Positions 1-64,000 of a DNA stretch of 64,000 nucleotides are shown piece by piece. A program made the translations under genes and the position numbers. The first letter of the stretch is position 1, and each line of letters begins with the position of its first letter. Origin of the DNA: Gammaproteobacteria bacterium (GTDB lineage Bacteria > Pseudomonadota > Gammaproteobacteria > Ga0077536); the NCBI GenBank assembly GCA_040220855.1, contig JAVJVZ010000023.1, positions 22,102-86,101 on the forward strand, in the 5' to 3' direction. The notes under the pieces are model-generated. The model did no database searches and was not told the DNA's origin. It was given only the letters and a program-made list of their open reading frames with translations.

Positions 1-169
1 ACAGTTTACCGATCTCGGCATCCATGTCGGCGATGAAGGCGAGCGCGGGATGGCGGACGCATTCCTCGTAGCGCTGCTTGTTGTCGTTGAACCAGGGGCG
101 GTTGTTGTTCTTCGCGAGCTGGCGCAGGAAGGGCAGGCAACCGGCCGGGAATCCCTGGAACTGGCCCAT
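1..169 (-). CDS. DUF2461 (TIGR02453) family protein, N-terminal 56 codons only; the gene continues beyond the window start
   Basis: Reverse-strand translation from ATG at 169-167 gives MGQFQGFPAGCLPFLRQLAKNNNRPWFNDNKQRYEE..., the characteristic DUF2461 N-terminus. Not in the ORF track because it is truncated. Confidence 0.55.
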   Translation of the reverse strand, partial: MGQFQGFPAGCLPFLRQLAKNNNRPWFNDNKQRYEECVRHPALAFIADMDAEIGKL

Positions 170-206
170 CGATGGTGTCTCCGGTGAGCTTGGATGGAAG
201 GGCTGC

Positions 207-1073
207 TCAGTCGAGCAGGGTGACGGTGTCGCCTTCACGCACGCGGCCCGGGACGCGACAGTGCGCGCCGACGCCGAGGCACTGTGCGGCCTCGCGCACG
301 ATGGTGCGCAGGATCAGCCGATCGTAGCCGAGCTCGCCCTGCGGGCGCACCGTCATGCCGCAGCGTGGCGTCGGCGCCGACACCTCGAGCTCGACCTCGC
401 CGATACGCAGCCGTCGACCCACCCAGTCGTTCTCGACCAGCCCGTCGAGCCCGGGCGCGGTGTCGATGAGAAAGTTGGGACGAAAGCGACGCACGTCCCA
501 GCTCGCTTCCGGTTCGCACGTGCGCATGTGCGCGAGCGAGGCGGTGGTGAGGAAATGAATTTCCTCGTTGTCGAAGAAGGTGCCGGGTACCGCGACATGA
601 TCCATCAGTACCTCGGGAAACTGCGCAAGATCGGGCATCGGTTCACCGGGTTCGCGCGCGAACGCGGCCGCCATCTCCTGCATGAACTGCGCCTCGTCGG
701 GCTTGTAGCGCTTGTAGAAGGCGACGTCCTCCGCCGGCTGCAACGGCCACAACCGTGCCTCCCGCCCGATCAGTGCGGTCAGTCTTGCGTGTACGGCGTC
801 GTCAGCGCTGGTCACGGTAGTGCCGTCCGGGAAGGTGATGGCAACCGGTTTGATCACACCCTCTTCGGGCTCTTCGAGGTAGCGCGCGTGGCAGAGCATG
901 AGCTGCGGAAACATCTTGCCCCATTGCACTTCCCGGCGCGTCTCGTCGCGCATCGCCCACGCGCGGTCGCCGGCGACGCCGCGCGGCGAGACCGCCGTCG
1001 CGGCGACGCGGTCCCCCTGCATGGACTTCACCGGAAACCGCCAGATCTCCCGCACCGTGCCGAGTGTCGTCAT
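207..1073 (-). CDS. MOSC domain-containing protein (YcbX-like)
   Basis: N-terminal MOSC beta-barrel motif ...REIWRFPVKSMQGD... Start re-picked at the internal ATG (MTTLGTV); the upstream part of ORF 207..1160 is probably an extension. Confidence 0.75.
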   Translation of the reverse strand: MTTLGTVREIWRFPVKSMQGDRVAATAVSPRGVAGDRAWAMRDETRREVQWGKMFPQLMLCHARYLEEPEEGVIKPVAITFPDGTTVTSADDAVHARLTALIGREARLWPLQPAEDVAFYKRYKPDEAQFMQEMAAAFAREPGEPMPDLAQFPEVLMDHVAVPGTFFDNEEIHFLTTASLAHMRTCEPEASWDVRRFRPNFLIDTAPGLDGLVENDWVGRRLRIGEVELEVSAPTPRCGMTVRPQGELGYDRLILRTIVREAAQCLGVGAHCRVPGRVREGDTVTLLD

Positions 1074-1105
1074 TGCGTTTCTCCCCACGCCGTGATGGTT
1101 GCCAG

Positions 1106-1990
1106 TCAGCGGCGGCCGAGGCCGCATTCCTCGCGCACCTCCAGTGCTATCGCCGTCCAATCCTTCTCACCGTGGCCGTGCGCCACGGCATCGGCATAGC
1201 GCGCCTCCAGCAGGTCGCCGAGCTGCATGCGTGCACCGTGACCGGCTGCCGTCGCGGTGGCGAGTCGCACGTCCTTCAGCCCCAGCACGAGCCGGAAGGC
1301 GGCTTCGTCCCAGGCGCCCTCGACGAGGATACGGCCGTAATTCTCGTACAACGGGCAGCCAAAGGCAGTACCGACGACCATCTCGTAGAAGGCGCGCGGA
1401 TCGAGACCGGCCTTCTCCGCCACGGCGAACGATTCCGCCATCGATTCGATAGCGGACGCGATGAGGAAATTGAAATTGATCTTGGCGAGGTTGGCCGCTG
1501 GCGGTGCTTCGCCGAAATCGAATACGCGGCGTCCGAGCGCCTCGAGCAGATCGCGCACACGCGCCTTGGCCGCCTGCGTCCCGGCCAGCAGCCACGACTG
1601 GGCCCGGGCGGCGACGGCGTCGGGCCGCCCGATCAGCGGGGCCGCGACGTAATGCGCGCCGGCCGCCTCGTGCGCAGCCGCCAGGCGTTCGGCGCAGGGC
1701 GCGGAGACGGTGCTGATGGACACGTGCACGCCGGCCAGGCCGAGCGCCTCGAGCACCGTGCCGTCAGTGCACACGGCGTCGAGCGCGACGTCGTCGGCGA
1801 GGCAACTGAAGACGATACCGCCCGGCCTGCACGCCGCCGCGGCGCTGTCGGCCACGCGCACCCGTCCGCCGGCGAGCTGCTCGGCCTTGGCGCGATCACG
1901 GTTCCACACGCGCACCTCGTGCCCGTCGGCGGCGAGGTTGGCGATCATGGGCGCCGCGAGGCGTCCGGCACCGATGAATCCGAGCTGCAT
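1106..1990 (-). CDS. NAD(P)-dependent oxidoreductase, 3-hydroxyisobutyrate dehydrogenase / 6PGDH-NAD-binding family
   Basis: N-terminal Rossmann motif MQLGFIGAGRLAAPM. Length 294 aa, typical of HIBADH-like enzymes. Confidence 0.8.
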   Translation of the reverse strand: MQLGFIGAGRLAAPMIANLAADGHEVRVWNRDRAKAEQLAGGRVRVADSAAAACRPGGIVFSCLADDVALDAVCTDGTVLEALGLAGVHVSISTVSAPCAERLAAAHEAAGAHYVAAPLIGRPDAVAARAQSWLLAGTQAAKARVRDLLEALGRRVFDFGEAPPAANLAKINFNFLIASAIESMAESFAVAEKAGLDPRAFYEMVVGTAFGCPLYENYGRILVEGAWDEAAFRLVLGLKDVRLATATAAGHGARMQLGDLLEARYADAVAHGHGEKDWTAIALEVREECGLGRR

Positions 1991-2044
1991 GATGGTTCTC
2001 CCCGCGCTCGAGCGCGTCAGGCGGTGGCCGGCGTCGGCCGCCGT

Positions 2045-3595
2045 TCAGTCACGCCGGCCACGCCAGCGTAGCGCGTAGAGTTCGCCGCGACGATCGGCGA
2101 GGTTGCGCACCGAGCCCTCCTTGCGCAGTTCGACGAGTTTCTCGAGATCGAGGTCGACCACCAGTAGCTGCTCGGTGTTCGGCGTGGTCTCGGCGATGAT
2201 GGCATCGTGCGGGAACGCGAAGTCGGACGGTGAGTACACCGCCGACTGCGCGTACTGCAGGTCGAGATGCTCGACCTGAGGCAGGTGGCCTACGCTGCCG
2301 GCAACCACTACGTAGCATTCGTTCTCGATCGCACGCGCCTGCGCACAGCGCTGCACGCGCAGGAAGGCGTTCTTGGTGTCGGTCCAGATCGGCACGAACA
2401 GGATGTCGATGCCGTCCAGCGCCTGCAGGCGCGCGAGCTCCGGGAACTCGACGTCGTAGCAGACCAATATGCCGACGCGGCCGGCGTCGGTATCGAAGGT
2501 GCGCAGGCCGTCGCCGCCCTTGATCATCCAGAACGTGCGTTCATCCGGCGTGATGTGAATCTTGTACTGGCTATCGACGCGACCGCTGCGGTGGCACAGG
2601 TAGGCGACGTTGTAGAGATCCTCGCCCTCGCGCAGCGGCATGCTGCCGGCGACGATATTGACGTTGTAACTGATCGCGAGCTCGCTCAGCGCGCTGACGA
2701 TGTCGGGGGTGTAATCGGCGAGGCTGCGCATGGCCTCCGCGGCCTTGTCGTCGTTACGGCCGACGCCCATCAGCGGCATCGAGAAGAACTCCGGCAGCAC
2801 GACGAAATCGGCGCGGTAATCGGACAGCGAATCGACGAAGAACTCGACCTGAGAGAGCAGTTCCTCGCGCGAACCGATGGTGCGCATCAGCCATTGCACC
2901 ACGCCGACACGGACCGCTGTCTTGGGCGCTTCGACGAGCGGTTTCTCCTCCGGCTCGTAGTAGAGATTGTCCCATTCCAGCAGGGTCGCGTAGCCGCGGC
3001 TCGCCTCGTCCTCCGGCAGGTAGGCGCGCATGATGCGTTTGACCTGGAAATCGTTCGAGAGCTGGAAGTTGAGCACCGTGTCGTCGAGTTCCTGGCGGCG
3101 CACCCGATCGATGTACTCGGCCGGGGTCATGGTGTCGGCATGCTCGGCGTAGCCGGTGATCCGTCCACCGGCGAGGATGCCGCGCAGGTTGAGCTCCATG
3201 CAGAGATCCTTGCGTGCATCGTAGAGCCGCCGCCCGAGACGGTAGCCGCGGTACTCCGGATCGACCATGACGTCGATACCGTAGAGGGCGTCACCGTCGG
3301 CGTCGTGGTGGATCTCGAGCTTCGCGCTGACCAGGTCGCGGTAGCGATGCGGCGAGGAGAAGCGGTTGTAGTCGACGCGTACTGTCAGCGCCGCGGCGAC
3401 GATGACACCGTTGTCCTCGATGCACAGCTGGCCCTCGGGGAACTCCTCGAGCAGGCCGTCGATGGTATGTCGCGGCCATGCGCCACCGAGGTCCGGGTAG
3501 ACCACGTTCTCGAGACGCTCGAGCCCGGCATGGTCCTCCACCGTCAGGTTGCGTAAGCGGATGAGGGTGTCGGCGCCGGCGTCGGTCTGGCTCAT
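2045..3595 (-). CDS. Bifunctional GNAT N-acetyltransferase / carbon-nitrogen hydrolase (nitrilase superfamily) protein
   Basis: 516 aa. N-terminal acetyltransferase-like region (YRGYRLGRRLYDAR). C-terminal CN-hydrolase region with the catalytic Cys context GILVCYDVEFPE and E...K residues. Confidence 0.8.
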   Translation of the reverse strand: MSQTDAGADTLIRLRNLTVEDHAGLERLENVVYPDLGGAWPRHTIDGLLEEFPEGQLCIEDNGVIVAAALTVRVDYNRFSSPHRYRDLVSAKLEIHHDADGDALYGIDVMVDPEYRGYRLGRRLYDARKDLCMELNLRGILAGGRITGYAEHADTMTPAEYIDRVRRQELDDTVLNFQLSNDFQVKRIMRAYLPEDEASRGYATLLEWDNLYYEPEEKPLVEAPKTAVRVGVVQWLMRTIGSREELLSQVEFFVDSLSDYRADFVVLPEFFSMPLMGVGRNDDKAAEAMRSLADYTPDIVSALSELAISYNVNIVAGSMPLREGEDLYNVAYLCHRSGRVDSQYKIHITPDERTFWMIKGGDGLRTFDTDAGRVGILVCYDVEFPELARLQALDGIDILFVPIWTDTKNAFLRVQRCAQARAIENECYVVVAGSVGHLPQVEHLDLQYAQSAVYSPSDFAFPHDAIIAETTPNTEQLLVVDLDLEKLVELRKEGSVRNLADRRGELYALRWRGRRD

Positions 3596-3783
3596 GCGGA
3601 ATCGGTAACGGGAAACGAGGGCGATCTAGCCTAACGGATCGTCGGGCGAGGCGATACGCCGCGGCAGGACGCGCACCGCCGACAGGTCCGGCTTGCGCCG
3701 CGGCGCGCGCTTGGCCATGCTCGCGGTCGCGTGCCGCCCGGCACGCGCCACCGACAACGTCGCCGTACCTGGAGCCAGTCGCC

Positions 3784-4503
3784 ATGCATGCCCCTTTCCT
3801 CGTCTTCCAGCACGTCGACGTCGAGCATCCCGGGATCTTCCGCGACTTCATGCGCGACGAGGGCATCACCTGGGACACGGTCGAACTCGACGCCGGCGCG
3901 CGCGTGCCGCCGCTCGAGGATTACGCCGCGCTGATCGTCATGGGCGGCCCCATGGATACCTGGCAGGAGGACAGCCACCCCTGGCTCGCCGCGGAAAAGG
4001 CCGCCATCCGTGCATGGGTGACATCCGGACGTCCCTTCCTCGGCGTGTGTCTCGGTCATCAGCTGCTCGCCGCCGCGCTCGGTGGCGAGGTACGCGCGGC
4101 CGCGCGCGCGGAGGTCGGCGTGCTCGAGGTCAGCCTGAACGACGCCGGTCGCCGACACCCTTTCTTCGCCGGCGTGCCGGCGCGCTTCGAGTGCCTGCAA
4201 TGGCACGGCGCCGAGGTTGCGCGTGCGCCGGAGGGCGCCACCGTGCTCGCGAGTTCACCCGATTGCGCAATCCAGGCGCTGGCTTGCGGCGCGCACGCGT
4301 TCAGCTTCCAGTTCCACGTCGAGGTGATCGAGACGACCGTCGACGACTGGGCCGCGATTCCGGCCTACCGTGAGAGCCTGGAACGGAATCTCGGCGCCGC
4401 GGGCGTCGACCAGTTCCGTCGCGCCGCCGCCGCGCGCATGGCCGCCTTCAACGGCCTCGCGCGGCGCGTCTACGACAACTGGCGCAGCCACGCCTTCGCC
4501 TGA
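3784..4503 (+). CDS. Class I glutamine amidotransferase-like protein (GMP-synthase-type GATase domain)
   Basis: GVCLGHQLL catalytic-Cys motif and the conserved downstream His/Glu region (FQFHVE). Divergent from the GNAT/nitrilase gene. Confidence 0.8.
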   Translation: MHAPFLVFQHVDVEHPGIFRDFMRDEGITWDTVELDAGARVPPLEDYAALIVMGGPMDTWQEDSHPWLAAEKAAIRAWVTSGRPFLGVCLGHQLLAAALGGEVRAAARAEVGVLEVSLNDAGRRHPFFAGVPARFECLQWHGAEVARAPEGATVLASSPDCAIQALACGAHAFSFQFHVEVIETTVDDWAAIPAYRESLERNLGAAGVDQFRRAAAARMAAFNGLARRVYDNWRSHAFA

Positions 4504-4545
4504 CCGGCGGCACCCTGCCGTATCGCGGGCACCCGGCGTCGCCGT

Positions 4546-5973
4546 TCAGCTGCGCGCCCGGCCCGGCAGGCACAGGCTGGCGCGCAGCCCCGGCGCGTTG
4601 TCGGCGAACTCGAGCGTGCCGCCATGACGCTCGGCCACCGCCTTGACCAGGCTCAGGCCGAGTCCGCTGCCCGGATGACTGCGGCTCTGGTCGAGGCGCG
4701 CGAAGCGCCGCGTGACGCGCTCGTAGTCGGCTGGCGGAATGCCCGGCCCGGCATCGGCGACGGTCAGGCGCACAGCGCCGGGCTGCGCGTCGCCGGCGTC
4801 CCGCTCGTGCCTCACGCTGACGACCACCCGGCTGTCCGGTGGCGCGAACTTCAGCGCGTTGTCGATGAGGTTGGCGACTGCCTGGATGAGCAGGTTGCGG
4901 TCGCCCGCAACCTGGCCGGCGGCCTCGTGGTCGGTTAGCAGCGTCACGCCGCGCTCCTGCGCGAGGCCCTGGTAGAGCTCGATGGCATCATCGACGATGC
5001 GTACGAGATCGACCGCCTCGACGTGCGCGTCGTAGCTGCCGGACTCGATGCGCGCGATGCGCAGGAGGGCGGTGAAGGTGGCGAGCAGCTGGTCTGCCTC
5101 GGCCACGCTCGCCTCGAGTTCTTCGCGCAGGTTCGCCGGTGCCTCGCGCGCGGCGAGTTCGATGCGGTTGCGCAGGCGCGTCAGCGGTGTGCGCAGGTCG
5201 TGAGCGATGTTGTCGGAAACGTGCCGTACCGTCTCGAGCAGGGCCTCGAGGCGATCGAGCATGACGTTCAGATGGGCGGCAAGGACGTCGAACTCGTCGC
5301 CCGAGCCGTGCTCGTCGAGGCGCCGGTCGAGTCGCCCATTGACGATTTCGGCGGTCGTGCGGGTAAACGCGGAGATCCGGTTCAGCACGCGCCCCGACAT
5401 CAGCAGCCCGCCGGCCGCGGCGAGCACGAAGGTCAAGCCACCACCGACCAGCAGCGCGCGATTGAAGTTCTCCTTGAGCTGCCGCAGCTGCGCGATGTTG
5501 CGCCCCACCAGCAGGTGCAGACCGTCGCGCAGCAGGTAGACGCGCGCGCGCGCCGGCATCTCGCGGCCGTCGGCGCGCAGGTGAACGAACTCCATCCAGC
5601 CCTCCTCGTCCGGTATCGCCGGCGGCCAGCTGGCGAGGTTGCCGGCGAGCGGGCGGTTGTCGCGGGTGGCGAAGAGATAGAGCATGTCACCGCTCGGATC
5701 GTTGCGGATGCGGTGTGCGATCACCTGCACCAGGCGATCGAGGCCATGCTCGAGATACTGCTCGGCGAGCCCCGTGATCTCAGACTTCAGGGTGGCATCG
5801 TTCTCGCGCACGATGAGCCCGATGGTCGACCAGTAGAAGAACAGCGTCAGCAGGCTGACCGAGATACCGAACAGGGCAATGTAGGACAGCGTCAGGTGGA
5901 ACGTGGTGGTGCGCAGCAGCGCACCGACGCGCTGGCCGAGGGCTCTGATCGAAATGACCTTACCTGCTGCCAT
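4546..5973 (-). CDS. Two-component sensor histidine kinase (TM-HAMP-HisKA-HATPase)
   Basis: Two TM segments, an H-box (HDLRTPLTRL), N/G boxes (NLIDNALKF, DAGPGIP, GSGLGLSLV). Confidence 0.85.
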   Translation of the reverse strand: MAAGKVISIRALGQRVGALLRTTTFHLTLSYIALFGISVSLLTLFFYWSTIGLIVRENDATLKSEITGLAEQYLEHGLDRLVQVIAHRIRNDPSGDMLYLFATRDNRPLAGNLASWPPAIPDEEGWMEFVHLRADGREMPARARVYLLRDGLHLLVGRNIAQLRQLKENFNRALLVGGGLTFVLAAAGGLLMSGRVLNRISAFTRTTAEIVNGRLDRRLDEHGSGDEFDVLAAHLNVMLDRLEALLETVRHVSDNIAHDLRTPLTRLRNRIELAAREAPANLREELEASVAEADQLLATFTALLRIARIESGSYDAHVEAVDLVRIVDDAIELYQGLAQERGVTLLTDHEAAGQVAGDRNLLIQAVANLIDNALKFAPPDSRVVVSVRHERDAGDAQPGAVRLTVADAGPGIPPADYERVTRRFARLDQSRSHPGSGLGLSLVKAVAERHGGTLEFADNAPGLRASLCLPGRARS

Positions 5974-6114
5974 CGCCGCTGCATCCCGCCTGGCGGCATT
6001 GCTCGTCGGTTGAACAGCGCGCTGTTCGGCCTCCTCGCGCCTTGCCAGACGGGCGCCCCGATGCGCCGGTTGGCCATCCTGTTTCGACCAGTGCCCTGAG
6101 CGCGCGCATTGTGC

Positions 6115-6795
6115 TCAGTCGTCCGGCGCCGCAATCTTGTAGCCGGCGCCACGTACGGTGTGCAGCAGGGGCTGCGCGAAGCCCTTGTCGATCTTGGCGC
6201 GCAGGCGGCTCACGTGGACATCGATGACATTGGTCTGCGGATCGAAGTGGTAGTCCCACACGTGTTCGAGCAGCATGGTCCGCGTGACCACCTGCCCGGC
6301 ATGCCGCATGAGGTACTCGAGGAGCGCGAACTCGCGCGGCTGCAGTTCGATCGCGGTATCGCCGCGGCGCACCGTGCGGGTCACCAGGTCCATCTCGAGG
6401 TCGCCGACGACCAGCCGCGTAGCCGGACCCTCCGGCACGGTACGCCGGCCGAGCGCCTCGAGGCGCGCCTCGAGCTCGCTGAACGCGAACGGCTTGACCA
6501 GGTAGTCGTCGCCACCGGCGCGCAGCCCGGCGACGCGCTGGTCGACCTCCCCCAGCGCGCTCAGGATCAGCACCGGGGTGCGGTTCTCCGCGGCCCGCAG
6601 CGAGCGCACGATCGCCAGCCCATCGAGCTCCGGCAGCATGCGATCGAGCACGATGAGATCGAAGCTGCCGGTACCGGCGAGCAGCAGGCCATCGCGGCCA
6701 TTGTCGGCAACGTCGACCGTGTGACCGGCCTGCACCAGGCCGCTGCGTACGAACTCGCGCGTGTCGCGATCGTCTTCCACGACGAGGATGTGCAT
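6115..6795 (-). CDS. OmpR/PhoB-family response regulator
   Basis: Receiver domain MHILVVEDDRD...DLIVLDRMLP and a C-terminal winged-helix (RLRAKID...HTVRGAGY). Start re-picked at MHILVVEDD. Confidence 0.85.
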   Translation of the reverse strand: MHILVVEDDRDTREFVRSGLVQAGHTVDVADNGRDGLLLAGTGSFDLIVLDRMLPELDGLAIVRSLRAAENRTPVLILSALGEVDQRVAGLRAGGDDYLVKPFAFSELEARLEALGRRTVPEGPATRLVVGDLEMDLVTRTVRRGDTAIELQPREFALLEYLMRHAGQVVTRTMLLEHVWDYHFDPQTNVIDVHVSRLRAKIDKGFAQPLLHTVRGAGYKIAAPDD

Positions 6796-6948
6796 TGCCG
6801 TCTCTCCCTGGGCGGACCGGCGGCGATTATGCCCGCCCTGCGGCACCCCCGGTGCCGGCATTACGAAAAGTTAATGTCCGGGAAAGCATCGTGTAATCCA
6901 CCAGCCCCTACCTTATGCGCAACGCCAACCTGATTGAAGGAGCACACC

Positions 6949-8469
6949 ATGAAACCAGCTCTTGCCCTGTTCTCGCATCGCCCCGCGCGGCGCGCCGCGC
7001 TTTACGCGGTGCCGGTGTTGCTCGGCGCCCTCGCGCTGAACGGCATCGGGCCGGCCGGTGCGCTGGAGGCGCCGGCAGCGGCACCGCGCCCGACCTTCGA
7101 ACGCGTGCAGTTCGCCGACGTCATCGAGCGGGTGCAGCCGGCCGTGGTCAAGATCGATGTCGTCAAGACCGTTGCCGGCGTCAACCGCCTCGGCGGCCAG
7201 GCCATGCCGTTCCCGCAAGACAGCCCGTTCGGCGAGTTCATGCGCCGCTTCGGCATGGTGCCGTTCGGTCCGCAGGGTGGCCAGGGTGGCCCACCCGCGC
7301 GCGCCGAGGGCCTCGGCTCGGGCTTCATCATCGATGCTGACGGCCACGTCGTCACCAACAACCACGTCATCGACGGCGCCGACGAGATGCGCGTGACCCT
7401 GCACGACGGCACCGAACTGCCGGCACGCCTGGTCGGGCGCGACCCGTTGACCGATCTTGCGCTGCTCAAGATCGAGGGCGGCAAGGATCTCCCGGCGGTC
7501 GAGTTCGGTGATTCCGACCGTGCTCGCGTCGGTGACTGGGTCGTCGCCATCGGCAACCCGTTCGGCTTCGGCGGCAGCGCGACGGCCGGCATCATCTCGG
7601 CGCGCGGGCGTGACATCAAGTCGGGGCCCTACGACGACTACCTGCAGATCGATGCCCCCATCAACAGCGGCAACTCCGGCGGCCCCATCGTCGACGCCAG
7701 CGGTCACGTCATCGGCGTCAATACCGCCATCTATTCGCCCAACGGCGGCAACGTCGGTATCGGCTTCGCGATTCCGGCAGCCGAAGCCGCCCAGGTCATC
7801 ACCGAACTGAAGGAGAGTGGCGCGGTCACGCGCGGCTGGCTCGGCGTGCAGATTCAACCGGTCACCGACGACGTCGCCAGCGCCCTCCAGCTCGAGGCGG
7901 CACGCGGCGCGCTGGTCGCGAGCGTAGTCGACGACAGCCCCGCATCGCTCGCTGGCGTGACCGCCGGCGATGTCATCGTGCGCTACGGTGACACCGCTAT
8001 CGAAGACCCGCGCGCGCTCAGCCGCGCCGTCGCGGCGACCGCCCCTGGCGAGAAGATCTCGCTGACGGTCGTGCGTCGTGGCAAGGAACAGCGCCTGGTC
8101 ACGGTCATCGATCGCAACGAGCAGCATGCGCTCGCCGCGACCGCCTCCGACGGCAACGACGCCGGCGCCGCCAACGACGCCCTCGGCCTCGGACTCGCGC
8201 TCGGCGAACTGCACGAGGACGCACGCCGGCGCCTCGAACTCGGTGATGACGTCAGCGGTGCTTTCGTCGTCGGCGTGAAGAACGACGGCCCGGCGGCACA
8301 GAGCGGCGTGCGCCCGGGCGACGTCATCGTGCAGGTCAACCAGCGCGAGGTCGCCGACGTTGCCAGTGCCAGGCAGGCGCTCGGCGAAGCGAAGCAGGCC
8401 GAACGCCCCATCGTGATGCTCATCCGCCGCGGCGGCGAACAGTTCTTCACCACCATGAAGCTGGCCTGA
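6949..8469 (+). CDS. Do-family serine endopeptidase (DegP/HtrA/MucD-like) with two PDZ domains
   Basis: Signal peptide. Catalytic triad contexts HVVTNNHV, DLALLK, GNSGGP. Two PDZ-like regions. RBS GAAGGAG upstream of the ATG. Confidence 0.9.
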   Translation: MKPALALFSHRPARRAALYAVPVLLGALALNGIGPAGALEAPAAAPRPTFERVQFADVIERVQPAVVKIDVVKTVAGVNRLGGQAMPFPQDSPFGEFMRRFGMVPFGPQGGQGGPPARAEGLGSGFIIDADGHVVTNNHVIDGADEMRVTLHDGTELPARLVGRDPLTDLALLKIEGGKDLPAVEFGDSDRARVGDWVVAIGNPFGFGGSATAGIISARGRDIKSGPYDDYLQIDAPINSGNSGGPIVDASGHVIGVNTAIYSPNGGNVGIGFAIPAAEAAQVITELKESGAVTRGWLGVQIQPVTDDVASALQLEAARGALVASVVDDSPASLAGVTAGDVIVRYGDTAIEDPRALSRAVAATAPGEKISLTVVRRGKEQRLVTVIDRNEQHALAATASDGNDAGAANDALGLGLALGELHEDARRRLELGDDVSGAFVVGVKNDGPAAQSGVRPGDVIVQVNQREVADVASARQALGEAKQAERPIVMLIRRGGEQFFTTMKLA

Positions 8470-8523
8470 ACGCACGATTCATCTCCCTTCACACGGATGT
8501 CTCCCGCCCCTCCCAAGGCGTTG

Positions 8524-8549
8524 CCCCGGCCCCGGCCGGGGTTTTTTTT
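8524..8549 (+). terminator. Rho-independent terminator after the DegP-like gene
   Basis: GC-rich hairpin CCCCGGCC/CCG/GCCGGGG immediately followed by TTTTTTTT. Confidence 0.75.
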
Positions 8550-8657
8550 GCGCCCGCGGGCAGACCCGACACCGCCGCGCGGCACCTGACGCGCAGTGCC
8601 CGCATCGGCTCGCGCCGGGTATGCTGCCGCCATCGCTCCCCCGCCCGAGGGCCCGCC

Positions 8658-9299
8658 GTGTCCAACCTGCCCGTACCCTGGACGCTCGCCGCCGATTGCG
8701 CCGCGCTGCTGGTACTTGCGCTCTACCACCTGCGACTCGTCCATCACCTGCGCCACGATCCGACGCGCACCATGATCGGTCGCAACCGCGGCGTACGCCG
8801 CGCCTGGCTCGCCGACGTCATCGCCCGCCGCGCCGATATCCTCGCCGTACAGACGCTGCGCAACTGGGCGATGACCGCGACCTTTCTCGCCTCGACCGCA
8901 ATCCTGATCGCGCTCGGCATCGTGCACTTCACTTTCACCAACGAGCCCGGCGCAGCGGCCGCGAGCACGCTGCTGCGCGCACCCTGGGCCGGCGCCAAGC
9001 TGCTCGTGCTGGCGAGCCTGTTCTTCGTCGCATTCTTCTGCTTCGCGCAGACGCTCCGCGCTCTCAATCACCTCGGCTTCGAGATCGTCGTCGCGCGCGA
9101 AGAGAGCTTCGAGGCGGTGCTCGCCCACCTGCATCGACACGCCGACAACTTCACCCTCGGCATGCGCAGCTTCTACCTCAGCCTGCCCTTCTCGCTGTGG
9201 CTGTTCGGCGCCCTGCACTTCCTCGCCGCGGCACTCGTGCTGACGCTGCTGCTGCTGCGCCTGGACTATGCCCGTGACCCGGGACCGCCGCCCGGCTGA
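8658..9299 (+). CDS. DUF599 family membrane protein
   Basis: GTG start. Hydrophobic segments and the conserved ...ILAVQTLRN... motif. Confidence 0.55.
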   Translation: MSNLPVPWTLAADCAALLVLALYHLRLVHHLRHDPTRTMIGRNRGVRRAWLADVIARRADILAVQTLRNWAMTATFLASTAILIALGIVHFTFTNEPGAAAASTLLRAPWAGAKLLVLASLFFVAFFCFAQTLRALNHLGFEIVVAREESFEAVLAHLHRHADNFTLGMRSFYLSLPFSLWLFGALHFLAAALVLTLLLLRLDYARDPGPPPG

Positions 9300-9380
9300 A
9301 GCCGCATCCTCGATCGGCTTGCGCCAGACCCCGCGTGCCGCGTAGGCTCGCCGGCATCAATCCGGCAAACGGGGTCCACC

Positions 9381-9593
9381 ATGCGCCTGTCCCGTAATGG
9401 CTATTACGTCGAACGTTACGTCAAGTGCGACAATTGTGGCGTGCTGATCTACGACGACGGCATGGCAGCGACGATCGCGGGTGACGACGGCCTGTACTGC
9501 TCCCAGTGGTGTATCGACTGGGCGACGGCGCGCGCCCGCGGCATCGAGGAGCCGCGCATACCGCTACCGCGCGTGCCACGCGAGCGCGGCTGA
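9381..9593 (+). CDS. Small hypothetical protein with a 4-Cys zinc-ribbon-like motif
   Basis: 70 aa, CDNCG ... CSQWC. Plausible RBS. Confidence 0.4.
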   Translation: MRLSRNGYYVERYVKCDNCGVLIYDDGMAATIAGDDGLYCSQWCIDWATARARGIEEPRIPLPRVPRERG

Positions 9594-9609
9594 CGACGCC
9601 GGGCACGGT

Positions 9610-10161
9610 TCACGCCGAGCCCGGCGCTTCGCCAGCGGGGACAACGGCCTCGGCGAGCCGGCGCGCGCGGGCGATGTTCTCCACGTGCAGCGTGCGCATC
9701 CAGCGCAAGTCGGCAATCAACGCGGCATCGGCGAGGCGCGGCAGCGCCGCGTCGATGCGACGCACCACCCAGGCCTGGCCGCGGTCGAGCAGCGCCAGGC
9801 GAGCCGGGAAATCGGGCGCCGCTGCGAGGCGTTCGAGGAACGCGCCCGGCGGGCCGGCGGCGTCGCTACCGTAACGCCTGAGCTGCGCAACCAGCATGCT
9901 GCAGCAGCGTCCCTCGTCGCGCGCCAGCGCGACCAGGACGCCCCGCGCCGTGGCGGGACCCGCGGGCAGGCACAGCTCCGTGATGCCCCGCGCGCCGGCG
10001 CGCTCGGCGGCCAGCAGCTCGGCGAGCAACGCGCGTATCTCCGCGGCGTCGGCGAGGCCCCGCCACGCCGGGTCGACATCGTCGAGCGCGCAGGGAGACG
10101 AAGCGACCTCGGCCGCGCCGTGGTGGTCGGGCACGCGTTCGCCGCCATGCCGATTGCTCAT
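9610..10161 (-). CDS. Hypothetical protein (possibly DUF6306 / ferritin-like helical protein)
   Basis: 183 aa, helical. The motif LLAELLAAERAGAR...LALLDRGQAWVVRRI recalls the DUF6306 family. The stop overlaps the MTHFS start by 4 nt, suggesting an operon. Confidence 0.5.
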   Translation of the reverse strand: MSNRHGGERVPDHHGAAEVASSPCALDDVDPAWRGLADAAEIRALLAELLAAERAGARGITELCLPAGPATARGVLVALARDEGRCCSMLVAQLRRYGSDAAGPPGAFLERLAAAPDFPARLALLDRGQAWVVRRIDAALPRLADAALIADLRWMRTLHVENIARARRLAEAVVPAGEAPGSA

Positions 10162-10934
10162 GCGTTGCCTCGCGGTCCGGCGTCGTGCGCATGCCCGGCC
10201 GGCTCGCGTGGAACGCCGCCGGTTGCCGCGGGTGCATGGCTGACACTGGCGCCGGCCGAAACCGTGCCCCAGCTACGTTCGAGGTCCGCCGCACGCTGCG
10301 CGCCGCGGCCGCGGTAACGCGTCAGCGCGGTGTCGGTCACGATGACGTCCATCGGCATGTCGTGGGGCTGCGGCAGGATGGTCGGCAGGCGCGCCCCGGC
10401 ATAGCCGACGCCGATGGCGAGCGGCCGCGGCACCGCGGCTGCCAGCGTGCGGTCGTAGTAGCCGCCGCCGTGGCCGAGGCGGTAGCCGGCGTCATCGTAG
10501 CCGAGCAATGGCACCAGCAGTACGTCCGGCGTCACTTCAGGGGCCGCGGCCGGGACCGGGATACCCCAGACGCCGCGCGTCATGCGCATCCCCGGCCACC
10601 AGCGACGGAACACGAGTGGCCGAGCGGGCGCCGCCACCACCGGGAGAGCGAAATCGACCGCGCGATCCGCCAGCGAATCGGCCAGCGGGCGCAGGTCGAG
10701 TTCACCCCGAAACGGCCAGTAGAGTCCGATGCAGGCGCCGTCCAGTTCCGGCAGGTGGTGCTCGAGCACGGCCCGCACGAAGTGCGCAGTGCGCTCGCGC
10801 AGGGCCGCGGGTACGGCTTCGCGCTCGGCACGCAGCACGTGTCGAACGCCGACACGCCACGTGCGTACCGTTGGCCACGTGGCATCTGCGGACGGCGGCA
10901 CGGCGGGCCGCGCCTGGGGTGTCACGTCGGTCAC
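10158..10934 (-). CDS. 5-formyltetrahydrofolate cyclo-ligase (MTHFS)
   Basis: Signature LLVPLLGYDDAGYRLGHGGGYYDRTL. GTG start. Long low-complexity C-terminal tail. Confidence 0.8.
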   Translation of the reverse strand: MTDVTPQARPAVPPSADATWPTVRTWRVGVRHVLRAEREAVPAALRERTAHFVRAVLEHHLPELDGACIGLYWPFRGELDLRPLADSLADRAVDFALPVVAAPARPLVFRRWWPGMRMTRGVWGIPVPAAAPEVTPDVLLVPLLGYDDAGYRLGHGGGYYDRTLAAAVPRPLAIGVGYAGARLPTILPQPHDMPMDVIVTDTALTRYRGRGAQRAADLERSWGTVSAGASVSHAPAATGGVPREPAGHAHDAGPRGNA

Positions 10935-11023
10935 ACGACCTCCTGCAGTGGCGATGGTCGGAGCATGGATGACACCCTAGATCGACGCCATCAATCGCTC
11001 AAGCAAAATTAATCTGGAATTCA

Positions 11024-11042
11024 TATCGACACCATCGATATA
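11024..11042. promoter_or_regulatory. Palindromic operator ATATCGA-N5-TCGATAT in an AT-rich divergent promoter region
   Basis: Perfect 7-bp inverted arms. Same core as the site at 11152-11166. Confidence 0.4.
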
Positions 11043-11151
11043 AAAAACCGGACTCACAGGCTGCAGCGAGCCTCGCGCGCCTGCACGATCTGACCAGGCA
11101 TGCTTTTCGGCGCAGTTGATATCATCAAAAAGAATGAAAAAATCACTTAAT

Positions 11152-11166
11152 ATCGAATCTTTCGAT
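11152..11166. promoter_or_regulatory. LysR-type T-N11-A box (ATCGA-N5-TCGAT), about 27 bp upstream of the LysR start
   Basis: Palindrome ATCGAATCTTTCGAT fits the T-N11-A architecture and its position is typical for LTTR autoregulation. Confidence 0.45.
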
Positions 11167-11192
11167 GCATAATGGGCTCACGCACGACGCGA

Positions 11193-12080
11193 ATGGATAC
11201 CGAACTCGCCCGTACCTTTCTCACCGTCATCGAGCGCGGCAGCTTCGTGCGAGCCGCCGAGCATCTCCATCTCACGCAGTCGTCGGTCAGTGCGCGCATC
11301 GCCGCGCTCGAGCGCGAACTCGGTTGCCGCCTGTTCGTGCGCAACCGCGCCGGTATCCGCCTCACGACGGAGGGGCACCGCTTCCAGCGTCATGCGGCGG
11401 CACTCGTGCGTGCGCTCGAGAACGCGCGCCAGGCCCTCGGCGTCGCGCGCGCCTACCCCGAGGAACTCGTCGTCGGCGCGCGCTTCGGCTTGTGGGACGG
11501 CTTCATGCTCGAATGGCTCGCGGCGTTACGCAGCCACGCTCCCGCAGTCGCCGTGCGCGCCGAGGTCGGCTTCGAGGACACCCTCATGCAGGCCCTGATC
11601 GAGGGTCGCCTCGACCTCGGCGTGATGTACACCCCGCAATACCGCCCGGGGCTGGTCGTCCAGCGCCTGTTCGAGGAGACACTGGTACTCGTCAGCACCG
11701 ACCCGCGCGACGATGCCCTCCCCGGTCGCGGTTATGTCTACGTCGACTGGGGCCCGGAATTCGGTCGCCAGCACCAGGCCGATTTCCCCGACTACGCGGG
11801 CGCTGCGATCACGGTCAACATCGGCTGGCTCGGCCTGCGCCACATCCTCGCCAAGGGTGGCAGCGGCTACTTCCCACAGCGCCTCGTCGACCCGCATCTC
11901 GTCGCCGGCCGCCTCGGCCTGGTCGACGGTGCGCCGCGCTTTGCGCTACCCGCTTACGCCGTGCACGCCACGGCAGCCGCCGAGGAGCCGCCGCTGCGTG
12001 CCGCGCTCGCGTTGCTCGGCGCGCGCGCGGCACAGCACGTTCAACCCTCGATATCCTCGAACAGCACGCTCGACAGGTAG
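11193..12080 (+). CDS. LysR-family transcriptional regulator
   Basis: N-terminal HTH ([40 protein letters not shown]) and a C-terminal substrate-binding domain. Confidence 0.85.
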
Positions 12081-12997
12081 CGCTCGCCGGCATCGGGCAG
12101 CACGACCACGATGGTCTTGCCGGCGAAGGCCGGCTCGGCGGCCAGGCGTGCCGCGACCACCGTGGCCGCACCGCACGAGATGCCGGCGAGGATGCCTTCC
12201 TCGGTGGCGAGCCGCCGCGCCATGGCGACGGCGTCTTCGTTGGAGACCTGTTCGACGCGGTCGATCAGGGCCAGGTCGAGCACGCTCGGTACGAAGCCGG
12301 CCCCGATGCCCTGGATCTTGTGCGGCGCCGGCTTGACCTCTTCGCCCGCCAGGGTCTGCGCAATCACCGGACTGGTCTCGGGCTCTACCGCCACGGTGGT
12401 CACGACGTGTCCGCAGGTGTTCTTGAGATAGCGCGCGACCCCGGTGATGGTGCCGCCCGTGCCGACACCGGCGACGAAGGCGTCGATATTGCCTTCGGTC
12501 TGCGCCCAGAGCTCGGGGCCGGTCGTCTTCTCGTGGATGGCCGGGTTGGCCGGGTTGTCGAACTGCTGCGGCATGAAGTAGCGCCGGGCATCGCTGGCCG
12601 CGATTTCGGCCGCCTTCGCGATGGCACCTTTCATGCCTTTCGCGCCCTCCGTCAGTACGAGGTTGGCGCCGAAGGCCTTGAGCACCTTGCGGCGCTCGAG
12701 GCTCATGCTGTCCGGCATGGTGAGCGTGAGCTTGTAGCCGCGCGCTGCGCACACGAAGGCGAGCGCGATGCCGGTGTTGCCGCTGGTCGGCTCGACCACC
12801 TCCACACCCGGTTTGAGCAGGCCCTTCTCCTCGGCATCCCAGATCATCGCCGCACCGATACGGCACTTCACCGAGTAGGCCGGGTTGCGCCCCTCGATCT
12901 TGGCCAGCACCGTCGCGCGCGCCGGGTCGACGATACGATTGAGCCGCACCAGCGGCGTATTACCGATGGACAACGAATTGTCGGTGAAATAGCTCAT
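12041..12997 (-). CDS. cysK: Cysteine synthase A (O-acetylserine sulfhydrylase)
   Basis: PLP-lysine context ([11 protein letters not shown]), TSGNTG, and the [10 protein letters not shown] loop. Start re-picked at MSYFTDNS. Confidence 0.88.
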
Positions 12998-13101
12998 GAT
13001 CGCTGACCTCCACTCCGGGATGCTCTTACCCGCATGGCGCGACGCCGGCGCCGCGCTCGACCCGCCACACGCCGCCGGACCATCGGCCTCGCCCCACCGC
13101 G

Positions 13102-13725
13102 TCAATCGGCATCGCCGCGCACCGCGCCGTCGCCGCCAACGGCGTCCCGCGCCCGTGGCGGACCCTGGCCGGCGTCGAAGAGGTCCGAACCGAGACTGCG
13201 CGTCTCGGCGCCGCTGACGGTACGGATGGCGCGTTGGAACAGCATGTTGTTCGGAATGCGAACGGTAGAGCCGTCGTCGTCCTGCAACGTGGTGTAGACG
13301 AGATCGATGCCCAGCACCTTACCACGGATACCGCGCTTGGAGCCGTCGTTCAGCACCACCTCGATGACCTCGATGCGGTCGCCGATGCGAAACGGCGCGA
13401 AGAGCACCAGGAACAGCGCGCAGAGCATGTTGCTGAGCACGCTCCACAGCGCAACGAAGCCGACCGCGACCAGCACGAAGACTGCCGACAGGGCCGTCCA
13501 CAATGCCTGCACCGAGACCCCGAACTGCTGCATCACCGCCACCGCGGCCAGCGCCGTGAGGCTCCATTTCACCACGGCGCCGGCGATGAAGCGGGTGTTC
13601 GAACTGACGTGCCCGGCCGCGCCGAGGCGATCGACGGCACGCCGTGCGAGGACGTGTATCACCATCGCGACGACGACGATCACCGCCGCGCGCGACAAGG
13701 TCACCCACAGGGCGCCGGACTCCAT
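13102..13725 (-). CDS. Small-conductance mechanosensitive channel (MscS-family) protein
   Basis: Three TM helices followed by the MscS beta domain ([10 protein letters not shown]...[13 protein letters not shown]). Confidence 0.75.
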
Positions 13726-13746
13726 GCGCGGTGGACGGAACGGCGG

Positions 13747-14760
13747 CTACAGGTGCGGAATGACCTGCTCGCCGAACAGCCGGATATCGGCGAGCGCCTC
13801 GGCCTGCGGCGGGCCGCCCGGCTGACGCATGCGCAGCATCACGTAGTCGGGCCGTATCTCGTCGCGCCACATCTGCAGCTGTTCGCGGCATTGCGACGGC
13901 GAGCCGGCGATGAGGCGATCGCGCGCAGCGATGTCGAAGCTGAGATCCTCCGGCCGCTTCACGTCCTTGATGTAGTCGTCGTGGACGTAGGCGCCGTAAT
14001 GGAAATACCAGCGGTGGGTGGTCATGGTCGGTGCGCTCTTGGCGACGCAGGCATCCCAGTCGGCGCCGATCACGCAGTCACGCATCAGCACCACGTAGGG
14101 CTTGCGACCGTGCTTGGCACATTCGGCGCGATACTGCTCGGCGTAATCCTTGATCACCGGCAGGGACTGGATCGGATCGGCAATCCACCCATCGCCCATG
14201 CGCCCGGCGCGCTCGAGGCCGGCCGGCACCCAGCCGGCCAGCCAGATCGGCGGGCCGCCGTCCTGGTAGGGCGTCGGGGTGACGCGGACATCCTCGATGC
14301 TGTGGTACTTGCTCGGGTAGCTGAACGGCTTGCCGGTCCAGGCTTCGCGCAGAATCTCGACACATTCTTCGGTCCGTCGCGCGCGCTGCTTGACGGGCAC
14401 GCCGAAGGCGTCGAAGTCGTGCGGCTGGTAACCGATGCCGAGCGCCGAAATCATGCGCCCGCGTGTCGCCTGGTCGACCACCGCAATATCCTCGGCGAGC
14501 CGGATGGGATGGTACAGCGGCGCGAGCAACACGCAGGTGCCGACCTTGATGCGTCGCGTGCGCATGCCGATCATGCCCGCCAGCAGCACCGGCGAAGGCA
14601 GGTAACCATCCTCCTGCTGGTGATGCTCGGTGAAGAAGAAGCCGTCGAAACCGACTTCCTCGCAGAGTTCTGCCTGCTCGACGAGTTCGTCGATGAGGCC
14701 GGCGACGTTGTCGCCATGCGGCGGATCCTGAGTACACGGAAAATAACCTACGGGCAGCAT
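13747..14760 (-). CDS. LLM-class flavin-dependent oxidoreductase (luciferase-like monooxygenase)
   Basis: TIM-barrel LLM motifs (FDGFFFTEHH, ISALGIGY). Confidence 0.8.
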   Translation of the reverse strand: MLPVGYFPCTQDPPHGDNVAGLIDELVEQAELCEEVGFDGFFFTEHHQQEDGYLPSPVLLAGMIGMRTRRIKVGTCVLLAPLYHPIRLAEDIAVVDQATRGRMISALGIGYQPHDFDAFGVPVKQRARRTEECVEILREAWTGKPFSYPSKYHSIEDVRVTPTPYQDGGPPIWLAGWVPAGLERAGRMGDGWIADPIQSLPVIKDYAEQYRAECAKHGRKPYVVLMRDCVIGADWDACVAKSAPTMTTHRWYFHYGAYVHDDYIKDVKRPEDLSFDIAARDRLIAGSPSQCREQLQMWRDEIRPDYVMLRMRQPGGPPQAEALADIRLFGEQVIPHL

Positions 14761-14928
14761 CGTCTCCCTCCCCTCTGTGGGCCAGCATGGTGCGGCATGA
14801 TGGCAGAAATGCGCGCGGCACGGGGCCGCGCGATGCGGGCGGCGACACCCTACGCAGCGCGTCGGCCCGCCGTCAACGCGTAGCCACGCGCGGCGCCGCG
14901 ACTGTCCGCGCCTGCGACAGCCGCACGT

Positions 14929-16119
14929 TCACTGCGGGGCGGGGCCGGCGGCGCGTCGGCGTGCCCCGGCAAGCAACAGCAGGCTGCCGGCGACGGCGGC
15001 CGCGAGGGAGCCGATCAATACGCCGATACGCGTCGCGCCGACATAGTCGAAGGCACCGCGTTCGAAGGCCAGGTTGCCGATGAACAGGCTCATCGTGAAG
15101 CCGATGCCGGCAAGCACGCACACGCCGTAGAAGCTGCGCCAGTCGGCGCCCTCCGGCAGGCGCGCGAGACCCAGCCGGATGGCGACCCAGCACACCGCGA
15201 ACACGCCCAGCTGCTTACCGAGGAACAGTCCGCTCGCGATGCCGAGCGGCACCGCGCTGACGACGAGCGCGGGGTCGAGACCCTTGAACGGCACGCCGGC
15301 ATTGACGAAGGCGAACACCGGCAGCACGAGGTAGGCGACCCACGGGTGCAGCGCGTGCTCAAGCCAGCGTAGCGGCGAATGGCCACGCGCGTCCGCGGCG
15401 AGCGGAATGCAGAGCGCAACGACGACGCCCGCCAGCGTGGCGTGCACGCCGGACTTGAGTACACCCACCCAGACCACGACACCGATCAGCAGGTAGGGGA
15501 TGATCGAGCGCACACCGCTGCGGTTGAGCGCGACGAGCGCGACGATCCCGCCGCCGGCGACGGCCAGCGCGCCAAGGGACAGATCGGCGGTATAGAAAAT
15601 GGCAATGACGATGATCGCGCCGAGGTCGTCGAAGATCGCAAGCGAGGTCAGGAACATGCGCAGGGATTGCGGGACGCGCGAGCCCAGCAGCGAGAGCACG
15701 CCGAGCGCGAAGGCGATATCGGTCGCGGCCGGAATGGCCCAGCCCTGGCGCGCCGCAGGGTCATCGTGGGTGAAAGCGAGGTAGATCAGCGCAGGCAGCA
15801 CGAAGCCGCCGATGGCACCGAGACCGGGCAACAGGATCTGGGAGCGATTGGAGAGTTCCCCCTCGAGCACCTCGCGCTTGATTTCGAGGCCGACGAGCAG
15901 GAAGAACACCGCCATCAGGCCATCGTTGACCCACAGGAAGAGTGGCTTGTCGATGCCGACGCCATCCACCAGTACGGCGAGGTGGACGATCAGCAGGCGG
16001 TCGTACCAGATTGCAAGCGGGGTGTTGCTGGCGAGCAGCGCGGCGGCGGTCGCCGCCATCAGCAGGATGCCGGCAGCCGCCTCGAGACGCAGGAACTCAC
16101 GGATCAGTGACAGTGGCAT
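14929..16119 (-). CDS. nhaA: Na+/H+ antiporter NhaA
   Basis: Twelve-TM profile with conserved NhaA segments (LAIFDDLGAI, FFLLVGLEIKRE). Start re-picked at MPLSLIREF; the upstream part of the ORF is a read-through of the MITE inverted repeat. Confidence 0.85.
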   Translation of the reverse strand: MPLSLIREFLRLEAAAGILLMAATAAALLASNTPLAIWYDRLLIVHLAVLVDGVGIDKPLFLWVNDGLMAVFFLLVGLEIKREVLEGELSNRSQILLPGLGAIGGFVLPALIYLAFTHDDPAARQGWAIPAATDIAFALGVLSLLGSRVPQSLRMFLTSLAIFDDLGAIIVIAIFYTADLSLGALAVAGGGIVALVALNRSGVRSIIPYLLIGVVVWVGVLKSGVHATLAGVVVALCIPLAADARGHSPLRWLEHALHPWVAYLVLPVFAFVNAGVPFKGLDPALVVSAVPLGIASGLFLGKQLGVFAVCWVAIRLGLARLPEGADWRSFYGVCVLAGIGFTMSLFIGNLAFERGAFDYVGATRIGVLIGSLAAAVAGSLLLLAGARRRAAGPAPQ

Positions 16120-16121
16120 AG

Positions 16122-16438
16122 TAGAACCGGTCTCACAATTAATCGTGGGTGCGTTGGCGCCCAAAAAGCTCGGCCCCAAGAAGATCGTTGGTGGGGACAC
16201 AGTGCGCAGGGAATAGTGGTTCTATTGCCAAGCACTGTAACGCCGTAGACGGGCCCCATGAAAATGTTGGTGGGGGGGGGCAACCCGAAGGGCCGATGGC
16301 TGCCAAATCCATCCTTTCTGGCGCGCATTTCCGCGTTGCTCGTCACTCACACGCTGAGCATCCTATTCGCTCCTCGCGCCTTGAACTGCGCGAAAGCAGC
16401 CGTCGGCGCAACCACGATTAATTGTGAGACCGGTTCTA
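16122..16438. mobile_element. MITE-like non-autonomous element with 27-bp perfect terminal inverted repeats and no coding capacity
   Basis: TAGAACCGGTCTCACAATTAATCGTGG at 16122-16148 is the exact reverse complement of 16412-16438. The interior is about 260 bp, lower in GC than its surroundings, and contains only short overlapping ORFs. Confidence 0.6.
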
Positions 16439-16535
16439 GTCACTCTGGCGTGGTATCGCGCCGCGATCAAGCCGCGCCCGAGAACGGCAGGCGCACTGGT
16501 TACAATCGCGCCGACGTCGCGCAGGAGTCCGCTTG

Positions 16536-18182
16536 ATGTATCTCGATCGCACCGCCACCACCTATGACGAAGTCCGCGCCCGCTTCAGCTGGGACGGCCG
16601 CGTACCCGACGAGCTCAATCTCGCGCACATGGTCTGCGATCGCTGGGCCGACGATCCGCAACGCGTCGCGCTCGTCTATGAACGCGCCCCGGGCGAGGTC
16701 GAACGCCATACCTATGCGCGCCTGCGCGAATGGAGTGACCGTTGCGCGAATCTCTACGCGAGCTGCGGTCTCAACCGCGGCGACCGGGTGGCGGTGCTGC
16801 TGCAACAGCACCCCGAGGCCATCGTCGCCCATCTCGGCGCGTGGAAACGCGGGCTCGTCAGCTGCCCGCTCGCCGTGCTGTTCGGCCCGGACGCGCTCGC
16901 CTATCGTCTCGCCGACTGCTGCGCGCGCGTGGTCGTGACGGACGCCGCCAACGCACCCAAGGTGCAGGAGATCCGCGGCGCGTGTCCGGCGCTCGAGGAA
17001 GTCTTCGTCATCGACGGCGCCGTGCCCGGCTGCACCGACTTCCACGCCGCGCTCGCGGCGCAACCGGACACGACCGAGGTCGCCGTGACGCACGCCGACG
17101 ATGCCGCCTGGATCAGTTACACCTCGGGCACCACCGGCCCGCCCAAAGGCGCGCTGCAGCCGCACCGCATGCTGCTCGGCATCCTGCCCAGCCTCGAGTT
17201 CGTGTGGGACTTCTTTCCCCGCACCGGGGACGTGACCTGGTCCCCGGCCGACTGGTCGTGGATGGGCGGCTTCACCGGCGTCATGCTGCCGAGCCTGTGG
17301 CATGGATTGACCACCGTCGGCACACGCCTTGGGCCATTCGAACCCGAAAATGCGTACCGCATCCTCGCCACCCATGGCGTGACCTGCACGCTGCTGGTAC
17401 CGACCATGCTGAAGCTGATGCGCCAGGTGCCGGCGCCGCGTGAGCGCTACGACCTGCGCCTGCGCGTGGTGAAGTCGGGCGCCGAGGCGGTCGGCGCGGA
17501 ACTGCTCGAGTGGGCCACGCGCGAACTCGGTGTGATCGTCAACGAAGTGTTCGGCCAGACCGAATGCATGGAGCCGCTCGGCAACAACGCCGCGGTGATG
17601 CCGATCAAGCCCGGCTCGATCGGCCGCCCCCTGCCCGGCCACGAATGTGCCATCGTCGACGACGACGGGCGTGAGCTGGGGACCGACCAGCTCGGTCACA
17701 TCGCGGTGCGCGCACCGCACCCGGTGATGTTTCTCGGCTACCTCGGCCGCGACGACGCGACCAGCGACAAGTACCGCGGCGACTGGCTCATCACCGGTGA
17801 CCTCGGCGTGCGCGATGCCGATGGCTATTACTGGTTCCGTGGGCGCGCCGACGACGTCATCACCAGTGCCGGCTACCGGATCGGCCCGGCCGAGATCGAG
17901 GATGCGCTGCTGCGTCATCCGGCGGTCGGCAACGCTGCCGTGATCGGCGTGCCCGATGCCGAGCGCACCGAGGTGATCAAGGCGTTCGTCGTGCTCGCCC
18001 CCGGCCATCACGGCGATGCGGCGCTGGTCGAGGCGCTACGCGACCACGTGCGCACGCGCCTGGCGCGCCACGAGGTGCCACGCTTCGTCGAGTTCGTCGA
18101 CAGCCTGCCGATGACGACTACCCACAAGGTGATGCGCCGCGAGCTGCGCGAGCGCGAACGGCAGCGTCGCGACAGCGCCTGA
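16536..18182 (+). CDS. AMP-dependent acyl-CoA synthetase/ligase
   Basis: AMP-binding motif YTSGTTGPPKG, the downstream GWLITGD-type motif, and a C-terminal K. AGGAG RBS 8 nt before the ATG at 16536. Confidence 0.85.
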   Translation: MYLDRTATTYDEVRARFSWDGRVPDELNLAHMVCDRWADDPQRVALVYERAPGEVERHTYARLREWSDRCANLYASCGLNRGDRVAVLLQQHPEAIVAHLGAWKRGLVSCPLAVLFGPDALAYRLADCCARVVVTDAANAPKVQEIRGACPALEEVFVIDGAVPGCTDFHAALAAQPDTTEVAVTHADDAAWISYTSGTTGPPKGALQPHRMLLGILPSLEFVWDFFPRTGDVTWSPADWSWMGGFTGVMLPSLWHGLTTVGTRLGPFEPENAYRILATHGVTCTLLVPTMLKLMRQVPAPRERYDLRLRVVKSGAEAVGAELLEWATRELGVIVNEVFGQTECMEPLGNNAAVMPIKPGSIGRPLPGHECAIVDDDGRELGTDQLGHIAVRAPHPVMFLGYLGRDDATSDKYRGDWLITGDLGVRDADGYYWFRGRADDVITSAGYRIGPAEIEDALLRHPAVGNAAVIGVPDAERTEVIKAFVVLAPGHHGDAALVEALRDHVRTRLARHEVPRFVEFVDSLPMTTTHKVMRRELRERERQRRDSA

Positions 18183-18212
18183 ACCGCGCCGCGAGCGCTG
18201 CTGGCGACCCGC

Positions 18213-18593
18213 TCAGCGGCGCAGTCCACCGAGCTCCCACAGCCCCCAGCCGATGCCGGCGAGCAGCAGCACGTGCGCGGTCACGCGCACGTCACCGGGC
18301 ACGCCTCCGCCATCGAGCAGCAAGCCGAGCATGAGCAGCAGGAAGCCCGCGGCAACAGTGCGCAGCGGACCGCGCAGCGCACTCACCGCGCGCTGCACCA
18401 GCAGGCCGACGAGCGTGGCCACGACGAGCACCGCGAAGCCGCACCAGAAGATCACCATCAGTTCCGCACGCGCACCGAGCAGTGCGATCGCCGCGAGCGC
18501 CGCCAGCGCGAGCGCGCCACCGGTCAGCGCGACCAGCGCGACGGCACGCTCGGCCGCCGAGGGTGTCGGCCAGCGTGGGTCGTCGTCAGCCAT
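18213..18593 (-). CDS. Hypothetical small membrane protein
   Basis: 126 aa, four predicted TM helices, no recognisable family. Confidence 0.4.
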   Translation of the reverse strand: MADDDPRWPTPSAAERAVALVALTGGALALAALAAIALLGARAELMVIFWCGFAVLVVATLVGLLVQRAVSALRGPLRTVAAGFLLLMLGLLLDGGGVPGDVRVTAHVLLLAGIGWGLWELGGLRR

Positions 18594-18617
18594 GCGCAGC
18601 GCCGTGTCGGGGCAGGC

Positions 18618-19619
18618 TCACGCGGACATCCCGTAAGGTTCCGCGAGTGCGCCGAGCTGCTCGCGCAGCTCGAGCACGTGACGTTCCCAGTAGGCCTGCG
18701 TACCGAACCAGGGAAACGCGTGCGGAAAGGCCGGATCGCTCCAGCGGCGCGCGAGCCAGGCGCTGTAGTGAAGCATGCGCAGCGTACGCAGCGGTTCGAT
18801 CAGCGCCAGCTCGCGGTAATCGAAATCGGCGAACTCCTCGTAGCCCTCGAGCACTGCATCGAGTTGCGTGCGCTGCTCGGCGCCATCGCCGGCCAGCAGC
18901 ATCCACAGGTCCTGTACCGCGGGCGCCATGCGTGCGTCGTCGAAATCGACGAAATGCGGGCGCTCGTCGCGCCACAGTACGTTGCCGCCGTGGCAGTCGC
19001 CGTGAACGCGCAGGTAACGCACCTCGCCCGCCGCGGCGAAGCGCGCCTCGACATGGGCGAGCAGATCGCGCGTGATGCTGCTGTACGCAGCGCGCAGGTC
19101 GGCGGGAATCCAGCGCTCGGTGAGAAAGGCGACGCTCGCATGGCCGAAGCCATCGACGCCGAGCGTTTCGCGCGCGCTGAACGGGCGCGCACCACCCACC
19201 GTGTGCAGGCGGGCAAGGAAGCGCCCCATGATGACGAGGTTGTCGCGCCGGTCGAGCTCCGGCGCGCGACCGCCGCGACGCGGGTACAGCGCGAGGCGGA
19301 AACCGGCATGGTGGACGAGCGTCGTGCCGTCGCCCTGCGCCATCGGCGCGACCACCGGCAGGTCCCGGGCGGCGAGCTCGGCGACGAAGGCGTGCTCCTC
19401 GGCAATCGCCGCGTCGCTCCAGCGTGCCGGGCGATAGAACTTGGCGACGAGCGGTTCGCCGTCCTCGCGCCCGACCTGGTAGACGCGATTCTCGTAGCTG
19501 TTCAGCGCGAGGAGGCGGCCGTCGCAGCGGTGCCCGCAGGCCTCCACCGCGGCAAGGACGAAGTCGGGCGTGAGGCGCTCGAAGGGATGAGTCTCGCCGG
19601 CCGCGCCTGCCTCCCCCAT
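18618..19619 (-). CDS. srkA: Stress-response Ser/Thr kinase SrkA (YihE/RdoA family)
   Basis: APH-like kinase motifs (LNSYENRVYQV, HGDCHGGNVLW, FVDFDD). Length 333 aa. Confidence 0.8.
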   Translation of the reverse strand: MGEAGAAGETHPFERLTPDFVLAAVEACGHRCDGRLLALNSYENRVYQVGREDGEPLVAKFYRPARWSDAAIAEEHAFVAELAARDLPVVAPMAQGDGTTLVHHAGFRLALYPRRGGRAPELDRRDNLVIMGRFLARLHTVGGARPFSARETLGVDGFGHASVAFLTERWIPADLRAAYSSITRDLLAHVEARFAAAGEVRYLRVHGDCHGGNVLWRDERPHFVDFDDARMAPAVQDLWMLLAGDGAEQRTQLDAVLEGYEEFADFDYRELALIEPLRTLRMLHYSAWLARRWSDPAFPHAFPWFGTQAYWERHVLELREQLGALAEPYGMSA

Positions 19620-19620
19620 T

Positions 19621-20472
19621 TCAATCGCGCAGGCGTCTTACGAGCGTCGCGACCTGGTCGAGCACCGGCAGCACCTCGCTGGCCGGCGCCGACGGCAGGC
19701 CGAAGATGAAATGCGTGTAGCCGGTGGCCATCTCGGCGCGCACCTTGTCCTCGTCGAGCGGTGCGAAGAACAACGCGAGGTCGAGTTCGTCGGGATTCCG
19801 GCCACGTGCCGCAACGGCCTCGCGCACCTGCGCGATCGAACCCTCGCCGCCGCGCCCGCCAATGGGGATCCAGCCATCGGCATACTCGGCCACGCGCGCG
19901 GCTACGTACTTCGAATTGGCACCGATCCAGATCGGCGGTCCGCCCGGCTGTACCGGCTTGGGGTAAGACCACATCTTGTCGAAATCGACGTACTCGCCGT
20001 GGAACTCGGGCTCTTCCTCGCGCCAGATCGTCTTCATCGCGAGGACGCGCTCGCGCAGTACGCGCCAGCGCTCGGCGAAGGGCACGCCGTGGTTCTCGAC
20101 TTCCGGCTGGTTCCAGCCGGCGCCGATGCCGAAGATGAAGCGTCCGTTGGACAGGCGATCGACCGTCGCCACTTCCTTGGCCAGCGTGATCGGATGGCGC
20201 TGCGAGACCAGGCAGATGCCGGTGCCGAGCTTGATGCGCTCGGTGACCGCGGCGGCCGCACCGAGCGCAACGAAGGGGTCGTAGGTGCGCAGGTAATGCG
20301 GCGGCACCTTGCCGTCCGGGAAGAACGGCGACTTGCTGTCGAGCGGCATGTGGGTGTGTTCGGGTACGAACAGCGAATCGAGCCCGCGTGCCTCGACCTC
20401 TCGAGCCAGCTCGATTGGCTGGATCGACTGGTCCGTCACGAAAATCATCACTCCGAAGGCTGGCTGCGGCAT
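19621..20472 (-). CDS. LLM-class F420-dependent / luciferase-like oxidoreductase
   Basis: LLM TIM-barrel motifs (LDSLFVPEHTHMP, IFGIGAGW). Start re-picked at the ATG with a GAGGAG RBS. Confidence 0.75.
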   Translation of the reverse strand: MPQPAFGVMIFVTDQSIQPIELAREVEARGLDSLFVPEHTHMPLDSKSPFFPDGKVPPHYLRTYDPFVALGAAAAVTERIKLGTGICLVSQRHPITLAKEVATVDRLSNGRFIFGIGAGWNQPEVENHGVPFAERWRVLRERVLAMKTIWREEEPEFHGEYVDFDKMWSYPKPVQPGGPPIWIGANSKYVAARVAEYADGWIPIGGRGGEGSIAQVREAVAARGRNPDELDLALFFAPLDEDKVRAEMATGYTHFIFGLPSAPASEVLPVLDQVATLVRRLRD

Positions 20473-20565
20473 CTGCTCTCCTCGCTGCTCGTTGTTATCG
20501 GCCCGGCGCATACGCGCGAGGGCGACAGGGTAGACCAATCGCCGCCGCGCAGACAGGTCCGCCAA

Positions 20566-20616
20566 TTACCCACAGGTGTCTGACCCCCGTCGGATTTATC
20601 CACAGGTGTCTGACCC
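20566..20616. promoter_or_regulatory. Two 21-bp direct repeats TTA(C/T)CCACAGGTGTCTGACCC with a 30-bp period in a divergent intergenic region
   Basis: 20/21 identity. Located between the LLM oxidoreductase (-) and the NAD(P) oxidoreductase (+). Candidate transcription-factor binding sites. Confidence 0.45.
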
Positions 20617-20779
20617 TCGCCATGGCGGGAATCGACCGCGATCGGACGATCGCCCATAATTGCGCGCGGTCGCGTCACGACCTCGAGCAGGAGACACGCA
20701 TGCAGGCTGAGCTGGACGTCGCCGCCGCGCGGAGAAGTGCGCGGGACGGACGCGTAGCACCGGCACGAGCGGCCAGTCG

Positions 20780-21673
20780 ATGAGCGAAACCGCCACACAC
20801 GCGCGCACGGCCGTGCTCGGTCTCGGCCGCATGGGCCACGCACTCGCGCGCTGCCTCGCCGATGCCGGCGTGCCGCTCGCCGTATGGAACCGCACGCCCG
20901 GGCGCAGCGGGTCTTTCGAGGGCCGCGCCAGCGTCGCCGCGAGCGCTGCCGCGGCCTGTGCCGATGCGGAGCTCGTGGTGCTTGCGCTCAGCAACTACAG
21001 CGTCGGCCTCGAGGTACTCGACACCGTCGCCACCGAACTGCCGCTGGCGGGACGCACGCTGGTCCAGCTGACCTCCGGTTCGGCCTCCGACGCGCGCACC
21101 ATGCAGGCCTGGGCACGCATGCACGGGCTCGGCTACCTCGATGGCGCCGTCGTCGGCCCACCGCAGGCCGTCGGCACTGACGCGGCAATCCTGCTGTGTG
21201 CCGGCGACGAGGAACTGTGGGAGCGGCACCAGGCGACGCTGCGGCCCCTCGCCGGCACCTGCCGCTACCTCGGCGAGGCCATCGGCGCCGCCGCCGCGCT
21301 CGATTGCGCGGTACTCGACTACTACTACGGCGCGACACTCGCCATGCTGCACGGCGCTGCGCTCACCGCATCGGAAGCGCTGCCGCTCACCGAGTACTTC
21401 TTTCTCGTCAAGAAACTCGCGCCGGCGCTCGCCCTGACCGCCGACGACGCCCGCGAGATGATCGCCCGCGAGGTCTACGCCGGCGATGCCTGTACGCTCG
21501 ACGTGCATGTCGCCATGCTGCGTCACATCCAGCGCATGAGCCACGACAACGAGCTCGACACGCGCGTGCCCGATGCCGTCGTGCAGGCCTACCGCAAGGC
21601 GCTCGCCGCCGGCCATGGCGATGACGAGATCGCGGCGCTGTTCGAAACCCTGCGGCGCGGACGCGACGCCTGA
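20780..21673 (+). CDS. NAD(P)-dependent oxidoreductase (6PGDH-type NAD-binding domain; HIBADH/imine-reductase-like)
   Basis: Rossmann motif AVLGLGRMGHALA, 297 aa. Confidence 0.75.
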   Translation: MSETATHARTAVLGLGRMGHALARCLADAGVPLAVWNRTPGRSGSFEGRASVAASAAAACADAELVVLALSNYSVGLEVLDTVATELPLAGRTLVQLTSGSASDARTMQAWARMHGLGYLDGAVVGPPQAVGTDAAILLCAGDEELWERHQATLRPLAGTCRYLGEAIGAAAALDCAVLDYYYGATLAMLHGAALTASEALPLTEYFFLVKKLAPALALTADDAREMIAREVYAGDACTLDVHVAMLRHIQRMSHDNELDTRVPDAVVQAYRKALAAGHGDDEIAALFETLRRGRDA

Positions 21674-21700
21674 GCGGCCGCAGCGCATGAATCGCCCGTC

Positions 21701-22459
21701 ATGAGCTCGCGCGAGCGCATCTTCGTTGTCACCTTCGGGCGCAGCGGCTCGTCGCTGCTGTGCGCGATTCTCGCCGATGCGGGCGCCGACTTCGGGGTTC
21801 CCGTGCCGGCGCAGTGGGACCCTCGCCACGGCGCCCTCGAGCACCGGGACATCAAGCGTGCGGCACACCATATGCGCCGCGCGTTCGACCTCGACCACGG
21901 CCGCCGCTTCCGCTTCTCGCCCGAACTCGAAGCGCGCTGGCGGCGACGCCGAGCACGCCACTGGCTCGCGCGTGCGCTGCCGCAGGCCGATGCCTTCAAG
22001 ATCGGCGACCTCGACCTGCTCGTGCAGATGAGCTTCGCGCTCGGCTATGCCCCCCGCGTGGTGCTCAACTACCGCGACTTCGAGCAGGCGCTCGCCAGCA
22101 CCCTGGTCGGACGCAAGCACGTCGGTCCCGACGCGCTCGCCGCCGAGTACGCACGCGTGTGCCGCCAGGGCCTCGCGCTGGTGCGCACCTTCGGCGGCTG
22201 CGTGGTCGGCTACGAAGACATGCTCGGCGATCCGGCCGGGGCCTGGCTGGACGCGCTCGCCGCGAGCACCGGCCTCGCAGCGGAGTCGCTGCGCGCGGCA
22301 GCCGCGCGGCGCATCACGGCCACCGAAGCGGCGCCGGCGGCAACCGGCATGCTCTATCCCGAGTGCAGGCGGCTGTACGACCTGCTGGCCGCACAGGCCG
22401 GGCGCGCCTTCCCGCCCAGTCGCACGGTGCTGCGAGCCCTCGACGCCCGCCGCGCCTGA
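21701..22459 (+). CDS. Sulfotransferase-family protein (putative)
   Basis: N-terminal P-loop-like FVVTFGRSGSS resembles the sulfotransferase 5'-PSB motif. Weak otherwise. Confidence 0.45.
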   Translation: MSSRERIFVVTFGRSGSSLLCAILADAGADFGVPVPAQWDPRHGALEHRDIKRAAHHMRRAFDLDHGRRFRFSPELEARWRRRRARHWLARALPQADAFKIGDLDLLVQMSFALGYAPRVVLNYRDFEQALASTLVGRKHVGPDALAAEYARVCRQGLALVRTFGGCVVGYEDMLGDPAGAWLDALAASTGLAAESLRAAAARRITATEAAPAATGMLYPECRRLYDLLAAQAGRAFPPSRTVLRALDARRA

Positions 22460-22634
22460 GCGCGCATCCGTGCGACGGCGGCGAGGCCGCACCGCGGCGG
22501 CGGGGCGCGGGCAGCACCCACCGTCGCACGACCCCGTTTGCGTGTCGCGGTGCCGCGGCTCAGCCGCGTCGCGTTGGCCCGACTCGCGCAATGCCACGCG
22601 TCGGCCGACCACGAGACAACGAGCAATTGCGAAT

Positions 22635-22670
22635 TATATAAACGCAAATGATAATGCGTCGCGTTTATAT
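22635..22670. promoter_or_regulatory. Fur-box-like palindromic element upstream of the TonB-dependent receptor
   Basis: ATAAACGCAAATGATAATGCGTCGCGTTTAT contains an AATGATAAT core inside an 8-bp inverted repeat, in an AT-rich patch of a 70% GC genome. Confidence 0.45.
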
Positions 22671-22672
22671 TC

Positions 22673-25345
22673 TTGCGATTTCCGATGCCCGTGCCGCCAG
22701 CTCCCCGCACCCGTGCACCGCGCCGGCCGACGCTCGGCCCGCGCCGCCCGCGGGCACACCGTCTCGCCGCCATCACCGCCCTTGGTGTGTGGCTCATGGC
22801 GGCCTCCGGCATGGACGCCACGATGGCGGCCGATCGCCTCGATGGCCATGGTGACGGCGAGGCCGTCGACGCCGCGGGCAGGGCGGCGCCGGCACCGGCC
22901 GCGGCAGGCGATGACGACGGTAATAGCGACGCCAACGACGACGGCCGCGATGGCGCTCGCGGCGACAGCGCGCAGCGTCACGCCCCCGGCACGCGCAAGG
23001 TCGAGGAAATCGTCGTCCGCGGGGTCCGGGAGAGCGCCTACGACCCGAACCTCGAACCGACCGATTCGGCCAACCTGCTGGATTTCGAAGATTTGCGCCG
23101 CACGCAATCGCCGGACGTCTTCGACGCCGTGCGCGACCTGCCCGGCGTGAGCGTCGAGGGCGGCCCGCGCACCAGCGGCAAGCGCTTCGCCATTCGCGGC
23201 TTCTCCGACAACGAGGACGTCCTCGTACGCATCGACGGCGTCACGCAGAATTTCGAGAAGTACCGCTACGGCGCCGGCGTCGACATCGAGCCCGAACTGC
23301 TCAAGCAGGTCGCCGTGCACCGCGGCGGCGCGGCCATCACGCAGGGCTCGGGTTACCTCGGCGGCGTGGTCGAGATGGAGACGGTCGACGCTGCCGACCT
23401 GCTCGCGCCCGGGCAGCGCCTCGGCGGGCAGGCCAGGCTCGGCTACCTCAGCAACAACGAGGGCAAGCTCTACTCGGGCAGCGCCTATGCCCGCCCCCTC
23501 GACTTCCTCGATGCGCTCGTCAACGTCACGCGGCGCGATTCGCGCGACTACGAGCTGCCGGACGGCAGCCGCTTCCCCGATTCCGCCGAGGCGCAGACGA
23601 GCGTCCTCGGCAAGCTCGAGCTGTCCTCGGACAGCGCGACCCTCGGTATCAGTCACCGTCGCGCCGAGCAGAGCGGCCAGCAGCCCTTCGACATCACCGG
23701 CGGCATCACGGGCATCGGCGGCCTCGTCCTGCGCGATACCTCGGAAGCGGCCACCGCGCTCCGCTTCGACTGGGACCCGGCCACCGAGTGGGTCGCGCTG
23801 GACGCCACCCTCGGCTTCATCGACAAGCAGGTGATCGATGCCAACAGCGCGATTGCCGGCGTCGACGACGCTGGCAATCCGGTCGGCACCGACCGCTTCG
23901 CCTACCAGATCTGGACCACCGGCATCGGCAACCGCGCGCGCTTCGGGCTCGGCCCGACCCGCCACGAGCTCGCTTTCGGGTGGCAGGGGAACCGCGAGCG
24001 CCGCGTCGCGACGCGCGATAACCTCGCAGGCAACGCGTTCAACCCTGCTCAACCTTCGGGCGAGAAGCGCAGCCACGGCGTCTATGCCCTGCACCGCGTG
24101 CGCTGGGGCGGCCTCACTGTCGAGGGTGGTCTGCGCCGCGACTGGTTCGACATCGCCGCCGGCCCCGCCGAGCGACGCGTGCTGAGCGCCCGCGGCGAAC
24201 CGGACAAGGTGTCCTACGCGCTCGATTCACCGGTCTTCTCGATCGCCTTCGCGCACGGCCCGGCGGAGGTCTTCTACCATTGGGGCGAGAGCTTCCGCGT
24301 GCCGCTCCTGGACGAGCTGTTCCAGCGCGGCAACTTCAGCGCCTGCGTCGAGTTCACCGCATTTGCCCGGGCGCCCACGGCGCCGGTCTTTCCCGCCCTG
24401 CCACCGCAGCCGCAGGTCAGCTTTCCGCCCACGCCACAGCTCGCCGACTTCGGCTTCGACGCCGTGGCGTGGCTTGCCGCGCTCGATGCCTGGAACGCCG
24501 CCGTCGCGCAGGCGACCGCGACGCTGGCGGCCTGGGCCGAGGCCATCGCTGCCCTGCGCGCGGGCTACGACCGCGACCTCGACGCGTTCGAGGACGCGCT
24601 CGCCGCCTACCTCGACGACCCGAACGCGGATCGCAACGCGATGTGCGGCGACCGTTACCGCCCGGAGACCGCGACGACGCGCGAGGCCGGCTTCGTCCTC
24701 GACTTCGACAGCGTACTGCACGAAGCGGACGCGTTGTCGCTCAAGTTCACCTACTACGACATTCGCGTCGGCAATCTCATCGAGTCCATCTATGAAGACA
24801 GCGTGACCGGCGCCATCGGCCAGCCCGGCCGCGAGGTTCGCAAGGGCTTCGAGGTCGAGGCTCGCTACGACCAGCCCCGCTGGTACGCGCGCTTCGCGCT
24901 GACCACGCTCGACGGTTACATCAAGTACGGTTTTTTCGCGAACAATGTCGATCCCGATATCGCGCGCTTCACCGATCCGGGACGCTTCGAGCTGTTCAAC
25001 GTGCCAGCCGACAATTTCAACCTGACGCTCGCGGTGACGCCGCGTCACGATCTCGAAATAGGCCATCGCCTGCGCGTATTCGCGCCGCGCCTCGTCACCG
25101 TCGGCTTCGAACCCGGCTGCGTCGGCACGCTGTTCACCAACCCCGTGTGCAGCGTCTTCGGCGAGCAGCACGGCTACATGACGTCGAACTTCTTCCTGAG
25201 CTGGCGGCCGCACCCGTCGGTCGACCTGCGCCTGACCGTCGATAACGCCCTCAACAAGGAATTTCAGAATACCGGCTTCGGGGGCGCGCTCGGCGCCATC
25301 GCGCCGGGCCGGGACATCCGCGCCAGCGTGCTGCTGCGCTACTGA
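22673..25345 (+). CDS. TonB-dependent outer-membrane receptor (probable heme/iron-complex receptor)
   Basis: Plug-domain TonB-box-like EEIVVRGV, beta-barrel repeats, an FRVP (FRAP-like) motif. Adjacent to a hmuTUV operon. The true start may be an internal Met. Confidence 0.85.
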   Translation: MRFPMPVPPAPRTRAPRRPTLGPRRPRAHRLAAITALGVWLMAASGMDATMAADRLDGHGDGEAVDAAGRAAPAPAAAGDDDGNSDANDDGRDGARGDSAQRHAPGTRKVEEIVVRGVRESAYDPNLEPTDSANLLDFEDLRRTQSPDVFDAVRDLPGVSVEGGPRTSGKRFAIRGFSDNEDVLVRIDGVTQNFEKYRYGAGVDIEPELLKQVAVHRGGAAITQGSGYLGGVVEMETVDAADLLAPGQRLGGQARLGYLSNNEGKLYSGSAYARPLDFLDALVNVTRRDSRDYELPDGSRFPDSAEAQTSVLGKLELSSDSATLGISHRRAEQSGQQPFDITGGITGIGGLVLRDTSEAATALRFDWDPATEWVALDATLGFIDKQVIDANSAIAGVDDAGNPVGTDRFAYQIWTTGIGNRARFGLGPTRHELAFGWQGNRERRVATRDNLAGNAFNPAQPSGEKRSHGVYALHRVRWGGLTVEGGLRRDWFDIAAGPAERRVLSARGEPDKVSYALDSPVFSIAFAHGPAEVFYHWGESFRVPLLDELFQRGNFSACVEFTAFARAPTAPVFPALPPQPQVSFPPTPQLADFGFDAVAWLAALDAWNAAVAQATATLAAWAEAIAALRAGYDRDLDAFEDALAAYLDDPNADRNAMCGDRYRPETATTREAGFVLDFDSVLHEADALSLKFTYYDIRVGNLIESIYEDSVTGAIGQPGREVRKGFEVEARYDQPRWYARFALTTLDGYIKYGFFANNVDPDIARFTDPGRFELFNVPADNFNLTLAVTPRHDLEIGHRLRVFAPRLVTVGFEPGCVGTLFTNPVCSVFGEQHGYMTSNFFLSWRPHPSVDLRLTVDNALNKEFQNTGFGGALGAIAPGRDIRASVLLRY

Positions 25346-25392
25346 GGACGTGCGGGCGTGCAGGCGGCGCGTCCGCGCGTCGCGTCATCGAA

Positions 25393-26211
25393 TCAACCGC
25401 GTCGGCGCGCGCGCCGGAGCAGCATGCCTGCACTGGCGACGAGCAGCCAGCCGGCCGGCAGCGGCACCGGCTGCGTGCTGCCGGTACCGCCGCTGCCGCC
25501 CGGGCCACCGGCCACCGCCTGCGGACCGATGTCGACGGCGACCGCGTCGAGGCTCAGGCTGGTGTCGGCAGCCGCGAAGGCGAACGCGTAGGTGCCGAGC
25601 GCGACCGGCAGCTCCCACAGGTACAGGTATTCGTTGTCGACGCCGGTGCCGCCGTCGGTCCCGCCCGGGGCGCTGGAATTTCCCGTCGCGAGTGTCACGC
25701 GCTGCGACCACGCGGCGCCGTTCAGCCTGACGCTCGCGTGGTCGATATCGGCGCCGAGTGCAGAGACCTGCAGTGCCGCGGTGATCGGCCGCACGCCAAG
25801 CGCCGTGTGCGCGCTCGCCGGACTCACGACCAGCTGGAAGGCGAGCTCGTCGTTGAAGCTGTAGATGTTCCCGCTACCGGTGATGAAGGCGGCGGGTTGC
25901 GCGGTGGAACCCTTCTTGCCCGTAACGAGAATGCTGCCATTGTTGGCGGCGAGACCGAGCGCGCCGCGGTCCGGCGTGCTGTCCGGCAGGACCGGCGCGA
26001 CCCCGATGTCGGGCTCGTTACGAAAGCGGTCGTAATGGACGTATGCGCTGCCAGCGCTGCCGCGCGTCCAGTCCCCCCACGCCGCGGTGGCCGGATCCTG
26101 GAACGCGACCGCTGCTGCGTCGACACTCGTATGGAAGAGCGCGCCGAGCGCGGCGCAGGCGAACAGGGAAACAGGTCGGAACACGGTACTTCTCCTCGAC
26201 AACGGACCCAT
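25393..26211 (-). CDS. Secreted hypothetical protein with a C-terminal VPLPA-CTERM (PEP-CTERM-like) sorting signal
   Basis: Signal peptide. The C-terminus ...VPLPAGWLLVASAGMLLRRARRRG is motif + TM helix + Arg cluster. Paralog of 31222..31959 (shared WGDWTRG.AG..Y..DF and NIYSFN/NLYNFG blocks). The N-terminal 173 codons of ORF 25393..26730 were rejected as an extension. Confidence 0.7.
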   Translation of the reverse strand: MGPLSRRSTVFRPVSLFACAALGALFHTSVDAAAVAFQDPATAAWGDWTRGSAGSAYVHYDRFRNEPDIGVAPVLPDSTPDRGALGLAANNGSILVTGKKGSTAQPAAFITGSGNIYSFNDELAFQLVVSPASAHTALGVRPITAALQVSALGADIDHASVRLNGAAWSQRVTLATGNSSAPGGTDGGTGVDNEYLYLWELPVALGTYAFAFAAADTSLSLDAVAVDIGPQAVAGGPGGSGGTGSTQPVPLPAGWLLVASAGMLLRRARRRG

Positions 26212-26237
26212 GAGCGGGCGGCGAACTGAGTGTAAGT

Positions 26238-26290
26238 AAGAATGATTCGTACTACTAGTATTCTTTTTCGTGATTGCGCACAATTGCGCG
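26238..26290. promoter_or_regulatory. AT-rich divergent promoter with inverted repeat AAGAAT-N16-ATTCTT and tandem ATTGCG half-sites (candidate Fur/iron operator)
   Basis: aagaatgattcgtactactagtattctt ... gattgcgcacaattgcgcg lies between the VPLPA protein (-) and the hutZ-like gene (+). Confidence 0.35.
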
Positions 26291-26334
26291 GGCGCCGCGC
26301 CGGCGCCCCGACCCCCATCGACCAGGAGCCGACG

Positions 26335-26862
26335 ATGAACGCACCGACCACCCCGCTCGAGGACGTTGCCCGCGAGGCGCGCGGATTTCGCGATAGCTTT
26401 CGCACCCTCCATCTCGCGACCGCCGGCGCCGACGGCACGCCGAGTGCGAGCTATGCGCCTTTCGCGCTGTCGAGCGATGACCGGTTCCAGGTCTACGTCA
26501 GCGAGCTGGCCGCCCACACCGCGAACCTTTTGCGCGGCACACCGGTGAGTGTGCTGATCATCGAGTCCGAGCATGACGCCGCGCACCTCTTCGCCCGCAA
26601 GCGCCTGACGTTCACCTGCGCCCCGCAGCACTGTCCGCGCGGCAGCGATGCGTTCGAAGCGGTGCTCGCCGGTCTCGAAGAACGCTTCGGCGAGTTCATG
26701 GGCTACCTCCGTACCCTCACCGACTTCCATGCGTTCACGCTAGAAGCGCGCCACGCGACCTACGTGCGCGGCTTCGCCCAGGCTTACGAGTTCCCGGACG
26801 GTCGCCTCGAGACCATTCGTCACGTCAACGACCGCGGCCACGCCGCCGACGACGAGAACTGA
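26335..26862 (+). CDS. Heme-utilization protein HutZ-like (pyridoxamine 5'-phosphate oxidase split-barrel family)
   Basis: 176 aa, PNPOx-like fold pattern. Position as first gene of the hmuTUV operon. AGGAG RBS. Confidence 0.7.
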   Translation: MNAPTTPLEDVAREARGFRDSFRTLHLATAGADGTPSASYAPFALSSDDRFQVYVSELAAHTANLLRGTPVSVLIIESEHDAAHLFARKRLTFTCAPQHCPRGSDAFEAVLAGLEERFGEFMGYLRTLTDFHAFTLEARHATYVRGFAQAYEFPDGRLETIRHVNDRGHAADDEN

Positions 26863-26866
26863 GCCG

Positions 26867-27721
26867 ATGCGCCTGCGTCTTCTGTCCACCGCCGGTCTCG
26901 CGCTCGCGCTCGCGCTCGGACTGCTCGCACCGCTGGCAACCGCCGCCGAGCGCATCGTCGCCGTCGGCGGCGCGGTGACGGAGATCGTCTTCGCGCTCGG
27001 CGCCGGTGACCGCCTCGTCGCCGTCGATACGACCAGCCGCTTTCCCGACGCGGCCACGCGCCTGCCGGACGTCGGCTACCTGCGCACGCTGTCGGCCGAA
27101 CCCATCCTCGCCTTGCGGCCCGACCTCGTGCTGCATGCCGCGGATGCCGGTCCACCCGAGGCGCTCGCGCAGCTCCGCGCAGCCGGTGTGCCGCTCGTCG
27201 CCATCCCGGATGCGCCGAGCGCGGCGGGTGTCGAGGACAAGATTCGCGCCACCGCCGAGGCGCTCGGTCAGGCCGACGCGGCAACCGGGCTGATCGCGCG
27301 CCTGCATCGCGAGCTTGCCGCCGCGCGCGCGGCGATCGACGCCGGCGCCACGCCGCCCAGGGTGGTGTTCGCCATGCAGTTCGACGCCGGATCGGTGCTC
27401 GCGGCCGGCCGCGAGACCGCGGCAGACGCCATCATCCGGCTCGCCGGCGGCCGCAACGTCGCCGGTGACTTCACGAGCTATAAGCCGATCGGCGCCGAAG
27501 GTCTCCTCGTCGCTCGCCCCGACGTCGTGGTCACCGTCGACCGCGCGGTGGCACAGTTCGCTCGCCCGGCCGATGCTCTCGCACTGCCGGCGCTGCGCCT
27601 GACCCCGGCCGCCGCGACCGGGCGCATCGTCGTCATGGATCCCCTGTTGCTGCTCGGTTTCGGGCCGCGTCTCGGCGAGGCAGTGACGACGCTCGCCGGC
27701 GCGCTGCACGCGGTGCCGTGA
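26867..27721 (+). CDS. hmuT: Hemin ABC transporter periplasmic substrate-binding protein (HmuT/ChuT-like)
   Basis: Signal peptide, class III (FecB-like) SBP architecture. Start is 5 nt after the hutZ stop. Confidence 0.8.
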   Translation: MRLRLLSTAGLALALALGLLAPLATAAERIVAVGGAVTEIVFALGAGDRLVAVDTTSRFPDAATRLPDVGYLRTLSAEPILALRPDLVLHAADAGPPEALAQLRAAGVPLVAIPDAPSAAGVEDKIRATAEALGQADAATGLIARLHRELAAARAAIDAGATPPRVVFAMQFDAGSVLAAGRETAADAIIRLAGGRNVAGDFTSYKPIGAEGLLVARPDVVVTVDRAVAQFARPADALALPALRLTPAAATGRIVVMDPLLLLGFGPRLGEAVTTLAGALHAVP

Positions 27722-27764
27722 GCGACGCAGGTCGCCCACCGCGCCGCCGCGCCCGCACGGCCCG

Positions 27765-28892
27765 ATGACACCCGCCGACGATCACCTCCTCGCCGCGGGT
27801 GCGCCCGCCGCCGCCGCGATACGGGCGCGGTACCTCGCGCTACCCACCCGCCGCATGCTCGTGCTCGCTGCCTGTTTCGCCTGCGCGCTCGCCGCGATAC
27901 TCGCCAACCTTGCGCTCGGTCCCGTCGTGGTGCCGCTCGCGAGCGTGCTGCGCATCCTGACCGGCACGCACGAGGCCGTCGGCGCGGACGGCGGCGTCGC
28001 CGCGAGCGTGGTGCTCGACCTGCGCGCGCCGCGCGTGGTGCAGGGACTGCTCGTCGGCGCCGCGCTCGCGGTCTCCGGGGCAGCCTTCCAGGGCCTGTTC
28101 CGCAACCCGCTCGCCGATCCCAGCCTCGTCGGCATCTCGGCCGGGGCCGCGACAGGCGCGGTCGGCTACATCGTGCTCGGCAGTGCGCTCGGCAGTGCGT
28201 TCGCGCCGCTCGCCGCGATCCCGCGCATGGCCGCGCTGCCGCTCGCGGCGATCGGCGGGGCGCTCGCCGCCGCGGCAGCGCTCTACCGGCTGGGCCGCCG
28301 CGGCAGCGACCTCGACATCGCGACCCTGCTGCTCGCGGGCATCGCCATCACCGCGCTATGCCTGTCTGCCTCGGGCCTGCTCATCTTCGTCAGCGACGAC
28401 GAGCAGCTGCGCGAGCTGAACTTCTGGTCCCTCGGCTCGCTCGCCCGCGCGCACTGGCCGGTGCTGTTGCCGGCACTGCCCTGGCTGCTCGGCGCAACCG
28501 CCTGGCTGGTGGCACGCGCCGGCGTTCTGAACGCACTCGCCCTCGGCGAAGCCGAGGCCTGGCACCTCGGCTACCGCGTAGAGCGGGTCAAGCTCGAGGT
28601 CGTCGCGCTGACCGCGACCGCGGTCGGCACCGCAGTCGCCATCGCCGGCGTGATCGGATTCATCGGTCTCATCGTGCCGCACCTGCTGCGGCTCGCGATC
28701 GGCGCAGACAACCGCTACGTCCTGGCGGGCGCCGCCGCGCTCGGCGGCGCGCTGCTGCTGGTGGCCGACCTGCTCGCACGCACGCTGGTAGTACCGGCGG
28801 AACTCCCGATCGGCATCCTGACCAGCCTGCTCGGCGGACCGTTCTTCCTGTGGCTCATGCAACGCCAGCGCTGCGCGCCCGCACTGCCGTGA
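27765..28892 (+). CDS. hmuU: Iron/hemin ABC transporter permease (FecCD family, HmuU-like)
   Basis: About 10 TM helices and FecCD conserved segments (LALGEAEAWHLGY..., TSLLGGPFFLWLM). Confidence 0.85.
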   Translation: MTPADDHLLAAGAPAAAAIRARYLALPTRRMLVLAACFACALAAILANLALGPVVVPLASVLRILTGTHEAVGADGGVAASVVLDLRAPRVVQGLLVGAALAVSGAAFQGLFRNPLADPSLVGISAGAATGAVGYIVLGSALGSAFAPLAAIPRMAALPLAAIGGALAAAAALYRLGRRGSDLDIATLLLAGIAITALCLSASGLLIFVSDDEQLRELNFWSLGSLARAHWPVLLPALPWLLGATAWLVARAGVLNALALGEAEAWHLGYRVERVKLEVVALTATAVGTAVAIAGVIGFIGLIVPHLLRLAIGADNRYVLAGAAALGGALLLVADLLARTLVVPAELPIGILTSLLGGPFFLWLMQRQRCAPALP

Positions 28893-29686
28893 TCGCGACC
28901 CACGCCCTCGGCTACGACGTCGCTGGCCGCGCGCTGCTCGCGGACTGCGAGCTCGCCTTCACGGGCGGCCGCGTGACCGCGGTCCTCGGCCCCAACGGCG
29001 CCGGCAAGTCGACCCTGCTGCGCCTGCTGACGGGTGAGCGGCGTCCGAGCCACGGCGAGGTGCGCGTCGACGGGCGCGCCCTGGACACCTGGACACCCGC
29101 AGCGCTCGCGCGGGTGCGGGCAGTCGTCACCCAGTTCAACCACGTCGCGTTCCCGTTCACGGCCGCCGAGATTGTTGCGCTCGGTCGCGCCCCGTGGCGG
29201 CGCAGCGATACGCGCGCCGCCCGCGCGGCGGCCGTCGAGGCCGCGCTCGCGCGGCTCGAGGTCGGGCATCTCGCGGGGCGTCTCTACCCGACCCTGTCCG
29301 GCGGCGAGCAGCAGCGGGTGGCCATCGCGCGCGCGCTCGCCCAGCTCGACTGGCCACGGGCCGGCGGCGCGCGCTGCCTGCTGCTCGACGAGCCGAGCGC
29401 GAGCCTCGACCTGCATCACCAGCACGCGCTCATGGCGTTGCTGCGCGAGCTCGCGACACAGGGCGTGACGGTGGTGGTCGTCCTGCACGACCTGAACCTG
29501 GCGCTCGGCTATTGCGACGAGGTGGTATTACTGCGCGAGGGCCGCGTCGCCGCCACCGGCGCCACCGCCGCCACCCTCACCCCGGCGCTCGTCGAGGCCG
29601 TCTACCGCGTCGCCGCCGAACAGTTCGAAACCCCCGACGGTGGCGTCTTTCTCGTCGCCCGTCGCGCCGTGGAGTACGCCGCATGA
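28889..29686 (+). CDS. hmuV: Hemin ABC transporter ATP-binding protein (HmuV-like)
   Basis: Walker A GPNGAGKST, ABC signature LSGGEQQRV, Walker B LLLDEP. GTG start overlapping the hmuU stop (GTGA). Confidence 0.85.
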   Translation: MIATHALGYDVAGRALLADCELAFTGGRVTAVLGPNGAGKSTLLRLLTGERRPSHGEVRVDGRALDTWTPAALARVRAVVTQFNHVAFPFTAAEIVALGRAPWRRSDTRAARAAAVEAALARLEVGHLAGRLYPTLSGGEQQRVAIARALAQLDWPRAGGARCLLLDEPSASLDLHHQHALMALLRELATQGVTVVVVLHDLNLALGYCDEVVLLREGRVAATGATAATLTPALVEAVYRVAAEQFETPDGGVFLVARRAVEYAA

Positions 29687-30330
29687 ATCCCGATCCGCAC
29701 ACGACCGCACGCCGCCTGCTGCTCGGCAGCGCGTCGGCCCGCTTTACCGCCGTTGCGCGCGGCAGCGCCGCGTCGACGCCTTTCTGCCTCGCGCCCGACG
29801 GCACGCCCCTGCTCGAGGCGACTGCCGGTGCCGCCGTCAGCATCGCGCTCGGCGCCGCGGGCGACACATTCGCACTCGTCCTGCGCGGACGGGCCATCCC
29901 GCTCGCCGCGGCCGAGGACGCGAGTCTCGCGCGCTGGCGGCGACACCATCCGGCGCATGCGCGCCCGCCCGTGCGCCTCGCCGAGCCGCATGCCCTGCTG
30001 TGCGCCGCGGGCGGGCAGCATGCGCTGGACTACTTTGCGCTGGTGCGTGATGCGCTGTTCGACTGGGCTAGCGAGACGCGCATGGTCGAGCACATGAACG
30101 ACGATCACCTCGACGCGCTGCGCGATTACTGCGCACACGCCGGGGTCTCCTGCACACGCGTGGCGCCGCTGATGGCCGGCGTCGACGTCGACGGCTTCTT
30201 CGTGCTTGCCGACGAGGGGGCGGCTCGCTTCGATTTCCCGGCGCCCTGCCCCAGCCCGCTCGCGGTGCGCAAGGCGCTCGTCGCCCTCGCGCAGGCGGCG
30301 CGCGCAGCTGAGCGCGCAGACGGCGATTGA
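29683..30330 (+). CDS. DUF2470-domain heme-utilization-associated protein (HugZ N-domain-like)
   Basis: MNDDHLDALRDY motif typical of DUF2470. ATG overlaps the hmuV stop (ATGA). Confidence 0.6.
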   Translation: MNPDPHTTARRLLLGSASARFTAVARGSAASTPFCLAPDGTPLLEATAGAAVSIALGAAGDTFALVLRGRAIPLAAAEDASLARWRRHHPAHARPPVRLAEPHALLCAAGGQHALDYFALVRDALFDWASETRMVEHMNDDHLDALRDYCAHAGVSCTRVAPLMAGVDVDGFFVLADEGAARFDFPAPCPSPLAVRKALVALAQAARAAERADGD

Positions 30331-30332
30331 GT

Positions 30333-31040
30333 TCAGCGCCCGGCGGTGAGGAAGACGGGTTCGCGTGCTGGCCGCCCGCTCGCGGGATCGTAGTGGCAGC
30401 GCGCACAGATGGCCGGCGCAGGCAGCGCTGCGGGCTGTCGCGCGGTGCCGAAATCGGCGCTCGCGGCGAGCCGACCCGCGTCGTCGTACACGAAGAAGTC
30501 GACCGCCGTCGAGGTCGGCGCCCGCCGCCGCACGATCTCGGTTTCGCGCACGCTACCGTCCGGATTGAGCGTTTCGGCAACCGACATGCGCCACTGCCGA
30601 CCCGGATTGCGGTAGATGCGCCGCGGCAGGTGCTTGGCCCGGCTCGGCGAGAGGAGTTCGCTCGACCATTCACGGTAGCCGCTGGCCGCGGCGAACGCGG
30701 ACAGTGAGTCCGGCAGCACGCGGGCGGCGGCCCGCGCCACCAGGGCGGCCGCAGCATCGGCCGTGCGCGGCGCATGGCGCAGGCGACGCAGCACGCGGGC
30801 GGCTGCGCGCCGCTCGCCGGAGAGCAGCGCGAGCGTGCCCGGCGCGAGCCGTCCACCAGCGCGCACCGCCGCGTCCCCGAACAGAAACCCGAGCCAGTGC
30901 ACGCTGCAGTCGACCGCGTAGCGGCCGCCGGCCACGGCCCCTTCGCGCGGCACGAGCAGCCACCCCCGCGGCGCCTGCAACAGCACGGCGGCGAGCAGGA
31001 TGGCCGCGAGCATGCTTGCACGGTGTGCGGACAGACGCAT
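30333..31040 (-). CDS. Hypothetical secreted protein with a single C-terminal CxxCH motif (possible heme-binding protein)
   Basis: Signal peptide MRLSAHRASMLAAILLAAVLLQAP, then ...AICARCHYDPASG near the C-terminus. The N-terminal 142 codons of ORF 30333..31466 were rejected as an extension. Confidence 0.45.
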   Translation of the reverse strand: MRLSAHRASMLAAILLAAVLLQAPRGWLLVPREGAVAGGRYAVDCSVHWLGFLFGDAAVRAGGRLAPGTLALLSGERRAAARVLRRLRHAPRTADAAAALVARAAARVLPDSLSAFAAASGYREWSSELLSPSRAKHLPRRIYRNPGRQWRMSVAETLNPDGSVRETEIVRRRAPTSTAVDFFVYDDAGRLAASADFGTARQPAALPAPAICARCHYDPASGRPAREPVFLTAGR

Positions 31041-31221
31041 ACAGCTCACCGTCCCCGGGCCGCGTTCGTTCACGGGCGCCCCGCGCACGTGCGGGGCGGA
31101 GGTACGGCACCGCACCCGGGAACGCCGCCGCTGCCACCGGCGCGTCCGACTCCCGGGGGTGCCGCAGAAGGGAGCGGCAGCGGCAGGAAGGCGCCGCGAA
31201 CCCGCGTCCGGGCGCTGAACG

Positions 31222-31959
31222 TCACGACGAGCTCGCGCCCCGGACAGCGCTATGGCGCCGCGCCAGGAGACCGGCGAGCACCGGCGCGCACAGCCACGCC
31301 GCGCCGGGCAGGGGAACCGGCGCGATGTCGACTGCCGCCTGCGCGAAGGACATGTGCGGGCCGCCCTGCAAGACGAACTCGTAGCTCGCGGCGGGTGCGT
31401 CGAGCGTCCACAGGAACAGCACCTGCTCGAGCAGCACGGTGCCGAACGCCGAGGCGAACGCGGCATCCTGGAAGGTCACCACCTTGCTGTCCCATTGGGC
31501 GCCGTTGAGCGTCACCGGGGCCACGGCGTTACCGGCGTCGTCGGCTTCCAGCGGGGTGCCCCAGGTCTCGGTCTGCAGCGCGACGACGACCGGACCGTCC
31601 AGCGGACCGGCGCTGCCGTCGACCGCGATGGTCAGCACCTGCAGGCTGCCGAAGTTGTAGAGATTGCCGGTGGTGCCGGTCACGAACGTGCCGGCATTCC
31701 AGCCGAAGCTGGCCGCCGGCGTGCCGGCGCTGCCGACGTCCGGCGCCACGGGATTGGCCGCACCGAAGTCGTCCCATTCGGCGTAGAGGGTGCCAGCGTC
31801 GCCGCGCGTCCAGCCACCCCAGTCGGCGCTGTCCGGGGTTGCGAAGCCGAAACCGGGTGCATACGGATCGGGGCCGTTGGCGAAATCGGCCAGCGCCAGC
31901 GGGCTGGTCAACAGCATCACGGCGCCAGCGACGGCGGAAATGGTTTGCTTGTTCTTCAT
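31222..31959 (-). CDS. Secreted hypothetical protein with a C-terminal VPLPA-CTERM-like (PEP-CTERM family) sorting signal
   Basis: Signal peptide MKNKQTISAVAGAVMLLTSPLALA. C-terminus VPLPGAAWLCAPVLAGLLARRHS. Paralog of 25393..26211. Confidence 0.7.
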   Translation of the reverse strand: MKNKQTISAVAGAVMLLTSPLALADFANGPDPYAPGFGFATPDSADWGGWTRGDAGTLYAEWDDFGAANPVAPDVGSAGTPAASFGWNAGTFVTGTTGNLYNFGSLQVLTIAVDGSAGPLDGPVVVALQTETWGTPLEADDAGNAVAPVTLNGAQWDSKVVTFQDAAFASAFGTVLLEQVLFLWTLDAPAASYEFVLQGGPHMSFAQAAVDIAPVPLPGAAWLCAPVLAGLLARRHSAVRGASSS

Positions 31960-32029
31960 CTCGAGTCACCCTCCTCAGGCGTGGTTGGCGCTTGCGGCGA
32001 CGGCAATTCCGGGCCGCTGAACGCGGAGT

Positions 32030-32048
32030 GACTCTAAACGATAATTAT
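32030..32048. promoter_or_regulatory. Fur-box-like 19-mer GATAATTATTCTTATTAGC upstream of the second VPLPA-CTERM gene
   Basis: About 13/19 match to the GATAATGATAATCATTATC consensus. Lies in an AT-rich patch immediately upstream of the gene start. Confidence 0.35.
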
Positions 32049-32158
32049 TCTTATTAGCAACTATGAGAAATGCGAGGTATTTCCGTGCGCGCCCGCCGGC
32101 CCCGCCCGGCCAGTCCACACGTCCGACCACCCGGGCCCGGGCCGCGCAAGCCGGCCGC

Positions 32159-33301
32159 TCACTGCAGATAGTTGCCGATCACCTCGCGCAGCCATGCCCG
32201 CGTCGCGGCTGCGTCGTAGGGCGTGCCATCGGCGTAGCTCGCCGCCCGCGCAAAGAGCCGCGCGAACAGCGGCTGACCATCGACACGTGCGGCAAGCGCA
32301 AACTCCGCGCGCGCCGCGAGGAGCTCGGCCCAGGTCGCGCGGACGTCGGCCCAGAATGGCGCCGTCGCCGCCCAGTACGCGTCGCCGGCCGAGAAATCCT
32401 GCCCGCTGACGTGCTCGTAGCGGTTCAGGCCACGTTCCTCGGCGAGCGGTGTGCCGTCGCTCGGATCACCCGCACGGTGGCGCAGCTTGCGATTGTGCTG
32501 CTCGTGCACCCAGCCCGTCGGCTGCACCACCAGGCGGTGGGTACCGAAGAGGCGGTCGTAATCGTCGCGCACGCTGAACTCGCGCCGCGGCAGCGGCCGC
32601 CCCATCGGCTCGCTGGTCCAGGTGGCGTCGCTCGCGCGATGCTGCCAGCGGCCGCGCGCGGCATAACGTGGCGCATCGTCGACCTGGTAGACGGTCTGCG
32701 TCCAGGTGCCCGCGACGGCCTCCTCGATGATTTCGCGCCAACGCCCGTCGCCACCGTAGGCGAGGCGCGTGGGGGCTTCGTAACGCCAGTCCTGCCGCCA
32801 GTGTTTCATGACGACGGGTTCGGGTTCGCCGGCGACGAACATCACCAGCAGGTGCTGCAGGCTGACGAAGCCCGGTTCGTCCGTGAGCACGTAGATGACT
32901 TCCGTGCCCCACGACCGGTAAGGGCGCGCCGGCTCGAAACCCGGGCTGAAGCCGAGCGTCTCGATGAACTCGAAGCTCGCACGGTACTCGCCGGCCAGGG
33001 CGCGAATGGCCAGGCGATCGCGTGCCTCGCCACGCGCTTCGGTCTCCTGCAGGGCCTGCCAGGCGGCGCCCGGCGTCGTCGCCAGCGTCACCGGCGCGCC
33101 GCGCGTCGTGCCCCCGCGCGGCGTCAGCGCACACCGTTCGCCAAGCATCCAGGAAAACACGTACGGTGGGCGCTCACAGGTCTCGGCTGTGGGCGTCGCG
33201 CCTGCGTACGGCGCGAGCAGCGCAAATGCGACGACCACCGCCGCGCAGAGCGGCGTCGTCAGGCCGGGGTGACGGGTAAAGCGGATTCGCTCGGTGCGCA
33301 T
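32159..33301 (-). CDS. Hypothetical secreted protein (380 aa)
   Basis: Signal peptide after MRTERIRF. No recognisable family. Fur-box-like element in its promoter. Confidence 0.5.
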   Translation of the reverse strand: MRTERIRFTRHPGLTTPLCAAVVVAFALLAPYAGATPTAETCERPPYVFSWMLGERCALTPRGGTTRGAPVTLATTPGAAWQALQETEARGEARDRLAIRALAGEYRASFEFIETLGFSPGFEPARPYRSWGTEVIYVLTDEPGFVSLQHLLVMFVAGEPEPVVMKHWRQDWRYEAPTRLAYGGDGRWREIIEEAVAGTWTQTVYQVDDAPRYAARGRWQHRASDATWTSEPMGRPLPRREFSVRDDYDRLFGTHRLVVQPTGWVHEQHNRKLRHRAGDPSDGTPLAEERGLNRYEHVSGQDFSAGDAYWAATAPFWADVRATWAELLAARAEFALAARVDGQPLFARLFARAASYADGTPYDAAATRAWLREVIGNYLQ

Positions 33302-33398
33302 TGGACATCTCCAGGAAATACGGGGTGCAGCTTCACGACAGCGTGGCACGGTGTTCCGTGCCGGCATACGCGGCGGCTGTCGGAATGGACTGGGCTAC

Positions 33399-33429
33399 TT
33401 ATTGCGAATGATTATCGATTGCAATAATC
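33399..33429. promoter_or_regulatory. Fur-box-like palindrome TTATTGCGAATGATTATCGATTGCAATAA in a divergent promoter
   Basis: 7-bp inverted arms (TTATTGC/GCAATAA) around an AATGATTAT core. Shares ATTGCGAAT-N-ATTAT with the site at 22625-22645. Confidence 0.45.
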
Positions 33430-33460
33430 TCCAGGCGCCACCACAAACGGAAGCCCTCTC

Positions 33461-33880
33461 ATGAAACTGGTCTACCACCGCCACCTTCCGCTCGATCAGT
33501 CGCTGCGCTGCGCTCGGCCGCAACGTCGGCTGCCGCCGCACGACCCGGCCGACCGCGTGCTGCTGGCCGAGTTCGACGACGGCCGCGGCGGCGGGCCGCT
33601 GTCGCGCTGGGAAGTGCGCGCGTTCGACCCCGCCGGCCAGTTCCACGCCTGGTTCGCCCCGCGCGGTTTCGTTCATCTGCAACTGTGGCAACCCTGGTTC
33701 GGGATATCGGTGCTGACGCCCTCGCGGCTCACCCTGGACCGCTTCGAAGCGTACCCGCTCGACGGCTGGAAGCGCGGTACGCCGGATTACGCGACCCTCG
33801 TCCGCCTGCTCGAGGCCGCCTACGCGGTCCGCCTGCCCGACGCCGCCCGCGTCGCCGGTTGGCGCGCGGTGCTCGATTGA
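33461..33880 (+). CDS. Hypothetical protein (139 aa)
   Basis: ATG with a GGAAG RBS. No family recognised. Downstream of the Fur-like box. Confidence 0.45.
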   Translation: MKLVYHRHLPLDQSLRCARPQRRLPPHDPADRVLLAEFDDGRGGGPLSRWEVRAFDPAGQFHAWFAPRGFVHLQLWQPWFGISVLTPSRLTLDRFEAYPLDGWKRGTPDYATLVRLLEAAYAVRLPDAARVAGWRAVLD

Positions 33881-33944
33881 GCGCGGCGCGGGCGTGCGTG
33901 TGTGCGCCGCAGACCGCAGCCAGCAACGCGTCACCTCGGACGCC

Positions 33945-34283
33945 TCAGGGGGACGCCGTGGCGCTGAAGGTGTAGCTGCGCTCGACGCGCGCCACGCGCA
34001 CCGCGTAGCCGGCATACCAGTGCGCGCGCCCGCGTTGCTGGGCTGCGCGGTGCTCGGCGTGGCGCTTCCAGGCCAGGATCGAGGCCTCGTCGCGCCAGTA
34101 GGAAACGACGATCTCGCCGCTCGCCTCGACCGCCGCCTCGACGCCGAGGAAACCCGGCATGTCGGCGACGAGTTCGAGCATGCGTGCCACCGTCTCGCCG
34201 TAGTCGCGCGTGTCCGCGCCCGGCGTCGCGGTGAAGATCACGGCGTAATAGGGCGCCTCGAGGCCCTCGAGCACGGCTGGCAT
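33945..34283 (-). CDS. Antibiotic-biosynthesis-monooxygenase (ABM) domain protein
   Basis: 112 aa ferredoxin-like ABM pattern (YYAVIFT...EIVVSYWRDEASILAWKRHAEH). Confidence 0.65.
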   Translation of the reverse strand: MPAVLEGLEAPYYAVIFTATPGADTRDYGETVARMLELVADMPGFLGVEAAVEASGEIVVSYWRDEASILAWKRHAEHRAAQQRGRAHWYAGYAVRVARVERSYTFSATASP

Positions 34284-34423
34284 GACGTTCTCCGCAGGAT
34301 CTTTGCTGGAGCTTAGCGCGCGCTACCCACGCTGCCCAGGCCGCGTGGAACCTCGCGGCGGGCCCGATGGGCTGCGCGCGTCCGCGCGCGCTACACTGCA
34401 TGCTCCCCGGTCGGAGCAAAGCA

Positions 34424-35206
34424 ATGACGCGCATCCTCACCGCCCTCGTCGTCCTCGTCGCCGGTCACACCGCCACGGCACAGCAATCCGCCGTCGACGT
34501 GTGGGAGACGCTGCTGCGTCCACACCACTTTCCGGAGGTCGAAATCATCGAGGACGGCAGCGTCATCGAACTCTCCACGCCTTACCGTTCCGAGGACGCC
34601 GCCTTCACCCCGGTACGCATCAAGGCGCGCATTCCGCAGACGCCGGAACGCTACATCGAAGCCATCCACCTGTTCGTCGACCTGAACCCCGAACCCAAGG
34701 TCGGCACCTTCACCTTCACCCCCGCGGCCGGCAGCGCCGACCTCGCATTGCGCATCCGCATCGACAAGTACACCGACGTGCGCGCGGTCGCGGTCCTCAA
34801 TACCGGCGAGCACTACATGGCGAAGAGCTACGTCAAGGCCCAGGGCGGCTGCGCGATCCCGGTCGCCATCGACTACAAGCAGGCGATGTCCGGCCTCGGG
34901 AAGGTTCAGCTGCGCACCCTCGACGGTGACGACGCGGACGGCATCGCGACCCAGTTGCGCGTCCGTCATCCGAACTTCACCGGCATGCAGATGGACTACA
35001 AGATCTACGCGGTGCGGCCGGCGCACTACGTCAACTCGATCCGCGTATTGCTGAACGGCGAGCCGGTGATGACGGCCGAGACGGGCATCTCGATTAGCGA
35101 GGATCCGAGCTTCCGCTTCTTCCTCGCGCCGCAGGCGAGTGGCGAATTGAGCGCGGAGATCACCGACACCAAGGGCAACAGCTGGACCGAGAAGCTGACG
35201 CTCTGA
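34424..35206 (+). CDS. SoxY/SoxZ-like fused sulfur-carrier protein (quinoprotein-dehydrogenase-associated SoxYZ-like carrier family)
   Basis: Signal peptide. SoxY-like N-half with a KAQGGCAIP carrier-cysteine loop, and a SoxZ-like C-half (SEDPSFRFFL). Confidence 0.55.
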   Translation: MTRILTALVVLVAGHTATAQQSAVDVWETLLRPHHFPEVEIIEDGSVIELSTPYRSEDAAFTPVRIKARIPQTPERYIEAIHLFVDLNPEPKVGTFTFTPAAGSADLALRIRIDKYTDVRAVAVLNTGEHYMAKSYVKAQGGCAIPVAIDYKQAMSGLGKVQLRTLDGDDADGIATQLRVRHPNFTGMQMDYKIYAVRPAHYVNSIRVLLNGEPVMTAETGISISEDPSFRFFLAPQASGELSAEITDTKGNSWTEKLTL

Positions 35207-35216
35207 GCCGCGCTAC

Positions 35217-36185
35217 TCAGGCGCGCGTGACGTGCGGCGCGCGGAGCGCGGCAAGCGTTTCGTCGACCAGGCGCGTCACGATCTCGGCCGCCGGTGGCGC
35301 GTCGTGCAGCAGGTCCGCCGCTTCGCCGACGATCACCGGCGCGACATCGACGTCGCCGTCCTCGACCGCACGTTCGAAGGTGACGCGCTCGCTCGCTAGG
35401 CGCGCGGCGAACGCCGCCGGATCGGCGGCATACCTGCGCGTAGTCGCGTTGCGCAGTGTGCGGAGCGCGTAGCCGGGCGGCCACGCCCAGCCACGTAACA
35501 GGTCGAACACCGCGCCCTGCTCGGTGTCGTCCCCGCCCGCGGCGAGCGCGGCGCGGCGCGCGGCGGCGCTGGCGAGGCTCTCGGCACTCACGTAGAAGCG
35601 ACTGCCGAGCATGGCACCGTGCGCGCCGAGCACGAGGGCAGCGGCGATGCCGCGGCCGTCACCGATGCCGCCGGCGGCAACCACGGGGTGCGCCCCGGCG
35701 ACATCGACGATTGCCGGAACCAGCGGCAGGGTCGCGCGGCGTCCGCCATGTCCGCCCGCTTCGCCGCCCTGGGCGACGATGACATCGGCGCCGGCGTCGA
35801 GCGCGGCAAGCGCCTGCGTGAGCGTCTGAACCTGCGCGATCACGCGGACGCCGGCAGCATGCACGCGCGCCGCCCACGGGGCGACGTCACCGAAAGAGAG
35901 CAGTATCGCGGCCACGCCGTGCTCGAGCGCACGGTCGAGCAGCGCCGGGCACGCGGCCAACCGCCAGGTGATGAAGCCGACACCGATGCGCACGCCACCG
36001 GCCTGTGCGAGCTCGGCGCCAAGCCATTCCGGATCGCCGTAGCCGCCGCCGATCAGTCCGAGGCCGCCGGCGCGGCTGACGGCGGCCGCCAGCGCGCCGC
36101 CGGCAACACCGGCCATCGGTGCCGACAGCACCGGGTAGCGGATGCCGAGCAGCGTACACAGCGGGGTGGAGAGCACGGGCGCCAT
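35217..36185 (-). CDS. Nitronate monooxygenase (NMO / 2-nitropropane dioxygenase family)
   Basis: FMN TIM-barrel motifs (IRYPVLSAPMAGV, VIAQGGEAGGH). Start re-picked at MAPVLSTP. Confidence 0.8.
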   Translation of the reverse strand: MAPVLSTPLCTLLGIRYPVLSAPMAGVAGGALAAAVSRAGGLGLIGGGYGDPEWLGAELAQAGGVRIGVGFITWRLAACPALLDRALEHGVAAILLSFGDVAPWAARVHAAGVRVIAQVQTLTQALAALDAGADVIVAQGGEAGGHGGRRATLPLVPAIVDVAGAHPVVAAGGIGDGRGIAAALVLGAHGAMLGSRFYVSAESLASAAARRAALAAGGDDTEQGAVFDLLRGWAWPPGYALRTLRNATTRRYAADPAAFAARLASERVTFERAVEDGDVDVAPVIVGEAADLLHDAPPAAEIVTRLVDETLAALRAPHVTRA

Positions 36186-36309
36186 GACGCCATTCTCGCC
36201 GGCGCCGCGCCGTCTGCCCAGCCGCCGCGGGCCGGCATCCGCCATCTCGGCTACACTGCGCGCCGTTTCCCGTCCTCGTTCAGCCAGCCCCCGCGCAGGA
36301 AGGCCCGCC

Positions 36310-37506
36310 ATGTTCGACCGCAATTTCATCGTCCTCGAGCTCGCCAACATCCTCGCCGGCCCGGTCACCACGATGGCCTTCGCCGAGCTCGGCGCACGCG
36401 TCGTCAAGGTCGAGAATCCGGGTACCCGCGGTGATGCCACGCGTGGCTGGAAGCTCGGCACCGAGCCGGGCGACACCGACGTCTCGGGCTATTTCTCCTG
36501 CGCCAACTGGGGCAAGGAATCCATTGCCGTCGACGTCACCTGCGCCGCTGGCCAGGCACTCGTGCACGATCTCGCGGCCCGCGCCGATATCGTGGTGGCG
36601 AGCTTCAAGCCCGGCGACGAGGTCAAGCTGGGGCTCGACTACACCACGCTCTCGGCGCGCAACCCGCGCCTCGTCTACGGCCAGATCACTGCCTATGGCC
36701 CACGCGACCCGCGGCCCGGCTTCGATGCCATCCTGCAGGCCGAGGCCGGCTTCACCTACCTCAACGGCGAGCCCGACGGTCCGCCGACCAAGATGCCGGT
36801 GGCGCTGGTCGACCTGCTGCTCGCGCACCAGCTGAAGGAGGCGCTGCTGCTCGCCCTGCTCAAGCGCGAGCGGACCGGCCAGGGCTCCTACGTCTGCACC
36901 TCGCTGTTCGAGGCCGCGGTGGCATCGCTCGCCAACCAGGCCACCAACTACCTGGTCGGTGGCGTGGTGCCGCAACGCATGGGCTCCGAACACCCCAACA
37001 TCGTGCCCTACGGCTCGATCCTCGCCTGCGCCGACGGCCGCGAGCTGGTCATCGCCGCGGCTACCGAGCGCCAGTACCGCGAGCTCGTGCGCGCGATGGG
37101 CCTGCCCGAACTCGCCGACGATCCGGCCTTCGCCACCGGCCAGCAGCGCGTGCGCGAGCGCGAGCGCCTGCTGGCGCGCATCCGCGCGCGCGCCGCCGAG
37201 CTCGACTCGGGCGATCTCGCCGCGCGCCTCGAGCGGGCCAAGGTCCCGTTCGGTTTCGTCAACGACATGGCGGCCGTGTTCGAGCAGCCGGGCGCACGGC
37301 GCCTGCTGCTCGAAGGCGCGGTCGACGGCCGTACGCTGCGTGGCGTGCGTACGCTGGCTTTCGACGGTGATGCCGCGACGCTCGTCGCGCCCGCACCGCC
37401 GCCCCACTACGACGCCCACCGCGCGGCCGTACTCGGCGATCTCCTCGGCCATGACGACGCCGCCATCGCGGCACTCGCTGCCAGCGGTGCGTTCGGCCCG
37501 ACCTGA
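36310..37506 (+). CDS. CaiB/BaiF family III CoA-transferase
   Basis: N-terminal motif IVLELANILAGPVTTMAFAELGARVVKVE and the catalytic Asp region. Start re-picked at MFDRNF. Confidence 0.85.
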   Translation: MFDRNFIVLELANILAGPVTTMAFAELGARVVKVENPGTRGDATRGWKLGTEPGDTDVSGYFSCANWGKESIAVDVTCAAGQALVHDLAARADIVVASFKPGDEVKLGLDYTTLSARNPRLVYGQITAYGPRDPRPGFDAILQAEAGFTYLNGEPDGPPTKMPVALVDLLLAHQLKEALLLALLKRERTGQGSYVCTSLFEAAVASLANQATNYLVGGVVPQRMGSEHPNIVPYGSILACADGRELVIAAATERQYRELVRAMGLPELADDPAFATGQQRVRERERLLARIRARAAELDSGDLAARLERAKVPFGFVNDMAAVFEQPGARRLLLEGAVDGRTLRGVRTLAFDGDAATLVAPAPPPHYDAHRAAVLGDLLGHDDAAIAALAASGAFGPT

Positions 37507-37636
37507 AGTCCCCGGCTACCCCGTCCGGGGCAGGACCGGTCACGCGTCGGCGCCCCTGCTCAAGCCTGCCCGCGCCGCGCCGCCATAGCCCGAGACGCAC
37601 CGAGAACGTGCACGCGTCCCGCGCAACGGGACAGGG

Positions 37637-40600
37637 ATGTCAGGGCGGCGACCAACGGCATGCCCTGCGGATGGTCATGGCTACTGGACCGGAGCAACGC
37701 GCTTGGACGACAAGGTCAGGATCTCGGAATACCTGTTCGCAGCGGCCTTCGAGGCCGTCGACGACGCCATCGTCATTCTCGACGCCGACGGCGACGTCGT
37801 GCACCTGAACCGCCACGCGGCGACCCTGCTCGGCTGCGCCCAGGGCACGGCCCGTGGCCAGGGTTGGCGCCAGGTACTGCGACTCGCCGGCGGCAACGGT
37901 GCGCCGACGCTGGCGCTGACCGCCGCCGGCCTTCTCCCGCCTGGCCTTCACGTGGTTGCCATCGAGGGGCGCCCGGGGTTGTGCGAAATTGCCGTCAGCG
38001 CGCTCGACGACCCGGTGCCCGGGACATTGCTGCGCATGACCGCGGCGGAGACCACGGGCGTTTCGACCACCCATCAGCAATCGCTGCTGCAGCTGGCGCT
38101 GGAGAATGGCCGCCAGGGGCTGTGGGAGTGGGAGCCGCAAGCGGACCGCCTGCGCTTCTCGCGTGAATGGTACGCCTTGTTCGGCCACGCACCCGGTTCG
38201 GTGCGCACGTTGCGCGGCGACCTGCAGCAATTGCTGCACCCCGACTCGGTCGCCGCCGGCCGTGCCGCCCTGTTGAGCATGCTGCGCGGCGAACGCGAGG
38301 ATTTCGAAGTCGAACACCGCCTGCGCCACGCCGCCGGGCACTGGATCGACATCCTCTCACGTGGTCGCTGCGTGGCGCGCGACGCGACCGGAGAGGCCAT
38401 CCTGGTGGTCGGCACGCACGTCGACATCACTGCGCTGAAGGACACCGAACAACGTCTGCTCGAATCACGCCGGCTGCTCGAGACCGTCATCGACGCCTTT
38501 CCACAGCGCGTGTTCTGGAAGGACGCCGATGGCCGCTACCTGGGCGCCAACGGCCGCTTTGCCCGCGATGCCGGACACGACAAACCCTCGTCGCTGCTCG
38601 GTCTCGGCATCGACGCCGTCGACTGGCCGATGCCGCTCGCCGCGGTCAATGCAGAGGAACGCGAGTTGCTTAGCGGCGCGGTCGACAAGGTCATGGTGCG
38701 CCGGCGCCTGAGCCCGGTGCGCGGCGAACCGTTCTGGGCCGAGACGATCAAGGTCGCGATCCCGGGCGCTGACGGCCGGCCCATCGGCGTGCTCGGCATG
38801 TACGACGACATCACCGAGCGACGCGAGCGCGAACTGCACATGCGCACCATCGCCGAGGCCTTCACCGCGGCCGGCGAGACGCGCCTGCTCGATGCGCTGG
38901 CGCGCGCCAGCGCAGTGCTCGCCGGCGCCGACTACGCCTTCGTCGCGCGGCTCGATGCCGATGGAACGCAGGCCCAGGCGAGTGCCTGCCACCCCCTCGA
39001 CGCGCCCTTGCGGGACGCCGTCTACGCGCTCGCCGGCACGCCCTGCGCAAGCGCCGTCAACGGTGCTGGCTGCGCCATCGAGCACGGTGCCGCGCGCGCC
39101 TATCCTGACGACCCGCTGTTGAGAGAACTCGGCATCGAGGGCTACGTCGGCCGGCGGCTCGAAGCCGCCGACGGCCGTGCCGTCGGCCTGTTCGTGCTCC
39201 TGTTCCGCAGTCGGGTCGCACATCTCGAACACGTCGACACCGTCATCGACATCTTCGCCGGGCGCGCCACCGCGGAACTCGAGCGCGAACGTGCGCTGAA
39301 CGATCTGCGCACCTCCGAACAGCGCCTCGAAACCGCCATCGCGCACGGTGGCCAGGACGTGTGGGAGTGGTCGCCTGCCGACGACAGCCTGAGCATCATC
39401 GGCACCGGCTTCGGCGGCCTCGGCATCGACAGCGGGGCCGCCCTGCGCGGTCGCATCCATCCCGACGACCTTGCAGTACAGAAGCGTGCCCTCGCCGACT
39501 ACTATCATGGCCGCAGCGAATACTACGAGTACGAGGCGCGCATCCGGCATGCCGCCGGCGACTACCGCTGGATGCTGGTACGGGGACAGACGGCCACGCG
39601 CGACGCCGCGGGGCGCGTCGCGCGCATCATCGGAACGGTCACCGACATCTCCGCCCTCAAGCAGGCGCAGCACGCGGCAGAGTCCTCGCAGCAGTTCCTC
39701 TCACTGGTGATCGACACCGTGCCGCAGGCAATCTTCTGGCAGGACCGGTCATTCCGCTACCGTGGCTGCAACCAGCGCTTCGCCGAACTCGCCGGCGTCG
39801 CCGCGCCCGACGACCTGGTCGGGCTCGACGATCACGCATTGTGGTGGCACGAAGCGACCCCGACGTTCCAGGCCGAGGACCAGGCACTCATCGACGGCTC
39901 GCTGCCCAGCGTGCGCGGCGAGCAGGCGTTGCGCCTGCCTGACGGCAGCGACAAGTGGTTCGAGACGGTGAAGGTCCCGATGCGCGGCGCCGACGGCACC
40001 ATCATCGGCGTGCTCGGCGCGGTCCACGACATCACCACGCGCCGCCAGGCCGAAGACGCCGCGCGCCACCTGGCCTGTTTCGATCCCCTCACCGGACTGC
40101 CCAACCGGCGCGACTTCACCGCGCGGCTGGAGGCGAGCCTGGCGCGCGCGCGGCGCCATCGCCGCAAGGGGGCGCTGCTGTTCATCGACCTCGACCAGTT
40201 CAAGCAGATCAACGATACCCTGGGACACTCGGTAGGTGACGCACTGCTGCAGGCAGTCGCCAAGCGCCTCGAGAACGTGACCCGCCAGGAGGACACCGTG
40301 GCCCGGCTCGGTGGGGACGAGTTCGTCGTCCTGCTGCCGGCAGACGTCGACGGTAACAGCGAGTGCGCCCGGCACGCACAGCGCGTTGCAGACAAGATTC
40401 ACGCCACCCTGCGCCAGCCGTTCCAGTTCGAGCACCACCAGTTCCACGTCACCCCGACCATCGGCATCTCGCTGTTTCCGGATGGCGACAAGGACGTCGA
40501 CGACGTCCTCAAGGAGGCCGATACCGCGATGTACAGCGGCAAGGCCGCCGGCCGCGGCGTGACCCGCTTCTTCCGTCGCGAGATGGAGGAAGCCGCGCAG

Positions 40601-41377
40601 CGCCGGCTGCGCATCGAAGGCGATCTGCGCAAGGCCATCGTGCGCGAAGAGTTCCAGCTCTGTTTCCAGCCACAGGTCGACGCCGCCGGTTACGTCTCCG
40701 GCGTCGAGGTCCTGCTGCGCTGGCAGCATCCCGAGCACGGCACCATCTCGCCGGCCGATTTCGTCCCCATCGCCGAGGAACGGGGGCTCATTGTCGACAT
40801 CGGGCGCTGGGTGCTCGACGCCGCGTTCGACCGCATGCGCGACTGGCTCGAGCATGGCCGCGCCGACGTCGGCGAGATTGCCATCAACGTCAGCTCACGC
40901 CAGTTCCGCTGCGAGGATTTCTACAATGACGTCGAGCGCCTGCTGCTTGCCCACCGTATCCCGCCGCAGCGGGTGGTCTTCGAGATCACCGAGGGCACCG
41001 TGGTCGAAGACGTCGAGGCGACCATCGCCATCATGGAACGCCTGCGTCGTCTCGGCATTCGCTTCGCCATCGACGATTTCGGGACCGGTTACTCCTCCCT
41101 CGCCTACCTCAAGCGCCTGCCCATCGACCAGCTCAAGATCGACCGTTCGTTCATCTCCGACATCGGTCGCGACAGCAACGACGAAGTGATCTGCCAGACC
41201 ATCGTCGCGATGAGCCAGCACCTGCGCCTGCAGACCATCGCGGAAGGCGTGGAGACCGCCGAGCAGTACAACTTCCTGACCCGCCTGCGCTGTCACGGCT
41301 ACCAGGGCTACCTGTTCCTGCCGCCGAGCGACGAGGCGACCTTCCTCGATTTCTGCGCGCGCGCCAATCGGCGCTGA
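37637..41377 (+). CDS. Multidomain signalling protein: PAS/PAC x3-4, GAF, GGDEF (diguanylate cyclase) and EAL (c-di-GMP phosphodiesterase)
   Basis: Repeated PAS/PAC blocks, GGDEF active site (RLGGDEFVVLL), EAL motifs (EITEG, DDFGTGYSSL, QGYLF). Confidence 0.85.
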   Translation: MSGRRPTACPADGHGYWTGATRLDDKVRISEYLFAAAFEAVDDAIVILDADGDVVHLNRHAATLLGCAQGTARGQGWRQVLRLAGGNGAPTLALTAAGLLPPGLHVVAIEGRPGLCEIAVSALDDPVPGTLLRMTAAETTGVSTTHQQSLLQLALENGRQGLWEWEPQADRLRFSREWYALFGHAPGSVRTLRGDLQQLLHPDSVAAGRAALLSMLRGEREDFEVEHRLRHAAGHWIDILSRGRCVARDATGEAILVVGTHVDITALKDTEQRLLESRRLLETVIDAFPQRVFWKDADGRYLGANGRFARDAGHDKPSSLLGLGIDAVDWPMPLAAVNAEERELLSGAVDKVMVRRRLSPVRGEPFWAETIKVAIPGADGRPIGVLGMYDDITERRERELHMRTIAEAFTAAGETRLLDALARASAVLAGADYAFVARLDADGTQAQASACHPLDAPLRDAVYALAGTPCASAVNGAGCAIEHGAARAYPDDPLLRELGIEGYVGRRLEAADGRAVGLFVLLFRSRVAHLEHVDTVIDIFAGRATAELERERALNDLRTSEQRLETAIAHGGQDVWEWSPADDSLSIIGTGFGGLGIDSGAALRGRIHPDDLAVQKRALADYYHGRSEYYEYEARIRHAAGDYRWMLVRGQTATRDAAGRVARIIGTVTDISALKQAQHAAESSQQFLSLVIDTVPQAIFWQDRSFRYRGCNQRFAELAGVAAPDDLVGLDDHALWWHEATPTFQAEDQALIDGSLPSVRGEQALRLPDGSDKWFETVKVPMRGADGTIIGVLGAVHDITTRRQAEDAARHLACFDPLTGLPNRRDFTARLEASLARARRHRRKGALLFIDLDQFKQINDTLGHSVGDALLQAVAKRLENVTRQEDTVARLGGDEFVVLLPADVDGNSECARHAQRVADKIHATLRQPFQFEHHQFHVTPTIGISLFPDGDKDVDDVLKEADTAMYSGKAAGRGVTRFFRREMEEAAQRRLRIEGDLRKAIVREEFQLCFQPQVDAAGYVSGVEVLLRWQHPEHGTISPADFVPIAEERGLIVDIGRWVLDAAFDRMRDWLEHGRADVGEIAINVSSRQFRCEDFYNDVERLLLAHRIPPQRVVFEITEGTVVEDVEATIAIMERLRRLGIRFAIDDFGTGYSSLAYLKRLPIDQLKIDRSFISDIGRDSNDEVICQTIVAMSQHLRLQTIAEGVETAEQYNFLTRLRCHGYQGYLFLPPSDEATFLDFCARANRR

Positions 41378-41553
41378 GGCGGCGGCGCAGGCGCACACGC
41401 GAGACCCGCGGTGGCGCGCCTCGGCGTCACCGTGCGGGGCGTCCGGCACCCGGCGCGCAGCGGCGCGACATGGAGGCTGCCGGCGGTTCCGGCGACGTCA
41501 CCCGGGCCGTGCCGGACGCCGCGAGGCGCACGAAGGCGACCTTTCACGCGCGC

Positions 41554-42369
41554 TCAGCGCGCCAGCCACTCCTCCAGCAGCGCGTTGATCGCAGCAGGGC
41601 GGTCGAGCGGCAGCCAGTGCCCGGCGCCCTCGAGGCGCTCGTAGCGCCACGGGGCGTCGACGCAGGCAGCGGAGCCGACCATCTGTGCCTCCTCGAGGTA
41701 AGCGTCGGCGCTGCCCCATACACCCAGCGTGGGTACCGCGACCCGCGGGAAGTCGAGTCCACGGAAGGTCTGGGCCGGGTGGGCATTGGCGCGGTACCAA
41801 TTGAGCGCCGCGGTGAGCGCCCCGGGGCGCGCCAGGTCGGCCGTCCAGCGCGCGCACTCCGGGTGGTGGCCGGTGAAGTCGCGCAGGAAGGCCCAGTCAT
41901 CCGCGGCCAGCACGCGCTCGGCGAGATCCTCGAACTGGAACAGCAGCATGTACCACGAGCGCGCGCGCTGGCCGAGGCCGGCGCCGTAAAAGCATTGCGG
42001 GTGACCGACCGAGAGTGCCGTCAGCGAACCCAACCGATCGCCGTGCAGGGCGGCGAGCAGCCAGCCCAGCGAGGCGCCCCAGTCGTGGCTGACCACGTGC
42101 GCACGCGGGAGCGCGAGCGCATCGAGCAGGCCGACGACGTCGGCGAGCAGCACCGCCACGCGGTACTCGGCCACCGCCGCCGGTCGCGAGCTGGCGCCGA
42201 AGCCGCGCAGATCGGGCGCGATCACACGGTACCCGGCAGCGACCAGCGCCGGCACCTGGTGGCGCCACAGCGCCGCCGAATCGGGAAAGCCGTGCAGCAG
42301 CAGCACGGCCGGGCCGTCGCCCTCGTCGAGGTAGGCGAGTTCGATGCCATTGACGTTCACGGTCGGCAT
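41554..42369 (-). CDS. Alpha/beta-fold hydrolase (epoxide-hydrolase/haloalkane-dehalogenase-like)
   Basis: HGFP oxyanion motif, nucleophile elbow SHDWGA. Start re-picked at MPTVNVNG. Confidence 0.8.
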   Translation of the reverse strand: MPTVNVNGIELAYLDEGDGPAVLLLHGFPDSAALWRHQVPALVAAGYRVIAPDLRGFGASSRPAAVAEYRVAVLLADVVGLLDALALPRAHVVSHDWGASLGWLLAALHGDRLGSLTALSVGHPQCFYGAGLGQRARSWYMLLFQFEDLAERVLAADDWAFLRDFTGHHPECARWTADLARPGALTAALNWYRANAHPAQTFRGLDFPRVAVPTLGVWGSADAYLEEAQMVGSAACVDAPWRYERLEGAGHWLPLDRPAAINALLEEWLAR

Positions 42370-42523
42370 GGTCGGGGTGGACTCCGTTGGGGGGGACCCC
42401 ACGATAACGGCGCGCAACGCCGCGGGCCAGGGCGCCGCGTCGGTGGCGGAAATACGAAACAATGGCGCTCCCGCGCCGGACGGCGCGGGTCCCCGCGGCA
42501 ACCACCACCAGGAGGATACGCCC

Positions 42524-43507
42524 ATGCCGGACCTGCTCGATCGCCTGCATACTTCGGCCCCGCTGTGGAGCGCCGGCATGGGCGGTGGCCTTGCCGGCCC
42601 CGCGCTCACCGCCGCGGTCAGCGAGGCCGGCGGCTTCGGCGTACTCGGCTGTGGCGGCGGCCTGCCGCGCGCGGAAGTGTCGCGCCTGATCGCACAGACC
42701 CGCGCGCTGACCTCGCGGGCGTTCGGTGCCAACGTGATCCTGCCGATGTCCGACGGCAGCGACATCGAGGCCTGCTTCGACGCGCGCGTACCGGTGCTGG
42801 TGTTGTTCTGGGGCGATGTGCAGCCGTTCGTCGCCGACGCCCATCGCCGCGACATGTACGTCGTCGCGCAGTGCGGCGGTCCGGATGACGCCGTCGCCGC
42901 GGCGGATGCCGGCGTCGACGCCGTGATCGTGCAGGGCAGCGAAGCCGGCGGACACGTCAAGGCGCGGGCGCCGCTGGCCGAGACGGTGCCCGCGGCGGTC
43001 CGCGTGCTCGGACCCGTGCCCACCATTGCCGCCGGCGGCATCGCGACCGGCGCGGACATCGCCGACGCGCTCGCCCTCGGCGCACGCGGCGTGTCGCTGG
43101 GCACGCGATTCCTCGCCTGCAGCGAGGCCGCAGCGCACGACGACTACAAGGCCCGCGTGGTCGCCGCCGCGGCCGCCGACACACTCCTCACCGAACTGTT
43201 CGATATCGGCTGGCCGGCCGCCGCGCACCGTGTACTGCGCAACGCCGTCGTCTCGGCGTGGGAAGCAGCCGGCCGCCCGGCACCCGGCGCGCGCCCCGGC
43301 GAAGGCGAGGAAATCGGTACAATCGGCCGCGGCGAGTCGCAGGTGGTGGTGCCGCGCTACAGCGTGCTGCCGCCGGTGACGGATTTCGACGGCGACCTCG
43401 AAGCGGTGGCGCTCTACGCCGGCGAATCCGTCGACCGCATCGATGCGGTCGCCGATGCCGCCACGATCATGACGAACCTGATGGAAGAGCTGCGCGCCGC
43501 GACCTGA
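42524..43507 (+). CDS. Nitronate monooxygenase (NMO family), second copy
   Basis: VIVQGSEAGGH motif. AGGAGGA RBS before the ATG. Start re-picked at MPDLLDRL. Confidence 0.8.
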   Translation: MPDLLDRLHTSAPLWSAGMGGGLAGPALTAAVSEAGGFGVLGCGGGLPRAEVSRLIAQTRALTSRAFGANVILPMSDGSDIEACFDARVPVLVLFWGDVQPFVADAHRRDMYVVAQCGGPDDAVAAADAGVDAVIVQGSEAGGHVKARAPLAETVPAAVRVLGPVPTIAAGGIATGADIADALALGARGVSLGTRFLACSEAAAHDDYKARVVAAAAADTLLTELFDIGWPAAAHRVLRNAVVSAWEAAGRPAPGARPGEGEEIGTIGRGESQVVVPRYSVLPPVTDFDGDLEAVALYAGESVDRIDAVADAATIMTNLMEELRAAT

Positions 43508-43581
43508 GCCGCGGTGCGCGGCGACCTGGACGCCGCCCCGGCGCCCCCACCCGAACCACGTTAACGACGACGGAACCGAGC

Positions 43582-45138
43582 ATGCGAGTCACCCAACCCC
43601 TGCAGCGCAACCTGCAACAGATCCCGCACGAGCTGGCGACCATCGACGGCGAGCGCCGTCGCACCTGGGCCGAGTTCGTCGATCGCGTCGCCCGCCTCGC
43701 CGGCGGCCTGCGCGGGCTCGGCCTCGAGGTCGGCGATCGCGTCGCCGTGATCGGGCTGAATTCCGACCGCCACATGGAGGTGTTCTTCGCCGTGCCGTGG
43801 GCCGGCGGCGTCATCGTACCGACCAACTACCGCTGGTCCGCGCCGGAAATCGCGTTCTCACTGAACGACTCCGGCACGCGCATACTGTGCATCGACCGCG
43901 CCTTCTGGCCGCTGGTCGCCGAACTGCGCACGCTGGTCGAGCACCCGCTCACCGTGATCTGCATGGACGACACGCTGGACGGCCACGATGCGGTGCACGA
44001 CGAACTCGTCGCTGCCCATGCGCCGGTCGAGGAACACGTGGCGCGCGGCGACGACATCTCCGGCATCTTCTATACCGGCGGCACCACCGGACGCTCGAAA
44101 GGGGTGATGCTGACGCACGCCAACCACGTGGCCAATACGCTGCAGTTCGCGGCCATGATCGGCCTCTCACCCGAAATCGTCTACCTGCACGCGGCGCCGA
44201 TGTTCCACATCGCCGATGCTCTCTATATCTACCTCGTCACCCATCTCGGCGCGCGCCACGTGTTCATTCCCCGCTTCGAGCCGGCCGCGTGTGCCCAGGC
44301 CATGCAGGAGCACGCGGTCACCGACACCATCCTCGTGCCGACCATGATCCAGATGCTGCTCGAGCAGCCCGGCTTCGGCGACTACGACCTCGGCCGCCTC
44401 GTGCGGCTCTACTACGGCGCTTCGCCGATGCCCGAGGCGGTCGCGATCCAACTCATCCACAAGCTACCCTGGGTCGCGGCGTACCAGCTCTACGGCCAGA
44501 CCGAGGCCGCGCCGTTGCTGACCGCGCTCGACTCGCGCTATCACGTCACCGAGGGCCCGCTGGCCGGGCGCCTGCGCTCGGCCGGACGTGCGGTGCCGGC
44601 GGTCGAACTGCGCATCGTCGACGAGCGCGGCGAGGAAGTCCCGCGCGGCACGGTCGGAGAAATCGTCGCGCGCGGACCCAACATCATGAAAGGCTACTGG
44701 GGCCGCGAGGACCTCAGCGCGGAGACCCTGCGTGGCGGCTGGTTGCACACCGGTGATGCCGCCTACATGGACGACGGCGGCTTCATCTTCATCAGCGACC
44801 GTCTCAAGGACATGATCATCTCCGGCGGCGAGAACGTCTATTCCACCGAAGTCGAGAACGCGCTCTACCAGCACCCGGACGTCGCGCAGGTCGCGGTCAT
44901 CGGCATCCCCGACGACAAGTGGGGCGAGCGCGTCCACGCCGTGGTGGTGCCACGCGAGGGGGCCCGGCCCGAACCGGCCGACCTGATGGCCTTCTGCCGC
45001 ACGCTGATCGCCGACTACAAGTGCCCGCGCTCGGTCAGCTTCCGCGACGAACCGCTACCGCTCTCCGGGGCCGGCAAGGTGCTGAAGACCGAGCTGCGCA
45101 AGCCGTTCTGGGAAGGTCGCGACCGCCAGGTCAACTAG
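43582..45138 (+). CDS. Long-chain fatty-acid--CoA ligase (AMP-binding family)
   Basis: FYTGGTTGRSKG, YGQTE, GWLHTGD and a C-terminal ...GKVLK. Confidence 0.85.
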   Translation: MRVTQPLQRNLQQIPHELATIDGERRRTWAEFVDRVARLAGGLRGLGLEVGDRVAVIGLNSDRHMEVFFAVPWAGGVIVPTNYRWSAPEIAFSLNDSGTRILCIDRAFWPLVAELRTLVEHPLTVICMDDTLDGHDAVHDELVAAHAPVEEHVARGDDISGIFYTGGTTGRSKGVMLTHANHVANTLQFAAMIGLSPEIVYLHAAPMFHIADALYIYLVTHLGARHVFIPRFEPAACAQAMQEHAVTDTILVPTMIQMLLEQPGFGDYDLGRLVRLYYGASPMPEAVAIQLIHKLPWVAAYQLYGQTEAAPLLTALDSRYHVTEGPLAGRLRSAGRAVPAVELRIVDERGEEVPRGTVGEIVARGPNIMKGYWGREDLSAETLRGGWLHTGDAAYMDDGGFIFISDRLKDMIISGGENVYSTEVENALYQHPDVAQVAVIGIPDDKWGERVHAVVVPREGARPEPADLMAFCRTLIADYKCPRSVSFRDEPLPLSGAGKVLKTELRKPFWEGRDRQVN

Positions 45139-45156
45139 CGCCTGCTTCGCCGGCGC

Positions 45157-46230
45157 TCAGCCGAGCGCGGCGTGGATCTCGCGCAGCAAGGTCTCGGTGG
45201 TCTTCCAGTCGATACAGGCATCGGTGATGGATACGCCGTAGCGCAGCTGGCTGACGTCCTTGCCGAGCGGCTGGTTACCGAACTCGAGGTTGCTCTCGAG
45301 CATGATGCCGACCAGCGCCCGCTGGCCGGCCGCGCGCTGCGCGACCACCTCGCGGGCGACGGCCGGCTGGCGTGCCGCGTCCTTGGCCGAGTTGCCGTGA
45401 CTGCAGTCGACCATCACGGCCGGTTGCAGGCCGGCCTGGGCCAGCGCCTCGACCGACGCCGATACCGCCTGCGCGTCGTAGTTCGGCGCGCGCCCGCCGC
45501 GCAGGATCACGTGGAGATCGGGATTGCCGCGCGTGCGCACGACCGCCGTGCGGCCATCGCCGTCGATGCCGAGGAAGGCATGGGGCGAGCGCGCCGCCTG
45601 CATCGCCTGCACCGCGACCTGCACGTTGCCATCGGTCGCGTTCTTGAACCCGCAGGGTGCCGACAGCCCACTCGCCATCTCGCGGTGGGTCTGCGACTCG
45701 GTGGTGCGCGCGCCGATGGCGTACCAGCTCACGAGGTCGCCGAAGTACTGCGGCACGATCGGGTCGAGCGCCTCGGTGGCTGCCGGCATACCACACTCCG
45801 CGAGCTCGAGCAGGAAACTCCGGGCCAGGGTCAGGCCGCTCTCGATATCGAAGGTGTCGTTCATCTGCGGGTCGTTGACGAGCCCTTTCCAGCCGATCGT
45901 GGTGCGCGGTTTCTCGAAATACACGCGCATCACGACGAGCACGCGGTCACCGATCTCGCTGGCGAGCGCGCGCAGGCGCGCGAGGTAGTCCCGCGCGGCG
46001 ACCAGGTCGTGGATGGAGCACGGCCCGACGACCACCACGAAGCGCGCGTCGCGTCCGGCGATGATGCCGCCCAGGTCGCGCCGCGTGCGATCGATGAAAG
46101 CGGCCTCGGCGGCACCCAGCGGGAGCCGCTCGTGCAGCGTCGCCGGTGACATCAGCGGCGTCAGTGAAGCGACATTGCGGTTCTCGAGTACGAAGGCTTC
46201 CATCGTCTCGTCATGGTCGGACATGCTCAT
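45157..46230 (-). CDS. Class I (AroG/F/H-type) 3-deoxy-7-phosphoheptulonate (DAHP) synthase
   Basis: EKPRTTIGWKGLVNDP and the downstream metal-binding Cys/His/Glu/Asp contexts. 357 aa. Confidence 0.85.
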   Translation of the reverse strand: MSMSDHDETMEAFVLENRNVASLTPLMSPATLHERLPLGAAEAAFIDRTRRDLGGIIAGRDARFVVVVGPCSIHDLVAARDYLARLRALASEIGDRVLVVMRVYFEKPRTTIGWKGLVNDPQMNDTFDIESGLTLARSFLLELAECGMPAATEALDPIVPQYFGDLVSWYAIGARTTESQTHREMASGLSAPCGFKNATDGNVQVAVQAMQAARSPHAFLGIDGDGRTAVVRTRGNPDLHVILRGGRAPNYDAQAVSASVEALAQAGLQPAVMVDCSHGNSAKDAARQPAVAREVVAQRAAGQRALVGIMLESNLEFGNQPLGKDVSQLRYGVSITDACIDWKTTETLLREIHAALG

Positions 46231-46516
46231 CGGACGTCTCCGTCGGAATCCCTGGGCGCTGAACGGCGCCGTGAGGTGCGCCCGGCATTGCTGCGGCACG
46301 CACGCACGGCGCCTCGTTTCCAGCATGATAGCGCGCCGCCGAAGACGATGAGCGATACCCGTGTTGTGTCGGGCGAGAGCAGCGGCGGTCCTGCATTGAC
46401 GAAAATCATTGCCATGTGGGCGCACCCCATCGATCATGCGGCCGCCCCGGCCGCGCGCCGGGCCGCCGCCCGCGCGCCCGGGCCGGCAGGATCTTTCGCC
46501 AGCGACCGGAGAGACC

Positions 46517-47356
46517 ATGCAATACCGTCACATCGAAATCGAACCCGTCACGCCCGCCATCGGCGCCACGGTGCACGGCGTCGACATCGCCATGCCGCTG
46601 ACCGAGGACGTTCTCGACGAACTCCGCCACGCCTACCACGAGTACCTCGTGTTGTTCTTTCGCGATCAACGGCTCGATCCCGAGCGCCTGGTCGCGTTCG
46701 CCCGGTGTTTCGGCGAGATCGGCTACTACCCCTTCGTCGAGGGCATGGCCGGCCATCCGGAAGTGGTCGAGGTGGTCAAGAAAGAGGACGAGACGATCAA
46801 CTTCGGCGGCCTGTGGCACACCGACACCAGCTACCTGGAGCGGCCGCCGATGGGTTCGGTGCTGTATGCCGTGGAGGTGCCGAAGGTGGGCGGCGACACG
46901 CTGTTCGCGAACATGTACCTCGCCTTCGAATCACTCTCCCCCACGCTGCGCGCGCTGCTCGAAGGACTGCGCGGGGTCAACAGCGCCGAGAAGCCGGACG
47001 CCGCCGTGACCCGCACGCATCGTATTGCCGAGAAGCCGCGCGACGCCGCCGGCGTCGTCACCACCGCGGCCCACCCGATCGTACGCACCCACCCGGTCAC
47101 CGGCCGCAAGGCGCTCTACTGCAGCGACGCCCACACGACGCACATCGAGGGCATGACGGCAGCGGAGTCGCGCCCGCTGCTGCAGTACCTGTACGGCGTA
47201 CAGCAGCGCGAGGAGTTCGGCTGCCGCTTCCACTGGCAGCCCGGCTCGGTGGCGTTCTGGGACAATCGCTGCGCGCAGCACAACGCGCTGAACGACTATC
47301 ATGGCCACAGGCGCGTGATGCACCGGGTCACGCTGGAAGGCGAGGTGCCGGCCTGA
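46517..47356 (+). CDS. TauD/TfdA-family Fe(II)/2-oxoglutarate-dependent dioxygenase
   Basis: HTDTSY (His-x-Asp facial triad), distal His, R-x-x-x-R 2OG-binding. GGAGAG RBS. Confidence 0.8.
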   Translation: MQYRHIEIEPVTPAIGATVHGVDIAMPLTEDVLDELRHAYHEYLVLFFRDQRLDPERLVAFARCFGEIGYYPFVEGMAGHPEVVEVVKKEDETINFGGLWHTDTSYLERPPMGSVLYAVEVPKVGGDTLFANMYLAFESLSPTLRALLEGLRGVNSAEKPDAAVTRTHRIAEKPRDAAGVVTTAAHPIVRTHPVTGRKALYCSDAHTTHIEGMTAAESRPLLQYLYGVQQREEFGCRFHWQPGSVAFWDNRCAQHNALNDYHGHRRVMHRVTLEGEVPA

Positions 47357-47388
47357 TCGGCCGTACCACAACACGAGGGGACACGACC

Positions 47389-48069
47389 ATGAGCGAGCGA
47401 TTCTTCAGCGACGACGAACTGCGCGAGATGGGCAAACGCACCGTCGACCGGCTCACCGAGGCCATCGACGCCGGCGATGGCGAGCAGGCCAAGAAGATCG
47501 CCCGGCGCATGTACAACGAATTCCTCGGCATGCACGACCTCTACCGCAACTGGATCACCGCGACACTCAGCGAGGTCGCGCGCCGCTACGGCGACGCGGC
47601 GCTCGACGACGTCATGGTCGAGGGCGTGCGCGCCTGGTGGAAGCCGATCGTGGCGAGCCTGCCGAACGACCCGGAATCGATGCCGGCGCGGATCAAGATG
47701 TTCGCCGCCGGCCTGCAGGGTCACCTGCAACCGCTCGAGATCACCGAGGACGACGACAAGGTCGAAATCAAGATGTGCCCCTGTGGCAGCGGCGGCCGGC
47801 TGATCCAGGAAGGCAAGTACGAGGGCGAGGAAGCCTTCCACACCATCGCCGATCCGCAACCGCTGACCTACGGTCGCCCCGATTACCCCGTCTACTGCGC
47901 CCACGAATACGCCATGGAACGAGTCGATATCGAGGAGAATGGCCGGCCTTTCGTGGTGGTCGAGCCGGCAGCAAAGCTCGGACGCGATTACTGCTCGCTG
48001 ATCGTGTACAAGGACCCGGACAAGATTCCGGACAAGTACTACGAGCGCATCGGCCTCAAGAAACCCTGA
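47389..48069 (+). CDS. Hypothetical Cys-rich protein (226 aa) co-oriented with tauD
   Basis: Starts 33 nt after the tauD stop. KMCPCGSGG ... YCAHEY putative metal site. The N-terminal part of ORF 46213..48069 was rejected. Confidence 0.5.
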   Translation: MSERFFSDDELREMGKRTVDRLTEAIDAGDGEQAKKIARRMYNEFLGMHDLYRNWITATLSEVARRYGDAALDDVMVEGVRAWWKPIVASLPNDPESMPARIKMFAAGLQGHLQPLEITEDDDKVEIKMCPCGSGGRLIQEGKYEGEEAFHTIADPQPLTYGRPDYPVYCAHEYAMERVDIEENGRPFVVVEPAAKLGRDYCSLIVYKDPDKIPDKYYERIGLKKP

Positions 48070-48081
48070 GCGACGAGCCTC

Positions 48082-48678
48082 TCAGGGCTCGACGGCGAGT
48101 TCACGCTCGACGATGTCGGCAAAGCTCTGCAAGACACGCAGGGTCAGACCCCAGATGACGTGCTCGCCGTAGCGGATGCCCGGCCACCAGCCAGCGCCGC
48201 TGCCGGGAGGGTATTCGAGTTCGGTGGCGGCACGCGGGTCGAACAGGTGTGCGAGCGGCACCCAGAACACGCTCGCCACCTCGTGCGGCTGGCGCGCGTG
48301 GGCCTGCGCGCGCACGTAATCGTCGACATGGTAGACGAATGGCGACAGGGTCAGCCCGCCACGTACGTCGGGCCGGATCGGCAACGGCCCGACGCGATGA
48401 TGGGAACCGAGCTCGAGGCCGATTTCTTCGCGCGTTTCGCGTTCCGCCACGGCATGGGCATCACGATCATGGATGCCGGCACGGCCGCCCGGCAGGGCGA
48501 CCTGACCGCTCCAGGGATCGCCGCGCCGCTCGGCACGACGGATGAAGCAGACATCGAGGCCTTCATCACCATCGGCGAGAATCATGGCGACCGCAGCGTG
48601 GCTGGGCGCGGGACGGAAAGCGGCGGGGACGTGGTCGCGCGCGACGAGGGCGGCGCGGATGTCGGCAAGGGTCAGCAC
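48082..48678 (-). CDS. NUDIX hydrolase, CoA pyrophosphatase (NudL-like)
   Basis: NUDIX box GGRAGIHDRDAHAVAERETREEIGL. The start is uncertain: a GTG at 48678 was chosen so that N-terminal length matches NudL and to avoid overlapping the divergent thioesterase. Confidence 0.6.
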   Translation of the reverse strand: MLTLADIRAALVARDHVPAAFRPAPSHAAVAMILADGDEGLDVCFIRRAERRGDPWSGQVALPGGRAGIHDRDAHAVAERETREEIGLELGSHHRVGPLPIRPDVRGGLTLSPFVYHVDDYVRAQAHARQPHEVASVFWVPLAHLFDPRAATELEYPPGSGAGWWPGIRYGEHVIWGLTLRVLQSFADIVERELAVEP

Positions 48679-48820
48679 CGCGCAAGCGTCGCCGGAACGC
48701 CGCGATCCGTCAAGCGGGCCAGGGCGTTGATGACCTTGCCACGCCGCGCGACCGCGCGGACATGCCCCTACCGGCAATGACCGCCCTGAATCTGCAATGA
48801 CCAGAGGAGGATCCCAACCC

Positions 48821-49237
48821 ATGCCATTTCGTCACCAGATCCGCGTCCGCTACGGCGAGTGCGATCAACAGGGCGTCGCTTTCAATGCGCACTACATGGC
48901 CTGGATGGACGATGCCACCGAGGTCTGGACACGCGGCCTGGTTCCCGGCGGCGACTACCGGACACTGGGGTGGGAATGGATGGTGGTGCGCGCGACGGTC
49001 GAATGGCAGTCCTCGGCGCGCAACGCCGATCTGCTCGACATCGATGTCGGCATCGTGCGCTACGGGCGCAGTTCGTTCGACTTCGGCTTTCGCGGCAGCA
49101 TTGCCGGTCGCGCGGTGTTCACCGGGCGCACGGTATGTGTGAGCGTCGCCCCGGTGACGCTCGCCAAGATGGATACCCCGGCACGCGTGCGCGAGCTGCT
49201 CGGCGCGCCGCTCGACTGGGCGGACGTACCCGCCTGA
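48821..49237 (+). CDS. Acyl-CoA thioesterase (4HBT/YbgC-like hotdog fold)
   Basis: IRVRYGECDQQGVAFNAHYMAWMD hotdog catalytic region. 138 aa. Confidence 0.75.
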   Translation: MPFRHQIRVRYGECDQQGVAFNAHYMAWMDDATEVWTRGLVPGGDYRTLGWEWMVVRATVEWQSSARNADLLDIDVGIVRYGRSSFDFGFRGSIAGRAVFTGRTVCVSVAPVTLAKMDTPARVRELLGAPLDWADVPA

Positions 49238-49381
49238 GCGCGGCGACGCCCGGCGATCCGGCGATGACCCGGCGGCGCGTGGCCGGCGCTGCGTGCCGCG
49301 CGCCGCGCTTCGAGGCCGAGCCGACGCCGCGCGCGGCCCGCTAATGGGCGCAGCAGCTGCGCCGGGCCGGCACGTGCGCAC

Positions 49382-50938
49382 TCAGACGATGCGCGAGTTC
49401 TTCTCGCCCCAATAACGGTCGCGCAGGAGGCGCTTGTACAGTTTGCCGGTGGGCAGGCGCGGCAGCTCGTCCTCGAAGTCGATGCTGCGCGGGCACTTGA
49501 TGTGCGAGAGATGCTCGCGGCAGAAACCGATCAGCTCCTGTTCGAGGGCCGCTCCGGGCACTTCGCCGGGCATTGCCTGCACGACCGCCTTGACCTCTTC
49601 ACCGAGATCCTCGTTCGGCACACCGAACACCGCCGCGTCGGCGACCTTGGGGTGCGTGATGAGGAGATTCTCGCACTCCTGCGGGTAGATGTTCACGCCG
49701 CCGGAGATGATCATGAAGGTCTTGCGGTCGGTCAGGTAGAGATAGCCCTCGTCATCGACGTAACCAACGTCGTTGACGGTGCTCATGGTGCCATCGGCGG
49801 AACGCGACTCGGTGGTCTTCGCCGGGTCGTTGTAATACTCGAACGGTGTCGCTGTCTTGAACCACAACGTGCCCGGCTCACCGGTCGGCACCGGCTGCAT
49901 GGCGTCGTCGAGCACGTGCAGCTCACCGAGCATGACCTTGCCCACGGTGCCCGGGTGCGCGAGCCATTCCTCGGCGTTGCAGTAGGCGAAGCCAAGGCCC
50001 TCGGTGGCGCCGTAGTACTCGTGGATGATCGGTCCCCACCAGTCGATCATCGCCTGCTTGACCTGTACCGGGCACGGAGCGGCGGCATGCACCACGTACT
50101 CGAGCGAGCTGACGTCGTAATGCGCGCGCACCTCTTCCGGCAGCTTCAGCATACGGCTGAACATGGTCGGAACCAGCTGGCTGTGGCTGATGCGGTAGCG
50201 CTCGATCAATGCGAGATACTGCTCCGGGTCGAACTTCTCCATGATGATGCAGGTGCCACCCTTGCGGATGGTCAGGCTTACCGCCGCATTCGGTGCCGAG
50301 TGGTAGAGCGGCGCCGGCGAGAGGTACACCATGCCCTCGCGGTATTGCCACAGCTCGGTGAGGAACTGGTAGAGCGCCAGCGGCTCGCTCGGCGGCTGGT
50401 CGGGCAAGGGACGCAGGATGCCCTTGGGTCGACCGGTCGTGCCGGAGGAGTACAACATGGCCGTGCCGAGCCACTCGTCGGCAATGGGCGTCGCCGGGAA
50501 CGGCGCCGTGGCCGCAGCGAAATCGCTCACGCGCGGGTCTGCGTCGTGCTCGCCGCCATCGACGACCAGCACCTTGACCACCTGCGGACACTGCGCGACC
50601 GCAGCGAGTGCGACCTCGCGTTTCGCCGCCGAGGTGATCAGCACGCGCGAATCCGAATCGTTGACGATGAAAGCGACTTCGTCGGCGGTCAGGTACGAAT
50701 TGATGCAGGTGTAGTAGAGCCCCGCGCGCGAACCGGCGCCGCAGGCTTCGCAGTAGCGCGCGTTGTTCTCCATGAAAATGGCGTAATGATCGCGGTGCGC
50801 GAGGCCGCAATCGCGCAGCAGGTGCGCGAGGCGGTTGGTGCGCGCTTCGTACTCACCGTAGGTCACCACCTCGCCGGAGCCGGCCATGATGAAACACGGC
50901 TGGTCGGCCTTTTCGATCGCATGCTTGCCCGGGTACAC
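49382..50938 (-). CDS. AMP-dependent acyl-CoA synthetase/ligase
   Basis: YSSGTTGRPKG motif, C-terminal ...PTGKLYKRLLRD. 518 aa. Confidence 0.85.
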   Translation of the reverse strand: MYPGKHAIEKADQPCFIMAGSGEVVTYGEYEARTNRLAHLLRDCGLAHRDHYAIFMENNARYCEACGAGSRAGLYYTCINSYLTADEVAFIVNDSDSRVLITSAAKREVALAAVAQCPQVVKVLVVDGGEHDADPRVSDFAAATAPFPATPIADEWLGTAMLYSSGTTGRPKGILRPLPDQPPSEPLALYQFLTELWQYREGMVYLSPAPLYHSAPNAAVSLTIRKGGTCIIMEKFDPEQYLALIERYRISHSQLVPTMFSRMLKLPEEVRAHYDVSSLEYVVHAAAPCPVQVKQAMIDWWGPIIHEYYGATEGLGFAYCNAEEWLAHPGTVGKVMLGELHVLDDAMQPVPTGEPGTLWFKTATPFEYYNDPAKTTESRSADGTMSTVNDVGYVDDEGYLYLTDRKTFMIISGGVNIYPQECENLLITHPKVADAAVFGVPNEDLGEEVKAVVQAMPGEVPGAALEQELIGFCREHLSHIKCPRSIDFEDELPRLPTGKLYKRLLRDRYWGEKNSRIV

Positions 50939-51036
50939 CGTCTGCTCCCCTTGTTCACAGTGGACCGACAGTATACGGAAGCGGGCGACCGCCCGGCCTG
51001 CGCAACGTCGACGCAGCGCAGGCCGTCATGCCGCCG

Positions 51037-51906
51037 TCAGGCGGCGGCCTGCGAGCGACGCTCGATGTCCTCCAGCACGGGCAGAAGGTAGGTCTTGAAC
51101 TGGCCCGGGTCCTCCGACATCGGGAAATGCCCCATGCCGGCCATCAACGTGTACTGCGCGCCCGGGACAGCGTCGGCCAGCGCCCGGCAGGCCTCGGGAT
51201 AGGCCGACCAGTCGTAGTCGCCGCTCATGACGTAGAGCATGCACTGCGCGGTGTCGATGAGGTGGGCGGTGTCGCGCAGGTCGTGCTCGGCGCCGTAGTA
51301 ATTGAGATCGCCGGAAAACACCGGCGGTGCACCCTGGCTGTAGGTCCACACGGTCTCGCGCACGCTCGCCTCGGGCGCGTGCGGCGAGCAGAGCGACAAC
51401 ATCATCGCCGGCTTGGCGTCATTCGAGAGGCGCGGATGGCGCCACCACTGCTTCCACACACGGTCGAAGTCGCCGCTCCACATCGACGCCTCGAGACCGA
51501 TGCAGGCACGAAAATGCGCCGCGTGGTGCAACGCCAGGTCGGCCGCGAGATGCCCGCCCATGGAGCAGCCCATGAACACCGGCTGGTCGAGCTCGAGCGC
51601 TTCGACGAGACGCACCCAGAACGTCATGAACCAGTGCTTGGTGAGCTTGTACTCTTCCTCCCAGTAACGCTTTGCCGCCGGCGGCAGGGACTTGCCGTGG
51701 TAGGGAAGGTCCACCGCAATGACACGGAAGCGTTCGGTAATCGCGCGGTCCTCGAGCAGGTGACGATACTGGCGGCCGTCCGAGCCGGCGGTGTGCTGGC
51801 AGACCAGCGGGATGCCGCTGCCGGCCTCTTCGAGGTAGACGCGGTACTCCGTACCCTCGACGTCGAGGTAGAGATACCGCCCGGTGATATCGGAAAAGCG
51901 AGCCAT
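51037..51906 (-). CDS. Alpha/beta-fold hydrolase
   Basis: Nucleophile elbow GCSMGG. 289 aa. Confidence 0.75.
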   Translation of the reverse strand: MARFSDITGRYLYLDVEGTEYRVYLEEAGSGIPLVCQHTAGSDGRQYRHLLEDRAITERFRVIAVDLPYHGKSLPPAAKRYWEEEYKLTKHWFMTFWVRLVEALELDQPVFMGCSMGGHLAADLALHHAAHFRACIGLEASMWSGDFDRVWKQWWRHPRLSNDAKPAMMLSLCSPHAPEASVRETVWTYSQGAPPVFSGDLNYYGAEHDLRDTAHLIDTAQCMLYVMSGDYDWSAYPEACRALADAVPGAQYTLMAGMGHFPMSEDPGQFKTYLLPVLEDIERRSQAAA

Positions 51907-51918
51907 GGATACCTCCCC

Positions 51919-52320
51919 TCAGGCCGCGCTGGCGAGCGCCCGTACGCTCTCGCCCATGATGGCGTGGATGCGGCGGATGGCGAAGTAGTAGGCGTAAGCC
52001 GACTCGAGATCACCGCCGAGTTCGAAGCTGTGATGGAACGAAGCCGCGAACCAGTCGTGGTAGAACGGCTGCGGCTTCTCCACCAGCATCTGTTCCCACA
52101 CCTCGACCGGCCCGCCGATGTTGATGGTGTACGGGTCGAAGCCCTGCGTGCCGTGCTCGAAGCTCGTCACGCGGCCGTTCTCGACGTGCATGAAGTAGAG
52201 GTCTTCGCCGACCACGAAGCGCAGGTCGCAGTACCACCAGCGCGCCGCGAGCAGGAACTCGGGATCGTGGTTGAGACGCTCGCGGATGTCGTCGGCGGGC
52301 AGGATCAAGGTGCCACTCAT
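51919..52320 (-). CDS. Hypothetical protein (133 aa)
   Basis: Clean ORF 12 nt downstream of the hydrolase gene. No family recognised. Confidence 0.45.
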   Translation of the reverse strand: MSGTLILPADDIRERLNHDPEFLLAARWWYCDLRFVVGEDLYFMHVENGRVTSFEHGTQGFDPYTINIGGPVEVWEQMLVEKPQPFYHDWFAASFHHSFELGGDLESAYAYYFAIRRIHAIMGESVRALASAA

Positions 52321-52379
52321 GTCGTTTCCTCGCAGGTCACCGGCGTACGGCCGACCGGGCCGGCCGCCGGCGCGGGGGT

Positions 52380-53027
52380 TCAGCCCTTCTGGGCCTGGAA
52401 GGCGGTCAGCGCGGCCTGCTGGTCGGCCATCACGCGAGCGCCGGCGGGGCGCGCGTTGGTCGCCTCGATGGCACCTGCCAGCCCCTGCACCTCGGCGACG
52501 ATGTCCCAGCCATAGACCGCCTGGCAGACCGGTGCGGCATAGATGAACGTGTGCACGGCGACGATGTCGGCCTGGCTGAAATCACCACAGACGAATGGCG
52601 CGAACCTGCCGAGCTGGCGCAGCGCGCGCAGTCCGTTCTCGATCACCGGCTTGGCCTCGGTGACGGCCGTTTCGTTACGCTTCTCGCCGAAGAAGATCTC
52701 GGCGTAGTGGCGCCGCGCGGGCAGCTCCACGTAGAGTTCGAGAACCTTGGCCACTTCGCGTACCTTGGCCGCGGCGAAAGCATCGGCCGGTAGCAGCGGC
52801 GGGCTCGGCTGCACCGCCTCGAGGTAGTCGAGCATGACGCTGGTCTCGGACAGGAAGCCCTGCGGCGTCTCCATGCACGGCACCTTGCCCATCGGGCTCT
52901 TGGCCTTGAAGTCGTCCTCCTGGCTCGGCATGGCCTGGACTTCCTCGAATGCCAGGCCCTTCTCGAGCAGTGCGAACTTGACCATGTTGTAGTAATTGCT
53001 GACCGCAAAGCCGTGCAGCTTGATCAT
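52380..53027 (-). CDS. Glutathione S-transferase
   Basis: N-terminal thioredoxin-like GST domain (MIKLHGFAVSNYYNMVKFALLEKGL...) and a C-terminal helical domain. Confidence 0.85.
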   Translation of the reverse strand: MIKLHGFAVSNYYNMVKFALLEKGLAFEEVQAMPSQEDDFKAKSPMGKVPCMETPQGFLSETSVMLDYLEAVQPSPPLLPADAFAAAKVREVAKVLELYVELPARRHYAEIFFGEKRNETAVTEAKPVIENGLRALRQLGRFAPFVCGDFSQADIVAVHTFIYAAPVCQAVYGWDIVAEVQGLAGAIEATNARPAGARVMADQQAALTAFQAQKG

Positions 53028-53194
53028 GACTCGTGACCTCCACTCGTTGAACGGAAAGCGCGCGCGGCGCCAGGCACGCCGTCTCTTCTAGCAGCGCACT
53101 GCGCGTTGCGCAGTGCGCTTTGCCACCGAGGTGCGGCGCGCCACGCCATTCTCACCAATCGCGCGCGTCGCGAACAGCACCGCGCAAGCCCGGT

Positions 53195-54406
53195 TCAGGC
53201 GCTCGGCTCACCGAGATCCTGCGCACGCGAGATACCGAACTGCTCGAACACCTCCGCGGAGTGCTCCCCCAGGGCCGGCCCGGCATGGCGCACGCGCCCG
53301 GGCGTCGCCGAGAAATGCACCGGCACACCGGCAAGTGCCGCACGCGTGCCGAGGCCCGGCAGCTCGACTTCGGGCAGCATGTCACGCGCCGCGGCGTGCG
53401 GATCGCCGACGATGTCGGTGATGTCGTTGACCGGTCCCGCCGGGACACGTCCGCCCAGCAGCTCGGTGAGTTCCTGCTTGGTGCGCGAAGCGCTCCACGC
53501 GGTGATGATGGCGCGCAGCTCGGTGGCGTTGTTCACGCGCAGCTCGTTGCTGGCAAAGCGCGCATCGGCGGCGAGCTCGTCGCGCCCCATCACCGCGACG
53601 AGTTCGCGCCAGTGCCAGTCGGTCGGGCAGCCGATCGCCATCCAGCCGTCCGCCGCGGCGTAGATCGAGAACGGCGCGACCAGCGGGTGGTCGTTGCCCT
53701 CGGGCTTCGACACCGCGCCACCGAAGCTGTAGCGATAGACGTTGCGCTCGCACAGCGCAATCATCGCGTCGACCATGCCGACGTCGACGAACTGCCCCTC
53801 GCCGGTGAGTTCCGCATGGCGAACCGCGGCAACGACGCCGAAGGCGCACATCAGCCCGGGCACGAGATCGCCGACGCCCGGCCCGGCTTTCATCGGCTCG
53901 CCGGGCGGACCGGTCATGGCCATGAAGCCCGACATCGCCTGGGCGACGATGTCGAAAGCCGGCCAGTCGGCATAAGGGCTGGCGCCGCTGCGTCGATCGC
54001 CGAAGCCGCGGATGGTAGCGTAGACCAGCTTCGGATTGATGCCCTTCAACGTCTCGTAGCCGAGACCAAGGCGTTCCATCACGCCCTGGCGGTAGTTCTC
54101 CACCACGACGTCGGCTTCCGCCGCGAGCGCAAGGAAGGCGTCACGGTCGTCGGCGTTCTTGAGATCGAGCACCACGCTGCGCTTGTTGCGGTTGATGCTG
54201 TGGAAGTAACCGCCGTGCTGGCGCGCCGTGTCCTGCGGGAGATAGGGCCCCATGCCTCGCGACATGTCACCGGCAGGCGGCTCGATCTTGATCACGTCGG
54301 CACCGTGGTCGGCGAGAATCATGGTGCAGAAAGGGCCGGCCAGCATCTGCGTGAGATCGAGCACGACCACGCCCTCGAGGGCACCGTTGGTGTCGAGCGC
54401 GCTCAT
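53195..54406 (-). CDS. CaiB/BaiF family III CoA-transferase
   Basis: VVVLDLTQMLAGPFCTMILADHGADVIKIE. Start re-picked at MSALDTNG. Overlaps the ACAD stop by 4 nt. Confidence 0.85.
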   Translation of the reverse strand: MSALDTNGALEGVVVLDLTQMLAGPFCTMILADHGADVIKIEPPAGDMSRGMGPYLPQDTARQHGGYFHSINRNKRSVVLDLKNADDRDAFLALAAEADVVVENYRQGVMERLGLGYETLKGINPKLVYATIRGFGDRRSGASPYADWPAFDIVAQAMSGFMAMTGPPGEPMKAGPGVGDLVPGLMCAFGVVAAVRHAELTGEGQFVDVGMVDAMIALCERNVYRYSFGGAVSKPEGNDHPLVAPFSIYAAADGWMAIGCPTDWHWRELVAVMGRDELAADARFASNELRVNNATELRAIITAWSASRTKQELTELLGGRVPAGPVNDITDIVGDPHAAARDMLPEVELPGLGTRAALAGVPVHFSATPGRVRHAGPALGEHSAEVFEQFGISRAQDLGEPSA

Positions 54407-55578
54407 CGCCCGGCCTTGCCCAGCAGGTGGTCGGAGACGATCCGCAGCTGGATCTCGGAGGTGCCCTCGAAGATCTTGGTCAAGCGCGCATCGCGCCAGT
54501 GGCGCTCGACGGCATGCAGGCGCGTATAGCCGGCGCCGCCGAGGATCTGCAAGGCATCGGAGGTGACCCGCTCGGCCATTTCGGAAGCGAAGTACTTGAC
54601 CATGGAAGCCTCCTTGTCGCAACGCACGCCGGTGTCGATGCGATCGCAGACGTAATACAGGAGCTGCCGCGCGGCTTCGATGTCGGTCGCCATGCGCGCC
54701 AGCTTGAAGCGAAGGTCCTGAAACTCGGCGATGGGACGGCCGAACTGCATGCGCTCCTGCGCGTAGGCCGTCGCATCCTCGAGCGCGCCCTGGGCGAGTC
54801 CGATGGCGCGCGCCGCGGTGTGCGCGCGCGCCTCGTCGAGCCCCTTGGCGAGCGCGTAGAAAGCACACCCCGGCTCACCGATCAGCGCACTGGCCGGCAG
54901 GCGCAGGCCGTCGAAGGCGAGCTCCCAGGTCTTCCAGCCGAAGTAGCCAATCTTGGGGATTGGCGAGCCGTGGCAGGCGGGCGGTAACTCGCCGCGCGGC
55001 TTGTCGATGAGAAAGGCGCTGATGCCGAGATGGCGGCGCTTCGCATCCGGCGGCTCGGCAGTACGCGCAAACAGCACGATGTAGTCGGCGCCGTCGGCAA
55101 AGGTGCACCAGTACTTGGAGCCGGTAATCACCCAGTCGTCGCCATCCGCCACCGCGCGGCAGGATATTGAAGCGAGATCCGAACCGGTGTCCGGCTCGGA
55201 GAGCGACATCGCGCCGAGGTAATCGCCGCTGACCACGCGCGGCAGCATCACCGCCTTCTGCGCATCGCTCAGCAGGTCCATCGTGAGAGTGCCGTTACCG
55301 CGCGCGATGATCGAGGCCACGCTCATCCAGCCGCGCGCGAGCTGTTCGGCGACGAGGCAATACTCGAAGCAGCCAAGACCACTGCCGCCGTACTCTTCGG
55401 GAATACGGATACCGAAGTAGCCCATGTCGGCGAGCTTGGCGCGCAGATCGAGCGGAATCTCGCCCTCGACCGGGTCGAGCGCGTTGGCGACCGGCAGCAC
55501 TTCGTTGAGGGTGAACTCGCGCGCGGTGTCGCGAATCATCAGGCGTTCTGCGCTGAGCAGCCCGTCGGCGGCGTTCAT
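54403..55578 (-). CDS. Acyl-CoA dehydrogenase
   Basis: ACAD N, middle beta and C-terminal helical domains (YLGAMSLSEPDTGSD, catalytic region ...EGTSEIQ). Confidence 0.85.
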   Translation of the reverse strand: MNAADGLLSAERLMIRDTAREFTLNEVLPVANALDPVEGEIPLDLRAKLADMGYFGIRIPEEYGGSGLGCFEYCLVAEQLARGWMSVASIIARGNGTLTMDLLSDAQKAVMLPRVVSGDYLGAMSLSEPDTGSDLASISCRAVADGDDWVITGSKYWCTFADGADYIVLFARTAEPPDAKRRHLGISAFLIDKPRGELPPACHGSPIPKIGYFGWKTWELAFDGLRLPASALIGEPGCAFYALAKGLDEARAHTAARAIGLAQGALEDATAYAQERMQFGRPIAEFQDLRFKLARMATDIEAARQLLYYVCDRIDTGVRCDKEASMVKYFASEMAERVTSDALQILGGAGYTRLHAVERHWRDARLTKIFEGTSEIQLRIVSDHLLGKAGR

Positions 55579-55624
55579 CGCTGGCTCCTTCGCGGGAAGC
55601 GGCGGCGCCACGGCCGCCGTGGGG

Positions 55625-56845
55625 TCACACCTCGCCGCTCAGCAACACGCCGGCCGCGGTCAACGCGGCGATGTCGTCGGCGCTGCGCCCGAGCAGGTCG
55701 CCGAGAACCGCGGCATTGTGCTGGCCGAGCGTCGGCGCCTCGTACGGCGCGTCGGCGGGGTAGTCCGAGGTCTTGATCGGCATGCCCGGGACCTTGAATT
55801 CGCCGACGATCGGGTCGGTGATCGAACGCACCGTGCCACGCTGCACCAGATGCGGGTGGGTCACGGTCTCGGCGACCGTGAGCACCGGCGCGCACGGTAC
55901 GCCGTGCGCCTCGAGCGTCGCGATCGCCGCGTCGATGTCGGCGAAGCCGCCAAGCCACGCTTCGATCAGCGCGATGACCTCGTCGAGCCGCGCGAGGCGC
56001 TCTGCATCGGTGCTCCAGCCGGGTGCGTCGACGAGGTCGTCGCGGCCCATCGCCGCGCAGAGATCCTTCCAGTGGTGCAGGAAGGCCATCAGCATGACGT
56101 CGCCGCCGTTGCCGCGGTAGACGCCGGCCGGGCACACGTAGCCCATGTGGCGGCCGTTGCGCATTGGCACCAGCGCGCCGTCGGAGCCGCTGTACTGGTG
56201 CACGTTGACCTCGTGGTAATGGTAGTAGCAGTCGAGCAACGCGATATCGAGGTGCTGGCCGCGCCCGGTGCGGTCGCGGTGCAGCAGCGCGGCGGCGATG
56301 GCGAAGGCGCCGTGCACGCCGGTGGAGACGTCACCGATGCCGAGCAACGGGATGTAGGGCGGCTCGTCGCGCTCGCCGATCATCGAGGTGACGCCGGCGT
56401 AGGCCTGGGCGATGAAGTCGTAACCGGGCTTGGCCGCCAGCGGGCCCTTCTGCCCGAGCGCCGAGATCGAGCACAGGATCACATCTCCGCGCAGCGCCTT
56501 GAGGGACTCGTAGTCGAGTCCCATCGACTTCATGACGCCCGGGCGGAAGTTCTCCACCACCACGTCGCAGTGCGGTACGAGCTCGCGCACCAGCGCCATG
56601 CCCTCGGGCTTGCGCAGGTCGATGCACACGCTCTTCTTGTTGAGGTTCTGCTGCACGTAGTACAGGCTGCGCTCACCGCGGATCTTGGAGACGGCCCGGG
56701 TGAGGTCGCCCGCCGGCGCGGCCTCGACCTTGATCACGTCGGCGCCCATCTCGGCGAACATGCGCGTACACGAGGGGCCGGCGAGCGCGCGGGTGAAGTC
56801 GAGGACGCGGATGCCGGTGAGGAGATGTTCGTTGGGGATACTCAT
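55625..56845 (-). CDS. CaiB/BaiF family III CoA-transferase
   Basis: IRVLDFTRALAGPSCTRMFAEMGADVIKVE. Start re-picked at MSIPNEHL. Confidence 0.85.
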   Translation of the reverse strand: MSIPNEHLLTGIRVLDFTRALAGPSCTRMFAEMGADVIKVEAAPAGDLTRAVSKIRGERSLYYVQQNLNKKSVCIDLRKPEGMALVRELVPHCDVVVENFRPGVMKSMGLDYESLKALRGDVILCSISALGQKGPLAAKPGYDFIAQAYAGVTSMIGERDEPPYIPLLGIGDVSTGVHGAFAIAAALLHRDRTGRGQHLDIALLDCYYHYHEVNVHQYSGSDGALVPMRNGRHMGYVCPAGVYRGNGGDVMLMAFLHHWKDLCAAMGRDDLVDAPGWSTDAERLARLDEVIALIEAWLGGFADIDAAIATLEAHGVPCAPVLTVAETVTHPHLVQRGTVRSITDPIVGEFKVPGMPIKTSDYPADAPYEAPTLGQHNAAVLGDLLGRSADDIAALTAAGVLLSGEV

Positions 56846-56915
56846 GGTGCGCCCGAGTATATGCCAAGCGGGCGTGCGCGGATAAATCCCCGCTCCGCCT
56901 CGCGGCGGGATGCCG

Positions 56916-57731
56916 TTACAGGAACGGCCGTATCGCAGCGACCACGGCGCCCGGCGCACTCAGGTGTGGCAGGTGGCCGCTGGCGTCGATGGTGACGAGG
57001 CGGCTGTCGGGGATGTGCGCAGCGAGGTACTCCGCCACCGCCTGCGGCACCGCCACATCGTCGCGGCTCTGGACGATCAGCACCGGCTGGGTCAGCCGCG
57101 CGACCTCCGCGCGGTGGTCGGACTGGAAGATCGCGCACAGCGTCGTATAGGCATGATCCTGCGGCACGGCCTTGAGCGCGGCGGCGAAATGCTCGGCAAG
57201 CGCCGGTTGCGAGGGGTTGCCCATGGCGAGCGGCGCAAAGGCATCGGCCCAACCTTCGTAATCGGCGTCGATGGCGGTGTACAGCCCGTTGAGGTCGTCT
57301 TCGCTGAAGCCGCCCCGGTAGGCACCGTCGTCGAGGTAGCGCGGCGAAGCGCCAATCAGCACGAGACGCGCGAAACGTTGTGGCTCGGCGAGCGCGGCGA
57401 GCACGCCGATCATCGCACCCACCGAGTGACCGACGAGGATGGCATCGTGCACGTCGAGCGCCGCGCAGACCTCGAGCAGGTCGCTCGCGTAGCCATGCAG
57501 GTTGAGATAGCGACTCTGCTGGAAGGCGGCCGGGTCGGCGCCGCCGGCACCGGCGTTGTCGAGCAGAACGATGCGGTAATCGTCGGCGAAGGTGGGCACG
57601 ATCGCCTCCCAGGCACGCTGGTCGGTACCGAACCCATGGACGAAGACGAGCGTCGCCGGCGCCTCCGCGCGCCCAATCACGTGTACGTTGTGGCGGCGCA
57701 GCGCGTCGCCGCGTTCGCTTTCCCCTTCCAT
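56916..57731 (-). CDS. Alpha/beta hydrolase of the RsbQ / D14 / KAI2 family
   Basis: VFVHGFGTDQ, nucleophile elbow GHSVGA. 271 aa, length and motifs typical of RsbQ-like hydrolases. Confidence 0.7.
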   Translation of the reverse strand: MEGESERGDALRRHNVHVIGRAEAPATLVFVHGFGTDQRAWEAIVPTFADDYRIVLLDNAGAGGADPAAFQQSRYLNLHGYASDLLEVCAALDVHDAILVGHSVGAMIGVLAALAEPQRFARLVLIGASPRYLDDGAYRGGFSEDDLNGLYTAIDADYEGWADAFAPLAMGNPSQPALAEHFAAALKAVPQDHAYTTLCAIFQSDHRAEVARLTQPVLIVQSRDDVAVPQAVAEYLAAHIPDSRLVTIDASGHLPHLSAPGAVVAAIRPFL

Positions 57732-57959
57732 GCACAATCCTCCGCGCAGACCGACGCCTTCCTGCGTCGTCTGCGCATCACCCCGCATGGCCCGGTGTGC
57801 CAGCGGAACATCATCGAACTCCCCGCACCATGCTGGCACGATGGCGCGACGAAATGTAGTGCGACGAGCGCGGACAACAGTTGATCCGGCTCATACGCGC
57901 GGCGGCCACCGCCTATGGCTTGCTTGCGCCATAATGCGACCCGATCTCCCCGGGAGCCC

Positions 57960-59516
57960 ATGCATGTACGAGGACATTCGCGCGCGGCGGAGCGCCGGCC
58001 GGTGAGCGGCTTCACCGACTACGACGCCTACGACGGTCGCGGTCTCGCCGCGCTCGTCGCCGCCGGTGAGGTCGCTGCGAGCACGCTGGTCGAGGAAGCC
58101 ATTGCGCGCAGCGAACGCGTCAACCCGCGCATCAACGCCGTCGTCGAGCCGATGTACGCGCAGGCCCGCGAGCGCGTCGCCCACGGCGCGCCGCCCGGCC
58201 CGTTCGGCGGCGTGCCCTTCCTGATGAAGGATCTCGGCTCAGCGGTCGCCGGGGTGCCGCTGCGCAACGGCTCGCGCTTCTTCCGCGATTACGTGCCCGA
58301 CTACGATCACAACATGGTCACGCGCCTGCATGCCGCCGGGCTCGTCACCATCGGCAAGTCGAGTACGCCGGAACTCGGGCTGCTCGGCAGCACCGAGCCC
58401 GCGCTGCACGGTCCGACGCGCAACCCGTGGAACCTCGCGCGCACCGCGGGCGGCTCGAGCGGCGGCTCGGCGGCGGCGGTCGCCGCCGGCATCGTACCGC
58501 TCGCCAGTGCCGGCGACGGCGGCGGCTCGATCCGCATACCGGCCGCGTGCAACGGCCTGGTCGGCCTGAAGCCGTCGCGCGGGCGCAATCCTTCCGGCCC
58601 GGTGCTCGGCGAGAGCTGGTACGGACAGGTGCAGCTCGGTGTCATCTCGCGCAGCGTACGCGACAGCGCGGCCGCGCTCGACGCCACCGCCGGCGGCGAC
58701 CCGGGCATGCTCTACGGGGCACCACCGCCGCCCCTGCGTTTCGAGGACGAGGTCGGCCGCGAACCGGGCCGCCTGCGTATCGCGATCTGCCGGGAGGCGC
58801 TGTGCTGCGAAGCGCCACTCGCACCGGACTGTCTCGCCGCACTCGATGACTGCGCGACGCTGCTCGCCGGTCTCGGCCACGCGGTCGAGGAAGCCATGCC
58901 GCCGATCGATCGCATGCGCCTCGGCACCGGCTACATGATGCGCGTCCTCGCCTGCACCGCGGCCGAGATTGCCGACGCCGAGCGCCTGCTCGGCCGCCGC
59001 GCGCGGCAGGACGAGTTCGAGCCGGTCACGTGGGCGTTCGCACGCCTTGCGCGCGCCTTCGACGCGGTCGATCTCACCGCGGCCAATCGCGACATCGAGC
59101 GCGAAGTGCGCAAGCTGGGGCGCTTCATGCAGGACTACGACATCCTCGTCACTCCGACGCTGGCGTGCCCGCCGGCGCCCCTCGGCGCGTTCCGCCCGCG
59201 CGGTGCCGACCGCCTGCTGGTCGCCCTGGCCAGCCGCGTCAGCCTCGGGCGCCTGCCCAAGTGGGGCGGCATCCTCGAACAGCTGGTGCGCAACAACTTC
59301 ACCTTCGTCGTCTCCACCATGCTCGCCAACATGAGCGGTGAACCCTCGGTCTCCCTGCCGCTCTACTGGAACGACGACAATCTACCGATCGGTATGATGT
59401 TCACCGCGCCCATCTATGAAGAGGGGCGCCTGCTGCGCCTGGCCGGCCAGCTCGAACAGGCCCGTCCGTGGCACTCGCGCCGGCCGCCCTGTCACGCCGG
59501 CGCCCCGCACGCTTGA
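57960..59516 (+). CDS. Amidase (amidase-signature family)
   Basis: AS signature [14 protein letters not shown] and Ser-cisSer-Lys context. The start at MHVRGH is uncertain; a nearby GTG is possible. Confidence 0.8.
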
Positions 59517-59529
59517 GGAGGTCCCGCCC

Positions 59530-60363
59530 ATGCCCGAACTGATCCACGGCGAGGCCGTTCGCGTCGCCCCACGCATCCGCCGCGTCACCGCCCCGAATCC
59601 CGGCCGCATGACGGGCGCCGGCACCAACACCTACCTGGTCGGCGAGGAGTCGCTGGCACTGGTCGACCCCGGGCCGGCAATCCCGCAACACATCGATGCG
59701 CTCGAGCGCATCTGCGCCGGTCGCCTGCGCTGGATCCTCGTCACCCACACCCACCGCGACCATTCGCCGGCGGCGCAACCACTCGCCGAGCGCACCGGCG
59801 CCGAGCTGATCGGCAACATCATCCCCAACGACGGTTACCAGGACGAGACTTTCACCAGTGCGCGCCCGCTCGCCCAGGACGAATGTCTCGCCACCGACGA
59901 GTTCACCATCCGCGCACTGCTCACGCCCGGGCACGTGGCCAACCACGTGTGCTTCCTTGTCGAAGAGGACCGCGTGCTGATGACCGGCGACCACATGATG
60001 GGCGGCTCGACGGTGGTCATCGTGCCGCCGGCCGGCGACATGAAGGACTACATCGCGTCACTCGAACGCATGCTCGACTACGACATCGCGCACGTGGCAC
60101 CGGGCCACGGCGATCTCATCGGTGAACCTCACGCGGAGATCCGCCGCCTGATCGCACACCGTCTCGGGCGCGAACAGAAGGTGGCCGACAACCTGCGACG
60201 CACCGGCCCGACGACCATCGCGCGGCTCACGCCGGATGTCTACGATGACGTCGACCCGGCCTTGCACGAATGGGCCGCGCTGTCGCTGCATGCCCACCTG
60301 CTCAAGCTCGCGGCTGACGGCCGTGCGCGCGTCGAGGGCGACACCTGGCGCATGCTCGACTGA
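59530..60363 (+). CDS. MBL-fold metallo-hydrolase
   Basis: HTHRDH zinc-binding motif. GAGGAGG RBS. Start 14 nt after the amidase stop. Confidence 0.75.
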   Translation: MPELIHGEAVRVAPRIRRVTAPNPGRMTGAGTNTYLVGEESLALVDPGPAIPQHIDALERICAGRLRWILVTHTHRDHSPAAQPLAERTGAELIGNIIPNDGYQDETFTSARPLAQDECLATDEFTIRALLTPGHVANHVCFLVEEDRVLMTGDHMMGGSTVVIVPPAGDMKDYIASLERMLDYDIAHVAPGHGDLIGEPHAEIRRLIAHRLGREQKVADNLRRTGPTTIARLTPDVYDDVDPALHEWAALSLHAHLLKLAADGRARVEGDTWRMLD

Positions 60364-60398
60364 GGTTCCACGCAAGCGTCGAGCGCCTGCCGGCGGCT

Positions 60399-61451
60399 TC
60401 AGAACGCCAGCGACAACGTCAGCGAGCCGAAGTTGTGGTGGCGTTCCTGGCCGTCGAACTCGCGACTGCGGAAGACCTGTGCGTAGGACAGCTTGAACTC
60501 GCGCCACACCACGCTCGCGCCGACGATGAAATCGCCGACGACGTTCTTCTTGTCGACGTCATGGCTGTCGCTGAACGTATTGCCATCGAGGAAGATATCG
60601 CGTGCGACGAAGCGCCCCCCGAGCGCGGCGAAGGTGTACACGCCGAGACCGCGCTGGCGCGTACCGCTGGCGATGGCCGGCGCGTTGGCGTCGCCGCCCG
60701 GGCGGATCAGCGAGGTGCCGAAATCGTGCGGCAGGCGCCAACCGAAGCGAACTTCGCCACCGGCGGCGACGTAGTCGTAGACATTGCCGAGCGCCACGCC
60801 GGCGTGGCCGATGACGTCGTAACCGAGGTCGTCGAAGAGATTGGCACGCCACAGGCGCCACTTGCGTTCGTAGTACACGACGAGGCCCGGCTCGTTGTCG
60901 AGCTGGTTGTCCCAACCACGCGGCAGCGGCAGGTCACGGATGTCATGGACGAATTTCTGCGCGTCCTCGGCCAGCGAGGCCGGCCCGATCATGCCGAGTT
61001 GGATTTCGAGCGTGTCGGCAACGTGGTCGTTCTTGCTGACGAAGGCCAGCGCACCATACAGCCAGCCGGCGTAGGGACGATCGTCGGTCACCAGCGCGGT
61101 GGCCTGGGTGTCGTTCGGCGTGAACATCAACTGGCCGATGGCAAAGCCGAGGTTGAACTGGCGTGCTTCGTCGCCGACCAGGCTGCGTTCGAAGGCATTG
61201 AGCCGTGACACCAGCCCGAGCAGCCAGGCCGGCACGGCGCCACCACTCTCCAGTGCCTTGAGATCCGGCGACAGCCAGGACAGGCGGATGCCGTTGGTGT
61301 ACTGCGCATCGCTGTCGCCGAACAGGTCGTTCTCGAACATCAGGGTGAACGTCTGAGGGCCGCCGTCGGCGGCGTCGCCTGCGGCGTGCAACGTGGGTGC
61401 GGCCCAGGCGAGCAACGTGAGCAGTATCGCGCCCAGCACACGTTGCGGCAT
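60399..61451 (-). CDS. Lipid A deacylase LpxR-family outer-membrane protein (DUF2219)
   Basis: Signal peptide. beta-barrel ending ...SLTLSLAF, conserved FENDLF...TNG region. Confidence 0.6.
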   Translation of the reverse strand: MPQRVLGAILLTLLAWAAPTLHAAGDAADGGPQTFTLMFENDLFGDSDAQYTNGIRLSWLSPDLKALESGGAVPAWLLGLVSRLNAFERSLVGDEARQFNLGFAIGQLMFTPNDTQATALVTDDRPYAGWLYGALAFVSKNDHVADTLEIQLGMIGPASLAEDAQKFVHDIRDLPLPRGWDNQLDNEPGLVVYYERKWRLWRANLFDDLGYDVIGHAGVALGNVYDYVAAGGEVRFGWRLPHDFGTSLIRPGGDANAPAIASGTRQRGLGVYTFAALGGRFVARDIFLDGNTFSDSHDVDKKNVVGDFIVGASVVWREFKLSYAQVFRSREFDGQERHHNFGSLTLSLAF

Positions 61452-61585
61452 TTTCGGGCAAGGGAGCATTGTGCGAGTATCGTCCATGCGAGGCGGCGCA
61501 CTATAGCATCGCCCGCATGCCGCGCCTGCGATCGGGTCGCGATCGCGTGGCGCATTCCGGCCATCGGTGAGGAGAGTGTGACGGC

Positions 61586-62452
61586 ATGAGTTGGATGAAG
61601 CTTGGAGACGTCGGCATCGGCCGCGTGCTCGAATCGAACGGGCCTTTCATGAGCATCTACGATTTTTTCCCCGACGCCACGCCCGAGGCGCTCGCGCCGC
61701 ACCGCGACTGGCTTTCACAGGGCGCGCTCGATGCCGAGGACTTCCTCGTGATGCCAATCCAGAGCTACGTGGTGCGGACCCCGCAGTCGACCATCCTGGT
61801 CGACAGCTGCGTGGGCAACCACAAGTCGGTCAAGTGGTTCCCCGCCTGGGACCAGAAGAGCAGCGACGCGTGGGAACGCAGCCTCGCCGCACTCGGTCTA
61901 GGCGTCGCCGATATCGACGTCGTGCTGTGTACGCACCTGCACGTCGACCACAGCGGCTGGAACACGCGCCTCGTCGATGGCCGTTGGGTGCCGACCTTCC
62001 CCAATGCGCGCTACGTGCTGTCGCGCCGTGAGGTGGCAGCCGCCGAGCGCGCGCACGAGAAGTACCAGGACCCGGTGTGGAAGGAGAACGTCGAACCGGT
62101 CATCGATGCCGGCCAGGCCTTGCTCGTCGACGACGATCACGAGGTCGACGGCTGCGTGCATCTCGAGCCGACGCCCGGCCATACACCCGGCCACTGCGCG
62201 GTGCGCATCAGCCATCGCGGTCACGACGCGGTGGTCACCGGGGACCTCATCCACAGCCCCATCCAGTGCCACTTCCCGCACTGGAACTTCAAGTTCGACT
62301 TCGACAAGTCGCTCGCCGCGCAGACCCGCTGCGCATTCCTCGAACGCTACGGGGACAGCGCCACGCGCGTGCTCACGGCACATTTTCCGCTACCGTCGAC
62401 AGGCCACATCCGGCGCGCTGGCGAAGCCTGGCACTTCCACTACGACGGCTGA
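61586..62452 (+). CDS. MBL-fold metallo-hydrolase (AHL-lactonase-like HxHxDH enzyme)
   Basis: LHVDHSGW motif and downstream His/Asp ligands. 288 aa. Confidence 0.7.
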   Translation: MSWMKLGDVGIGRVLESNGPFMSIYDFFPDATPEALAPHRDWLSQGALDAEDFLVMPIQSYVVRTPQSTILVDSCVGNHKSVKWFPAWDQKSSDAWERSLAALGLGVADIDVVLCTHLHVDHSGWNTRLVDGRWVPTFPNARYVLSRREVAAAERAHEKYQDPVWKENVEPVIDAGQALLVDDDHEVDGCVHLEPTPGHTPGHCAVRISHRGHDAVVTGDLIHSPIQCHFPHWNFKFDFDKSLAAQTRCAFLERYGDSATRVLTAHFPLPSTGHIRRAGEAWHFHYDG

Positions 62453-62476
62453 ACAGGCATTGGGCCGGCGGTGTCC

Positions 62477-63586
62477 TCACGGTCCGGCGCCATCGCCGTG
62501 GGCGGCCTGCAGGCGCGCCGCGAGCGCGCCGGCGCGCAGGTGCGGTTCGCGCTCGAGCAGTACCGCGGCGACGCCGCTGGCGTACGCGGTGACGAACGAC
62601 GGGCCGGAGACGAAGTCGTAACGCCCGTCCGGCACGGTGGTCAGCATCTGCAGGCTGGCACTGGCGAAGCTCGGCCCGGGCGGCAGCACGGGGGGCGCGG
62701 TCGGCGCCTGCAGGGCGACCGCGACGACGCCGGGAATGGCAGCCGGGAAGCGCATCTCGGGCTCCTCGCCGACCGCCCCCAGCACCACCGCGCCGAGTTC
62801 GATGGCGCGCTCGACGAGGCGCGTCAGTACCGGGTCGTCCGGCCCGGCGAGACTCAGGTTGATGATACGCGCGCGGATGTCGATGGCGTAGTCGAGCGCG
62901 CGCGCAAGCGTGTCCGTGCGACACAGGCCGTAGGCATACGAGGGCTCCCAGCACGCGCGCAGCGCGAACAGTTCGGCGTCGGGCGCGAGGCCGCGGATGC
63001 CGATGCCATTGCCGGGCACGGCGGCAATCAGCCCGGCCAGCGCGGTGCCGTGGAATTCCGGCGGGATCAGGGCCGGGTCACCGCCGACGAAGTTCATCGA
63101 ACCGGCGATCTGACCATCGAGGTCGGGGTGGTTGAGATCGACGCCGGTATCGAGCATCGCGATGCGTACGCCGCGACCGCTCGCACCACGCAGGATGGCC
63201 GCGACGCCGGCGCTGCGGGAACGCTGCTGGAGGTCGAAGTACGGATCCGCGAGCGCCGCCGGCCGCCCGCTCACGGCGTGTTCACGCACTGGCGCCGCCT
63301 CGATGACACCATCGGCGGTGCGCAGTTGCGCGAGCCGCACCGCCAGTGGCACCCGGGCGCGCGCGCCACCTGCGCCAATGACAAGGCAGTGAGCGTCGAG
63401 TGCGTGCACGGGCCAGGCCTCGAGCACTTCGAGCCCGTGTGCGGCAGCGAGCGTCTCCGCACGATCCGGCGAGTCGACCACGACCAGCGCGACTGGCGTC
63501 GCAGTGCCGGCGGCACACGCAACGTTCGCGGCGAGCAGCACGGCCAGCAGCACCGCGGCAAGCGCGGCGCCCCGGGCCGGCCTCAC
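62477..63586 (-). CDS. S8-family (subtilisin-like) serine peptidase
   Basis: Signal peptide. Asp (MLDTGVD), His (HGTALAG) and Ser (SGPSFVTAYASG) catalytic-triad contexts. Confidence 0.8.
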   Translation of the reverse strand: MRPARGAALAAVLLAVLLAANVACAAGTATPVALVVVDSPDRAETLAAAHGLEVLEAWPVHALDAHCLVIGAGGARARVPLAVRLAQLRTADGVIEAAPVREHAVSGRPAALADPYFDLQQRSRSAGVAAILRGASGRGVRIAMLDTGVDLNHPDLDGQIAGSMNFVGGDPALIPPEFHGTALAGLIAAVPGNGIGIRGLAPDAELFALRACWEPSYAYGLCRTDTLARALDYAIDIRARIINLSLAGPDDPVLTRLVERAIELGAVVLGAVGEEPEMRFPAAIPGVVAVALQAPTAPPVLPPGPSFASASLQMLTTVPDGRYDFVSGPSFVTAYASGVAAVLLEREPHLRAGALAARLQAAHGDGAGP

Positions 63587-63999
63587 CGCTGGCGATCCGG
63601 ACGCTTACCCACCGCCGAGACCGGCTCGACGAAGAGCGTATCGGCGTCGCCGCGGATGTCCTCGACCAGTTCCTCGAACGGCATGGAGGCGAGCGGCACG
63701 GTGACCGTCATCACGCCGATTGCCGATGGCCCGTCGACCAGCTCGGCATCGTGGCGTGCGAGCCAGGCTGCGCGCGCCGCGGTATTCACACCGTCGCGCA
63801 GCACCACGCGCAGGCGCGGCCGATCGAGCGTGCTCGCCGCAACCCGGTGCTGCCCGAGGGTCTGGAAGGACTGCCCCGGCGACGCCGGCGGCGGCGTGCC
63901 GCCAAGGACGATCAAAGCCACCGCGATAGCCGAACAGCCGAGCACGGCAGCACCGGCGGCGAGCGGCAGCGGCGCGATGGCGCCGACGAGCGCGCGCAA
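63583..63999 (-). CDS. Hypothetical exported/membrane-anchored protein; start may lie at the window edge
   Basis: Stop overlaps the S8 peptidase start by 4 nt, suggesting an operon. N-terminal hydrophobic segment. Confidence 0.4.
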   Translation of the reverse strand: MRALVGAIAPLPLAAGAAVLGCSAIAVALIVLGGTPPPASPGQSFQTLGQHRVAASTLDRPRLRVVLRDGVNTAARAAWLARHDAELVDGPSAIGVMTVTVPLASMPFEELVEDIRGDADTLFVEPVSAVGKRPDRQR

Positions 64000-64000
64000 A

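Follow-up and report, generated by a model that had tools for sequence, protein, structure and literature searches.

The fold shared by the cytochromes P460 and c′-beta has been described as unique to two small protein groups, and work on the proteins that adopt it has centred on hydroxylamine oxidation and on the chemistry of NO and N2O (2025 review, PMC11928373). In NeP460, Arg44 forms a salt bridge with a propionate and Glu96 is the proton acceptor, and the arginines equivalent to Arg44, Arg50 in McP460 and Arg46 in NeCP-beta, cap the iron (PMC11928373). The same review distinguishes 'halfway-house' proteins, whose function it regards as unresolved (PMC11928373). Features of the superfamily are an export signal and a single CxxCH motif near the C-terminus, whose His is the proximal ligand of the haem. 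By functional analogy only, EfeB of the EfeUOB system can also be compared with the protein described here, being likewise an exported haem protein that is apparently co-regulated with iron acquisition genes. EfeB is a DyP peroxidase with non-covalent haem b that is exported by the Tat pathway, and its fold is unrelated to that of the CxxCH protein.

The gene considered here lies on the minus strand at 30333..31040 of a 64,000-nucleotide stretch of gammaproteobacterial DNA (the window), next to a haem-uptake operon. The best explanation of its product, which we hold to be moderately likely, is an exported single-haem-c protein, divergent and P460/c′-beta-like, that forms a probable iron-starvation pair with a VPLPA-CTERM protein. 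Confirmation would extend the sequence space and the biological settings known for the P460/c′-beta fold and would provide a testable physiological context for the 'halfway-house' members. The finding by itself addresses no long-standing open question, and its importance would rise if the Lys/Arg/Glu pocket described below proved to be a new haem environment, or if a role in iron acquisition were shown.

The gene and its exported product

The minus-strand frame ending at 30333 is a real coding frame and its re-picked start, an ATG at 31040, is reasonable, because between about 31040 and 30333 GC at third codon positions (GC3) stays at 0.83-0.97, a pattern that is lost further upstream. Second-position GC in the same frame is about 0.55-0.7; the coding pattern is gone upstream of about 31060, and beyond 31222 the signal is that of the VPLPA-CTERM gene's frame. 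Translation from 31040 gives a short basic N-terminus, MRLSAHRAS, before a hydrophobic stretch, as in the homologues P0003-P0005. The coding sequence, delimited by GC3 frame analysis and the homologues P0001-P0006 (stop codon 30333-30335), specifies 235 amino acids and not the 236 of the first-pass annotation, whose choice of start is borne out by GC3 and by the homologue N-termini. The product is 100% identical to the NCBI MAG protein RKL32_15840, which is annotated from Met10 and hence without the basic N-terminal region.

The N-terminus reads MRLSAHRAS-MLAAILLAAVLLQA-PRG. Residues 1-23 (30972..31040, minus strand) comprise a basic n-region and a hydrophobic helix, found by sequence inspection and placed at residues 3-22 in an AF2 model, and may serve as a Sec signal peptide or remain uncleaved as a signal anchor. 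The signal peptide proposed earlier is retained as an export-signal-like N-terminus, but its cleavage is doubtful, and a signal anchor is possible, because a proline occupies +1 of the AQA/LQA site. The protein would then be either soluble in the periplasm or membrane-anchored. An export signal or lipobox is found at the start of most full-length family members, the N-terminus being strongly hydrophobic in 95 of 155 members and a lipobox-like site being present in 18 of 155. Residues 24-105 (30726..30971, minus strand) form a mostly helical region in the AF2 model (m1c03fb1a89cf), where model confidence is lower (pLDDT 51-87), and have no counterpart in solved P460/c′-beta proteins.

An invariant haem attachment motif

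The C-terminal part of the protein carries a c-type haem attachment motif, C212-A-R-C215-H216 (codons 30393..30407, minus strand). The single motif reported earlier (AICARCHYD) is present, with C212 encoded at 30407-30405 and H216 at 30395-30393; it occupies the stretch 19-23 residues before the C-terminus, H216 lying 19 residues from it, in keeping with the near-C-terminal motif of the superfamily. Domain libraries do not recognise the protein: Pfam and NCBIfam scans of the query returned no family, and an NCBIfam scan of 137 family members gave nothing recurrent. A scan of GTDB genomes with the single protein gave no match, and with an alignment of close homologues it gave one species representative only (JAUIFX01). 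Only six close homologues, 59-100% identical, were detected by a word-indexed search; each comes from a gammaproteobacterial MAG or metagenome and carries C-x-R-C-H-Y-D. With the family profile this search added only 2 further proteins. An exhaustive profile search, covering 1.84 billion representatives, returned 248 at E<=1e-3 and 108 at E<=1e-10. The region common to this family is the C-terminal stretch of about 125 residues, query positions ~103-228.

The motif is kept in all 154 aligned family sequences, down to about 20-30% identity, and among the sequences listed it is missing only from P0048, an N-terminal fragment made by an insertion. Besides C212, C215 and H216, the invariant positions are E168 and P209, the latter three residues ahead of CxxCH. 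Near-invariant residues are R140 and G189 (each in 153 of the 154 sequences), E166 (152), K136 (151), F197 (149), F182 (148), S133 (145), Y185 (143) and T167 (141). No conserved Met or second His was found in the 154-sequence alignment. Conservation of the CxxCH in orthologues, proposed earlier as a check, is therefore clear, and the suggestion that the motif is coincidental is ruled out by its invariance.

The product can almost certainly be counted among the proteins with covalently bound haem c. The machinery for cytochrome c maturation would link the haem to C212 and C215, and H216 would serve as the proximal iron ligand. The earlier proposal of a periplasmic haem-binding protein is well supported by the invariant motif, the export signals and the predicted P460/c′-beta-like fold.

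A separate observation concerns ten longer members of the family (376-438 aa; P0054, P0088, P0092, P0094, P0101, P0104, P0121, P0144, P0150 and P0154), which share a conserved extension of ~50 residues past CxxCH (…F.V..PS…L.L……W.D…C…). This extension suggests a distinct architecture inside the family.

Resemblance to the cytochrome P460/c′-beta fold

An AF2 model built from 7 sequences was unusable (pLDDT 40). With a 137-sequence alignment the model reached pLDDT 85.7 and pTM 0.81, with pLDDT above 90 across the conserved C-terminal domain common to the whole family (residues 106-228; 30357..30725, minus strand). In this model, the N-terminal helix (3-22) is followed by a mostly helical region to about residue 120, by five antiparallel strands (126-130, 140-144, 152-158, 164-172 and 180-185), by a small hairpin and by a helix (210-216) that bears CxxCH. 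The C-terminal ~125 residues would therefore combine a five-stranded antiparallel sheet with a following CxxCH helix, which is the P460/c′-beta architecture.

Searches of solved structures gave no matches of weight: Foldseek of the model against the PDB found none at E<1 (best E = 1), a sequence profile search of the PDB found no P460 and no meaningful match, and a PDB search with the family member P0056 found nothing. A conceivable reading is that CxxCH, in an exported beta-sheet protein, binds a metal or forms a redox-active dithiol, the P460 likeness being generic beta-sheet similarity; we regard this as very improbable. In a Pfam scan of 137 members at E<=1, PF16694 (Cytochrome_P460) recurred as a weak match in 15, and any other family in 3 or fewer. 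These matches span the last strand, beta5 ('GNWxFxxY'), together with CxxCH; no member reaches the gathering score of 27 bits, the best being 19.6 bits (E 1.3e-3), and the query itself has no PF16694 match. Among the 25 weak Pfam families listed for the 137 members, PF16694 is the sole c-type cytochrome family.

The family domain was also compared by hhalign with 120 P460 sequences, all NeP460-like (>=57% identity), which gave a score of 30 (P = 2e-4) over 110 columns. Block-shuffled templates scored 26 on average and up to 35.6, so that the real alignment does not rise above them, and with the CxxCH block removed the real score was 14.2 against 12.3 +/- 2.2 in controls. Because the controls show that the CxxCH block supplies most of the score, the P value was rejected as independent evidence of homology. 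The comparison without the haem motif recovers the same collinear register, at a level that is not statistically significant. Membership of the P460/c′-beta superfamily, to which we assign a good probability, is accordingly argued from the matching fold, from the recurrence of PF16694 in particular and from where the motif lies, and not from profile-profile statistics. The earlier statement that the protein shows no other cytochrome features does not hold, since the C-terminal domain resembles the P460/c′-beta fold in the model and in the weak PF16694 matches. Nor is the protein wholly novel, as had been supposed: the family is most readily understood as a divergent branch within an established haem c superfamily, unannotated and unrecognised by current domain libraries.

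Compared with cytochrome c′-beta (TtCP-beta, 7ead/8brk; McCP-beta, 6hih; NeCP-beta, 7s5o), the protein has an extra helical N-terminal region of ~80 residues, shares only ~16-20% sequence identity, does not reach the PF16694 threshold, and occurs in a putatively iron-regulated setting instead of a nitrogen-cycle or NO-related one. Compared with cytochrome P460 (NeP460, 2je3; McP460, 6hiu; NsP460, 6amg), it lacks a Lys where the cross-link is made, its beta3-beta4 loop is much shorter, and it carries an additional N-terminal domain. In its short beta3-beta4 loop the family resembles c′-beta.

The predicted haem pocket

Residue equivalences for the pocket were taken from the hhalign register, which is not statistically significant, and are given here as predictions. 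In that register, YREW (122-125) aligns with YREW of NeP460 and CxxCH with CAACH; K136 takes the distal 'capping' position of NeP460 Phe41, and R140 the position of NeP460 Arg44 (Arg50 in McP460, Arg46 in NeCP-beta). A155 falls at the cross-linking Lys70 of NeP460, a strand-3 residue that is joined to a meso carbon of the haem, and E168, on strand 4, at Glu96 (Asp102 in McP460), with E166 nearby. The residues concerned are encoded on the minus strand at 30621..30635 (K136 to R140) and at 30537..30545 (E166-T167-E168, part of a near-invariant VRETE strand).

Column 155 of the 154-sequence alignment holds Ala in 136 sequences, Ser in 17 and Lys in none, the flanking columns are likewise without Lys, and strand 3 offers no conserved Lys at any position. 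A cytochrome P460 in the strict sense was rejected, since column 155 is never Lys and the cross-linking Lys is thus missing. With Ala155 at that position, an ordinary haem c would be expected, as in c′-beta. The distal side is probably open, because no Met or second His is conserved, and it would be lined by the polar residues K136, R140, E166 and E168 that are conserved through the family. The pocket predicted here is charged, whereas c′-beta has a Phe/Arg cap in a mostly hydrophobic pocket. As far as the predicted residue assignments go, a charged pocket without a cross-link matches the 'halfway-house' proteins of the review (PMC11928373). It would resemble 'polar-pocket' members that bind or transform small molecules, NO, NH2OH or peroxide among them, unlike an electron shuttle.

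The protein might alternatively be an ordinary electron-transfer cytochrome c, six-coordinate through His216 and Lys136 or another residue and without small-molecule chemistry, exchanging electrons with a partner such as the surface protein encoded alongside it, or in a ferric/haem reductase step of iron acquisition. A single CxxCH in an exported protein would suit this role, near-invariant K136 could be the sixth ligand, and co-expression with an iron-uptake regulon is plausible for such a carrier. However, the fold match is to the ligand-binding, five-coordinate P460/c′-beta class instead of class I cytochromes, none of the 25 weak Pfam matches listed is a class I cytochrome c family, and an invariant Arg with two Glu on strands predicted to face the haem would be unusual for a pure carrier, so that we consider electron transfer unlikely.

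K136 also enters a bolder proposal, in which the invariant Lys at the capping position ligates haem or forms a cross-link in a new way beside the Arg/Glu/Glu pocket. The family would then be a third functional branch of the P460/c′-beta superfamily, a catalytic haem deployed under iron starvation alongside a surface protein sorted by exosortase and contributing to the acquisition of haem or iron; it might process incoming haem or iron by redox chemistry, or defend the envelope against NO or peroxide. We judge the proposal distinctly unlikely.

Under the preferred reading as a P460/c′-beta-like haem c protein, the family would be a sizeable sister group to P460/c′-beta, with at least 248 clusters at 50% identity, almost all metagenomic. 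It keeps the haem motif and appears to join c′-beta-like chemistry, free of a Lys cross-link, with a charged, Lys-containing pocket; in one gammaproteobacterial lineage it apparently lies within an iron-starvation regulon.

Neighbouring genes and predicted operon structure

The CxxCH gene had been placed beside an opposite-strand DUF2470 gene and downstream of a VPLPA-CTERM gene, and this arrangement is confirmed. The DUF2470 gene (29680..30330, plus strand; stop at 30330) is convergent with the CxxCH gene and is the last of a haem-uptake operon that further contains, all on the plus strand, genes for PNPOx_N (26242-26862), an HmuT-like protein (26867-27721), FecCD (27765-28892) and an ABC ATPase (~28901-29686). 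A TonB-dependent receptor gene (22673-25345, plus strand) precedes them. The stop codons of the DUF2470 and CxxCH genes are separated by 2 nt in the window and by 1 nt in the related loci L001, L005, L007 and L008. A gap of 1-2 nt leaves no room for a terminator, and the convergent transcripts must therefore overlap.

On the other side, the VPLPA-CTERM gene (31222..31959, minus strand) encodes a 245-aa secreted protein that is 68-73% identical in five related loci, and is the likely operon partner of the CxxCH gene. The VPLPA-CTERM proteins of the five loci are ~240 aa long and have a signal peptide and a VPLPA-CTERM tail. In the window protein the VPLPA-like motif, hydrophobic helix and basic tail read PVPLPGAAWLCAPVLAGLLARRH, and these elements are kept in the five orthologues. 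The tail is a probable exosortase-type sorting signal, the protein having only a weak NCBIfam PEP-CTERM match (E 0.058). Literature searches on VPLPA-CTERM, and on P460 together with Fur, returned nothing relevant. The called start of the L001 homologue (9086-9868) is probably ~60 nt too far upstream; a conserved ribosome-binding site (AGGAGGGTGACTC) with the ATG common to the other four loci lies at ~9146.

The order [~240-aa] -> [CxxCH] <- [DUF2470 <- ABC <- FecCD <- binding protein <- PNPOx_N] is found in five loci of related MAGs, with the TonB-dependent receptor beyond PNPOx_N, and the genes further upstream vary between loci. In L005 and L007, the CxxCH ATG lies 2 nt after the stop codon of the VPLPA gene, and the N-terminus of P0005 fits the same start. 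No promoter-like site or terminator was found between the VPLPA and CxxCH genes. The five-locus synteny, the 2-nt spacing in L005 and L007 and the lack of a promoter or terminator between the genes support a two-gene operon, predicted to be co-transcribed, in which the CxxCH gene would be the second member after that for the VPLPA-CTERM surface protein.

Across the wider family, no conserved neighbours were found. The distant members P0157, P0053, P0011, P0031 and P0021 have unrelated neighbours, and P0009 adjoins a PNPOx_N/CREG-type gene.

The setting raises the question of a haem-trafficking accessory, which would bind haem non-covalently or transiently through the CxxCH region and pass it to HmuT or a degrading enzyme. 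The tail-to-tail arrangement with the hmuTUV/DUF2470 operon in the five related loci, the neighbour of P0009 and the Fur-like sites common to the whole island, described below, are consistent with such a role. However, the uptake locus is already complete, with receptor, binding protein, permease, ATPase and PNPOx_N/DUF2470 haem-handling proteins, and the CxxCH gene and the uptake operon are convergent and not co-transcribed. The five loci are moreover close relatives, so their shared synteny may be inherited, while the distant members listed above occur in unrelated contexts; and an invariant CxxCH in an exported protein is a signature of covalent attachment and not of reversible binding. A trafficking role is thus quite improbable, and for the haem chaperone suggested in the first-pass annotation the complete uptake operon, the convergent genes and the scattered contexts of distant members leave no support.

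Fur-box-like sites and probable iron regulation

A conserved promoter/operator element, TTGCTAATAAGAATAATTATCGTTTAGAGTCAC (32026..32060, minus strand), is located ~80 nt upstream of the VPLPA gene, and in all five loci the form TATTGCAAATACGAATGATTAGCGTTTAGAGTCAC occurs upstream of that gene. Within it, the 19-mer at 32040-32058 matches the Fur box GATAATGATAATCATTATC at 15 of 19 positions and is flanked by a putative -35 TTGC(A/T)A and a putative -10 TAGAGT. Matches of at least 13/19 number 4 in the window, compared with ~0.3 in block shuffles, the assignment to Fur being made solely by similarity to the consensus. With a matrix built from the Fur-like sites, three further promoters are picked out, those of the TonB receptor gene, of the PNPOx_N/hmuTUV/DUF2470 operon and of the DUF6607 gene. 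The corresponding sites are an AT-rich Fur-box-like site immediately upstream of the TonB-dependent receptor gene (22623..22662, plus strand), with orthologous sites in L001, L005 and L007; a site at the start of the PNPOx_N/hmuTUV/DUF2470 operon (26232..26250, plus strand); and a 13/19 site (33398..33422) upstream of the DUF6607 gene (32159-33367, minus strand). In a window of 69% GC, hardly any AT-rich islands other than these four sites occur between 22 and 34 kb.

The stretch from 22.6 to 33.4 kb looks like one iron-responsive island. Because Fur-like sites mark the promoters both of the gene pair and of the haem-uptake units, the VPLPA/CxxCH pair probably shares one iron-responsive regulon with the haem-uptake system, under putative Fur control. 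The Fur-box-like operator overlaps the predicted promoter, and the pair would be induced by iron starvation together with the adjacent TonB-dependent haem uptake. By virtue of such operators before the pair and the haem-uptake genes alike, the link to haem and iron appears stronger than adjacency would give. Fur-like palindromes also lie just upstream of P0009 and P0011, the next-closest relatives, and more distant members mostly have no Fur-like site upstream. Since distant members have unrelated neighbours and lack a Fur-like site, the iron link may be specific to this lineage.

The DUF6607 gene and a gene for an ABM-domain monooxygenase (33945-34283, minus strand) precede the VPLPA/CxxCH pair, and both are likewise present in L008 (231-1841), but L001, L005 and L007 lack them. 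IsdG-type haem oxygenases belong to the ABM domain family, and the two genes may be further iron or haem genes.

The palindrome and the intergenic spacer

A perfect palindrome had been reported at 31079-31096, upstream of the start. The 18-mer there, CCCCGCGCACGTGCGGGG, is imperfect, its reverse complement being CCCCGCACGTGCGCGGGG; the only perfect part is the 10-bp palindrome CGCACGTGCG (31084..31093), which sits within an 8-bp GC hairpin (31077-31084 / 31091-31098) without a T-tract. CGCACGTGCG occurs twice in the window against 1.09 expected, and at least two copies were found in 29 of 100 shuffles. Perfect palindromes of 10 bp number 208 in the window and those of 18 bp number 5; the site at 31079-31096 is not among the latter. 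CACGTG is absent from the orthologous intergenic regions, the spacer itself being missing in three relatives. Folding of the spacer RNA was no better than that of shuffles (z = -1.17), and the spacer showed neither a T-tract terminator nor a sigma-70-like site and matched nothing in Rfam. An operator or terminator was rejected on these grounds (an imperfect, common and unconserved palindrome, no T-tract, folding as in shuffles), and the palindrome is treated as an ordinary chance occurrence without detectable signal.

The spacer between the VPLPA and CxxCH genes is ~180 nt long and GC-rich in the window and in L008, and L005 and L007 are entirely without it. Between window positions 31123-31184 (minus strand) and L008 ~2800-2870 it is ~70% conserved. 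A long GC-rich hairpin (GCCGCUGCC / GGCAGCGGC) can fold from it; in L008 the 3′ arm contains GGCGGCGGC, by which one U-A pair would become a U-G wobble.

Other features of the region

A MITE-like element of ~300 bp and low GC lies between two genes at 16122-16440 and has the terminal inverted repeats AGAACCGGTCTCACAATTAAT ... ATTAATTGTGAGACCGGTTCT. In L005, a copy of the same family (~9760-10000), ~80% identical in aligned columns, interrupts the CxxCH gene and splits it into the 141-aa P0048 and the 192-aa P0006; the gene can therefore be lost. Near the VPLPA/CxxCH pair, the window also holds a 1262-aa PAS-GGDEF-EAL gene (37589-41377) and a fused SoxY-SoxZ gene (34367-35206), the latter implying periplasmic sulfur oxidation, and hence a capacity for c-type cytochrome maturation, in the organism.
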